Part shown: one piece after another, positions 1 to 64,000 of the stretch | Layout of the letters: each line of letters opens with the position of its first letter | How positions within the stretch are numbered: the stretch's first letter is position 1 | DNA from: Macrostomum lignano | Taxonomy: Eukaryota | Length of the DNA: 64,000 nt | Direction: 5' to 3' | Assembly: GCA_002269645.1 (NCBI GenBank) | Contig: NIVC01001008.1 | Location: 186,001 to 250,000 of the forward strand | Notes under the pieces: generated by a model | Told to the model about the DNA's origin: nothing | The model's database searches: none | Seen by the model: the letters and a program-made list of their open reading frames with translations, nothing else | Translations under genes and position numbers: made by a program

Positions 1-1000
1 ATGTAGGTAAAGACCTCTCATACAGAGCAGTCAGTTGACGATGCTCTCCGTAGATGCGCGCCTTCTTCGTTCTGTCGTCTTTGCACTTGGCTAGGTCACT
101 CGATTGGTTCTTAGTTGGTAGTGGTGGTAGTTCACAGTACTCTTGTCTGTCGGAGTCGGTACCTGCAACCAATGCTCCCTGCTGTTTCAAATGTTTAAGG
201 TGTTCTTGTCCTCTCTCACGTAGAATATAGATACGAGCTAATGGTGAATACCACCTCGTCCTGTAAGAGTTTCGGCTGCGGTTCTATCAAAGTACGCCTT
301 GACTTTTTCCAGATCTGCTTCCTCGATCGGTAGAAACTGCTTAGTTGTTGACTCAGTGAAATTGATATTTTGTGGCTGTAAATTTTATTTCCAGTCTATC
401 GCTTTTTGTAACAGATGCTGGAATGGCACTTTTCAGTCGCGTCATCAAGGCCTAAATCTTTGTCTGTGGCCCACTGCACCAAGGCCTTCAAGTTTGTCTA
501 TGGTCGACTGGGTGCCAAATTTTAGTAGCATTAAGTAATGACCGATCTTGTATCTAATGGCCAGATAAAATGATTATAATTGGCTACTAGTATGCTATAT
601 ATAAAATGCAATTTTATAGTATGTTACGGCGTTAAGCCGGTGCGGCGAGAATCGCTGGCGAAGCGCACTCGTGTTATGGCCATTATTTAACTCCGTAACA
701 TACTATATAATCTACCATTAACTGCCCGCTAATTACGGTATTTCTTTACTGCAAGCGGGCTTAAGTGTAGTCTATGGCATTAAAAGGCAAAAGGTCATGG
801 TACAATCGCCAGTGCATCTGGAATCAACGAATAAAAAGGCAAGCAAGTTGATGGTTCGGCCATAGACACCAGCATAACTTGAATGACGCCAGCAGCAACC
901 GCTCTCATAGAAACCAGGATTAAATATCGACTTTCCATGCAGCAACGAACAAACGAATTTTTCTAGTGCGAATTATCTCAACTGAATTTGTCTATGGCTA
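1..1000 (-). mobile_element. Degraded Crypton-like (DUF3504 tyrosine recombinase) DNA transposon remnant, running off the window edge
   Basis: Manual minus-strand translation gives ...FLPIEEADLEKVKAYFDRTAAETL / QDEVVFTI (frameshift) / IYILRERGQEHLKHLKQQ...DSDRQEYCELPPLPTKNQSSD...KARIYGE. This resembles the recalled Crypton pattern LQxxVxF...RGxExLRxL...TKN...RMY. Frameshifts indicate decay. The upstream boundary is approximate. Confidence 0.5.
615..707. mobile_element. 93-bp foldback / tiny MITE-like element
   Basis: 21-bp inverted repeats with one mismatch: TATAGTATGTTACGGCGTTAA (615-635) and TTAACTCCGTAACATACTATA (687-707). Both ends are TA-bounded. Confidence 0.55.
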
Positions 1001-2448
1001 AACCTCAGCTAATTTCTAAGAAAACCGAGTGCAGCGTCATTCATTCTACTCCAGTTGTTCATGATGACATTTTGCTCCTCCATTTTTTGTTCAGTCTAAA
1101 AATTTGAAAGCAAACTTTAAGCGCCCTTGAGTGCACTTAGCTGTCAGAAAAAGCCATTGACTCGTAGACTCCTTATATCCCTAGCTAACCATTCGTTGAT
1201 CTGCCAGGCTAAAACAGAAAATGAGTAGCCCGAAAAAAGCTTATAAATGGTTCCCTAACTAGCTGCATCGCGGGTTGCTAGCTGCATGCATGCTAAGCAG
1301 GATCCGCCCCCCTGTCTGCCTCCTCCTGCCCGCCTGCTCATGTCCCCTACCGGCCCCGCACTTTCTGGCCAAAACCATAGCCAAAGCCTTGCCGCCTTCT
1401 CCAACCGGCCTGAGCTTGTACCTACCCGCACTACCTTCTCCCCTTTTTCCTCCTCAGCCGGGGGCTGGCTGGCCTCCCATACCCCCGACAGGCGAGTCCT
1501 CAGTACTCTCAGCCCGAGAGAGTTAGACCTGCAGCATCCCCAATTTGCATGGCACCCTGACTTTACCTTCTTCCCCCTCCCAACTACACTTTTCTGTCTC
1601 TGTTTCTGTCTCTCCCCACCCCTACCCCTCACTCCCAACCCCCCATGTCCTTCTCCACCGTTTAACTGCAAGAATTGCCAAAACTGCAAACTGCGTCACA
1701 CCTCCCCATCTCCAGTCCAACCAAACTGCCGGTCCCCTCAGGAAAGACCTTGATTGCATCTTACCCCGCTTCCCCCAAGCCTCCATCTGTCTATCCTCAA
1801 CATCATTGTCAGAAGCAGCAACAGCAGCAGCAATAGCCATAAAGCAATTGCAGTCCCCCTCATCCTATTCACCCAGCTGCCAGCAGCTGCAGTTGCCTCC
1901 CCATGGCTCTCAGCAGTCTTCTTCTATTGCTCGGGCTTAGAGGCGAGCCTTAGTTACGCTGCCTTCCTTAAAACACAGAAGCTGCCGGAGTTTGGCACAA
2001 CAATAAGCCTAATTCTGCCTCATTGTCTCCAAGCCAGCCCCGGTTCTTCTCTGCGCCATCCGGAGGAACAATAGTTCCACGCGAAGGCCAGTCAACTCCC
2101 GCCACCAGAAGGAGCAGGGCGGGGCTGCTGCCGCCTGTCAGAATTTTATCCCGGCAAACCTCTCGCGCCGAGAGTTGCTGACAGCGAAGAGAAACTGGAA
2201 CAATTTTAAGATAGGAACAGCAGCGCTACGAGCCGCATTGAATTATAAACTCTGGTGAGTAGCACAATGCAATCATTTTTTTCCTGACTGACGAAAATCA
2301 TGAAAGCTCCACTAGCTGGCACACAGATCCCAACTGAGGCCCTAAAGTCAGGCAAAAAAACTACAAAATGTAAACAAACCAACACTCGATAAAATTTGCA
2401 TGGATTACACTAGCAAGCTGCTATAAATAATTTGTCCATTTAGGTTGC

Positions 2449-3100
2449 ATGTAGACTAGATTAGCAATCCATTCTATTCCTGCATCGATGATGTAGGCTA
2501 GATTAGCAATCCATTCTATTCCTGTATCCATGATGTAGGCTAGATTAGCAATCCATTCTATTCCTGCATCCATGATGTAGGCTAGATTAGCAATCCATTC
2601 TATTCCTTCATCCATGATGCAGGCTAGATTAGCAATCCATTCTATTCCTGCATCCATGATGTAGGCTAGATTAGCAATCCATTCTATTCCTGCATCCATG
2701 ATGTAGGCTAGATTAGCAATCCATTCTATTCCTGCATCCATGATGTAGGCTAGATTAGCAATCCATTCTGTTCCTGCATCCATGATGTAGGCTAGATTAG
2801 CAATCCATTCTGTTCCTGCATCCATGATGTAGGCTAGATTAGCAATCCATTCTATTCCTGCATCCATGATGTAGGCTAGATTAGCAATCCATTCTGTTCC
2901 TGCATCCATGATGTAGGCTAGATTAGCAATCCATTCTATTCCTGCACCCATGATGTAGGCTAGATTAGCAATCCATTCTATTCCTGCACCCATGATGTAG
3001 GCTAGATTAGCAATCCATTCTATTCCTGCATCCATGATGTAGGCTAGATTAGCAATCCATTCTATTCCTGCATCCATGGTGTAGGCTAGATTAGCAATCC
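2449..3100. repeat. 42-bp minisatellite (~15 units)
   Basis: Unit ATGTAGGCTAGATTAGCAATCCATTCTATTCCTGCATCCATG; explains the repetitive ORF 2421-3305. Confidence 0.95.
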
Positions 3101-3702
3101 AACTGTACTCCAACATCCGCGAGCTGTGAAGTAACAATCCATTTACCGCAATCATCCCCCAGCGCTCACAGAAGACCTGCTCAAAGTACAAAAAAATCCA
3201 TTTTTGCCCTGAAGATCCGCCCTCAGGCAAGCAGGCTTTCAAGCAGAGTTGAGTATGCTTATGCCAAAGAAAATAAGTTTTCATGTGCCGCTTTATGTCG
3301 CTCATGAATTATTAATTAGCCGCTTCATCCAGGCCCGAGCAAGGATTGAAATGCGGAACTCCTCAGAAGGGTCAACCGGCAAAGCAACCTGTGTTCTCTC
3401 TGCTACCGAGAGAAGACAGCGCGCGGTAGAAGAAAGACAAGGGAGAAAAGTGCTGCGTGGAGTGGAATTCAGATGGGATATTCTCTGTCTCGCGGGATTT
3501 TAAGCTATCGTATAATTAATTTAGCATTATGCGAGCCACACGAACGATAATGATTTATTTCCCAAGCTCGACTTCAACCAGCTAAGAGTTTTCTCTCTTT
3601 TGGCCGGAAAAAATATTCTTGAGATTTGAAGCACGTGATCCTACTATAGTAGTGAGCGGTCACCGGTATGTCCAATCGATTCAAATCGATTCAATCGATC
3701 CA

Positions 3703-4304
<602 letters not shown>

Positions 4305-5417
4305 GCTTGAGCAGCCAGTGTCCTGAGCAGCATGCCCGCAAGAGCTTCATCATTTATCAGCATCACTCCAGCTCTCCAGTCCCTCCATGTCAAACAAACT
4401 CGCCTGGAAATTAAATTTCGAACTCAGCTCAAAAAGCCGGCAACCACGCGAGTTTCTGACGCGGCTCCTGTGCAGCTCAGAGAAGTCTCCATGAACGCAA
4501 TAAACCTGTCACATGGGCTCTGCGCCGCAATTTGATGGGTTCCCCAATCCTAACTTAATTAATCTGGAATGCGAAATCCAGCAGTCAATGCGGCACTAAT
4601 TATTCATCCCCGGGGCGCTGGGGTGCATGGGATGAAATAAGTCAGGGATTGTTGACTCCACCGCCTCAGCCTCCACAGGGCAGCGTCTTAACAACTTGAT
4701 TTTGTCAAGATGGAATGTCAAGCCAAACTACCAGTAGGAATAGCCTGGATTGCTAACCTAGACTATAGCCTACGGATTAAGGAATAGAATGGATTGCTAA
4801 TCTATGACTGTAGCCTACTGATTAAGGAATATGGATAGAATGGATTGACCTACGATGTAGAGAGTATCCACGCGAGCCTCCGTACATACACTGAAATCTT
4901 TCTTTAGCAGCCATCTTGCACTCCGGTGGCTGGCATTAATTCTTGCCTGCAGAAAGGAGCCGGAGTCTCTCTATCTCGCTCTCTTCAATCGAGTCTTCTG
5001 CAGAGATTTCCTTCCGTCCGTGCTATTTTTGCTGGCGCCGTTCCTTCTGACTGGGATTTTTTCACTTACCCGGAAAATGATGATGCCGCAGGAGTCTCTA
5101 AGGACCTGGCGGCTGCTGCTGCTGCTCCGCCTTTTACAGCCTTCGGCGCTTCTTTGTAGGAGCGGCAAAAATGAAATGACACGCGAAAGGAGAATTAGCG
5201 CCTCAGGCAAGAGCCCAGCTCTGGTTACTCCTTCAGCTCTCATGCTCCCGAAATCCTCGGAGACCCGAACGGCGCCGCCCCTCTGGTGCACCGAGCCGCT
5301 CGCGATCCGGCCGATGCCTGTCTGACACTTGCCTCATTTTTTCCTGCTTCTAGGGGGAATTAGATTTTTCTGCTGGCAAAATAACTTTTGCATTTTTAGC
5401 GCATATCTGCGGGCTGT

Positions 5418-5912
5418 CCTACTTATCCTATCCCATCGTATCCTATCCTATCCTATTCTATCCTATTCTATCCTATCCTATTCTATCTTATCGTATCCTA
5501 TCCTATCCTATCTTATCCTATCCTATCCTATCCTGTCCTATCCTATCCTTCCTATTTTTACAATATCCTATCCTATCCTATCCTGTCCTATTTTTACAAT
5601 ATCCTATCCTATCCTATCCTGTCCTATCCTATCCTTCCTATTTTTACAATATCCTATTCTATCCTATCCTGTCCTATCCTATCCTATCCTTCCTATTTTT
5701 ACAATATCCTATCCTATCCTATCCTGTCCTATCCTATCCTATCCTTCCTATTTTTACAATATCCTATCCTATCCTGTCCTGTCCTATCCTATCCTATCCT
5801 TTCCTATTCTATATTATCCTATCCTATCCTATTCTACAATATCCAATCCTATGCCATCCTATTCTATACTGTCCTATCCTACCCTATCCTATTCTACAAT
5901 ATCCTATCCTAT
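5418..5912. repeat. Degenerate (TATCC)n pentamer satellite
   Basis: TATCC/TATTC/TGTCC runs interrupted by a recurring TTCCTATTTTTACAA segment. Confidence 0.92.
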
Positions 5913-6898
5913 ACTGCCCCACCTTTGAGAGATTTCAATCTGGACAGAATATTGAAGTGGAGATTGCGATCAGCCTGTTGTGTTTTTCTCTCCCCCAGCC
6001 CAGCCAGCGGCACGCAGCTGCTCTATCCGGCGGGAGGACAGAGATTGATTTTGTTTCATTGCCATGGCTAACCGAAGAGAATTCCTCGAATCGAGGAGCT
6101 CTCTTGACCGGGCCCGGGGCCCTGCGGATCATAAAATGTCCGACTGTCCCCGTTGCCTCATTCTCTCCGGCCAATAAATTTGCTTTCAGCAGGTTGGCTA
6201 CACTGAGAGCTTGAGCGATAATACGAATATGATGCCCAGACAAGGACATCTAAAGCTCCGTGGGGGGGGGATAGTTCCAGATCTCCATGACCAAGATCAG
6301 CTCCCGCCTAGCTGGCAGGCGGCAGATACGGCAGGCATTATCCACTCAGCCCTGCTCTAAATCCGCTCAGCCGCGGGGTCGCCTAAGGAGGAAGCTCTGG
6401 CTGTCTTAAAACAACACGCGCTCACACAGCACTGCCTGGAACCAAGCGACACAGGGAGACACAGAAAGTTCTGCCCCATCGCCACCCACCACTAAAGCTC
6501 GCATCGATCCCGCCCTGTCTGGCCGGTTTCACACTTCTGTGACGGAATTTTCAGCTACAGGGCTAAGGAAGCGCAGCGTATAGCGCAGCCATGCAAGAAC
6601 GCGATCGCTGGGGAACGGGCTCATAATGAGGATCATTCGCTCAGGGCGGAGAGAGAGGGGTCTCCCCTAGAAGCAGCAGCACCAGCCAATCTGCTGATTG
6701 CAGCCTCCCTTCTTTCCGCCTTCTCCCTCCAATAATTTCTCAACGCTTTCTCCAAGCCCATTTCCAAACTGAGCGCTGCTGTCCGTCACTCACTGGCTCA
6801 GCTTGTCAGACTGTATTTAAGCAGACCCACAGTTGGCAGACTCAACCAGACAATCCCATCCTGCTCTTCTCGCGCACAGCTCAACAGAGACAGAGCCG

Positions 6899-7301
6899 AT
6901 GCAGTCCAAAACCAACGGCGGCGGCGGCGGCGGCAGCGGCGACGGAAACGCGGCAACGTCGCACAACACGGACCGGGAGACCAGACTCAGCCTGGGAGTC
7001 GAGCTCGCGCCCATCTCTCCGCTGGAGCTGCTGAACGGCGGCAGCAGCGGCAAGCTGGGCGACGGGTCCGATGGCGACGAGCTGCTGACGCCGGACCCGC
7101 CAACAGTGGTGATCGACTCCGAGGACAGCCCGCCGACGGCCAAGCAGAAGCGGATCGCCAGAGTGGTCATGGCGGTGGCCTTCGTGCTGCTGGCCATGTG
7201 CGTCATCCTGGTTGGCGTCACGCTGTCCATGTCTGACCACATCGATGATCTGGGTGAGCGAGGCTTGCGGCTCATTGTGGCTGAGAGGGGTGTCAACAGA
7301 T

Positions 7302-7342
<41 letters not shown>

Positions 7343-7937
7343 CAGATAAACACACAGAGAGGCAGATAAACACACAGAGAGGCAGATAAAAACACAGAGG
7401 CAGATAAACACACAGAGGCAGATAAACACACAGAGAGGCAGATAAACACACAGAGAGGCAGATAAACACACAGAGAGGCAGATAAACACACAGAGAGGCA
7501 GATAAACACACAGAGGCAGATAAACACACAGAGAGGCAGATAAACACATAGAGAGGAAGATAACACACAGAGAGGCAGATAAACACACAGAGGCAGATAA
7601 ACACACAGAGGCAGATAAACACACAGAGAGGCAGATAAACACACAGAGAGGCAGATAAACACACAGAGAGGCAGATAAACACACAGAGAGGCAGATAAAC
7701 ACACAGAGAGGCAGATAAACACACAGAGAGGCAGATAAACACACAGAGAGGCAGATAAACACACAGAGAGGCAGATAAACACACAGAGAGGCAGGTCAGA
7801 GGTGCTGCACTCGGCCCGCCAATTTTCCAGTTCGGAAGGCGCAGCTCAAAGACAAGGGCGACCGTCAGCCGCAGCAGCATCAGCAGCCGGTGCTTGAGAA
7901 CGCCACAGTCTCAGTTGCAGCTGGCATAAGCGACTGA
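6899..7937 (+). CDS. Small single-pass (type II) membrane protein, 153 aa, join(6899..7253,7831..7937)
   Basis: Acceptor CACAG ends at 6879 and ATG is at 6899. The exon encodes MQSKTNGGG...KQKRIAR-VVMAVAFVLLAMCVILVGVTL-SMSDHIDDL. Donor G|GTGAG at 7254, acceptor TTTTCCAG at 7830. The phase-1 join reads VRKAQLKDKGDRQPQQHQQPVLENATVSVAAGISD-stop (TGA 7935-7937). Strong GC3 codon bias. Confidence 0.8.
7308..7794. repeat. (GA)n followed by an 18-20-bp minisatellite, filling the intron
   Basis: GA run at 7308-7341, then units of GAGGCAGATAAACACACAGA. Confidence 0.95.
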
Positions 7938-8218
7938 GCAGTTTGCGGTGGTGTCTCGGTCTGGCAATTTCTCCTTGCCATCTTTATTTGTCGGACTGTG
8001 CCCTCCAACTGTAACTGAATCGAGCTCGCGTCTACTGCATGTCATTCTGTTTGATTTCAAAACGCTGCTGTGCTGCCTGCGGATATGAGAAAATGGTTTA
8101 GGGTCCACTGACACAGCGGCAAGTCTACCTGACACAGAAACAGACTTTATAATCCTTAAGCGGGAAATACATTTCCCGGATGTATTTCCTATGGACAGAT
8201 ATAACTATTCTATAGCTC

Positions 8219-9035
8219 CTACTGACACAGGCATTGATCCTACTGACACAGATAATGATCCTACTGACACAAATAATGATACTTACTGACAGATAGTGAT
8301 CCTACTGACAGATAGTGATCCTACTGACAGATAGTGAACCTACTGACAGATAGTGAACCTACTGACAGATAGTGAACCTACTGACACAGATAGTGAACCT
8401 ACTGACAGATAGTGAACCTACTGACAGATAGTGAACCTACTGACAGATAGTGAACCTACTGACAGATAGTGATCCTACTGACAGATAGTGAACCTACTGA
8501 CAGATAGTGAACCTACTGACAGATAGTGAACCCACTGACAGATAGTGAACCTACTGACAGATAGTGAACCTACTGACAGATAGTGAACCTACTGACAGAT
8601 AGTGATCCTACTGACACAGATAGTGATCCCACTGATACAGATAGGGATCCTACTGACACAGATAGTGATCCCACTGATACAGATAGGGATTCTACTGACA
8701 CAGATAGTGATCCCACTGATACAGATAGGGATCCTACTGACACAGATAGTGATCCCACTGATACAGATAGGGATCCTACTGACACAGATAGTGATCCTAC
8801 TGACAGATAGTGATCCTACTGACACAGATAGTGATCCCACTGATACAGATAGGGATCCTCCTGACACAGATAATGATCCTACTGACACAGATAGTGATCC
8901 CACTGATACAGATAGTGATCCACTGACACAGATGGTGATCCTACTGACACAGATATTGATCCTATTGACACAGATAGCGATCCTACTGACACAGATAGCG
9001 ATCCTATTGACACAGATAGTGATCCCACTGAAACA
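8219..9035. repeat. 19/21-bp minisatellite
   Basis: Units CCTACTGACAGATAGTGA(A/T) and CCTACTGACACAGATAGTGAT. Confidence 0.93.
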
Positions 9036-9727
9036 TAGATTAACTATAGCACCCACTGACCCTCCTGACACAGCCCCATCACTTCCGCCGGACCCTGAAG
9101 CAATTAATTCAATCTGCCAGCAGAACTTCAGCATGCAAGCAATTTGTATTTGATTTCTTCAAATTCATTTTTTCGTTCTTCTTGCCTTGAATACGAGAAG
9201 CAGACACAATATAAATGTTCTCTGTTTCCGGATTAAGAATAACACAACTGCTGCAAGCCATGTTAGAAATGATATTTTTTGTTAATCTGCTTCAATATTT
9301 CACGCTGAATTTTTGCTATACTTTTCTGTGCTGCCATTCGCCTGTCTGCCTGAGTTCGTCCGCCTTTGAAGCTCTTTTGTTCTCTTGTCTGCGAGTTTAT
9401 ATTTTTCATTGTTTGCGTCTGTCACATGAGCTGTCGCGGTTGTCAACTGTTTTAACAATAACTGCAAATATTTCAACCCCCCCTCTTACACAAAAATAAT
9501 CTGATTGGCTTTGTAAATTATTTGCATTTACCTGCAAGTCGAATATTTATTAAATACGTATCTGAGCTACTACCCCCACTCATGCACATCTTTTCCTTGT
9601 GTTCTTCTTCCCTTCGATAAGGGGAGATTAAAAAATTGTCCGTTCTGGCTTTAGACTCTTTGTTTTGTAATTCTGCTATGATACTAATCTTAAACTCTTT
9701 GTCTAGGCACCTTTTCTAGTCTCTCTC

Positions 9728-10100
9728 CTAATCCCGATCTAATCCCGATCTAATCCCGATCTAATCCAACTCTAATCCCAATCTAATCCCAATCTAATCC
9801 CAATCTAATCCCAATCTAATCCCAATCTAATTCCAATCTAATCCCAGTATATTCCGATATAATCCCAATCTAATCCCAATCTAGATCTAGATCTAATTAC
9901 AGTCTAATCCGATCTAATCCTGATCTAATCCAACTCTAATCTAACTTTAATCCTAATCTAATCCCAATCTAATATCATCTAATCCAGATCTAATTACAGT
10001 CTAATCCGATCTAATCCTGATCTAATCCTGATCTAATCCCACTCTAATCTAACTCTAATCCTAATCTAATCCCGATCTAGTCCAAAACTAATCCCGATCT
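9728..10100. repeat. Degenerate 11-bp repeat
   Basis: CTAATCCCAAT / CTAATCCCGAT units. Confidence 0.88.
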
Positions 10101-10289
10101 ACCTTGACGTAACCAAATTTTTTCTCCCCTTCCACTTCAGATCTAAACTACGCTCGTGTACTGTTGCAGCTTTTCTCATTTCCTACCCTCGCGATCCCAG
10201 TGCAGCTCTATTATTCCGTATTTAGTTCAGCTTATTGCACTTGGTTGGACTATAACTACTGTATACTAAGACTACTTCTTTTAGAAGTG

Positions 10290-11810
10290 AGCCCACGAGC
10301 GCAGAATAAAAGCTTGAATGCTGTGTTTAGTCTCGTAACTAGCAATCTACGCCCCCCGTTGGGGAGCCAAAGAAATGCAATACATGTTTTTTTAATAAGC
10401 TACATGTAGCCTTGAAATCTTAAAAAATCTCCTGTCAAACTTCTAACCCTAACCAAAACCCTAAATTCAATATTTTGTCCATGAGTTTTTGCATGATCGA
10501 TGCTTCTATGATTTTTGGCATGACGCTTCCATTGTTTTTGCATGACGCTTCCATGATAAACATTTTTAATAAGGTACATGAGCTAAGTTATAAGCTACCT
10601 TAACCCTAACCCTAACCCAAATCTTAACATAATAACCCTGAACCTAACCTTAAACCTAAACCCTAATACCAACCCTAACACTAACCCTACAGCCTGACAT
10701 CTGCATAAGTTTGTGAAGTGCTAGTAGTATTTTTTAGCTTAGTATCTTAGCGTTAGGGAGCCAAAAATGCAGTACAAGTTTTGTAATAAACTACATGTAG
10801 CATCTCTTTGCAATATACCTCAGAAGTCCCTTGTAAGCCTTGAAATGTCAGTAATTCCCCCCACAAGCTTTAACAAATCAACTTCCCCCCTTGACATCCC
10901 AGCGATGCCCCCAAAAAGCCTTGAAATCTAAAAAAAATCTGTCAACCTTCTAACCCTAACCCTAACCCTAACCCTAGCCTAACCCTAACCCTAACCCTAA
11001 CCCTAACCCTAACCCTAACCTAACCCTAAAGCATTGAAATTTCAGTAATTCTCTCTAAGAGTCATTACAGCACTACTACAGCATTATAGCGATTCCCTGC
11101 AAGCCTCGACATCGTAGGGATTCCCAAATGAATCTCTTAACTTTGACATGAAGCTTCTTTTATTTTTACATTACGCTTTTTCTATCAGCGAGCCCTGAGG
11201 AGTCAACAAATAATGGAATAAAAAGTTTTCAATAAACTACATGTAGCTTCTGACTTAAGCCTTGAAATCTTATTTATACCCCCGTGAGCCTTGACATCTC
11301 AGCTATTCCCCCCCGTAAGCCTTGACATGTCAGCGATGCCCCCCCATAAATCTTGAAATCTAAAAAATCCCTTGTTAACCTTGAAACCCGATAAAATATA
11401 ACCCTCAACCCACACTTGACCTAAACCTAACTTTAACCCAACCTAAAGCCTTGAAATCTCAGCAATTCTTCTCCCCTAAGCCTTAACATTTTAGTGATTC
11501 CTTCTTTAAGAATCAAGCACTATAACGATTTCCACCAAGCTTTGACATCGTAGCAATTCCCAAATGAATCTTTTAACTTCGACATGACTTTTCTTTTATG
11601 TATACATAGTGCTCCTTTTATTTTTTACATGACTCTTCTTCTATCAGCGCCCCCCCCCGTGGCGAGCCAACAAAGAATGTAATTAAAAAATTGAGTAAAG
11701 TACATGAACTTTGAAGTAGCTTCTGACTTTTGCTTTGACATCTCAGAACCCCCCCCCCCTGTAATCTCAGTTATTCTCTGTGAGCCTTGACGTCTCAGTA
11801 ATTCTCCCAA
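10290..11810. repeat. Degenerate ~450-bp tandem units carrying telomere-like (CCCTAA)n tracts
   Basis: The block GAGCC(A)A...AATAAACTACATGTAGC...GCCTTGAAATCT...TAACCC recurs near 10360, 10755, 11190 and 11655. The purest TAACCC run is 10951-11028. Confidence 0.7.
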
Positions 11811-11847
11811 GAACAGTGCTGTACTATAGCTTCATTTAATTTTTATA

Positions 11848-13487
11848 TGACACCTTTCATGTCTGACATGACGCTTCTTTTGATTTTTACATGACGCTTC
11901 TTATATTCTTCCATTTTGCTTCTTAATTTTTTTAATGACACTTTCATTAGTTTTTATATGAGGCTTCTATGATTTTTTCATGACGCTTCTATGATTTTTA
12001 CACGACGCTTCTATGATTGTTTGCATGACGCTTCTATTATGGTTTGCATGACGCTTGTATGATTTTTACATGACGCTTCTATGATTGTTTGCATGACGCT
12101 TCTACGATTGTTTATATGACGCTTCTATGATTTTTACACGACGCTTCTATGATTGTTTGCATGGCGCTTCTATGATTGTTTACATGACGCTTCTATGATT
12201 GTTTACATGACGCTACTATGATTTTTACATGACGCTTCTATTTTTTTTCATGACGCTTCTATGATTGTTTACATGACGCTTCTATGATTTTTTACATGAC
12301 ACTTCTATGATTTTTACATGACGCTTCTCCGATTTTTACATGACGCTTCTATGCTTTTTTAAATGACGCTTCTATGATTTTTTTACATGACGCTTCTATG
12401 ATTTTTATATGACGCTTCTACGATTGTTTACATGACGCTTCTATGATTTTTTACATGACGCTTCTATGATTTTTACATGACGCTTCTATGATTGTTTACA
12501 TGACGCTTCTATGATTTTTTACATGACGCTTCTATTATTTTTTCATGACGCTTTTATGATTGTTTGCATGACGCTTCTACGATTTTTTACATGACGCTTC
12601 TATGATTTTTTAAATGACACTTCAATGATTTTTTAAATGACGCTTCTATATTTTTATATGACGCTTTTTTTATTTTTACATAACGCTTTTAACGCTATGA
12701 TTTTTAAATGACGCTTCTATTATTTTTTCATGACGCTTCTATGATTTTTACATGACGCTTCTATGATTGTTTGCATGACGCTTCTACGATTGTTTACATG
12801 ACGCTTCTATGATTGTTTACATGACGCTTCTATGATTTTTAAATGACGCTTCTATTATTTTTTCATGACGCTTCTATGATTTTTACATGACGTTTCTATG
12901 ATTTTTATATGACGCTTCTACGATTGTTTACATGACGCTTCTATGATTTTTACATGACGCTTCTATGATTTTTTACATGACGCTTCTATGATTTTTTACA
13001 TGACGCTTCTATGATTCTTACATGACGCTTCTATGATTTTTTCATGTCGTTTCTATGATTTTTACATGACGCTTCTATGATTTTTACATGACGCTTCTCT
13101 GATTTTTACATGACGCTTCTCTGATTTTTACATGACGCTTCTATGATTTTTACATGACGCTTCTATGATTTTACATGACGCTTCTATGATTTTTCATGAC
13201 GCTTCTATGATTTTTTCATGACGCTTCTATGATTTTTCATGACGCTTTTATGATTTTTTTATGACGTTTCTATGATTTTTACATGACGCTTCTATGATTT
13301 TTTACATGACGCTTCTATGATTTTTACATGACGCTTCTATGATTTTTTCATGACGTTTCTATGATTTTTACATGACGCTTCTATGATTTTTACATGACGC
13401 TTCTCTGATTTTTACATGACGCTTCTCTGATTTTTACATGACGCTTCTATGATTTTTACATGACGCTTCTACGATTTTACATGACGC
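11848..13487. repeat. 22-24-bp minisatellite, ~1.6 kb
   Basis: Unit TTACATGACGCTTCTATGATTT(T) with a variable T-run. Confidence 0.97.
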
Positions 13488-14545
13488 AATTCTTTTTAAA
13501 AAGTCTTTTAGTTTTCCTGACGTTGAAAAGCTTTAATTAAAAAAATATACTCTATGAAAATTCGAACCATCGTCGCTGCATTTAGCAGTTCAGTTTGTTC
13601 ACCTCTAGGCTAGCTCTCATCGTTTTGATAACATCAAATTTTGCACTTATATAATTCAACACTTTAAATTCCAAGCATAGAGTAAATCAAACGAAGCAGT
13701 TATGACATAACCAGTTTCTCAGTCAGTCAGTATCAGTTAACAATATGGTTACGCAATTTAAATCAAGTCTGGTGCTACGCTTCCACACTGCATTTTCAAT
13801 TCAAGTCGGAGTTACAATTCAGTTATGATGCAATCTATTTCAGAATCAGAATTCAACCAGTCAGTTTTTTCTCTAGCATTCTTACAATGCATTTCAAGTC
13901 GAAAACTTTGCTTGACCTTTGCAAAAAAGCATGTTTTTCGAATATTTAATCCCTTTAGCATTTAGCAATTTCTTAGCCAAGATACATGTACCGTCCCGGG
14001 AAAATTTCTGATCGAACAGTGCAAATTCTAACAAAATCGGTCAAGCCATTCAGGAGAAAATCGATTTCGTACAAACAAACAAACATCACATTTTTAGTAT
14101 ATTGGGTTTTTCCAGAAAAGTTATTTTCTGGGAAACTTCGAACCCATCCCAATCTAAGAGTCCAGTCAGAGAAAGAAGAAAGGATATCGAACTCGTGTGT
14201 GCTTCACGCACGCCTTGCATCGTAGTTAATCTATTCATCTCTCCCCTCTTCCGTATTTCTGGCAGAGCTCACTCGCTCGAATAGATCCCCAACCGATCAG
14301 TTGATAGCAAAAATAACGATTCGCGTTGGAAAATCTAATAAGTTCTCCCATTCAGCTTAGTTTCAGCCTAGTATCCCTTAGCATGTCAGTTCGTGATCGA
14401 CTAAAGTACAAACTAGAACGCTACACTCGTGCAAATCGTTTAATTGAATCTCATTAGAGAACGGTTTTTACCTCTGTAAATGCATAGGTGAGATGGGAAG
14501 CGCTGAATTCTCAATGTTTCTACCTTCCCATACACAAAGCTGAGA

Positions 14546-14773
14546 TGCTCAGTCTCACGGTGGGGGGAGTTGCTGAGATGCTCAGTCTCATGGTGGGGGG
14601 AGTTGCTGAGATGCTCAGTCTCATGGTGGGGGGATGTGCTGAGATGCTCAGTCTCATGATGGGGGGAGTTGCTGAGATGCTCAGTCTCATGGTGGGGGGA
14701 GTTGCTGAGATGCTCAGTCTCATGGTGGGGGGATGTGCTGAGATGCTCAGTCTCACGGGGGAGTTGCTGAGAT
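14546..14773. repeat. 33-bp minisatellite (~7 units)
   Basis: Unit TGCTGAGATGCTCAGTCTCATGGTGGGGGGAGT. Confidence 0.95.
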
Positions 14774-15226
14774 GCCATGGCTCAACTGAGTATTTCTGGT
14801 AGGCCCAACATCAAAGGAGGAGGTAAGTTAGGCCCTGGATTACGGGAAGTTACTGAAATGCCATCTGTCAAGAGGAAGCTTTGATCCCAAAGCTCACAGG
14901 GAATGCTGATAATGAGGCCAGTTGATAAATGTGAAAACAGAAAACAGTTCTGATCATAGAGCCGTATTGCAAACTGTGTAATTATTACTGTCAAGTATTT
15001 TTAAAGAATCAACCAGCAGAGCTTGAAGCAGTGCAACTCATCTCTCCCTCAGAGAAGCTACCTGTGTTCAGGGTGACAATTACCTGTGCAAAAATTTCTA
15101 AAGCGAAATTACTAAGAAAAACTCGTTGCAAAAGAAACAAAGATCAACCGTCGGGCAACTACAAAAAGAAGTTTGTCGCGAGTTTTTCATCGTGTTCTGA
15201 TAATAAATTTGATCATTGAAGAGAGC

Positions 15227-17390
15227 TCAACTGGCGATTGCCTCTTTCGGCAGCTCGATGGCCGCCACGACAGATCCGGCTTGCTGCTGCTGCTGCTGCT
15301 GCTGTTGATGTTGTTGTTGAAGCTGCGGCTGCTGCCAGGGCCGCAGGGTCTCCACGATGCTGCCGCGGCCGAAAACTTCGCCCAACGGCAGCCGATGGTC
15401 GCGCACGAAGCGCAGAGTGTCGCGCAGCTGCTTGGTGTAGGCGGATGGGCGCTCCTGGGCCGGGCAGGGGCTGAAGAACTTCACCAGCCTGTCGTCTGGC
15501 ATGCTGATCAGAAAGTCCAGCGACAGCCCGCCTGCCTGCGGCTGCCGGTAGGAGAACGGCTCGATGACGAGGCGCTGCGGCAGGCCGGAGTCGTACACGC
15601 AGGCCGGGCCCGACTGGCTGCTCAGGAAGCGGGCGCCGCGCAGGGCCGCCCAGGGCCCGCGGTCCTCGAAATCGGCCGGGGTCAGGCGAGCTCGGCGCAC
15701 GCAGAAGGCAACGCCCTGGAATAATTAATTGGAGGACGGCGCGTGACCGGAACTGGCTGTGACGGAGGTCAATGAAGAACCGGAAATGGCTGTGACGGAG
15801 GTCAATGAAAAACCGGAAATGGCTGTGACGGAAGTCAATGAAGAACCGGAAATGGCTGCGACGGAGGTCAATGAAGAACCGGAAATGGCTGTGACGGAGG
15901 TTAATGAAGAACCGGAAATGGCTGTCACGGAGGTCAATGAAAAACCGGAACTGGCTGTGACGGAGGTCAATGAAAAACCGGAAATGGCTGAGACGGAGGT
16001 CAAGGAAGAACCGGAAATGGCTGAGACGGAGGTCAAGGAAGAACCGGAAATGGCTGTGACGGAGGTCAATGAAGAACCGGAAATGGCTGTGACGGAGGTC
16101 AACGAAGAACCGGAAATAGCTGTGACGGGGTTAAAAAACGGAAACAACTGCCCCAAATTGATCCCTTTGATCCCCACCTGGATGATGGGGTAGGCCGTGT
16201 CGTCAATGACGCGGCTGTTGACGTGAGCCACGCAGGCAGTGCGCAGATGAAACTCAAACGGCGAGGACTGCATCGCCAGCAAGAGGTCGCCGGTGAGGCG
16301 CATCGTTTCCAGCGCCGGGTCCTGAAAGCCGCCGACCAGGTGGGCGTCCAGCTGGAGTCCGAGGCGGCTTTGACGGCTCAGCGGCTGTAGCGGCGACTGG
16401 CGAAGCATGCGTTCGATGCAGGTCTGCGGGCGGGCGGAGGTTGAGTCGCAGATAGAGCGCGACAGTGTCAGGGAGGTACGGGAGTGTCAGGGGAGATGGG
16501 GGAGTGTCACGGGAGGTGGGGGAGTGTCACGGGAGGTGGGGGAGTGTCACGGGAGGTGGGGGAGTGTCACGGGAGGTGGGGGAGTGTCACGGGAGGTGGG
16601 GGAGTGTCACGGGAGGTACGGGAGTGTCACGGGAGGTGGGGGAGTGTCAGGGGAGGTAGGGGAGTGTCACGGGAGGTGGGGGAGTGTCAGGGGAGGTAGG
16701 GGAGTGTCACGGGAGGTGGGGGAGTGTCAGGGGAGGTAGGGGAGTGTCAGGGGAGGTAGGGGAGTGTCACGGGAGGTGGGGGAGTGTCAGGGGAGGTGGG
16801 GAGTGTCAGGGGAGGTAGGGGAGTGTCAGGGGAGGTAGGGGAGTGTCAGGGGAGGTGGGGGAGTGTCAGGGGAGGTGGTGGAGTGTCAGGGGAGGTGGTG
16901 GAGTGTCAGGGGAGGTGGGGGAGTGTCAGGGGAGGTAGGGGAGTGTCAGGGGAGGTATAGGAGAACGTCAAGAGAGTCTTAGTAAGGTCAAGGAAGTAAT
17001 GAAGAGAAATGATAGTCGAGTGAGTCTTGATGCAGACAGCAAATAGCAGATGCGGCTCACCTTGATGAAGGCGCCAGCTCCGCAGCCGTCATATTTCAGC
17101 ATGCAGGTGTCGCCATTTGAGATGCGCCTGAGCACGAGGACAAGGCAGCTGGTGGCTCCATCGCTGCCCAGAGTTCTGACGCAGGGATCACAGGAGCTCA
17201 CGACAGCCATCTCGCGCTGGTGAAGGTACAACAAGCCGTCCTGCTGGCCCGTGAACCTCTTCACGGCCATGCTCTTGAGTTGGTTGGCAGCGGTGACTAA
17301 GGCCATGTTTGAACTGATTAGCAGGTACACCTGCTCAGGGTTGGACAGGATTTCGGAGGACACTGGCTTGCCTCGGATTAGCAGAACCAT
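15227..17390 (-). CDS. NTAN1: Protein N-terminal asparagine amidohydrolase homolog, 354 aa, complement(join(15227..15715,16178..16423,17061..17390))
   Basis: Motifs GLLYLHQREMAV, LGSDGATSC, LDAHLVGGFQD and FEDRGP...LRGAR match the recalled NTAN1 motifs (GLLYVQQRELAV, LGSDDATTC, LEVHLVGGFSD, FQDRGP...LRAAR). Both introns are GT-AG, phase 0. Poly-Q near the C-terminus. Confidence 0.92.
15748..16130. repeat. 30-bp minisatellite in NTAN1 intron 2
   Basis: Unit GAACCGGAAATGGCTGTGACGGAGGTCAATGA-like, period 30. Confidence 0.95.
16464..16957. repeat. G-rich 20-bp minisatellite in NTAN1 intron 1
   Basis: Unit GGGAGGTGGGGGAGTGTCA(C/G). Confidence 0.95.
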
Positions 17391-17828
17391 TTTGTGTCTG
17401 TCTTCGCTTCTGTCAGTGAATTCTCTATCTTGGCGGAATAACAGATTCAATAGCAACCATGCAGCAGTGCCTTTCTCTTTAGCTTGCTCAAAAACATTCT
17501 TTACTTTTCTGTACGCTAGTCATTTAGTCTATAGCCAAGACCAGTTAGCGAGCAACTTTCTGTCTATTTTAAAAGTGCAATTCGCTTCAATATTTTCTGT
17601 CACCAGTTTGTTTGCCATAGACAATGTGGGAAATAATATCTGCATAAAAAATTATGTAATGTCTTAACTTTAATGCAACTTGGAAATCGAACTTAGACCT
17701 TTTTGTCCCTTGCGTTCAATTATACAATCATGTTTGTGTGGAAAAGGATATAGTTTGTCTAAATTACCGCATACTGCACTAGGCGGTTTATGTTACTATA
17801 AGTAAGCAATTACGTATATGTAATTGCA

Positions 17829-18168
<340 letters not shown>

Positions 18169-19227
18169 AATCTAATTATAAGGCACTAACAGACTTTTAG
18201 TTGAGACCACGAGCTCTTAATATTTTTAATTGATGCTGAGAACTATATGGCATTTTGTAAAATATCTGAGACAAAAACCTCCTACCTAGGTGGGACTTGC
18301 AAGGTGAAAATTTAAAGTTCTCAGCAATTTAAAGTAAACAAACATCTTGGAAAAAGATAACACTAATTACAAACAGAAAAAACTAGCTTGAAAAATCCAG
18401 GAAAATAATAATTAAATCAGCTAGCAGCGTGAGCGCACTTCCTTGTTGAAACCTTCCCAGGTTTTCAAAATTCGAATTCTAATTAAAAATCATGATTAAC
18501 TACAGAATCCGAGCAAGATAATTGACATTTCAAATCTCCCTGTGCTTCCTGGGCAGACAGAATCCAAACCGTGGAGCAGCTCCAAACGCAAAAGAGGCAA
18601 AAGCAAGCAAGCTCAACGCTCTTTCAGTGCTTTAATCATCTCTTTTAGCGGTGTTGACACTTCTTAGAAGCTGCCTTGGAGCTTTGGTTGCTCGAGAATA
18701 GATTTTTTTGTTTAAACTCAACGCGTGCAGTTGAGGGCTGGGTAAGGGAGTTGTGGGCTGGAGCTCGCATCGTGTCATTTGCAGTGAAAACATGTCAGGA
18801 GAAAAATAATTTCCACCTGCATTAGTCTTGCCTCTTGTAGAAGAACTTAGTACAGAGTCCCGTGAGCTGAGCAATTCTGTCCAGCTGATTCATTCATCTC
18901 TCGCACCCAGCAACCCCGAGGCAACCGAGTTGAGGCAAGATTTCCAGTCACCCCCCCATGCTCACTGCTGATAGTTTCCGCTCTCTGCTCACACATTTTC
19001 GCATTGAACTCAACCTAAAACGATGATTATTAACTTCGGTTCAAACCGCTTCAGCTTCGGATTCTGACCTTAAATTGTGCCCCACCTTTTCCGCTGCCAA
19101 GCGCTGACAATGGCGTCATGGAGCTCTGAATTAAATCGAGCATCTGGAATTGGAGTTGTAAGCTGAACACCCCACCCTCCTTCATCAGCTCAACAAAGTG
19201 GCGCCCCCTGACGTAGGCGCTCACTGA

Positions 19228-19900
19228 AATGAAATGGGGCGCCATTCAAACAAAATGGCACCTACTCAAATGAAATGGCGCCAACTCAAATGAAATGGCG
19301 CCAACTCAAATGAAATGGCGCCTACTCAAACAAAATGGCGCCTACTCCGATGAAATAGCGCCTACCCAAATGAAATGGCGCCTACTCAAATGAAATGGTG
19401 CTTACTCAAATGAAATGGCGCCTACTCAAATGAAATGGCGCCTACCCAAATGAAATGGCGCCTACTCAAATGAAATGGCGCCTACTAAAATGAAATGGCG
19501 CCCACTAAAATGAAATAGCGCCCACTCAAATGAAGTAGTTCAAATGAACAAATCAACTACTCAAATTAAATGGCGCCTACTCAAATGAAATGGCGCCTAC
19601 TCAAATGAAATGGCGCCTACTCAAATGAAATGGCGCCTACTCAAATGAAATGGCGCCTACTCAAATGAAATGCTTACTCAAGTAAAATGGCGCCTACTCC
19701 GATGAAATGGCGCCTATTCAAATGAAATGGGGTCTACTTAAATGAACTGGCGCCTATTCAAATGAAATTGGGTCTACTTAAATGAGCTGGCGCCTATTCA
19801 AAGGAAATTACGCCTACTCAAATGAAATGGCGCCCCATGAAATGAAATGGCGCCTATTTAAATGAGATGGCGCCCACTCAAACAAAATGGCACCCACTCA
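19228..19900. repeat. 20-bp minisatellite
   Basis: Unit CAAATGAAATGGCGCCTACT. Confidence 0.95.
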
Positions 19901-20276
19901 ACTCAAGTCCAGATCGTTTAGTTTTAGAGCTCCATGGTTTAATCTGTAGGGTGGGGGCGCAAGCGGTTCCCAGAGAGGGGCAGCGGACAAAGACAGGACC
20001 GGGCCTGCACTAGGATTCGCAAATGCTGGCCCACTCAGACAGAGGTTTTTTCCGAATTGAAGAGAAGCCGTAACTGAGCAATTCAATAGCGCCATGGACC
20101 TCTGAAAGACAACGGATTGCCATTGGGACTGGAATTGAAAACCAGCAAGATTGAGAACTTAGTGGCACAGTCCAGGGGGTCATTTCTGGTTCCTGACTCC
20201 TGACCTCCCCTTCCCAACGGCCGACCAAAAGTATATTTTTTAAAATTTTCAACAAAAATGGTGATGGGTACACGTT

Positions 20277-20882
20277 TGGCGCTAAAATATTGATAAATTG
20301 GCGCCAAAAAGATTGATAAATTGGCGCTAAACATATTGATAAATTGGCGCTAAACATATTGATAAATTGGCGCTAAACATATTGATAAATTGGCGCTAAA
20401 CATACTGATAAACTGGCGCTAAACATACTGATAAATTGGCGCTAAACATACTGATAAATTGGCGCTAAACATACTGATAAACTGGCGCTAAACATACTGA
20501 TAAACTGGCGCTAAACATACTGATAAATTGGCGCTAAACATATTGATAAATTGGCGCTAAACATACTGATAAACTGGCGCTAAACATACTGATAAATTGG
20601 CGCTAAACATACTGATAAATTGGCGCTAAACATACTGATAAACTGGCGCTAAACATATTGATAAATTGGCGCTAAACATATTGATAAATTGGCGCTAAAC
20701 ATACTCATAAACTGGCGCTAAACATACTGATAAACTGGCGCTAAACATACTGATAAATTGGCGCTAAACATACTGATAAAGTGGCGCTAAACATACTCAT
20801 AAATTGGCGCTAAACATACTCATAAATTGGCGCTAAACATACTCATAAATTGGCGCTAAACATATTGATACATTGGCGCTAA
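20277..20882. repeat. 23-bp minisatellite
   Basis: Unit TGGCGCTAAACATA(C/T)TGATAAA(T/C). Confidence 0.96.
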
Positions 20883-21509
20883 AATCTCCACATGTTTGCA
20901 GTGCTGAAAATTCTTTGCCAAATTTTTGTTTTACTATCTTATATGGAGAGCTCCCGTTCTGGTGTTAGATGTTCGTTGTCACAAACGGTGCAAGTCCAGT
21001 CCAGTTTCATTCTCTTATTCAGTAGTCCATGCCCCTGTTGTGGTGGCGTTTGGCTTTGTTTAGGAAAAGGCTCAAATTGCCCTGTATTTATTTTATAGCA
21101 CTGAATGAAAGCATCAAGAGCCACAAGGCATCCCTGATCTGCTTCCCCGATCTTTTGCGGAACTTCTTATAAACTTATTGCCTAGCAGACAGTGGGAAAG
21201 CTCTGTTGCCAGTGGTCCTCATTACGAGCGTATTCTTAATGCAACTATATTATTGGTAGGGGACATCTGTATTACGCTCTATGCATATTGTGTATTCCGA
21301 ACTTTTACGGTAAGACATCAAACGAGAGACTTAATTAGCTTGGAGCCTGCAGTCTGTCCGAAGGCTTCTAGATAATAGGGATATTATTTCGAAAACATAT
21401 TTTGATAGTATAGGTCGTAAAAATATCGTAAAAATATGAATATGAATACTAGCTGGTCCATAAGTAAAAAAGAGGCCTTTGAGTTTTGAAGTTCTGGGAT
21501 TGAGAACTT

Positions 21510-21922
21510 TTGGGGTTTGTAGTTTTGGAGTTGTGAAATTTTGGAGTTGTGAAGTTTTGGAGTTGTGAAGTTTTGGGGTTGTGAAGTTTTTAAGTTGTGA
21601 AGTTTTGGAGTTGTGAAGTTTTGGGGTTGTGAAGTTTTTAATTTGTGAAGTTTTGGGGTTGTGAAGTTTTGGAGTTGTGAAGTTTTGGGGTTGTGAAGTT
21701 TTGGAGTTGTGAAGTTTTGGGGTTGTCAAGTTTTGGAGTTGTGAAGCTTTGGGGTTTAAAAATTTTTGGGGTTGCGAAGTTTTGGGGTTGTGAAGTTTTG
21801 GGGTTGTGAAGTTTTGGGGTTGTGAAGTTTTGGGGTTGTGAAATTTTGCGGTTGTGAAGTTTTAGGTTTGTGAAGTGTTAAGGTTGTGACGTTTTGAGGT
21901 TGTGACGTTTTGGGGTTGTGAA
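21510..21922. repeat. 16-bp minisatellite
   Basis: Unit GTTGTGAAGTTTTGG(G/A). Confidence 0.94.
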
Positions 21923-22345
21923 ATAATTTTATTGAATCGATTAAAAACAAGCACAAATTAAATTACGCTGTAAATCAAATTTAGCAGTAAAATCCACTCG
22001 GAATGAGGGGGTTGGACTGAGCAATATTGGACTAAGCAATAGTCGGTGTGTCATGCAGATATTGTCATTCATTAAGCCTGAACTCCAAGCTCAAACAATG
22101 CAGGCTTGGACTCGGCTCTTCTTTTCTATAGCCTAGCGTAAACTTTTTTGGAGTACCGTTGCACCTGAATTTTGCAGTGGCCTGCAGTGCATTCTGTGCG
22201 GGTTTCTTGGTTGAGCAGGCTCTGGCTTGATTACAATGACAGTGTGAGGAGGTAAACAGAATCATCGAGTTATTAGGGAGAAGAAATTATAAATTATTTA
22301 ATATATTCATGACGGTTTCTTTATACCACTAAACAACTCCTGTTC

Positions 22346-23489
22346 TACCTCAGAATCTCACCCCAATAAGTCAGCTACCTCAGAATCTCACCCCAATAAG
22401 TCAGCTACCTCAGAATCTCACCCCAATAAGTCAGCTACCTCAGAATCTCACCCCAATAAGCCAGCTACCTCAGAATCTCACCCCAATGATTCAGCTACCT
22501 CAGAATCTCACCCCAATAAGCCAGCTACCTCAGAATCTCACCCCAATGATTCAGCTACCTCAGAATCTCACCCCAATGATTCAGCTACCTCAGAATCTCA
22601 CCCCAATAATTCAGCTACCTCAGAATCTCACCCCAATAAGCCAGCTACCTCAGAATCTCACCCCAATAATTCAGCTACCTCAGAATCTCACCCCAATAAT
22701 TCAGCTACCTCAGAATCTCACCCCAATGATTCAGCTACCTCAGAATCTCACCCCAATAAGTCAGCATACCACAGGAATCTCACCCCAATAAGTCAGCTAC
22801 CGCAGGAATCTCACCCCAATAAGTCAGCTACCGCAGGAATCTCACCCCAATAAATCAGCTACCGCAGGAATCTCACCCCAATAATTCAGCTACCTCAGAA
22901 TCTCACCCCAATAATTCAGCTACCTCAGAATCTCACCCCAATAATTCAGCTACCTCAGAATCTCACCCCAATAATTCAGCTACCTCAGAATCTCACCCCA
23001 GTAAATCAGCTACCGCAGGAATCTCACCCCAATAAGTCAGCTACCGCAGGAATCTCACCCCAATAAATCAGCTACCGCAGGAATCTCACCCCAATAATTC
23101 AGCTACCTCAGAATCTCACCCCAATAATTCAGCTACCTCAGAATCTCACCCCAAAAATTCAGCTACCGCAGGAATCTCACCCCAATAAGTCAGCTACCTC
23201 AGAATCTCACCCCAATAATTCAGCTACCTCAGAATCTCACCCCAATAATTCAGCTACCGCAGGAATCTCACCCCAATAAGTCAGCTACCGCAGGAATCTC
23301 ACCCCAATAAGTCAGCTACCGCAGGAATCTCACCCCAATAAATCAGCTACCGCAGGAATCTCACCCCAATAATTCAGCTACCTCAGAATCTCACCCCAAT
23401 AATTCAGCTACCTCAGAATCTCACCCCAATAATTCAGCTACCTCAGAATCTCACCCCAATAATTCAGCTACCTCAGAATCTCACCTCAG
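22346..23489. repeat. 30/31-bp minisatellite
   Basis: Units CAGCTACCTCAGAATCTCACCCCAATAATT and the 31-bp variant CAGCTACCGCAGGAATCTCACCCCAATAAGT. Confidence 0.96.
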
Positions 23490-24462
23490 TACATACATCA
23501 GCCATCAGAGAATCTGAGAATCTTAAGCGATGCTTTACCGCTCGTAGATTACCCAAAACTCGTACAGGTGTTGCTTTATAAAGTCTCGCCTTAAGCTTTC
23601 AAGCTATTAGCTTGATGTAAAACTTAACATATTAAAAAATAAGTGTCGTACACAATGCCTCTTAACTTTAATGTAGTAAGTAGTGGGCACCCAATGGTCC
23701 TACCTACACAAGCCCCGTGCACCGACCAACCCTTACAAAACCAGCTAGGCATCACATGACAATTGAGGCCCCTCACTGACTCATCTGAGACCATGGCGGT
23801 AAAAAACCTTGCCGCAGAGCATTACAGACCGCCTCTGCAGCTTGTTGCATCTATATACCCTCATAGTTAATATTCGAATGCATTGGAAGGTACTAAAGCG
23901 TGAAGTGTGTGTGTGTGTGTTTTTTGCGGCGTGCGTGAGGCTTTTGCTTTCCTACTTAATATATGGATAGAACGAACTCCACAACTCTGCCCTGGCTGCA
24001 TCCTACTGTTATAGCAGCTTCCTAGTAAATATTAGTGAAGAATTGTAGTAAAGACGGGGGCGCGTTCGGTCGTAATTTGTTTCCATTGTTCCGCTGTGCA
24101 ACTTGCCCAATCCAAGATGAGGCATGCTCTGTTGACAACACTGGGCTGGGCGGGCCTCCCCACCCTCAGGTCCAGGGGGAGCCCGCGGTGTGTCTTTCCA
24201 TTTTTACTACTCTGCGTCAGCTCTGACTCCGAGGCCTGTGCTCCACCCCCTCCTCGCACTGAGTGGACTGTGGGGAGAGAGAGAGACAGAAGAACCTGCC
24301 ATCCACCCCAGTGCCACGCTACAACTGCACGAGCCGGGGCCCGAGGGAGCAGAACAGCCAAGTGATCCAACAACAAAGATATTCCAGAGCTCCTTCACAA
24401 GTTGCCGAGTTTTATCCTAGCATCAACGGTTACTTTCAAGCAGTCCGGTCAGACTCACAGAG

Positions 24463-27400
24463 ATGCTGATGCATCTGATGGCGCTCTGCCTGCTGCTGCC
24501 ACTGAGCGCGGCGATTGACACAGCGGCCGTGAATGCGTCCAGCGAATACGTTGTGTGCACCGGCACGCTAGAAGCGGAACAGACCAACGAGGATTCCGTC
24601 CGGAAGTTCAAGGCCCTGCGCGATCGACTGTCCGGCTGCCAGTTTGTCATCGGCGACATTCATCTGACGCGAATAAAACAGGAACACTTCGATGAGCAGG
24701 ACGAAGTGTTAGACTTTGGCTTCCTGAACACCATCAAGGAAGTGACCGGCTGCGTGAAGCTGGTCGACTCTTGCTTTTCTTCGCCGCTGGAATTCGAAAG
24801 TCTGCAAGTGATCCGCGGCACCGGATGCGGCAACTCGAGCCTCTTACTGCAGTTCGACTCAAACTGCGCATTGCAGACGCCTTACGTCGCCTTCCCCAAC
24901 CTTCGCCACATCGGTGGCGGAATCATACTATACAACGTCTCCTCCTGCTACATTGAGCGCCACGTCAGCTTCTCGGAGCTCTTTGCCTATCCGATGGCTC
25001 CGGTTGTGTCGAGGATAGGCCAATGCAGAGACTTGGACAACGCCTGCCACAGCAACTGCACAGAGTGGCCTGAAGACGGTCAGCAGCACTGCTGGGGACC
25101 CGAGCTCCGGCACTGCCAGCCTCGCACTCGGTGCAGGCATCTCAGCACTCGCGACTGCCCCTACCAGAGGTGCTTCGTCGACTCCCAAGGCGGAGAGCGC
25201 TGTTGCCATGAGCAGTGCCTCGGCGGCTGCTTCGGACCGCTGGCTCAGCATTGCCTCGGCTGCAGGAATTTCGACAGAAACGGAACCTGCGTGCAAAAGT
25301 GTGAGTTAGAAAATTATTATCACCCTGGCGCGGCGCAGAACCTGTCCCCAGTTGAAGGCAAAATGCTGCCGCACGGGCCAGTGTGCGTCACCAAATGTCC
25401 TGGGTCCTACTTTACGGAGGATGGTTCGTGCGTTAAAAAGTGCATGTCGGAGCGAAAACCTGACGCAGATGGAGTGTGCGTGGCGGTAGACGAGTCCAGA
25501 GTGTGCGAAATCGAAGTGGGCGCGCTCAGCACCATATGCCATTCAGGCAATCCGCTAATGCAAGGACTAACAAATGCGAGCATGCTGTGTACAGAGTTTC
25601 ACGGCTCAGTCACTGTTAATCCCGACTGCTTTAGCGATGAACCCAAACCAGGGAAGGTTACAGTCGAACAGCTTTACACAATGTTCAGTCGGTTGAGAGT
25701 TGTCCGCGGGGAAATTCAATTGCTTCTTTTCGGATACAATCAACTGAGGAACCTGACGTTTCTGTCCCATCTGGAGCGAGTTGATGATCGGCCGGGTGAG
25801 AAGAAAAGTGGTCGAATTATGATCGTTGCCCCAGAAATTCATTTTTTCGGGCTGGCGTCCCTTCGCTTCATAAACAAATACATCATGTTCCTAGCTCTTC
25901 CCAATGGGTCAAGTGTCAGTCTCTGCACCGGCTTTATACCAAAGCAAGATGCGGTTAATGAATCGCTCATTCAACTCGGAGCCTCGACAACTTCAAACTG
26001 GCTTCGCAGTCCGGAAGGCTTGGATAACATCCGGGTGAGATCAATTTGTCCCATCAAGCCGGACAGCTGCGATCCCCAGTGCGAGCCTCGGTTTGGCTGC
26101 TGGGGCCCCGGCCCAACCAACTGCGTCCGCTGCCGCTCCGTCAAGGCTGGCCGAATTTGCCTGCAATCGTGCGAATCGAGTCCCGGATGGTTTCTAGTGA
26201 ATAGTACAAAATTATTGGAGAAGCAGGGCAACACCACTCTGGAGCTCATGTGCAGCAGGTGCCATCATTCGTGCGCCAAGTGCGACGGACCCGGTCCAAG
26301 CAACTGCACCGCCTGCTTGAATGGAACTTTTCTCGATGGCTCCGTCTGCGTCGCCAAGTGCAATCCAGAGACTCAGTTTGAGGACGTCTCAGCTAGAGCT
26401 TGCCAGCCGTGCCCGAAGATTTGCACTTCGTTGGGAAATGGAAAGCCAACCTGTACTGGCAACAAGACTTTAGTTGGCCCAGGTGGATGCCAGTTCTGTC
26501 AGCACGTCGTGGTGACTCAACAATCGGAAGCTGATTTCACACCGCTATTGAAATGCGGACCGTCCAGCTGTCCGGCCGGGTTCTACACGGCATTAGTTGA
26601 CTTCGGAAGCAATCAATTCAACAATTTCTCTGACTTTCTCGCCGTAAAGCGAACAGTGGATCTTCCCGTGACAATGTGCGCTAAATGTGCGCCGCACTGC
26701 ATGACATGCAAGGGCGCTAGCAACAAATGCACCGCTTGTCGGCACTACTCTATCGAACCGGTGCTGACGGACGAGTTTGAGTGCGAAACGCGGGCCGAAC
26801 CAGCGTGCCGAGACGGGTTCTATGCGGATCACGGAAATCAGACCTGCCGTCCGTGCGCGCCGCCTTGCAGCACCTGCTCCGGTCCCGGCGAAGGCGACTG
26901 TCTTCGATGCGTTGCGCCAAAGTACCTTGTACTAGCCGAGTCTGGAGACGGGCCAGTCGACGTGGAAAATTCGACCTCGTTCTGCACAGACACCTGTCCC
27001 GAGGACAGGCCCCGCCTGATCGCCAGCAAGCGCGGCCTCATATGCACTGCCGCCCTGTCCACTTCAATGATCGGCGTCCTGATCGGAGCCGCTGGCTTCG
27101 CGGTCAGCCTTGCCGCTCTGCTATCGTTCTGCTGCATCTGGCGCCGCCGCCGCTCAGTAATGCTGCCCGAGGAGGAGAAAGAAGAACTGGAGCCGATGCT
27201 CAACCGCGGCTACTTGGCCACCATATCCGAGAACGAGCTGGCGCGAGGTCCCGAAGTCGGTTCCGGCGCATTCGGCACCGTCTTCAAAGGCGAGTGGACC
27301 CCGGCGGACGGCGACGGGCGCAAGACCACAGTAGCCATCAAGATTCTGGCCGATTCCGGCGACAACGGCCTGTCGAGCGAGCTGCTGGAGGAGAGCCGCA

Positions 27401-28932
27401 TCATGGCCTCGGTGGACCATCCGCACTGCGTCCGACTGGTTGGCATCTGCATGACTCAGCCTCTCCAGCTGGTCACGCAGTTCATGCCGCTTGGGAATCT
27501 GCGCGACTTCCTGCGCGCCAGGCGCGAGCCCGGTCAGATTGGCGCCGCCCAGATGCTGCGCTACGCGGCGCAGATCGCCAGCGGGATGGCCCACTTGGAG
27601 CGCTGCAACATCATCCATCGCGATCTCGCCTGCCGGAATGTCCTCGTCTCATCATCGCGTTGCGTTCGCATCACCGACTTCGGGCTGGCGAAGGCGCTGG
27701 ATACCGCCAGCCAGGAGTACCAGGCCTCCGGTGGCAAGCTGCCGGTCAAGTGGCTGGCGCTCGAGTCTCTCATTAGCCGGCGCTTCACGCACAAGTCAGA
27801 CGTCTGGTCCTATGGAATCACGCTCTGGGAGATTTTCACATTCGGCGAGCCGCCCTACCCGAACGTGAAGCCGCAGGACCTGGCTGAGTACCTTGAGAAG
27901 GGCGAGCGGCTGCCTCAGCCGGCTGTGTGCATGCTGGACGTCTACATGCTGATGATCAAGTGCTGGATGCTGGACGAGCATCATCGCCCGACATTCGACG
28001 AGTTGGAGGCAAACTTCACCAAGATGTGCAGCCAGCCTGAGCGCTACGTATACAACCGCGGCGTCAGGCATCCGTCGCACTGCAGCAGCTCCAGAGTCAG
28101 CGGCAACAGTCGTGGAGGCTCCGGCGGCGGCGGACCAAAGTCGCCGCGGCACAGCAACAACAACAGGCAGAGCTTGGACGAACTTGACGACGCCTACGTC
28201 GCCATGGAAGACGAAGTCGCTGAAAGCGACTTGGACAACGACGTGTTTGTCGTCGATCAGTCAACGTTGAACACCTCGACCACCTCGACAGCCTGCAGGC
28301 GGCTGCCCCTGTCGCCTCAGCCGCTGCTGTATCCGTCAGTTCACCAGAATCAGCACCGGCAGCTGCTGCCATCAGCGCCACCGCCACCCGAGCAGCAGCT
28401 TTCGCAGCCGCCTCCGCCGCCGCCTCCGCTGATGAAGCCGCCGCAGCGCAGTTTCAGCGTCACCTCTGGTGGCCGGCGAAGAGCGGCTGGCCCGCCGCCC
28501 CCGCTGGTGAGCAGCAGTCCGCAGAACCAGTACACCATGGACCCCTGCCAGCCGGGGCCCAGCAACTCGGACTACTACCTGCAGCCCGTGTGCCTTTCGG
28601 CCGGCTCACGCCGGGAGAATCCGCTGCCTCTGCCGCCGAGGCTCTCGCCGGTTGCTACGCATCCGCTTGCGACGACCCCGACGCGGCCGCCGCTGCCGCC
28701 ACCGCTGCCGCCGCCTCTTCTACCGCCGCTGCTGCAGTCGGCAGGCAGCCCGGGAGCCGTGGCGAATCCGGAGTATTTCTTCCACTACAGCGGGGCCTCC
28801 ACCGCCACGGCCGCTGCTGACGCCCCCTCCGGCGGTGCCGCCAACGCCGCAACCGCCGCGGCCACGCCAAATCCGGCCTCCTCGAACGACAGCGGCATCG
28901 CCAGTCCGAAGTTCGAATTCGGACACGACTGA
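24463..28932 (+). CDS. egfr: EGFR/ErbB-family receptor tyrosine kinase, single-exon CDS, 1489 aa
   Basis: Signal peptide; L domain (VVCTG..., IKEVTGCV, LQVIRG); furin-like CWG/CHEQCLGGC repeats; second L domain; extended Cys-rich region; TM followed by RRRR. Kinase motifs GSGAFGTVFKG, VAIK, HRDLACRN, DFG, GGKLPVKWLALES and SDVWSYG. Tail ends with NPEY. Confidence 0.97.
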   Translation: MLMHLMALCLLLPLSAAIDTAAVNASSEYVVCTGTLEAEQTNEDSVRKFKALRDRLSGCQFVIGDIHLTRIKQEHFDEQDEVLDFGFLNTIKEVTGCVKLVDSCFSSPLEFESLQVIRGTGCGNSSLLLQFDSNCALQTPYVAFPNLRHIGGGIILYNVSSCYIERHVSFSELFAYPMAPVVSRIGQCRDLDNACHSNCTEWPEDGQQHCWGPELRHCQPRTRCRHLSTRDCPYQRCFVDSQGGERCCHEQCLGGCFGPLAQHCLGCRNFDRNGTCVQKCELENYYHPGAAQNLSPVEGKMLPHGPVCVTKCPGSYFTEDGSCVKKCMSERKPDADGVCVAVDESRVCEIEVGALSTICHSGNPLMQGLTNASMLCTEFHGSVTVNPDCFSDEPKPGKVTVEQLYTMFSRLRVVRGEIQLLLFGYNQLRNLTFLSHLERVDDRPGEKKSGRIMIVAPEIHFFGLASLRFINKYIMFLALPNGSSVSLCTGFIPKQDAVNESLIQLGASTTSNWLRSPEGLDNIRVRSICPIKPDSCDPQCEPRFGCWGPGPTNCVRCRSVKAGRICLQSCESSPGWFLVNSTKLLEKQGNTTLELMCSRCHHSCAKCDGPGPSNCTACLNGTFLDGSVCVAKCNPETQFEDVSARACQPCPKICTSLGNGKPTCTGNKTLVGPGGCQFCQHVVVTQQSEADFTPLLKCGPSSCPAGFYTALVDFGSNQFNNFSDFLAVKRTVDLPVTMCAKCAPHCMTCKGASNKCTACRHYSIEPVLTDEFECETRAEPACRDGFYADHGNQTCRPCAPPCSTCSGPGEGDCLRCVAPKYLVLAESGDGPVDVENSTSFCTDTCPEDRPRLIASKRGLICTAALSTSMIGVLIGAAGFAVSLAALLSFCCIWRRRRSVMLPEEEKEELEPMLNRGYLATISENELARGPEVGSGAFGTVFKGEWTPADGDGRKTTVAIKILADSGDNGLSSELLEESRIMASVDHPHCVRLVGICMTQPLQLVTQFMPLGNLRDFLRARREPGQIGAAQMLRYAAQIASGMAHLERCNIIHRDLACRNVLVSSSRCVRITDFGLAKALDTASQEYQASGGKLPVKWLALESLISRRFTHKSDVWSYGITLWEIFTFGEPPYPNVKPQDLAEYLEKGERLPQPAVCMLDVYMLMIKCWMLDEHHRPTFDELEANFTKMCSQPERYVYNRGVRHPSHCSSSRVSGNSRGGSGGGGPKSPRHSNNNRQSLDELDDAYVAMEDEVAESDLDNDVFVVDQSTLNTSTTSTACRRLPLSPQPLLYPSVHQNQHRQLLPSAPPPPEQQLSQPPPPPPPLMKPPQRSFSVTSGGRRRAAGPPPPLVSSSPQNQYTMDPCQPGPSNSDYYLQPVCLSAGSRRENPLPLPPRLSPVATHPLATTPTRPPLPPPLPPPLLPPLLQSAGSPGAVANPEYFFHYSGASTATAAADAPSGGAANAATAAATPNPASSNDSGIASPKFEFGHD

Positions 28933-29261
28933 ACACGAATTAACTGACCGATGTCTGCTTTCTGACATTCAAAAACAGGGTAATTGCCATTTTGGCCGTT
29001 GACGTTTTTATTTAAGAAAGCTTCATTATTGTACAGATTTTTCTGACCAGCCACTCTATCCTTCCGGCTCTTTATGTTACTGCATTGCAAGCCCCCGACT
29101 TGTAATATTATACCCAGCTTTTAGTTCAAAACTCGTGTCTCAATTTATTCTTTACCATCCCTAATCTAGTTTATTTCTCGAGTTGATGGATTTTAATTTG
29201 AGAGCCATTTGATATGCAAATGCTTTTAAACAATATATGCTGTTAAGTAAGAGCACAGTTG

Positions 29262-30256
29262 AGTATGGGAGTGGCTAATCCCCCAGATACTTCAGTATGG
29301 GAGTGGCTAATCCCCCAGATACTTCAGTATGGGAGTGGCTAATCCCCCAGATACTTCAGCATGGGAGTGGCTTATCCCCCAGATACTTCAGCATGGGAGT
29401 GGCTTATCCCCCAGATACTTCAGCATGGGAGTGGCTTATCCCCCAGATACTTCAGTACGGGAGTAGCTAATGCCCCAGATACTTCAGTATGGGAGTGGCT
29501 AATGCCCCAGATACTTCAGTATGGGAGTGGCTTATCCCCCAGATACTTCAGTATGGGAGTGGCTTATCCCCCAGATACTTCAGCATGGGAGTGGCTTATC
29601 CCCCAGATACTTCAGCATGGGAGTGGCTAATCCCCCAGATACTTCAGCATGGGAGTGGCTTATCCCCCAGATACTTCAGTACGGGAGTAGCTAATGCCCC
29701 AGATACTTCAGTATGGGAGTGGCTTATCCCCCAGATACTTCAGTACGGGAGTAGCTAATGCCCCAGATACTTCAGTATGGGAGTGGCTAATGCCCCAGAT
29801 ACTTCAGTATGGGAGTGGCTTATCCCCCAGATACTTCAGTATGGGAGTGGCTTATCCCCCAGATACTTCAGCATGGGAGTGGCTTATCCCCCAGATACTT
29901 CAGCATGGGAGTGGCTAATCCCCCAGATACTTCAGCATGGGAGTGGCTTATCCCCCAGATACTTCAGTACGGGAGTAGCTAATGCCCCAGATACTTCAGT
30001 ATGGGAGTGGCTAATGCCCCAGATACTTCAGTACGGGAGTAGCTAATGCCCCAGATACTTCAGTATGGGAGTGGCTAATGCCCCAGATACTTCAGTACGG
30101 GAGTAGCTAATGCCCCAGATACTTCAGTATGGGAGTGGCTTATCCCCCAGATACTTCAGTACGGGAGTAGCTAATGCCCCAGATACTTCAGTACGGGAGT
30201 AGCTAATGCCCCAGATACTTCAGTATGGGAGTGGCTAATCCCCCAGATACTTCAGT
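29262..30256. repeat. 32-bp minisatellite with 288-bp higher-order structure
   Basis: Unit GTATGGGAGTGGCTAATCCCCCAGATACTTCA; the variant pattern at 29489 recurs at 29777. Confidence 0.96.
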
Positions 30257-30802
30257 GAAAGATAAATACGCTCGTATGCTTGTTGCCTGTCTACTATTAA
30301 ATTTAAAATCTTTTTGCAGCTATATTTAGAAATTTAATCTTAATTTTTGCTATTTGGCAGCCGTACACTTGTAAAAACGTTTAGAGTAAACTCAAGTCGG
30401 AACTTTTTGCAGCAATATTCTTCTCCTATTCTTTGTTTTAATTACGTTTTAATTGTTTTAAATTTCCCACTTGTCAATCCACGCGCCTGATGTTATTATT
30501 TATCAATTGCTTTTGACACTGAACTAAACGGGCGCACTGTACATTACGCAGTTTTCTGTTCCTTTGTCGAAATTAGAATCTTCTTTGCAAATATCTGATC
30601 TGCGCCCCAATTGACGAAAAAATGCTAGCAGCGCCAGTGCTTACAAAAATATCTGTAGTTGCCTGATTATATTCGCAAGTACACACAACTTCTGAGGAGC
30701 TACCAAACTTGCATTGATGTCAGTACTGGAAACTTGCTCAGTATACAGTTTTCAAGTTTTATTTTTTCCCACGTCACGATGTAAATTCGATATAAAGACA
30801 GA

Positions 30803-31046
<244 letters not shown>

Positions 31047-31077
31047 AGGCAGTCAGGCAGGCGGACATTCGCAGCGG

Positions 31078-34000
31078 CTATCCAGTGAGCAGGTAGAAGC
31101 ACCAGTAGCACATGTTAAAGAGGGCAAACAGGGACGGAAAGGCCAGTCGGGAGTACTTGTCAATCTTGTTGACGTCCTTCACTCGCGGCAGTCGCTGTCG
31201 AAATTGTCGGGCTCGCCTACGCAGACGCCGCAGCAGTAGTTGCCGCCGTCGGCGTCGGCTAATCGACGTAGCTCGAGCTGACGTGTCGCCATCCGGAGAT
31301 TCGTCGCCGACGTCCTCGCAAACGCAGTCGGCCAGGCGAGGCAGGCTGCTGCAGCTGCGGCTACCCCTGGGCTGCGGGCCGCGGTGGCGACGGCGGCGAC
31401 GGCAGGGCACGTGGGCGCTCAGCGGATAGACTGGCAGCGGCGGCTCGTTGGGCGGCGGCGGCAGCAGCGGTGGCGGTTCCCCATCGTCATCGTCGGTGTC
31501 CTCAACAGCGGAAGCCGAAGCTGATCCTCCAGAGGCCGACGCCGCGATGGCGGTGGTGGCGGCGGTGGCTCGCCTGCTGCGGAGGCCAAGAATTGGCGAC
31601 ATGCAGGCGGCGTCCGAAGACACCGGCAGCGGCTGCGAGGCCACCTGCAGCGAGTGGACGACAGGGTTCGGCTTGATGACTACTGCAGGCAAGAATGGAT
31701 TTGGTGATCGCTTGTAGATGGGATAATTGTTGAAGCTGCGCAGGAAGGTTGAATGCATTTTGGATGTGCTATACATGTAGTTAGAGTACATGCACATGCG
31801 GCAGACGTGGCAAATGGTCTAGATTTGCCGGGGTAAACCACAGATACTAGAATTACTATATGGGCCACTCAGCAATACAATTGTGTGTAAGCTACTTTTA
31901 ATTCAGTAGTAAGTTAAACAAAAGCATTTTAATGTATTTTAAAGCCAAGGCTCATTTATTGGCTCTTAACCCACACCAGCTTAAACCCTCCAACCGCGCC
32001 TTTCCACTACCCCCCGACGCACCGTAATTTTATTGCCTTTCTCGGAAGCTGCCATGTACATTTTAGTGGACTGGCCAATGTACATTATTGCTGAACCAAT
32101 TAGCAAGTTGTTTACGCCGGCAAGCTTGGGCTTCTAAACTTTTCAAAGTTATTTCAGCTGGCTTTATTTTTATAAAATAGCGTATGTATTCTTCTTTGCT
32201 ACTGAACTGAAAGTAGAAAGCTGTTTTACTAAGTAAATATGCCTGAGTGGCCCATCTTATAGTTATTTTAGTATCTGTGGGGTAGATTTGCTGGGGTAGA
32301 CTTGCTGGGGTAGATTTTCTAGGGTAGGAGCTGCTAGATACATGCAGTATTTACCATTACAACAACTCAACAAGCAATGCACTGGCTGCAAATGCATACC
32401 GAATAGTTGCTGTATTCGCTGGCGGCCAGCCGCGGTCTTGCCCTCCTCCGCTTGGCCCTGGCGCCCCAGTAGGTGTAGTTGACCATGGCGTACTCCAGCA
32501 GCGCGGCAAACACGAATACAAAGCACATCACCAGGTAGATGTCTATGGCCTTCACGTAGCTGATGCGGGGCAGAGAGGAGCGCACGCCAGTGCTGATTGT
32601 CGTCATGGTGAGCACCGTGGTGATGCCTGGGGATGCGACAGGGGTGCACTACTGTGATTTCCTGATGAGGGATTTCACACTTGACACTGTCGCCTCCCGA
32701 TGAGGGATTCCCCACTAGACACTGTCTCCTCCCGATGAGGGATTCCCTACTAGACACGAGGGATTCCCCAATGGACTCTGTTGCCTCCCGACAAGGGATT
32801 CCCCAATAGACACGAGGGATTCTCCACTAGACACGAGGGATTCCCATTAGACACTGTCACCTCCCGATGAGGGATTCCCATTAGACACTGTCGCCTCCCG
32901 ATGAGGGATTCCCCACTGGACACTGTCTCCTCCCGACGAGGAATTCACCACTAGACAGTCTCCTCCCGACAAGGGATTCCCCAATAGACACGAGGGATTC
33001 TCCACTAGACACGAGGGATTCCCATTAGACACTGTCACCTCCCGATGAGGGATTCCCATTAGACACTGTCGCCTCCCGATGAGGGATTCCCCACTGGACA
33101 CTGTCTCCTCCCGACGAGGAATTCACCACTAGACAGTCTCCTCCCGATGAGGGATTCCCTACTAGACACGAGGGATTCCCCAATAGACTCTGTTGCCTCC
33201 CGACGAGGGATTCCCCACTAGACACGAGGGATTCTCCACTAGACACGAGGGATTCTCCACTAGACACGAGGGATTCTCCACTAGACACGAGGGATTCTCC
33301 ACTAGACACGAGGGATTCTCCACTAGACACGAGGGATTCCCATTAGACACTGTCGCCTCCCGATGAGGGATTCCCCATTAGACACTGTCGAGTCCCGAAG
33401 AGGGATTCCCCACTGGACACGAGCGCAGGAATAAATTGACAGCTGAGTCGCCGCACCCAAAGCCACCCTCGCCGATGTGGCCTCGTGGTTGATCCAGAAG
33501 GACACCCAGGACAGCATGACGATGAGAATGGAGGGTAGATAGGTTTGAAACACAAAGAATCCGACATTCCGGCGTAGTCGAAACACCAGCGACAGCCTCT
33601 GATAAGAGCCTGAAACGATGGGTTGGGGAATTGGGGAAAGAATTGGGAAGAATGACAAATAGTGAGAATTAACTAACACCCTGTTGCAGCAGGGCAAAAG
33701 GGCGGATAGAATGTGGGGTGTAGGGCGGAAGGAATGGCGGAGGGAATGGCGGAGGGAATGGCGGAGGGAATGGCGGAGGGAATGGCGCAGTGGATGGCGG
33801 AGGGAGTGGTAGAGGAAATGGTGGACAGTTAGGGCGGAAGGAAATGGCGGAGGGAATAGCGAAGGGAATATATCTATAAATCTATCAATTGCGTAATAGC
33901 GGAGGGAATGGCAGAGGGAATGGCGGAGGGAATGGCGGAGGGAATGGCGGAGGGAATGGCGGAGGGAATGGCGGTAAGAGCTGTCCGAGAAAGACAGACC

Positions 34001-34861
34001 CCTGCCTCACCCGTGGACAGCGAGATGGTGGTGCTGGCCACCTCGAAGTGCTCCAATGTGAACTGCGGCATCCGCACCCGGTCCGCTCCGTCTACAGCGG
34101 ACGGTCCGTTCTTCCATTGCATGGTGACGTCCTCCTTGGGATAGCCGTCTGCGCGTGGTGGGAATAAAGGAGTCTGACTTACTTCAAACAGTAATATAAG
34201 ACACATCATCGAATAGACAGATATATAAATCTTACAGCTCTCAATTTCCACCGTGCAGTTTTGCACATCCAGCGGGTAATAGTGCAGATCCATCATGCAG
34301 GCCAGAGTGGTGGTGAATCTGCGTTCCAGATCAAGTTTTCAGCCCAATAAGCCTTTAGAAAGATTAATATGAATACTACTATAAGTATTCCATTGTTTGC
34401 ATGTTTCTCTGTTTTAGCTCGTAGTGTCTTATTGCTTGTCTGAGCGGGGGGGGAGGAGGGACAGAGCAGCTCAGTGATACCGCGTCAGAGTACCCGCGGG
34501 TTCGAATCCGTTCTCAAACACTTATTTTTTGGGCTATACGCGGGATTCACACCCGTAAGGACCAACCTCAAAGACAAAGACTACATGTGTAGGTCACGAA
34601 TGACTATGAGAAAGTCAGGGGCGCTGTACACCCTGTACAACGGAATGAGCAGGACTGCTTGTCTCCTTGCTGGCTGCGGGTCAGCTGTCGCGCCTGTGAT
34701 TTGTGGCAGCACCGAACCCCCGTTACACCCCTCCCCCTACAGGCAGCTAAATAGTATCTGTCAGTCACTCTATCTGCCTGTCTGTCTGTCTGTCTGCTTG
34801 TCTGTCTGTCTGTCTGTCTGTCAGTCAGTCTTTCTGTCTGTCTGTCTGCCTGTCTGTCTGC

Positions 34862-34894
<33 letters not shown>

Positions 34895-37800
34895 ACGCAC
34901 CTCATCCCATAGACGATCCTGCCATCTCCGTACAGGCGCACCATCTTGTTCTGCTCAGTGACATCGTGCAGGTAGGAGTGCTTGTCGTTGGCTAAGAACG
35001 TGTCCGGCACCCAGATACGGCTGGCGAAGTGGCCAGTGAGGGTCATGGACCTGTTCGGACTGGCCAAGTCGAATGCTAGCCGATGATCAGTCCAGTACTG
35101 GTTGAGGTACATCGTTATGGTGTAGTCCTGAAGGTCCGGGATAGTGCAGAGAGCTGCAGTGCGACTCAGTTCAACAGAATCAACAGAGACCTAAACTAGA
35201 CAAAAACTAGAAATATTGATGACAGAGGAAAATTTTGCTGGCCTGAAAGGTTCTCCATCCCTTCGGAGAAAAGTTTCTGTTCTTCGACTCGCAATGGACC
35301 ATGGCAGGGTCCGAGGACCCTATCTCAAGGGACAAAAATTCGATATCAGCAGATTTATTTTTGGTCGGCTAAATTTTTAGTTGGCCGTGGCGGAGCAGCT
35401 GAGCAGTACTCTGAGCGTCTGACTGTCGCGCCACAGATCCCAGACACAGGGAGTGTACATGCCCACAGGCCCTTCCTGCAGCTGTTAGTTTTTGTTTATC
35501 CAATTTCAATAGCTAATATGCAAAATTGTCTTCACCAAACTATCTTGAACAGAAAATTAACTAGCACCAAGTATAGCCATATACAGATCTGTGATTTGCT
35601 TACAGAGTTTACTAAGTTACCATGCTGGCTTCAATGTCGAGAGAGCAGAGAGACTGCTGTAGGGCGAGAGTGGGGGGAGCAAAGAGAAATCAAGGGCTTA
35701 ATCCCTCTTCTTAGCAACTGCAAAACTGCTCTGGATAAGAGAGAGAGGAGGTAAAGCGAGAACTAGGCGGGTAGGAGGGGAGAGGCGGATTGGCAGCTTG
35801 CGGGTTTTTTGTCCGTCTGGGCGGCCCTATCGGCAGCTTTAGTTAGCGGGGAAATTCAAGACCAAAGGATTGGTGAGCGAAGAATCGACTGCATGCTTAA
35901 GATCGGACACTGCAAAAGTCAAAAAGTTCTTTTCACGCTCCCAGTTGCTCATTTTAATCCTTAGACAGCTGAAAGGGGAGTGCGATCAACTGAAGGATGC
36001 GACATAGTTCATATTCAGGACCTGAAGGGAATTTTACTGAAATACCTGAAGAGGATTCAACTGAAGGATATGAAGGAGTTTGACAGAAGCACCTGAATGA
36101 TTTCATTTAAAACCTGGAAGGGGATTCATCTGAAGAACCTGAAGGGGGATTCATTTGAAGGATATGAAGGTGATTCATCTGAAGGGCCTGAAGGGGATTC
36201 ATCTGAAGGGTCTGAAGGGGATTCAACTAAAGGATCTGAAGGGTATCCATCTGAAGTATCTGAAGGGGATTCATCTGAAGGATCTGGGGGAATTTATCTG
36301 AAGGATCTGAAGGGGATTCATCTGAAGGGTCTGAAGGGGATTCAACTAAAGGATCTGAAGGGTATCCATCTAAAGTATCTGGAGGGGATTCATCTGAAGG
36401 ATCTGAGGGAATTTATCTGAAGGATCTGAGTGGATTCTACTGAAGGATCTAAGGGGATACAACTAAAGGATCTGAGGGGATTCATCTGAAGTATCTGGAG
36501 GGGATTCATCTGAAGTATCTGGAGGGGATTCATCTGATGCTAGATTTAGGTTGCAGAAGATGCCCCATCATGTATACAAGAGGTATGCTCACCATATTAA
36601 CTTCGGAAATGCTGTCAAAGCTGGCGATCGCCACCTCCATGCGGATGTCGAGCACGCCAGCTGATTGGTCAATGTTGAAAGAAAAAATGTAGCTTTGCGG
36701 CTAGTTGCAGAACACATTTTTATGAAACTTCGCTTCATTAATTGTCACTTTTAAAAAGAAAATGTGATACATTTTGGTTTAGCCTGAGTTAATTTATTTA
36801 ACCGGTACGTATCTCTTAGCCCTCGGGCAAATACATGTATATAGTGCTATGGTGCTCGAGAATCATTTCAACGTAAAAATTAAACCAATTTTATCCATTA
36901 GGTTTCGGCGGAGGGTGTTTACTAAAAAATATAAGAGAGTCTTTTGTCTACTACTGAATAACATTTGTTGATTAATATTATCTAAGAATTATTTTAGGAC
37001 ACTTGAGTAAAGTCGCTCTCACTAATCCTGAACTGTGGACTTTTTCACCCTTTAGCGGGGCCTAAGGGTTGCTTACTTGCCAGCATAAGGTGAATTAGGA
37101 GATGCCTACTGGCCAGCATAGAGTCAATGGGACTGCTCAGCATGGCCAGCATAGCGTCAATGGGGCTGCTCAGCATGGCCAGCATAGAGTCAATGGGGAC
37201 TGCTCACCATGGCCAGCATAGCGTCAATGGGACTGCTCAGCAAGGCCAGCATAGAGTCTATGGGGACTGCTCAGCATGGCCAGCATAGAGTCAATGGGGC
37301 TGCTCAGCATGGCCAGCATAGCGTCAATGGGGCTGCTCAGCATGGCCAGCATAGAGTCAATGGGGCTGCTCAGCATGGCCAGCATAGCGTCAATGGGACT
37401 GCTCAGCAAGGCCAGCATAGAGTCTATGGGGACTGCTCAGCATGGCTAGCATAGAGTCAATGGGGCTGCTCAGCATGGCTAGCATAGAGTCAATGGGGAC
37501 TGCTCAGCATGGCCAGCATAGCGTCAATGGGACTGCTCAGCATGGCCAGCATAGCGTCAATGGGACTGCTCAGCAAGGCCAGCATAGAGTCAATGGGGCT
37601 GCTCAGCATGGCCAGCATAGAGTCAATGGGGACTGCTCACCATGGCCAGCATAGCGTCAATGGGACTGCTCAGCATGGCCAGCATAGAGTCAATGGGGAC
37701 TGCTCAGCATGGCTAGCATAGAGTCAATGGGGCTGCTCAGCATGGCTAGCATAGAGTCAATGGGGACTGCTCAGCATGGCCAGCATAGCGTCAATGGGAC

Positions 37801-40316
37801 TGCTCAGCATGGCCAGCATAGCGTCAATGGGACTGCTCAGCAAGGCCAGCATAGAGTCAATGGGGCTGCTCAGCATGGCCAGCATAGAGTCAATGGGGAC
37901 TGCTCACCATGGCCAGCATAGCGTCAATGGGACTGCTCAGCATGGCCAGCATAGAGTCAATGGGGCTGCTCAGCATGGCCAGCATAGAGTCAATGGGGCT
38001 GCTCAGCATGGCCAGCATAGAGTCAATGGGGACTGCTCAGCAAGGCCAGCATAGAGTCAATGGGGCTGCTCAGCATGGCTAGCATAGAGTCAATGGGGAC
38101 TGCTCACCATGGCCAGCATAGCGTCAATGGGACTGCTCAGCATGGCCAGCATAGCGTCAATGGGGCTGCTCAGCATGGCCAGCATAGAGTCAATGGGGAC
38201 TGCTCAGCATGGCCAGCATAGAGTCAATGGGGGCTGCTCACCATGGCCAGCATAGCGTCAATGGGGCTGCTCAGCATGGCCAGCATAGAGTCAATGGGGC
38301 TGCTCAGCATGGCAGGGCGAATGAATTGGGAAGCAAAAAGTGCAGCAATCAAATCGAGCAGGACTCGAACAAGAACAGCCGGGTTTCTCCAGTAAAGAAG
38401 AAATTTCCTTCTCGCGGTCGAGGACTCGAATCGGAGAATTCCTCACCCTGGCTAATTCCCTTCCCAATCTGACAGATTGGAATCTGGTCGTCATGCAGTT
38501 TTTTTTCTCTGGCCACAAGAAGATAAGTGTGGTAATAAAGAGACGCGTTTAGTGATATGAAATTATTGGTTTGGTCGATTTTTCCCACCGCAGTTTTATA
38601 TGACAATAGAATCTGGTCGGCAAGGATCGATTCTATTGGATTTGGTCATAATGAACTGAGGCGTATTCACGGTTTTGATGACACAAGACGCTTGAGACTT
38701 GAGAATTGCCCAACGAAGCTCGCAGTTTCTTTGCAAATAAAACCGATTCTTAATTGATTTGCACGCATCAATGCATCAGATGGAGTAGAGGGATATACAG
38801 CCAGATACAGTATGGGGTAGAGGGATATACAGCCAGATACAGTATGGGGTAGAGGGATATACAGCCAGATACAGTATGGGGTACAGGGTATATCAGTCGG
38901 ATAGAGTATGGGTTAGAGGATATACAGCCAGATACAGTATGAGGTAGAGGGTATATCAGTCAGATAGAGTATGGGTTAGAGGATATACAGCCAGATACAG
39001 TATGGGGTAGAGGGATATCCAGCCAGATACAGTATGGGGTAGAGGGTATATCAGTCAGATAGAGTATGGGTTAGAGGGATATACAGCCAGATACAGTATG
39101 GGTTAGAGGGATATAACAGCCAGATACAGTATGGGGTAGAGGGATATACAGCCAGATGGGTTAGAGACAGAGCCAGATACAGTATGGGGTAGAGGGATAT
39201 CCAGCCAGATACAGTATGGGTTAGAGGGATATAACAGCCAGATACAGTATGAGGTTGAGGGATATACAGCCAGATACAGTATGGGGTAGAGGGATATACA
39301 GCCAGATACAGTATGGGGTAGAGGGATATACAGCCAGATACAGTATGGGGTAGAGGGATATCCAGCCAGATACAGTATGGGTTAGAGGGATATAACAGCC
39401 AGATACAGTATGAGGTTGAGGGATATACAGCCAGATACAGTATGGGGTAGAGGGTATATCAGTCAGATAGAGTATGGGTTAGAGGGATATACAGCCAGAT
39501 ACAGTATGGGTTAGAGGGATATACAGCCAGATACAGTATGGGGTAGAGGGATATCCAGCCAGATACAGTATGGGTTAGAGGGATATAACAGCCAGATACA
39601 GTATGGGGTAGAGGGATATACAGCCAGATGGGTTAGAGACAGAGCCAGATACAGTATGGGGTAGAGGGATATACAGCCAGATGGGTTAGAGACAGAGCCA
39701 GATACAGTATGGGGTAGAGGGATATACAGCCAGATACAGTATGGGGTAGAGGGATATACAGCCAGATACAGTATGGGGTAGAGGGATATACAGCCAGATA
39801 CAGTATGGGGTAGAGGGATATACAGCCAGATACAGTATGGGGTTGAGGGATATCCAGCCAGATACAGTATGGGTTAGAGGGATATAACAGCCAGATACAG
39901 TATGGGGTAGAGGGATATACAGCCAGATGGGTTAGAGACAGAGCCAGATACAGTATGGGGTAGAGGGATATACAGCCAGATGGGTTAGAGACAGAGCCAG
40001 ATACAGTATGGGGTAGAGGGATATACAGCCAGATGGGTTAGAGACAGAGCCAGATACAGTATGGGGTAGAGGGATATACAGCCAGATACAGTATGGGGTA
40101 GAGGGATATACAGCCAGATACAGTATGGGGTAGAGGGTATATCAGTCAGCCAATCTCACTGCCAAAGTTGGGCCTCAGCCTGTTATCGTATCTGGCTACC
40201 AGGTTTTGAATAGCGTGCGACAACTGAGACGAGACGGCTGTAGAATTTCTAGCCAAAGCAGCCGGAAGCAGCGGAAACAGCAATGGCAGCACAAGAAGGC
40301 TTAACAGGTTCAGCAT
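31078..40316 (-). CDS. Lcch3: GABA-gated Cys-loop ion channel beta-like subunit (LCCH3 ortholog), ~597 aa, complement(join(31078..31818,32400..32626,33457..33609,34011..34148,34236..34318,34901..35127,36593..36660,40160..40316))
   Basis: Signal peptide plus [10 protein letters not shown]; [12 protein letters not shown]|[12 protein letters not shown]; IWVPDTF; Cys-loop [15 protein letters not shown]; M2 [40 protein letters not shown], as recalled for insect LCCH3; M4 [10 protein letters not shown]. Exon sizes 68/83/138/153 match the conserved GABRB pattern. All junctions are GT-AG with consistent phases. The acceptor of the last exon is the least certain. Confidence 0.93.
32664..33420. repeat. 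Composite minisatellite in an LCCH3 intron
   Basis: Mixed units built on GAGGGATTCCCCACTAGACAC(TGTCGCCTCCCGAT). Confidence 0.9.
33722..33973. repeat. 12-bp G-rich repeat in an LCCH3 intron
   Basis: GGCGGAGGGAAT units in two patches. Confidence 0.85.
34455..34520 (+). other. tRNA-like Pol III promoter fragment (possible SINE head)
   Basis: A-box-like AGCAGCTCAGTGATA (34465-34479) and a consensus B-box GGGTTCGAATCC (34498-34509). No complete cloverleaf seen. Confidence 0.35.
34757..34894. repeat. (GTCT)n microsatellite
   Basis: Imperfect run next to the donor at 34900. Confidence 0.95.
36000..36538. repeat. Degenerate 22-24-bp minisatellite
   Basis: GAAGGGGATTCATCTGAAGG(A/G)TCT-like units. 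Confidence 0.88.
37105..38312. repeat. 33/34-bp minisatellite with 267-bp higher-order repeat
   Basis: Unit CATGGCCAGCATAGAGTCAATGGGGCTGCTCAG; identical ORF translations at 37442 and 37709. Confidence 0.96.
38785..40150. repeat. 32-bp minisatellite with shorter variants
   Basis: Unit AGAGGGATATACAGCCAGATACAGTATGGGGT; runs up to the donor at 40159. Confidence 0.96.
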
Positions 40317-41448
40317 GACTGTCAATCAATTAGACTTTACTGATGATTCGTATTAGTCTGGCTACTAAGAAAAACGGTTGTGAAATTCCTTAATCCACCA
40401 CTAAATTGGATTTTCTTTAACAAGCTAAAACAGCCGTCAGCGAATTGTATGCGATTGGCCCGATGGGCTCTGCGAGGACAGTCCAGCCAATGACAGCAAA
40501 GCTCCAAGTCTCTATGAACTTCATGCAGAGCTTTATGAACACATCAATCAAAGCAACTCAAAAAACCACTTCTGTTGATCAACGGTGTTAATGTTACTTT
40601 GAAGGCTTAATCTTTTATAACAATTCTGATAGATCTCAGGCTAAAAATGTACCGAGTACTTCTTTGAGGCTATGAACTGCATATTAAGTAGTATCTGCGA
40701 GTAATCACGTTCGTACCTAGATATGTTAACAATACTTTTGCAGTCACATGTGATTTTCATTGCACAAACTTGTGTTGGAAAGCTGCATAAAACTTTGAAT
40801 CCAAGAGCAAGCAGTTGCAAATGCAGCTTTGGTATCATTTTAAATTGGCACCTTTCTAGTTTCTAATAAATTCGATCACTTTCTTGCACGTTTTGGTCAT
40901 TTAATTTAAAAGTTATGCTTAAGAAAACTCGCGCCAGCCAACTTCTTTATTTTTATTCGCAGCTAAAAAGCCATTTGACGGATGACGAGTTGATGTCAGC
41001 AGGGATCATTGGAGGACAAAGGTCCGGCGCAGTCTCTGTCATAGTCTTTCAAGACAGTGCCACTCTCATGCGATTGAAAGGATGCTCAAGGTGTACAAGC
41101 ATGTCGAGAAGACTCATTATGAATGATTCAAGACAACGGTTTGTTTCCACAAGGACAAACCATTGCTATTTATATTCATTTTTGTGTTTATGGTTGCTTC
41201 CGTTTTGCTGTGGGATTAAATGTTATCAGAACTTTCCAGACACCCGTCGTACTGTTAGTAATAAATGTCAGAAAAAATATTTGAAGAAAAAGACCAAAAA
41301 TTTTTTTTCGATCCATGTGAAGCTACAAAGAAGCTATCAGTTTCAATTGGTCTTTCGCAAACGTTACCAATCTCTCTATTTATGAAACCAAGTCTAGAAA
41401 TGAGACAGGGTTGCTAAAGATCCAAGTCAAGTTAAAAGTCAAATAAAG

Positions 41449-41637
41449 CTATTTTGCCGCCGCAACAGCACCAGACTTTCCGGACTTGTTGTGCTTCTTA
41501 GCGAATCGCATATTCCGAAGAAATTTTGGATCAACACCTTTCAGAGACGGGTAGCGCTGCTTCTTTGGCCGGTAGATACCATTGCGATGGTGCTTGCGGT
41601 TCTGATTGTGATTAGTGTGGTTCTTTGACTTGGCCAT
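41449..41637 (-). CDS. RPL29: 60S ribosomal protein L29 (eL29), 62 aa
   Basis: [21 protein letters not shown]...[22 protein letters not shown] is the eL29 signature. A 3' splice acceptor (CAG) lies one base before the ATG. Confidence 0.98.
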
Positions 41638-43968
41638 GCTGTTGCAAGTTTAGGCTGCAATTTATATTGGATATTTACTTGCAGTGAAAAAGCCAGTTGG
41701 CACAGTCCTATATACTAAAAATTGACTCTAAAAATCCTGGGATTCTAACAAAAAATAGGCATTCCAATCCTACCAAATCTTACAAAAATTGTTGCTATTC
41801 AACCATTAAGTGACTAGTTCATGTATATCAACAAATTCTCAATTAAGCAAGCAACAGTACTGATTAAGAAGTTGAAAATTGCAAAGCCAGGATGTATGAT
41901 TATTTTTATAAGATTTTTTGTGCACTGACAAAAAGTTGAATCAATGCAATGGTCACTACTATTTGAAAAATGAAAAGTTGGACAATGTGTAGGAATCAGT
42001 TCATTCTTGTACCTGTAAAAATAGCAAAACTAAAAAAAACATATGGCATATAGGTCCTGAAAGCAGACAATGTTTACACAAATATGTTGAGGTTATCAAA
42101 GGCATATCTATTCACTATACAAAAAACTAGTAAAATAAAGCAAAATAGAAAAAAATGAGAAATGAAGGCAGCACCACAAGTGCAGCAACAGCAAACCCTA
42201 GAAAGAATATTGACAGCTGATGTGGCTACCCCTGTTCAATTAGCTCGGCCAAAACTGTTGCTAAGCTGAAGCTCCTAGTGGAGCTGTACTCATAGCTATT
42301 GCTGCAACTGTGCAACTGCACAATGCAAGTCAATAACAAGATAGTCACCTGACACTGTCTAAATTCAAAATTGTAGAAGGTAGCTCTCAGATAAATCCTC
42401 ATGCTGAGGTTTTGCAATACTGAATGTTTGGGTGTAACTTTGTGCTTAACATGCTTGCCCTACTCAACCTTTTTGCCCCCTCTATGAAGTGAAAATCATT
42501 GCTCAAGTGATTAATTGTACTTATGTTTATTGCTCTTCATTTAAACTAGAAATCTGCTATGACTTTTCATTTTTGAAACTCTATTCCATTCTTTTTTGCT
42601 TCACACAATATCTTACAATTGCAATGGCAAATTTCAATGCTGCTAGCTAAAGTGCTTAACTTCTTAAAGCACAGATCAATAAATTTTTGTCACAATGACT
42701 ACCCCTACCTCAAGGTATACTACAACTAATTGATATCCAATATGGTGGCAATATGATAGAGTACCACTATTAGTTGGTTGGCTTATTTTGAACAAAAAAG
42801 AACATAGTAAGGTCAATTGGATCACTTGCAACCACCGTGAAATAGAAGTAGAAATTGCAAGGCTTGCTAGCATGCTGAACAAGAGCCTAGAGGCAAGATT
42901 AAAAAAAGCAGTGTTGAAATGCAACAACTCTGTTGCTAATGCCAGTGTTACAGATGTAAGTATTAATCTCTTCACTACTAGCTAGATGATTAAAAAGTCA
43001 AGATAAATAATTATACAAAGTTAAACAAGGTTAAAAGCCTTGTCTAGTAGGCCCAATGTTAATACCTGCATCTAAAGCTAAACAAGAAGCATAGAAATAT
43101 ATGGCCTCAGATGCTAATTGCTTATAATGAGCATTTAAGACAGGCTTTAAACATGAGACATTGTTGTCTCCTGAAATTTTTAAGCTAGTTGAAGATATAA
43201 ATATTAATATAGGTAATTTGTCCAAGTTTGATCATATCCTAATGACAACTGAGTTGGGGCAAAAAATCAAGACTTATTTTATAGAGCTATTTTGTTGATT
43301 AATAAGAAATGAAAATAATATTTTTGAAGAACATTTAATAAAGCAGCTTTAGGTTTAGCTAAATTGCCAAAAATGATGCAATAAACATATAACATACTTA
43401 TTTGTATAATTAATAAGTTGTATATAATAGTAGTTGTATAATTAGTTATAGTTATATAATTAATAAGTAGCTCTTTTTTATGTTAGAATGTTGTAAACAA
43501 AATTTCTATAAATCCCAAGTTTTTAAAATACTTTAACCAAGATAGATATCTGACAGCTTCTTTGTTTGAAACAATTTTTTTAGTTTTTAGACTATTGCTA
43601 TAAGTTTTTTTGTAAAATAAGTAAAGCAAAAATTATAATAAAACTTTTTTTTTACTTTTACCTTATCCCTTTCAATGATCTTTTCACTTCAAAATTGCAG
43701 ATATCATTAGTTAGACATTTTAGTAGAATACTTATTAGTGCAATGATATTTGGCAGAGAAAAGAGTAAATGGTAATAAGGTAATTTAATAACAATATCAA
43801 ATGAATAGTAAACAAGTGATTTTAAAAAGGAAAACTTTTTGTCTGCTCAATAGACAAATCAATTAATAGCCCATTTTTAGGGCATTTTATGTTGTTATTT
43901 ATGTTTATTTATGTTTTATTTATATTATCAAGGCATGATATATCATTAGACATTACATGCGCAACTGC

Positions 43969-44329
43969 GGGGGGCCGTAGCCCAGCGGTAGCGCAGCTGC
44001 TCTGGTGTGCCGCGACCCAGGCTCGATTCCAAGTGCAGCCACATTAATTTGGGGCTGAATTGGAATTTCGGCTTGGCTCGCTTGTGCAATTAGCGGCCTT
44101 GACAGCCAACCCCCCAAGGCGCAGTGAAGTGTACATGCCTAACGATAAATAAAGTTAGGGCCGCTGTACACTCCTGTGTGAGTGTGTGCCTGCGTACGTA
44201 TCCGCGCGCTTGTATGCCTGCTCAGGGGAGTCGGCGGAATGGGCAGTAATGCCTCTCGCCGGTTGTGTGCCTATGTTGCTTAATGTGCGCCAGGGTGCAC
44301 ACAACCCCCCTGCCTCTAATAAAATAATA
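43969..44329 (+). mobile_element. tRNA-derived SINE, intact copy with a 14-bp target-site duplication
   Basis: A-box TAGCCCAGCGG (43978-43988), B-box GGCTCGATTCC (44020-44030) and an A-rich tail AATAAAATAATA. Exact TSD ACATGCGCAACTGC at 43955-43968 and 44330-44343. Confidence 0.88.
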
Positions 44330-44847
44330 ACATGCGCAACTGCTGGCCAATCTGGCCAACGTAAATTGTGGTGGACTAGGGGTAAGTTGCAAAAATGCCC
44401 ACCCCAAAGAATACAGATCTAGTACCAATTAGATGATAAGGCATTTAGCCCTTATAAGACAGTCATAGTTACTCCTGCCATTTATTCAAAATTGCATCAA
44501 TGTTGCTCTAGGGTTTCTTTCACAGGTAAGTTGTATTTTTGGTCAAAAAGTAAGTCGCATGGCCAGTGTAAATCAGGGGGGTTGTGCATGTATGTCATTA
44601 GAAATCCAAATTTTTAGGACCTAAATTATTTTAAGTCATATATGCTATGTTATTAACTATTGAATATAAACTTTAATATAGGCCTAATTAGGTACTTAGA
44701 AAGATACCTTTTTATAACTTAAACAATATTAATAGATATAAAGCTAAATATAGCTAGGCCAGTAATTTAAATCAATAAAAAAAAAATTATAATATTGTAA
44801 ATCAATTGAATATTTTTGAAAAGAGCTTAGGGGGGGGGGGGCACTAA

Positions 44848-45223
44848 GGGAAGCTATAACCCAGCGGTAGCGCAACTGCTCTGATGTGCTAGTGACCCAG
44901 GCTTGATTCCAAGTGCAGTCATATTAATTTGGGGCTAAATTGGAATCTTGGCTTGGCTTTGCTTATGAAATTAATGGACTTGAGAGCCAACCCCCTAAGG
45001 CGCAATGAAGTGTATAGGCCTAATGATAATATAAAGTTAAGGCCACTGTACACTCCTGTGTGAGTGTGTGCCTGCATATGTATCCATGCACTTGTAGGCC
45101 TATGCCTGCTCAGGGGAGTTGGCAGAATGGGCAGTAATGCCTCTTGCCAGTTGTGTACCTATGTTGCTTAAAGTGCGCTAGGGTAGGCCCCTACACACAA
45201 CCCCTTGCCTCTAATAAAAAAAT
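44848..45223 (+). mobile_element. Second, decayed copy of the same SINE
   Basis: Colinear with 43969-44329 over its full length, with most CpGs converted to TG/CA/TA. No TSD recognised. Confidence 0.85.
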
Positions 45224-45566
45224 AGGGGACGCTAATAAAATATACTATTTAATGCTTAAGTAGTTACATTGATATTACCCTTATCTTAATCTGATGATAT
45301 ACTTTATACATTATTTGCAGAACAAATTTTTTCCTAAAAAATATCTAAAGAATATAGGCCTAGTGACCCTAGGCCTAGTCTAAATTTCAATGAATAGCCT
45401 AGGTTTCTAGAACAAATAGAAATTTATGCATAGCAGTCCAATGGGCTATGTAGCTGGGAAAGGGAAACAAAGCGATAATTAATTCAATATGACTAGCATG
45501 ACTTCAAATTTGAAAGAATACTATGATTGATCACTTATTGATCACGCAATGGGCAATGGCTATGGC

Positions 45567-45858
45567 TAGAGTTCCGGCACCAGAACATATTTCTAACGGT
45601 TATGGATCCGGCAGTGGTATTCCAGTAGTGCAATTTATGGGTATAATATAGCAGAAACATTTTACTTTTGGTTGGTTATTGGTTGCAACGGGTGGTTGAT
45701 ATTGGGATTTGTTCAAGATAAGATCAAAACGAAACGATGAGATTCAAAACAAGATACTTCTAATGTTCAAAGACTTCATTAGTAGATAACTGCCTGCAGA
45801 AGACTGCCGGACCCATAGCCATGTCCATTAGAAAACAGGTTCCGGTGCCGGAACTCTA
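45567..45858. mobile_element. ~290-bp MITE-like element
   Basis: Terminal inverted repeats TAGAGTTCCGGCACC (45567-45581) and GGTGCCGGAACTCTA (45844-45858), extendable to 20 bp with one mismatch. No TSD found. Confidence 0.55.
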
Positions 45859-46398
45859 CCCATTACCTACGCAATTAAATGACTCTGGAATTTAATTTTT
45901 ATTTGATTTCATGCGATTCAAAAGTTATTAGACAAGAACTTACTACTTAATTTCAAATTTTCAAAATCGTAATTGTTTTATATAGAAAAATTGTTAATAC
46001 TTATATTTTATATGCAACTATTTTGAACTCAATATTCATGTCCAGAAGGCGTATTATTATCTGTTATAACGTACTATTGGCTTTGGTTTCTATTTTAAAC
46101 GAACTAAAATTTCTATTTTTATGTAAAAAATTAAACATAAATTTGTTTTTTACTTCTGCTAATTACCTGCAACGTAGACGCATACATTAAATGATGTTTA
46201 AAAGTTTTTTTGAGTAGAACTAGTAATAACAATTGTGTTTTATCAAGTTTTTTCATGGTATGATAATGACAACAAAGCCAGCTACTTTTATCAACAGCTA
46301 ACACTGACAGAATTCATAAAATACCTATTGGACCTAATCCTTTTTAATTAATAGAAGTTTATTTTGTGCACCCTTAATTTAAAGGCAGGCTGGCAGCC

Positions 46399-49300
46399 AT
46401 GCGTTTCCATTTAATTATCTTAGCTATCTATGTCTCCTGTTTTCTCATGTTCAGAACAGAAGGCAAATATATCAGTGGAATTCTGAAATCAGACAGTGTA
46501 AGTATTTTTTAGCTATTGCTATGGCTATGATAAATTAATGCTCAATAGCTTTTAGGGTGGTTCAACTTATTGTTTTAAAATATTGTTTTTTAGATAAAAA
46601 ATTTTAAGTTTTATATTTGGTTTTTCTTTTTTATTTGAAACATCTAACATAGGTCATTTTATCTTGTCACCAAACAAGATAAACCAAATCTACTTGCTAC
46701 CAAAATGACTATCACTAAAAAGGTTCTGATCTTTTCACCAAAATAACTTTGGCTTGTCATTGAAAAAAAACTATAATTTGTAGCTATAGACTTATAAATT
46801 TAATAATTCTTTTACTAATTCATTGTTTTTTTATGCAGCGCTTTTACTAGCTTAATAATAAAAGATAATTAATAAAAAGATTTCTACTGACCTTACCTAA
46901 ACTTATTATTTATAGCTAGTATATGATATAACTGACATATAATATAATTAGAGACTCCGGCGAGCTCCGAGTAGCGTGGTTGAAACTAGAAAAAACGTAC
47001 ATTTAGCACCTACTTCAAACAGAAAACTAAGATAGAAAAAATATGACTGTGTAAAAACTGAAATACACAATAAAAAGCACAATAAATGTACTTCAAAATG
47101 AGTGCTCAAACAGCTTCTAAAGTCGATCAGAGACAAAGTTATGGACAGTTAAAGTTTCATCATTTTTGCATTCCCATGCAAAATGAAGCCTATTTTACGG
47201 TAAAAATCGTGACTTTGGAAAGTCTAATTTTTAATAACGAAATGACCGTTTTAAACAAAAATAATCAATATAAAAGCAATCTAGGCATAATTAAGTATCA
47301 TTTTATGTAAATTTCAGAAGAAAAAAATATTCCCTGTTGCCTACAGGGGTAGTCCAAATTTTTTTCTTCGATTTCTTTGTATCATCCGATTGCTGCACGG
47401 AATTCAAATGTAAATTTCTTTATTCTTTGTTGCAAGTGGAAGGACATGCAGAAAACCGTTTGGGATTACCTAGTCGCGCATTGCTACTAAGTTGATTCAA
47501 AGATCATAGTAAAATCAAAGTAAATGTCTATTTAAAATATATTTTTTATTTTTTTTGAGAAAAAAAGAGACGCACAAATACAGTTGATATTGACTTTCAT
47601 ACATAATTGCATGACAAGTGTGAGGAATGAAAGTTCCTTCTGACAACTGACCGCGCACTTAGAAATATGAGCATCAATATGTTTCAGCGAGATTCAGGTA
47701 AACGGCAGGAGTAACTATGACTTTCAGTGCAAATGCAATTGCATCGTCACCTTATTAGTAGGAAAAATGAACATTTTTAAACTGTATTTTGTAAGTTAAT
47801 TGCACTATGAAGTCAATACACACTGTCTTGAAATTCATTTCCATGATAACCATTACAACTGCTGTCTTCAAGATGTGTACTCTTCTATTCTATGTACACA
47901 TTGTACATGGGGGTCATATGAGAGGCTTCCGTTGGAAAGCTGCTGGATATCAGACCCCAGCATAGTGATCCCAACAAGCGACCCCTGGCATTCGTCTGGT
48001 CAACGATGCAAACTCTCAAAAATGTATGGTATGTATGGTACAGAGTACCGTGGAACTGTTGCAATAGGTTTATGCCTGTGCAATAAAAGCAGGTAGGTGA
48101 TTTTTTATATGGCATTGAAAAGCAGCCATTTTGTTTGAATGTCTTCTGACTTATGCAGCTACTGAGTTAGCTAGATTCTTCATTGTAATAATGAGTGATT
48201 ATTTTGGGTGCAAACTCTGAAGACTTAACATGCAAATACTAGCCTAGGTGCTAATCTGTGTGGGAGATAGTACATAATATGAATCTCAGGCAACTACGTT
48301 TTGTGAACAGACCAAGCTGTGCTTGAAAAACTTTGTTAAACAATGAATACACTTAGTCATCATCATCATCATAATCGTCATCGTCATCAGAGAGAACATT
48401 CAATTCGCCAGCCAGGTAGTCCTTGTTGAGGTCATAGGTGTACTCCCCTTCAAAATCATCGAACACAACCTTGAACTCCTGGCTGAGAATGTCCCTGCTC
48501 TGGCAGGTTGATGGCAGTCGCTGGAGGACGTGGCCTGGTATCCAGTCCTCCCCATCTGTGAAGCAGAACTTCATCTCGATTCTTCTGCTCACCAGATCGG
48601 GGAGGTTGGCCAGCGTCCGCTGATTGGTGGTCTCGTCAATGGCGTCGCCCTCATCCTCGTGTCTTCTTCCTCGTCCTCGTCCTCGTCCTCCTCCTTGACC
48701 TCGTCCTCCTCCTTGACCTCGACCTCGTCCTTGACCTCGACCTCGTCCTTGACCTCGACCTCGTCCGCGTCCGCGACCGCCGCCTCGTCCACCAAGGCCA
48801 GGCCCAGCTTGAGCAGCCACAGCTCCTGCATCTTGAATCCGTTGACGACGCTGCAGCCTGTCAGCAATGGCAGTGCGGACTCGCTCCTTGCGCTCGCGAG
48901 CATCCAGGAGGCCGGACGGAGGCACGGTGGGCGCATCGGCACCCTTTTGCTGGTCCTGTAGTTCCACTATCTGCAGAACTTCACGCAGTTGGCTTCGCAG
49001 TTGAGGCACACTGCGCTTGACACCAGCCGCGGAGAAGTTGAGCAGGCTGGCCTTGTCCTTGGGCAGGTGGATCTCTACAAAATATTACATGAAACATAAT
49101 TTTCATGCTAAGCAGTGAGCAAACAGACACATTTTTCTGCCCACACGTACTGGTCGCTTTGTGCAGTTGCAGCTGTGCTTTGATGGCCTTCTCGTGCTGG
49201 TCAGGGGCTAGTTGGTGCAGCACAGCGTCCATCCTGGAGATGGTTGGCCAGAGTCCGCCGTAGGCCTCGATGACACGGAGAATGGATCGGATGCTCTCGG

Positions 49301-52300
49301 CGTTCGAGTCCTTCTTGCGCTGCTTTTCAGCTAGCTTGGCGCGGAGAATCTCCTGGCGGCAGCTGCGCAAGGCGTCGGCGCTCTCCTTCCCTCGCTTTTC
49401 GAGCTGAGGGACCAGCTTCCGTGCCCTGGTAAGAAGGAGGTCCTTCTCGCGCTCCGTCTTGTCGGCCAGCCACTCGGACGTGCAGTTATAGCCGAAGAGC
49501 ACAAGCGACTCGCGCGCAAGAGGGCGCATGTTGGGCCTGTCTGCGACGCACTTATCCAGCATCCCGAAGCCTCGCTCGACTGCTACGTTGTCCTTAGGCG
49601 CAGATGAGACAAGCTGGGCAACTTCTGGCGTGAGCTGCCGCAGAGTGCCCCCAGGCAGGTGGTCACGCACCTCTCTCTCTAGCAACACAAGCATGTGTGT
49701 CGCCATGATCTGAAGTGGTGTTTTAAAGTATAAAAGCTACAATCTATACATTCGTTAATGTTCATTGATACTGTACTGTACTTTGTGACTAATCAGCGCA
49801 TTCATAATTCAAAACCCATATTTACCTGCAGAGCCTGGCCGACAATCTCGTTCTCCAAGGCTGTCAGCTCAGACGTCAGCGCCGCCCAGATGTCCTGCAG
49901 CTGGATGTCCCGGAGAACCGTCTGGGCCAGTTCGGGAAATGGGCCAATCATGCTGCTGGCCACAGTAACGCCCTCGGACGATGACAGCTGGCGCAGCCAA
50001 TTGCAAGCGCGCTCATAGCGTTCGTTCATGTCCGTGAGGGTCACGTCTCGGCAGCGCAGGAGCACCCACAGTGGCCGGATTAGCAGAACGTCAGCAATTC
50101 CGAGTGCACGGCAGCCACTCAGCAGCAAATCAGATGCCAAGTCAGCCTGCACTGCGATCAGCAGGCGGTTGCTGCAGGTGTACTCAGCCAGGAACTCGGA
50201 CAGGCGGTCTCGCTGCCAGAAAATGTTTCCCCCGTTGGGAAATGTGATGTAGGCGCGGTTGCCACGGAAGTCGTCCAAACGAAGGGACGGTGCGCCCTTC
50301 GACTCCAGATACGTTTGAAGCGGAATCGCAACGCCACACTGTTCACTGCCCAGGGCATGGAACGCCTTGCAGACGGTGCGGATTAGACGCTGCGTGCCAG
50401 ATTCAGCTTGGGACGGGCGGAAGCCAGGGAGGGCAGCAGATCCGACGGCCTCTGCAGCCATGCAAGTCTCCCACTCGCGCAGCGCAGCTTCTGCGGCAGC
50501 AGCAAGATTTACAATCACATGCATGCCGCAGAACAGTGCAGTCACAGGTGGAGGTGGGTTCACGCCTTGCTGGGTTGCCAGCTCCTGCCGCATCTCGTTG
50601 AGCAGTACGTTGAGGCACTTGTTGACCACGTGTCGGTCAGTCATTAGGAAGTTGACGCGTGCCAGTAGATTACACTTCAGGCGGCGTCTCTCTTCGTCGC
50701 TCGAGTGGGCAAGAACTACCGAGCAAAACAGATCGACCAGCTCTTCCACCGAGTAGTCCAGTTCGCGGGCGTAGATGTTCGCGGTGCCACCCTCGACCTC
50801 GCGAAGAGAAACAGCCATCGGGCGGCTGTCCCCAGTGTCAACCTATGAATGGTGCATATGTAATACAAAGCATATTGTGAATATAAAAGTTCATTCTTAT
50901 TAACTAAAAGTTCTCTTTTTGTGAATATTAATAATAATAATTAATTATTAAATTCATTTCCTTCCTTTAAGTCCAATTATTTGTCAATATGCACGAAAAT
51001 GCATTACTCAAGTTTACCTGGTAGGCGGCATAGTGTCGGCCCTTCTTGCTGGTAGCATCATGCAAGATCGTTATTGGTCGGTCCTCCTTTGCCCCCTGAT
51101 GCAGCAGCTTCTCCATCGCGCTCGCCTTAGCTAGGCAGCTGCCAAGGCTGTAGCTCAAAGCACTGACCTGCGAACGCGACGGAAGCGCCAAGTTGCCGGC
51201 GTCGATGCCAACGAGGTCCGTGAGGACGCGTCGAATCGCTGGCTTGACGTGCTGCACAGGGACGTGGCAGTCCAGCACCAAGTGCATACAGGTGCTGATG
51301 ACCTGGTTCGTGTACTGCTGTCCTCCACTCGGACGTGATGTCTTGGTGATGATGGAGCCCACACTCTGCTGTTGAAGCTTCTCGTTTGCTTCACAGATGA
51401 GGCCGTGCAAACTGCGGGTATCGGCTCTGAGCTCCTTCACTCTCTCAGTGGCGAGCTGACTTGACTTGCTACGGCTGTTGGCACGCCTCAAGCGCAGGTC
51501 ACGCCTACGGCTGGCAGATGATGCAAAGGCCTGCCGCTTGGCATGCTCAGCACGCAGCTTGTCGTATCTGCCTTGTAGCCGTCTGAGACGCTGATTCCAG
51601 ACGCGAATTTCAGGCCGCTTGGCTAGCTTAGCCCTCAGTCGCCGGACTTCAGCTTTCTGCTCGGCCAGGGCGGCCTTCAGCTGCGCAACTTTGGCTTTGG
51701 CCTTGTGAACTCGCAGATCAACAATGGCTGCCTCGATGCCGATCTTCTCTTCGACAGAGACACTCATGCCAGACTGCTTCGATTGGTCAAGCCTTGCTGG
51801 AGTCGGTGAGTTCGAGGCCATTGGCATTGGTGATGTTGACAAAGGCACAATCGGCATTGCCATTGGGTTCAACAGCTGTTGCAATGCCGCTGGAGGTTCG
51901 AATTCTCGTGCCAAATGGGCCTCATATGTCGAGATGCCATCACCAGACGCAGCCTCACGAGTGTGACTCTTCAGCAGAATTTGGGCTTCTCTCTCTAAAT
52001 CCTTAATCCTTTTCAGGAGTGCCTTCTTCAGATTGTCAGAGACAAACTCCATCAAGTGAGAAGGTAGCCCAACCAGTTTCAGAATCGGCTGGGCCTTGTC
52101 AAGTCCTGTATGGGCCTGGCTGCTGGACTTGAGATGAGTAATCACCTGGCCATTGGTGACTGGGCGAATGGATGATCTGGACCTGCCACGAAGCCGAAGG
52201 TTGGGCTTGGTCTTGGGTGTGGAGGATGTGGCCATAGATAGTATTGTTTAGTCAGTCAGTACTCCAGTAGTCTACTCCAGTGGCAGCTGGAATGGTAACA

Positions 52301-55300
52301 TATTGATTGACTTACTGAGTTACTCAGGTGATTCAGTGCCAAATAAGTATGAATATGTCTCATTATCAATAATGAGACATATAATTTATGTCTCAGTTAT
52401 CAATAGTTTATAATATATTTGTAATATTTATAATAATATAAATAAACTTATAATATATTATTTATTATGATACATTTAATTTTAATTTATAATAATATAA
52501 TAAATATAATTTATTATGTTTTTTAAATTTAGTATAATAAATTTATAATAATTTATCAATAAAATCAAATTGTAGCTTTAAAAAGCATATGTATTGCCCC
52601 CGTGACCACACACAGTTATCATTTTTCCTATACTTAGTGCAAAATAACTTAAGAAGAAAGGACACCACTGACTTGCCTTGTACATAGCAAGCAAGGCAAG
52701 AAAAAAAGCAAAAAAATGACACCAAGAACAGCAAAATTGGTAATACAAAACGAAAGTTCTTGCTGGTCAACCACGAAAAAAACAAATATTTTGGAAAAAA
52801 TGATCACAGCCCATAATGCAAATATCCCATAAGAGAATCCGCAAAAAATGGTCACTAAAATGGCCACAACTTTCTTATTCCTTTACCAAATCTAATAATA
52901 TAATACTTTTTGCAAACAAGAAAGTAAGATCTATCAGATAAGCATAAAAAATCTGTCAGACTTTTAACTTTCAAAATCTCACTGGAGTCCCTAATATAAT
53001 AAGTCTAATATTTTAAGACCTTATATATCAGTTTTAGCAATATTGGTAACAGTTATAGTTCCCTTGATTAATAACACACAAAGTGAATATCCATTGTTTG
53101 ATGTTGTCAATAAAAGACAATGTAATATTAACAATAGTGAAAAAAACTATAAATATCATCATCTTCATTCTTTTGTATATATGCACTAATATATGCTTAA
53201 TTATGCTTAAAATACAATTGTTAGTATATATTGCAAAATCAAATATAAAATAAGGCCTATCTTGCTTGGCTTTAGCCATTTTATGTTTTTCTTGGACTAT
53301 CTCAAACCTGCTTTTTGCTTAGTTTACAACTCATTATATTTTTCTTGTCAATTTTTCATTTATATTATTGTTTGTTAGAATAAATATTAAACTTTTTCTA
53401 GAATTTCATTATATAGCTTAAGGCATGACAACTTCTATCATGCATTTGTAACTTGGCAATTTAAATAAGGTTATGCATTGACAAGGATAGAACATAGGCC
53501 TAGCCATTTGTTTGCTTTGGCAAAATGTTTTATGTTTGATAACTCAAAACCTAATAGAAAAATCAAGTCTATAAACCTAGTGCCTAAGAATGTCCATAAA
53601 CCATCTCTAGAATCGCCCATAAGCCACTAAAATCGCCCAAAAGCCACCTCTAGAATCGCCCATAAACCATTTCTATAATCGCCCATAAGCCACCTCTAGA
53701 ATCGCCCATAAACCATCTCAAGAATCGCCCATAAACATCTCAAGAATCGCCCATAACCACCTCTAGAATCGCCTACAAACCATCTTTAGAGTCGCCCATA
53801 AACCACCTGTAGAATCGCCTATAAACAGCCTCTATAATTGCCCATAAGCCACCTCTAGAATCGCCCATAAACCACCTCTAGAATCACCCATAAGCCACCT
53901 CTAGAATCGCCTATAAACCACATTGTGCATAATGCATTTATAAAACTTTGACTGCATGGGACAATGAAAATTTCGAAATTCAATTACCTTTAAGGACTGG
54001 CAATTCCTAACCAAGTTTTGCTTCTCACCAAGTAGCGGCTCTCTGCAATTCAACATGAAATACCCAGTCGTGAGTAAAATCTGAGAATGTGCATCAAATT
54101 TTGAAAATTGCATTCGTATTTCTGCTGTTCTAAATTAAATGTCAACTTGGCGCGTATATTTGATTTCCAGCCGTACCTGACGCAAAACATGCTGCTTTAT
54201 TGGGATAAGCGCAATTTCTGGGAGAGTGTTTATAAAACTGACTTGGTGAGCTGATTTATGGTTTATGGTATTTATCCAGGGAAGAATTTTATATCAGGTA
54301 ACCAGATGTTCACAAAATCCATCCCCCCCCAAATTGGTTTCCTTGCCAGACTTGCACCGAAAAGGAGAGCAAGCTAACTCCCAGCGACCTTCAACTGTTC
54401 CGACTGCGACCAGGCAATAATGACATACCCGGATTGGATTGCAAAACTGTTCGCAATGGGTCGCAACTGCAGTGCAATTCGCAGAAATTCAGCTTTAATT
54501 CTGCCCGACCACGCTGGTGGTACATTGTCATATCTAACTGCAACACTCGGAATGTAAGTCATTTCTATAATAAATCGATATTACCAGGTAGCAGGCCTGT
54601 GGGCCACCCTGTCGCAACGCCTTAGGCGACATCGTCCCAAAACCAGTGCTGACACCTGGGGCCCGTGCTATAGAATACTCTTAACTCCTAAATCCTTAAG
54701 AGTGTCCTAACTCCTAGCTCCTAGCTGGCTTTTCTGTGGCACTATAGAATCAAGAGTAAATTTTAAGAGCTAGGAGGCTCCTTAAGGACGTTAGGAGAAC
54801 TCATTAAGGTCCGTGGCATGCTATAGAATTAGGAGAGGAAGTCTAGGAGCTAGGAGTTGGCTTTTAGGAGTGATTCTAGGAGCGTGTGTCCTATAGAATG
54901 AGAAAATTTCGCTCCTTACTCTTGACTCCTAAGGAAGAGTTCAAGGGCCAATTTTCACTCCTAGACAAGCTACTAAGATTATAATGTTTCGGACAGCGAA
55001 TCGGATTCTGATGAGGAAGGAGTCAATGATAGACGCCGTCGACAATTTAAGGCAAGAATTAATTTTTTTGAAGAAGATCCAGCCGAGAGTGCTATGCGTT
55101 TTAGACTTAACGAGATCCAGCTTTCAAGCCTAACAGATGGAATTCGACACAGAATCGAACATCCAACACGGTGCACATAGCAATCTTCGCATTCTTAGTT
55201 ATGGTTGTACTAAACGCACAAAAGAGAACCTCTTTGCGTGCAGCGACGGCTCTCACAAAAGATTTTTTTGAGCAATTTGCATTTTCACTCCTGAGATTCA

Positions 55301-58300
55301 ATCCTTAAGGACCGTAAAGTTAGGATTGTGATATAGCACACAATTCTCTATCATCCTTAAACGATTGCGCAACACTCCTTGAACACACCCCCACTCCTAG
55401 GCTGCACTCCTTGCAAGAACTCATATAGCTCCTAACTCTTAACTCCTGAAATCTATAGCACATAAAATTCAATCACTCCTTGTCAAGAGTACTCTTGAGT
55501 CCTAGCTCCTAACTCCTAATTCTATAGCACGGGCCCCTGGGCACACACAAGCGCTCCACTACTACCCCCTTTGGAGGCTGGCACTCATAGATGTGAAAAA
55601 AATTGATAAATTCCAGATGATTCCAATTGATGGAATTGATCAATTCCAGGGCTTGCTAATTGAATACGAGATGTGGATGCGAAATGGAGAGATCGGCAAC
55701 ATATTTAGGGAGCACTTCTCTGCGGACGAAATTTGTACGTGTTTTTTATTTATTTAGCATGACTGTGAGTGTTATATTTTGCAAATAGTGACCTAGGCTT
55801 GAAACTTTTTTTCTTTATTTCACTTTGCAGACATTCTCGAATTCAACATAGCATTCTTTGTGCTGCAACTGGTGCTGCTGATTCTAGCTGCGCTTGTTGC
55901 GGGTAAGTCCCGGGTTCGTTTATTTTTCCCTTTGATGCTTTAGATTTAGAGCATTAATAAATCTTGAAGCGCAGTGCCATTTGGCATCAGTGAAACATTT
56001 CAACAATAAAAATAAAACCAACATCTCTACTCAAACTTAAACTAATTCGCATCTAACTTGAAAAAAATGTGGTCCAAGTTTCAGAGACTTATTGAGTCAA
56101 TCGTGATGTCTCAGAGACATATTTTGAGTCACTATATTCCCGTGATGTTTTAAAGACTTATTGAGTCACTATATTCCCGTGACAATTCAGAGACTTATTG
56201 AGTGACTATATTCCCGTGGTGTTTTAGAGACTTATTTTGAGTCACTATATTCCCGTGGTGTTTCAGAGACTTATTGAGTCACAATAGTCCCGTGATGTCT
56301 CAGAGACTTATTTTGAGTCACTATATTCCCGTGATGTTTCAGAGACTTATTGAGTCACAATAGTCCCGTCATGTCTCAGACTTGTTGAGTCACTATATTC
56401 CTGTGATATTTTAGAGGCTTATTGAGTCACTATATTCCCGTGATATTTTAGAGGCTTATTGAGTCACTATATTCCTGTGATATTTTAGAGGCTTGTTGAG
56501 TCACTATATTCCTGTGATATTTTAGAGGCTTATTGAGTCACTATATTCCCGTGATATTTTAGAGACTTATTGGGTCACTATATTCCTGTGATGTTTCAGA
56601 CACTTGCTGGGTCACAATATTCCCGTGATGTCTCAGAGACTTATTGGGTCACTACATTCCCGTGATGTTTCAGAGACTTATTGAGTTACTATATTCCCGT
56701 GATGTTTCAGACCCTTATTGGGGTCACAATATTCCCGTGATATTTCAGAGACTTATTGTCAGGTCCTATTTTCATGATTTTCTTCATCTCAATGTATTGC
56801 ATTTTACAACTCTCAGAAAAATAAAGATCGGCTGAAGTTTAGTGAAATCAGATACCGCTGATTTCATCATTGCGCATTGAATTGAGCAATTCCCCATCAA
56901 CATTCCGCAGTCCGCCTACGCCGCAAGCAGCTGTTGCACAGAACCTACAAACTCTATCTGCTATCGCTCAGCTTGACCCTATTGTCAACCTTATTTTGCT
57001 GTATCACCTATTTGAGCTACGGATCGACCGGTTATAAATCTGTCGAATTATACTACTTGTGTAAGTAGCTTTCAGACTTTGTTGTTTTTCTATTCCTAAA
57101 GCCGTTAATTGCTTCAGTTGACAAAGTCTGTGATGTCCTGATTTAATGGGGCTGGGTTCCCTTGACTGCCCACACCTTTTAGCAGGCAGTGTTTAATCAG
57201 GCGCAGAAGCCTGTTAGTTAAAGGCAGCTGGTCCCGCCCTGCTTCTGCCCTTGCAATCCTTTGATGCTTCAAAACTTTTTATTCTGTGTGTTTTTGCCTG
57301 CAATTTGCAAGCTGAACAGGTTCTGTACAGGCATAATTGCGATAGCCGAAGGTTATTTATCGCTATGACTGCAAGTTAAGCTGACTTGGCCGTGGTTAGC
57401 ATCGAGCTTTAACAATTTTCCTATAATAATAAAGATTTGTAAACAAAAAATTGATTTCTCCATTCTCAAACAGCCGCTGCACTGCAGTCGGGCGGCACCC
57501 TCGCCCAGCAACTGCTGGTGCTGCTGCTCGGCCTTGGCTACTCCGTCACCTGCGGCCGCCTGCCCGCCTGGGCCACCGCCCTCATCTCCGCCCTGCTGAC
57601 CGCCCTCACCGCCGGCTACACCGCCCTATTCGCTGTTGAGGCCGCCTCAGCCGATCCCGGCCTGGTCTATTGGCGCTGGTCCAGCCTCCCAGGCTACTGC
57701 CTCATCGGATTGCAGCTGGCCGCCTGTCTGGCCTTCGCCGCCTGCGCCGGTCGCACCCTGGCTAGGCACCGGGCTAAGCGATCGTTCTACGGCCCGCTGC
57801 TGGCCGTGTACACCGTCTGGCAGCTCTGCCTGCCTGCCGGAGCCGCCGTCTGCGCTGCCTGGGTGCCGGCCTTCATGCGGGCCAGAGTGGCGTCCGGCAT
57901 CGATCTGTGCCTCATGTTCATCGCCCAGCTGGCCTTCCTGCTGCTGGCCTGGCCCGCCATTGGCAATCCCTGCTTCCCCTACGATCTGAAGACTTCGCAG
58001 GTGAGATACGCCAAGCTGGCTTCTGTCATGACTGGGATTCTTCAGGCTGAGCTATCCGCAATTATCCTCTGGTTCCTTCAGGCTGAGCTACCTGTTACTT
58101 CAGGCTTGTGCCGCCACCGCCAGCCTCCCAGATCCTCAGCTGCTGGACCACCGCCAGACTCCCAGAGTGTCAGTTGCTGGGCCAGCCTCCCAGATCCTCA
58201 GTTGCTGGGGCACTGCTAGCCTCCCAGATCCTCAGTTGGTGGGGCACTGCTAGCCTCCCAGACTCTCGGATCCTCAGTTGCTGGGGCACTGCTAGCCTCC

Positions 58301-61071
58301 CAGATCCTCAGTTGGTGGGGCACTGCTAGCCTCCCAGACTCTCGGATCCTCAGTTGCTGGGGCACTGCTAGCCTCCCAGACTCTCGGATCCTCAGTTGCT
58401 GGGGCACTGCTAGCCTCCCAGACTCTCAGATCCTCAGTTGCTGGGGCACTGCTAGCCTCCCAGACTCCCAGATCCTCAGTTGCTGGGGCACTGCTAGCCT
58501 CCCAGACTCCCAGATCCTCAGTTGCTGGGGCACTGCTAGCCTCCCAGACTCCCAGATCCTCAGTTGCTGGGGCACTGCTAGCCTCCCAGACTCCCAGATC
58601 CTCAGTTGCTGGGCACTGCTAGCCTCCCAGACTCCCAGATCCTCAGTTGCTGGGGCACTGCTAGCCTCCCAGACTCCCAGATCCTCAGTTGCTGGGGCAC
58701 TGCTAGCCTCCCAGACTCCCAGATCCTCAGTTGCTGGGGCACTGCTAGCCTCCCAGACTCTCGGATTCTCAGTTGCTGGGGCACTGCTAGCCTCCCAGAC
58801 TCTCGGATTCTCAGTTGCTGGGGCACTGCTAGCCTCCCAGACTCTCAGATCCTCAGTTGCTTTGTCATCTGTCAATCTGTCAAAGTCAAAGCTTTTCCAA
58901 AGTTTTCAAATTTTATTAAGCTGCAAATTAATTAAAAATGTAAGAGTTATAATTATTATAATAAAAACTAGAATAAAAAATAATTATAATCCTTTTTGCC
59001 GCGGGTTTCCCATCTGAAGGTAGCCGCTAATTGGGGCAGGCGGTGCCGATGAAGACGCGCAGCCTCTTCAAACCGGCGCATTTCGCCATGTTAGCAGCAT
59101 TCTTGTTAAAACGAGTACCTCTGGCGGGATTGCGCAATCCCCTTGTCATTCAAACCATGCGCTGGTATTGCGTAACCAGGCGTCAGCTGCTAAGTAAAAT
59201 GGAAGCCTAAAATTTCGACTTGCTATGCAGGAAAATTAATATTAGATTTGAAGTTTTTTAATTTTATATTTACAAAAACTTGGCAACAGATCAAAGCATG
59301 TATAAACTGTATGAGTGATTAGAATATTCCACTGCTGGAAGGGCTTCTGGAGTGTGGGAATCTGTAAGTCATTAAAGCATTCTCAGGCTTCATTTAATTG
59401 CTTCGTCTTCGTCTAGGCAAATATATATGATGCTTGTTTGGTACGTTCGCATCTGAAACCCCTGCCCTGTGCTCTCTGGCTGAGGTAGACTGCTCAACAA
59501 CTATATTATTGTAGTAATTTCGTCTCCAGAGTAATAAACTAGGTGGTGGCAGGTACACCTGCAGCTATTATTGTACCATTGTGTGGAATAAATTTCTTGT
59601 TGTACAAGCGTATGTTTCTCTAGCGAGCAAATATCGTTTCTTTGCAATAATATGCTTCAGTCAGTGGGTGAATTATCTGTTTTAATCCCTAAAGTTCTCC
59701 CTAAAATTGTTGCTCACGCCGTACTTCACAAAAGCTTGTCAAACTCTATCTGTACTACTTTTAGTAAGAATGCGAGTATTTTTATGCAAGTTTTATTACT
59801 ATTAGATAAGAAATTAATTAGTATTATACTTGTTACCTAGAATAAGTCAGGTGTTTTCTTACAAGTAATTAGGACGAGCAACTTCGTTAACACACCAACA
59901 TCTCTACCCTACTCTACCATGTTTATAAGTTGAGTCGCTTTCACATTAACAGTTCTGGAATCTTGAAATCCCATTAACCGATTTTATATGAGGTAGATAC
60001 TTCTAATGAAATATGAATTACCGAAAATGTATAATTTACAATTAATGACATCTTTTTTGGCTGCTTCCATTCTCAGAATCCAGCTCTTGTGCTGCTTCCA
60101 TTGTCAGAATCCAGCTCTTGTGCTGCTTCCATTGTCAGAATCCAGCTCTTGTGCTGTTTCCATTGTCAGAATCCAGCTCTTGTGCTGTTTCCATTGTCAG
60201 AATCCAGCTCTTGTGCTGTTTCCATTGTCAGAATCCAGCTCTTGTGCTGCTTCCATTGTCAGAATCCAGCTCTTGTGCTGCTTCCATTGTCAGAATCCAG
60301 CTCTTGTGCTGCTTCCATTGTCAGAATCCAGCTCTTGTGCTGCTTTCATTGTCAGAATCCAGCTCTTGTGCTGCTTCCATTGTCAGAATCCAGACAACAA
60401 TATTCCGTACAAAGTCCTCATTTTGAATCCCCAACGTGCAGATCGGCTCCATCACCTACGAGGACGCCGAGGAGCGGGCCGCTGTCGGTCGCGACTTGGG
60501 CGGCCTCGGCGGCGACATTGATGTTCACGGCGGCGGCGGCGGTGGAGGCGGCGGCGGCCTCGGCGGCATGGGGAAGCTGGCCTGCGACCCGCTACCAGAC
60601 GGCCGCCCGTTTGCCCAGTTCTCCCTGTCGCAGAGCCGCAGCTTCATCGGCGTGCCGGCTAATAATTCTTCGTCGAGTCTGCTGCTGCACCAGCAGAAGC
60701 AGCAGCAACAACAGGCGGCTGCTGCTGCCGCCGCCGCCGCGGCAACGCCTGTCTACGAGGAGATTCGCGATTGCTCATCTTCGGTGGACCGGTACTCGGC
60801 CTACTCCAACACGGCGACTTCCCCGCGTCGCCCAGAGTCAACGCTAATTGGCTGGTCGTCTGGAGGACTTGGCGGAGTCGCCGGCGTCGGCGGCGTCAGC
60901 AGCGGCAGCGGCAATCTGCTCTACGAATCGTCCGATCCAGCCAGGGTGCAGCAAGGCGGAGCTCTAGTTAGCGGCGGCTATCCCAGCATGGGCGTCAGCT
61001 CGCTGTCCTACTGCGGCTTCCCGACTAACGAGAGGCGGCGCGGCGGCAGCCGGCCATCCCTGCCAGTCTGA
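46399..61071 (+). CDS. TMEM145: TMEM145-like (GPR180/GpcrRhopsn4 family) membrane protein, 638 aa, join(46399..46497,53995..54069,54171..54245,54350..54553,55650..55734,55831..55902,56911..57060,57474..58000,60442..61071)
   Basis: Exons read [12 protein letters not shown]|[10 protein letters not shown]...MKYPV|...QNMLLYWD...W..VYK|TCTEKES...[13 protein letters not shown]|[13 protein letters not shown]...EHFSADE|..LEF..|[10 protein letters not shown]|DPGLVY...GYCLIGLQ...FPYDLKTSQ|IGS, matching recalled TMEM145 motifs in order. All junctions are GT-AG with consistent phases and the total is 1917 nt. Confidence 0.92.
48353..52235 (-). mobile_element. Intact intron-containing RNase H-like (D-D-CxxH-E) transposase-like gene with C-terminal Spindlin-type Tudor domain, 1171 aa, complement(join(48353..49074,49151..49709,49826..50842,51018..52235))
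   Basis: Three GT-AG introns (phases 0, 0, 1) join four ORF-track pieces into one open frame of 3516 nt. Motifs: ILHDATSK (D1), LMTDRHVVN (D2), FCGMH (CxxH), [15 protein letters not shown] (E). An RG-rich linker follows, then [10 protein letters not shown]...DWIPGHVL...[24 protein letters not shown]. Element termini were not identified. Confidence 0.8.
53586..53918. repeat. 23-bp minisatellite
   Basis: Unit CTCTAGAATCGCCCATAA(A/G)CCAC. Confidence 0.92.
54659..55536. mobile_element. Internally deleted PIF/Harbinger DNA transposon (878 bp) in TMEM145 intron 4
   Basis: Perfect 18-bp TIRs GGGCCCGTGCTATAGAAT / ATTCTATAGCACGGGCCC with a 3-bp CTG duplication on both sides. Plus-strand fragment 54983-55180 ([12 protein letters not shown]...RFRL...IEHPTR) resembles a Harbinger transposase N-terminus. 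Minus-strand fragment 55180-55301 ([24 protein letters not shown]) resembles the Myb/SANT partner. Subterminal CTCCTA(A/G) repeats are present. Confidence 0.85.
56083..56757. repeat. 37-bp minisatellite in a TMEM145 intron
   Basis: Unit GAGTCACTATATTCCCGTGATGTTTCAGAGACTTATT. Confidence 0.93.
58124..58862. repeat. 42-bp (33-bp variant) minisatellite in a TMEM145 intron
   Basis: Unit GCTAGCCTCCCAGACTCCCAGATCCTCAGTTGCTGGGGCACT. Confidence 0.95.
60060..60393. repeat. 31-bp minisatellite just upstream of the last TMEM145 exon
   Basis: Unit GTCAGAATCCAGCTCTTGTGCTGCTTCCATT. Confidence 0.95.
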
Positions 61072-61427
61072 CTGAGGCGTCTGTCTTTTCTTACTTTGGT
61101 TCCGCGACAATTGCCTGCAGTCGCAATCGCTGGCAATCAGGCAAGAAAATGGACTAAACAGGTGTCACTGCAAGGCAATGTTCGTGTGCTATAGTTTTAC
61201 TGTGCTTAAATTTTGATTGAGCAGCTTCTGATTTTGTAACAGTTATCTAGTTCGTCGATCTCTCTATGGATAAATGCCGAAACGGACCGGCTTATCGTGT
61301 TTTTTAATCTGTTGCAATTTTTTACCTTCAGTTTTAAGTCCTTAAAATTGTTATCGCTACAAAGAGGAATTACTTCTATTGCCAAAACTATTATTCATAA
61401 TAAATTTAATCATTAACTACGATAACT

Positions 61428-62097
61428 TATGTGGGGAATTCCCTCAGTAAGCTAAAATCGCTAGTGTGGAGAATTCCCTCATTAAAATACAATCGCTAGT
61501 GTGAGGAATTCCCTCAATAAAATACAATCGCTAGGGTGGGGAATTCTCTCAATAAACTACGATCGCTAGTGTGGGGAATTCCCTCAATAAGCTACAATCG
61601 CTAGTGTGGGGAATTCCGTAAATAAACTACAATCGCTAGTGTGAGGAATTCCCTCAATAGACTACGATCGCTAGTGTAGAGAATTCCCTCAATAGACTAC
61701 AATCGCTAGTGTGGGGAATTCCCTCAATAGACTACGATCGCTAGTGTGGGGAATTCCCTCAATAGACTACAATCGCTAGTGTGGGGAATTCCCTCAATAG
61801 ACTACGATCGCTAGTGTAGAGAATTCCCTCAATAGACTACAATCGCTAGTGTGGGGAATTCCCTCAATAGACTACGATCGCTAGTGTGGGGAATTCCCTC
61901 AATAGACTACAATCGCTAGTGTGGGGAATTCCCTCAATAGACTACGATCGCTAGTGTGGGGGATTCCCTCAATAGACTACGATCGCTAGTGTGGGGAATT
62001 CCCTCAATAGACTACAATCGCTAGTGTGGGGAATTCCCTCAATAGACTACGATCGCTAGTGTGGGGAATTCCCTCAATCAACTACGATCGGTAGTGT
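61428..62097. repeat. 35-bp minisatellite with an internal palindrome
   Basis: Unit ATCGCTAGTGTGGGGAATTCCCTCAATAGACTAC(A/G). Head-to-tail with no spacers. Confidence 0.96.
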
Positions 62098-63639
62098 CAA
62101 TCTGTGGCACCTGGCAGTTGATACTAGTAAATTTAGCAAGAGTTCTGTTATTGCTTCAGGTCCCTGTATATACGATATTAGTGAATTGAAATGCAAACTG
62201 GTCGGTGTTAGCATCATTGTGGTTTGAAGCAAAAACTCAGAACTTCATTCCAATCGCCTTCAATTTTTCTTCTTAAAAGAAAAATGTTAATTTTTGCACT
62301 TCTCCACAGGCCTATACATTTAAGTGGGCCAAGCTACACGTGTATTCATTTATTGTACGTACAATGGTTACGAGTATTGCAATTAGTTGTTTCTTTTACC
62401 TTCGAAAGCAGTTTCGCCTTGGAAAATGCTCATTGTTTTTATTTAATCCTGAACACAATTTTTTTAACTGACAACCAATGCACCGAGCACCATGCAGTCC
62501 ACCTCGCTGTGTGTCTCGCACTCTTCCCCAATCATTCGGCATTTTTCCTTGTGTTTCCTTTGTTTCCCTGCACAGCAGATGTATACATATATTGAATATG
62601 CTTCTCTTGATGCCGTGCACCAGATTTCTAGTACTGCAAGATGTGCAGTAAATCTTCGGGCTTAATGCAAATTTATCATTGATTGTTATTAAAGCGGCAA
62701 CATTGCGTTATGATTTAATTACGTTAATTACTGCAGTGATTTTGTTTTGTATAGACTATATACAATTGTATGCAGTAAGCTTCTTTGTTAGTTGTTTGTT
62801 TTACACTAAATTTTGTGGTTTGCGATTCATCATTTATATTAATTAAAGAATGCACAAATTCACCCGCTTTAATCACGCTTAACTTTAAATTTTAATTTGC
62901 TTATTTAGCCTTGACTTTTTACTCTGAGACGCTTTGTAATTCTTTTTTACACTGTATTTCTTATGCTACTGCGATACAAATGCAAATTACCTACTTACCC
63001 TCGTAACATTTTATTAGTCAAATCGTTAAAAAAAGTACATATCAGTTGTGTAGTATCTTTGGTTATTTCTGACACCGTTTTGTTTTAATTAAGGACATTT
63101 GATTGTGTTTAAAAACGCCTTCAGTCTTGAGAAAGTCATTTTTGTGTTATTTAACTTTAAGGATCTGCTAAAACTGATATCAAAACATAGTAACAACAGG
63201 TTCGATGGCAGCATTATGTATTTTCATTAAAAACCGAATTAGTAGAATAAACTTATCGAAAACCAGTATACCACAGTAATACATAAAATACTTGAGCTAT
63301 TTAATTTTCCCTCACCTAAGGTTTGATGAAAGTTAGTTGCGCTTAAATAGTTTCTCGGAAACAATGATCTGACATTTACAAAGAGGAAAATTGCCAGCGT
63401 AAATAAAATTGTATAAAAATTAAGCAAAGAAACTTAGAGAAATAGCGAAATGTTCCTACAAGTAATGTTATGGGCAAGCTCTTTATGCTTACCTGTATGT
63501 ATAATGCAGCTGGGTAACTGTCTATGGCACTGCGGTGCAGGCCGTCAGAAAGGATGAAAAGCGCGAAAGCGATAGTCTACAAGCAGACCCACGTCGACTG
63601 CCATTTTTTACCGTTCAAACTACCAAAATGTATTTACTC

Positions 63640-63911
63640 TCCACTTGGGCCCGGCCATAGAAAACAGAAACGTATTTATTCATCACTTGGGCCCGGTCAT
63701 AGACTACAGAAACGTATTTATTCCCCACTTGGGCCCGGCCATAGACTACAGAAACGTATTTATTCCCTACTTGGGCCCGGCCATAGACTACAGAAACGTA
63801 TTTATTCTCCACTTGGGCCCGGCCATAGACTACAAAACCGTATTTATTCCCTACTTGGGCCCGGCCATAGACTACAAAAACGTATTTATTCCCCCACGGG
63901 CCCGGCCATAA
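63640..63911. repeat. 42-bp minisatellite
   Basis: Unit ACTTGGGCCCGGCCATAGACTACAGAAACGTATTTATTCCCC. Confidence 0.93.
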
Positions 63912-64000
63912 GATAATCGAAGATATCATCTACTGAAATAAACAAGTACAAATGCTAGCTACAGAAATCTATCTTATACCTATAAAATGAAAACTTTGTG

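Follow-up and report, generated by a model that had tools for sequence, protein, structure and literature searches.

A DNA transposon of Macrostomum lignano with a Spindlin-type reader domain that may guide insertion to methyl-marked chromatin

Main finding

The stretch of Macrostomum lignano DNA analyzed here (64,000 nucleotides, hereafter the window) contains a complete cut-and-paste DNA transposon of this species at positions 46949-52993, a distant relative of the hAT group. The C-terminal 72 residues of its transposase are, by sequence homology, a genuine Spin/Ssty (Spindlin) Tudor-like domain. On balance we lean slightly toward a reading in which this Spindlin-type reader would guide insertion of the transposon to methyl-marked chromatin. 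The initial annotation of the locus is supported in every part that could be tested, and its proposal of H3K4me3-guided targeting is one that we infer may hold.

Structure of the element and its gene

The features of the element are as follows, given in the direction of transcription:

52994-53000, no strand: right copy of the TSD, ATATAAT, an identical 7 bp flush with the element end
46949-52993, minus strand: complete autonomous transposon, 6,045 bp, bounded by TIRs and TSD
52978-52993, minus strand: 5' TIR, TAGGGACTCCAGTGAG, 16 bp
51018-52235, minus strand: exon 1, with the helical N-terminus, the coiled coil, the start of the core, and D393 (51057-51059)
50843-51017, minus strand: intron 1, 175 nt, GT..AG
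49826-50842, minus strand: exon 2, with D475 (50636-50638), C511xxH514 (50519-50530), FRGNR (50255-50269), and the all-alpha insertion domain
49710-49825, minus strand: intron 2, 116 nt, GT..AG
49151-49709, minus strand: exon 3, with the catalytic E790 (49575-49577)
49075-49150, minus strand: intron 3, 76 nt, GTACGT...TTGTAG, phase 1, its junction used by the public protein model P0001
48353-49074, minus strand: exon 4 including the stop codon, with the C-terminal helices, RG repeats, reader domain, and acidic tail
48665-48790, minus strand: RG/RGG repeat region, residues 1027-1068, read off the translation
48389-48604, minus strand: Spin/Ssty (Spindlin-type) Tudor-like domain, residues 1089-1160, with putative cage residues F1101, W1109, F1136, and Y1143
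48356-48388, minus strand: acidic tail, residues 1161-1171
46949-46964, plus strand: 3' TIR, TAGAGACTCCGGCGAG, reading inward on the plus strand and starting TAGAG
46942-46948, no strand: left copy of the TSD, ATATAAT, 7 bp flush with the element end

The three introns and the 1171-aa frame that had been proposed for this gene are confirmed. Joining the four exons gives 3516 nt (1171 codons plus stop) without an internal stop, and the introns are all GT-AG and AT-rich (23-36% GC). P0001, which is 100% identical, spans all three splice junctions, and the Macrostomum paralogues align across them without gaps. Other public models of the window gene (P0002, P0005, P0166, and P0167) are chimeric or truncated.

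From its N-terminus the transposase consists of a conserved helical region (residues ~24-115), which is probably DNA-binding, a coiled coil (residues ~160-290, where the family profile also matches coiled-coil PDB entries), an RNase H-like core with its insertion, a helical linker, the RG repeats, the reader domain, and the acidic tail. The paralogues at L001 and L002 likewise end in acidic tails.

Element ends and related copies

The two 16-bp TIRs of the window element agree at 13 of 16 positions, and GC content is 53-55% within the transposon versus ~31-33% in its flanks. The same end structure of TIR and TSD is common to four related elements at L001, L002, and L003. The elements at L002 and L003, two different loci, are 99.9% identical over 7.3 kb, and this identity covers exactly the TIR-to-TIR segment, with unrelated flanks and neighboring genes. 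At L001, element A has perfect TIRs, and a 2-kb non-autonomous element is bounded by a TIR identical to the window 5' TIR. A perfect 7-bp TSD is found in 4 of 5 elements (ATATAAT in the window, CCTATAA at L002, GTATAAT at L003, and TTAAAAG in L001 element B) and is imperfect in the fifth; extending any perfect TSD to 8 bp breaks the match. Target sites are AT-rich, similar to the non-coding background. Its TIRs, its 7-bp TSD, and the presence of near-identical copies elsewhere in the genome support a genuine mobile element, and the window transposon has probably been active recently.

Catalytic core

The motifs named in the initial annotation (HDATSK, LMTDR, FCGMH, FRGNR at residues 598-602, and VERGFG) are all present. 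D475, H514, and R602 are invariant in 90 homologues, and D393, C511, and E790 are at least 90% conserved. Because D393, D475, CxxH, E790, and R602 are kept across 90 such divergent homologues, only 22-31% identical outside Macrostomum, these motifs are more than chance resemblances.

The AF2 model of the core (pLDDT 95, pTM 0.90) has a predicted RNase H-like fold in which D393 lies on beta-1, D475 after beta-4, CxxH at the end of beta-5, and E790 on the helix following the all-alpha insertion domain. Hermes was the top PDB match for this model in Foldseek (E 8e-7 to 7e-5, probability 1.0, ~580 aligned columns), and the P element transposase was the runner-up (E 0.011). The modeled structure supports the assignment of the core to the RNase H-like DDE transposases of the hAT/P group.

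Pfam scans, which covered the window protein together with nine homologues from outside Macrostomum, returned no match to PF05699, DUF4371, or DUF659, no zinc-finger or BED match, and no THAP domain (PF05485). Sequence-profile searches did not reach Hermes. UniProt labels one protein outside the scanned set, P0006, 'DUF659'.

The Spindlin-type reader domain

A terminal Tudor domain had been placed at ~48392-48595, and we find it at nearly the same position, 48389-48604. A profile built from 52 family tails matches Spindlin-1 to -4 in the PDB with E ~2e-40, and the three SPIN1 repeats score 62 bits (Tudor-like domain 2), 50 bits (domain 1), and 25 bits (domain 3). The expected PF02513 identity is seen directly in homologues P0056, P0064, P0080, P0052, and P0137, which pass the gathering threshold with 29-48 bits, and an HMM made from non-Macrostomum tails only recovers the window tail at 48.9 bits (E 2e-17). 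The window domain alone is borderline against Spindlin in the PDB (E 0.046), scores below the reporting level in Pfam and so has no match there, and gives a poor single-sequence AF2 model (pLDDT 43). The window tail is assigned to Spin/Ssty because homology runs through the family profiles.

In the HMMER alignment, F1101 (EMKF), W1109 (EDW), F1136 (VVF), and Y1143/Y1145 (EYTY) pair with the SPIN1 cage residues, whose numbering we take to be F141, W151, Y170, and Y177/Y179, in agreement with the aligned segments. This is the pairing that the initial annotation had made by eye. The putative aromatic cage is kept at 4 of 4 positions in the window copy and is also kept across the family: among 52 domains, the F141 equivalent is aromatic in 36, the W151 equivalent is W in 39, the Y170 equivalent is aromatic in all 52, and the Y177 equivalent is aromatic in 45 (87%). 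The H139 equivalent, a near-invariant H elsewhere in the family, is M or V in Macrostomum, and the Y170 equivalent there is F. This suggests that specificity may differ from that of SPIN1.

Of the SPIN1 repeats, Tudor-like domain 2 is the H3K4me3 reader, and Tudor-like domain 3 has no cage and serves in contacts with other proteins (PMC11499256). Vertebrate Spindlins, as readers of H3K4me3/H3K9me3, flag young transposons for silencing.

Distribution of the fusion

The fusion of transposase and reader is not special to the window copy but is the ancestral state in a large family found across Bilateria. Of 82 complete tails, 69 (~84%) are Spin/Ssty-like, with carriers that include mussel, acorn worm, lancelet, and gar, and 9 (11%) are Agenet-like; in one sub-clade, the Agenet-like reader replaces Spin/Ssty at the same place. 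Two repeats are present in family members P0040, P0043, and P0060. The same architecture occurs as collinear single proteins in five phyla. The family core has no Pfam model, so domain co-occurrence surveys would miss these proteins as transposases, and the members traceable to an organism are all labeled 'uncharacterized protein'. The initial annotation would have counted an earlier description of the fusion as a family feature against its proposal, and our literature search, with Repbase and Dfam outside its scope, found no publication describing a transposase-Spindlin fusion.

Possible roles of the reader domain

In the reading that we favor, the N-terminal region would bind the element ends, the coiled coil would assemble the synaptic complex, and the core would cut the element out and insert it again at a 7-bp stagger. 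Nucleosomes with a methylated histone tail would be the anchor to which the reader domain tethers the transposase or transpososome. By analogy with SPIN1 Tudor-like domain 2, a mark of the H3K4me3 type is the most plausible ligand, and this tethering would bias insertion toward the active 5' ends of genes. Four related insertions lie 0.9-1.7 kb from gene starts annotated by automatic gene calls, and this proximity, in so small a set, weakly supports chromatin-guided insertion. hAT and P elements are, however, known to favor open chromatin and 5' ends even when they carry no reader. A broader reading, which we regard as possible but doubtful, is that the family is an unrecognized hAT-like lineage as old as Bilateria that would steer integration through its built-in Spindlin- or Agenet-type reader, with the Tudor-like repeat of the vertebrate Spindlins perhaps sharing its origin. 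That repeat could then derive from a domesticated transposon domain, or an ancient capture could have run the other way.

A role for the same domain apart from target choice seems rather unlikely but deserves the most weight among the alternatives. Here the Spin/Ssty domain of the same transposon would bind methyl-arginine or another non-histone ligand, such as the protein's own methylated RG repeats (in self-inhibition or oligomerization) or a protein of the host germline or of a small-RNA pathway, and would regulate activity, localization, or the evasion of silencing. In all three Macrostomum subfamilies the reader is preceded, at a distance of ~20 residues, by a 42-residue RG repeat, and methylated RG motifs are common ligands of Tudor-family domains. 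SPIN1 is also described as a protein-interaction platform with a role in transposon silencing (PMC11499256; bioRxiv 10.64898/2026.08.20.746118). The RG repeats are, however, confined to Macrostomum members, the linker elsewhere being Lys/Arg/Glu-rich, whereas the whole family conserves the domain with its cage, and the SPIN1 repeat that scores best against the family is the H3K4me3 reader, Tudor-like domain 2.

We consider it improbable that the aromatics are structural only and that the domain is a generic chromatin, DNA, or dimerization module, or a degenerate remnant, without specificity for a methyl mark. The cage-less SPIN1 Tudor-like domain 3 offers a precedent for this, and the F141 or W151 equivalent is non-aromatic in about a quarter to a third of members, but the window copy retains every cage position and the aromatics at the Y170 and Y177 equivalents are conserved as given above. 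The Agenet-like royal-family reader found at the same place in one sub-clade also argues against it, since such a swap points to selection for reader function over a particular fold contact.

Several public models are chimeric or truncated, and M. lignano is partly polyploid, so that near-identical copies could exist without transposition. Even so, the idea that this is an immobile, domesticated gene of the host, or a chimera produced by gene prediction, and no functional transposon is very hard to reconcile with TIRs and a perfect TSD flush at both ends, with identity between L002 and L003 that stops at the TIRs, with a 2-kb non-autonomous derivative sharing a TIR, with P0002 and P0005 copies that adjoin genes absent from the window, and with the collinear single proteins of five phyla.

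The element matters for several reasons. Reader-guided integration is well known for LTR retrotransposons (through chromodomains) and retroviruses (through host tethers) and has received little attention in cut-and-paste DNA transposons. Here a compact, naturally occurring transposase has its own candidate reader of histone marks. It is conserved from flatworms to fish and seems still to be active in a flatworm amenable to transgenesis, so that chromatin reading by a DNA transposase could be put to a direct test. The family is a large addition to the catalogue of transposons and raises a concrete hypothesis on the origin of the Spindlin reader fold, and gene-delivery vectors aimed at particular chromatin states could take inspiration from it.

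Comparison with known systems

As in Hermes and other hAT transposases (2BW3, 4D1Q, 6DWZ, and 8EDG), the predicted RNase H-like DDE core has a large all-alpha domain inserted between its second D and the E, a C/DxxH motif (here CxxH) follows immediately after beta-5, and a 'P..N..SER.F'-type motif surrounds the catalytic E. The D-D-E spacing of 82 and 315 residues is close to the 68 and 324 of Hermes. The TIRs are short and begin with TAG, as in hAT elements, whose TIR ends have the consensus YARNG; the termini of the window element (TAGGG and TAGAG) and of L001 (TAGGG) fit this consensus, and those of L002/L003 (TAGGC and TAGAC) deviate at the fifth base. Unlike hAT elements, the transposon has a 7-bp instead of an 8-bp TSD, a long N-terminal coiled coil, a C-terminal reader domain, no detected BED zinc finger (common but not universal in hAT), and no sequence match to the hAT-associated Pfam families scanned; FRGNR appears to stand in place of the RW motif, a comparison by motif rather than structure. 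The 7-bp TSD and the lack of a PF05699 or BED match place the element outside canonical hAT.

The P element and THAP9 (6PE2 and 6P5A) share membership in the RNase H plus insertion-domain group and a coiled coil upstream of the core. The 7-bp TSD falls within the 7-8 bp of the P superfamily, in which Galileo and 1360 make 7-bp TSDs. In contrast to these proteins, no N-terminal THAP was detected here, and the structural match to the P element transposase, which has a GTP-binding insertion domain, is weaker than that to Hermes.

The Dada superfamily was considered and rejected. Dada elements lack TIRs, target small-RNA genes, have zinc fingers at both the N- and the C-terminus, and space D and E by ~176 residues (PMC3706591). 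The present element, by contrast, has TIRs and AT-rich target sites outside genes, and in its transposase D and E are 315 residues apart and zinc fingers are absent.

With Spindlin-1 to -4 the transposase shares a homologous Tudor-like repeat, best matched by repeat 2, and the four aromatic cage positions. Spindlins are stand-alone proteins of three tandem repeats, whereas here one repeat is fused to a transposase and, in Macrostomum, differs from SPIN1 at the H139 and Y170 equivalents.

Chromoviruses, whose Ty3/gypsy integrases end in a chromodomain, likewise have a royal-family methyl-lysine reader at the C-terminus of a DDE recombinase. Their chromodomain directs integration by a chromatin mark, and the same logic may apply to the present element, which differs in that its reader is Spin/Ssty or Agenet and in its class, chromoviruses being LTR retrotransposons and this element a cut-and-paste DNA transposon. 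Transposable elements are reported to have captured Chromo and PHD readers, including in a sponge hAT-Chromo fusion (bioRxiv 10.1101/2021.11.30.470311). Unlike these reported reader-carrying elements, the fusion described here is ancient and spans phyla rather than being restricted to one species.

Gene structure of the transposase

Four long reading frames lie on the minus strand within 48353-52235, where the initial annotation had placed a spliced gene, and that gene holds at essentially this interval: 4 exons joined at 51018/50842, 49826/49709, and 49151/49074 give a coding sequence of 3516 nt (1171 codons plus a stop, no internal stop). The 3 introns (175, 116, and 76 nt) all have GT-AG boundaries and are AT-rich, with 23-36% GC versus ~54% in the exons. 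A word-indexed search with the full protein returned Macrostomum proteins only, with low-complexity words filling the candidate list. These matches include P0001, a public M. lignano model that is 100% identical and continuous across all 3 junctions. Macrostomum paralogs are 41-46% identical and align without gaps over the intron junctions. All of the motifs listed by the initial annotation are found in the protein: HDATSK (D393), LMTDR (D475), FCGMH (C511-H514), FRGNR (598-602), and VERGFG (E790).

Ends and copies of the element

A generic inverted-repeat scan of the window did not reveal terminal inverted repeats (TIRs) among the AT-rich noise that swamped it, so the ends were sought by comparing paralogous loci. 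P0004, a 46% identical paralog, is encoded at 2 genomic loci with different neighboring genes, L002 and L003, which have a single block of 7.3 kb in common at 99.9% identity and nothing else. The block is bounded by TAGGCTGTCCAGTGAG and, at the opposite end, the inverted counterpart TAGACTGTCCAGTGAG. Perfect direct repeats of 7 bp flank it, with the sequence CCTATAA at L002 and GTATAAT at L003. A search of the window for related ends found the first 2 features below, and the locus of the P0006/P0007 paralogs (L001) contains 2 further elements, A and B.

Ends of the window element, and related elements at other Macrostomum loci
52993-52978, minus strand: 5' TIR of the window element, TAGGGACTCCAGTGAG
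46949-46964, plus strand: 3' TIR of the window element, TAGAGACTCCGGCGAG
46942-46948 and 52994-53000: target-site duplication (TSD) ATATAAT, flush with both TIRs
L001 element A: 6,560 bp, perfect 16-bp TIRs TAGGGTGTCCAGTGAG, TSD degraded; between 2 divergent gene starts
L001 element B, L001:17477-19484: 2,008 bp, no transposase gene, perfect TSD TTAAAAG; 1.1 kb inside a DnaJ gene (within the range of the gene call)
L002 element: 1.7 kb upstream of a gene
L003 element: 1.6 kb inside a kinase gene

The window TIRs agree at 13 of 16 positions and, since ATATAAT and the TIRs are flush at both sides, the window element spans 46949-52993 (6,045 bp). It coincides with a GC-rich island and extends beyond the interval 48353-52235 of the initial annotation. 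The TSD, reflecting a 7-bp stagger, is perfect in 4 of the 5 elements, with element A of L001 as the sole exception. The 7-mers flanking that element, TTATTAT (8901-8907) and ATTATTT (15468-15474), do not match, which may be due to slippage in AT-rich sequence or to rearrangement.

Element B has perfect TIRs identical to the window 5' TIR (TAGGGACTCCAGTGAG), and its similarity to the window element is confined to the first 145 bp (71%). It is probably a nonautonomous relative mobilized by this transposase family. Further copies of the window gene exist at other loci, since nearly identical copies of it are fused to genes absent from the window in the public models P0002 and P0005, which are chimeric. 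TIRs starting with TAG, 7-bp TSDs, and dispersed copies of near-identical sequence along with a derivative that carries a deletion together point to a mobile and probably recently active family. The possibility of a domesticated host gene was considered and rejected.

A stretch of ~110 bp in the untranslated, subterminal 3' portion of the element (window 47908-48018 versus L002:14890-15010) is 76% identical, although the proteins of the window and P0004 subfamilies are only 46% identical. This stretch may be a conserved cis-acting region bound by the transposase.

Fold of the catalytic core

A Pfam scan of the whole window protein gave no meaningful match and left the core unrecognized, and sequence profiles of the core searched against the PDB reached no transposase, matching coiled coils and Spindlin only. 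The family is large: an exhaustive profile search recovered 2,241 cluster representatives with E<=1e-3, of which 273 reach E<=1e-30. Full-length members usually measure 900-1,300 aa and are laid out like the window protein. Conservation was scored on a 90-sequence alignment, in which the sequences from outside Macrostomum share 22-31% identity with the window protein; D475, H514, and R602 are invariant, and D393, C511, and E790 are at least 90% conserved.

An AlphaFold2 model of aa 298-935 built from this alignment (mean pLDDT 95, pTM 0.90) has the order of elements of an RNase H-like transposase, with D393 on beta-1, D475 directly after beta-4, C511xxH514 directly after beta-5, then an all-helical insertion of ~230 residues, and E790 on a helix. 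When the PDB was searched with Foldseek, 11 chains of the hAT transposase Hermes ranked at the top (E 8e-7 to 7e-5, probability 1.0, ~580 aligned columns), followed by the P element transposase of Drosophila (E 0.011-0.032), then by ISCth4, a transposase of the IS256 family, and retroviral integrases. Based on the modeled topology and this ranking, the core belongs to the hAT/P group of DDE transposases and is closest to hAT. The D-D-CxxH-E assignment to this group by the initial annotation is borne out by the predicted fold, and the Foldseek comparison that it proposed returned the expected RNase H fold, with Hermes at E 8e-7.

A Spin/Ssty domain at the C terminus

The terminal domain comprises aa 1089-1160 (window 48389-48604) and contains F1101, W1109, F1136, Y1143, and Y1145. 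Taken alone it is borderline. A Pfam scan of the tail gave no meaningful match, a word-indexed homolog search with it found nothing, and a single-sequence AlphaFold2 model was unusable (pLDDT 43). The last 104 residues gave borderline matches, each of them to Tudor-like repeat 2 of Spindlin (E 0.046), and a profile of 3 Macrostomum tails reached the same repeat at a borderline E of 0.06.

The assignment is settled by family-level evidence. In tblastn searches, 3 divergent Macrostomum subfamilies all end in an RG-rich stretch, a domain of ~75 residues, and an acidic tail, and the domain is recovered even where public gene models omit it. The Macrostomum tail profile matches the extreme C termini of homologs in other animals, and an HMM built exclusively from non-Macrostomum tails recognizes the window tail with 48.9 bits (E 2e-17). 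A 52-sequence tail profile with the window sequence first matches Spindlin-1, -2, -3, and -4 at E ~2e-40, covering all 3 Spindlin repeats (62 bits for repeat 2, 50 for repeat 1, and 25 for repeat 3), and the next family is the SETDB1 Tudor domains at 2e-3. A chance resemblance to Spindlin was considered and rejected. The Spindlin-type Tudor domain of the initial annotation is upheld by the family HMM, the Spindlin profile, and PF02513 (Spin/Ssty) in homologs. On the Pfam model itself its expectation held in part: 5 non-Macrostomum homologs exceed the PF02513 gathering threshold with matches that span the whole model (29-48 bits), and the window tail does not match it.

The aromatic cage that had been read from the window sequence as F/W/F/Y is present, and each residue pairs with a cage position of SPIN1 in the alignment. 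The SPIN1 numbers are consistent with the aligned segments.

Cage positions in the window protein and SPIN1, with the share of aromatic residues across 52 domains
F1101: SPIN1 F141, 69%
W1109: SPIN1 W151, 77%
F1136: SPIN1 Y170, 100%
Y1143: SPIN1 Y177, 87%

Of the SPIN1 repeats, the second reads H3K4me3, the first binds H3K9me3, and the third lacks a cage (PMC11499256).

Public models treat this part of the gene differently. P0001 and P0003 have an additional in-frame GT..AG splice (window 48556-48847, minus strand, joining LQR to HGEDW) that deletes the RG repeats together with the reader domain's first strand; both models terminate in KIST. The splice may reflect a genuine isoform without a functional reader, or it may be an artifact of gene prediction. 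None of the 7 public Macrostomum models retrieved contains the complete domain; P0006 has its second half only.

Reader domains across the family

Tails were counted in 82 non-Macrostomum representatives in which the end of the core is complete and is followed by at least 90 residues. A Spin/Ssty-like tail is present in 69, a different tail in 9, and neither type in 4; fusion to Spin/Ssty is the normal state of this transposase family. The domain is doubled in P0040, P0043, and P0060, 2 of which were scored in the stricter tail count. The members whose organism could be traced belong to Mytilus, Ptychodera, Branchiostoma, and Lepisosteus, and all carry the label "uncharacterized" or similar.

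The different tail has the pattern VAVAF.D.WYPG.V...F.WP in place of Spin/Ssty, and its profile matches plant Agenet-domain readers of histones (E 7.5e-5). This Agenet-like subclade includes P0022, P0034, P0039, P0041, P0069, P0103, P0108, P0109, P0113, and P0144 (C-terminal ~120 aa). The reader domain thus appears to have been swapped at least once within one transposon family. The census (69 plus 9 of 82) indicates that a C-terminal royal-family reader is ancient, and a reader that is both ancient and exchanged argues that the reader function itself is under selection.

Genomic setting

The window element lies in an AT-rich stretch of ~12 kb, with exons of a Cys-loop receptor to one side (at 31-35 kb on the minus strand) and a transmembrane-protein ORF to the other (at 57.5 kb on the plus strand).

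Other features of the window
24463-28932, plus strand: uninterrupted 1489-aa ORF resembling an EGFR/ErbB-type receptor tyrosine kinase
31078-35127, minus strand: Cys-loop ligand-gated ion channel exons, 2 of which match the glycine-receptor extracellular domain (37% and 57% identity)
2421-4393, 5329-5928, 6817-7880, 8589-9153, 15725-16408, 21331-21729, 58426-58935, 60006-60521, and 63524-63929, both strands: repeat arrays

The initial annotation placed the element in the first intron of a gene. The 5' exons of the Cys-loop receptor (exons 34237-35127, minus strand) were not found at any detectable position, and the transposon is possibly in or upstream of this gene. The translated 1489-aa ORF has cysteine-rich furin-like repeats, a transmembrane segment, and the kinase motifs HRDLACRN and DFGLAK; its lack of introns is unusual. 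Minisatellite-like arrays are abundant, and these tandem repeats appear as long repetitive ORFs on both strands, such as (SIYL)n and periodic units of at least 24 nt.

At the 3 related loci, 4 of 4 insertions are 0.9-1.7 kb from an annotated gene start. hAT and P elements favor 5' ends without any reader domain. Given this preference, a post hoc sample of 4 insertions, and automatic gene calls, the proximity is no more than suggestive, a circumstantial point for chromatin targeting.

Possible role of the reader domain

In the mechanism we propose, the conserved N-terminal helical region (aa ~24-115, alignable across the family) would recognize the element ends, the coiled coil would assemble the multimer, and the Spin/Ssty domain would tether the complex to methylated histone tails, biasing target choice. 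A chromatin-reading function of the tail is plausible and now has a much broader base. As the main alternative, the domain may bind methyl-arginine, such as that of the neighboring RG repeats, or a factor of the host, and would then control activity instead of target choice. The RG repeats are Macrostomum-specific, however, whereas the cage is conserved throughout the family, which speaks against this alternative.

Comparison with known systems

The core is likened to hAT in predicted structure and in mechanism, with Hermes as the best fold match. However, hAT TSDs are 8 bp while those of this family are 7 bp, the core lacks a signal for the hAT dimerization domain (PF05699), and the protein lacks the BED zinc-finger signal of canonical hAT and has an extended coiled coil ahead of the core. 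We call the family hAT-like rather than hAT because of the TSD length and the lack of a sequence match to hAT domains. Dada, a CxxH-group superfamily with TSDs of 6-7 bp, was set apart by comparison of described features and rejected, as it has no TIRs, carries zinc fingers, targets small-RNA genes, and has a much shorter D-E spacing (PMC3706591). The tail belongs to the Spin/Ssty family, but it is a single repeat in a fusion, so the protein is not a Spindlin.

In full-text literature searches, no account turned up of a transposase fused to Spindlin or Spin/Ssty, of a DNA transposon with a Tudor domain, or of a hAT-Tudor fusion; the family may already be annotated as a repeat in Repbase or Dfam. 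A survey based on domain co-occurrence has reported transposable elements that captured Chromo or PHD readers, among them one hAT-Chromo fusion in a sponge (bioRxiv 10.1101/2021.11.30.470311), an approach blind to this family because its core has no Pfam model. The window transposase is a reader-carrying DDE element with a hAT-like core and a Spin/Ssty tail, for which the chromodomain integrase of chromoviruses would be the closest functional analogy.
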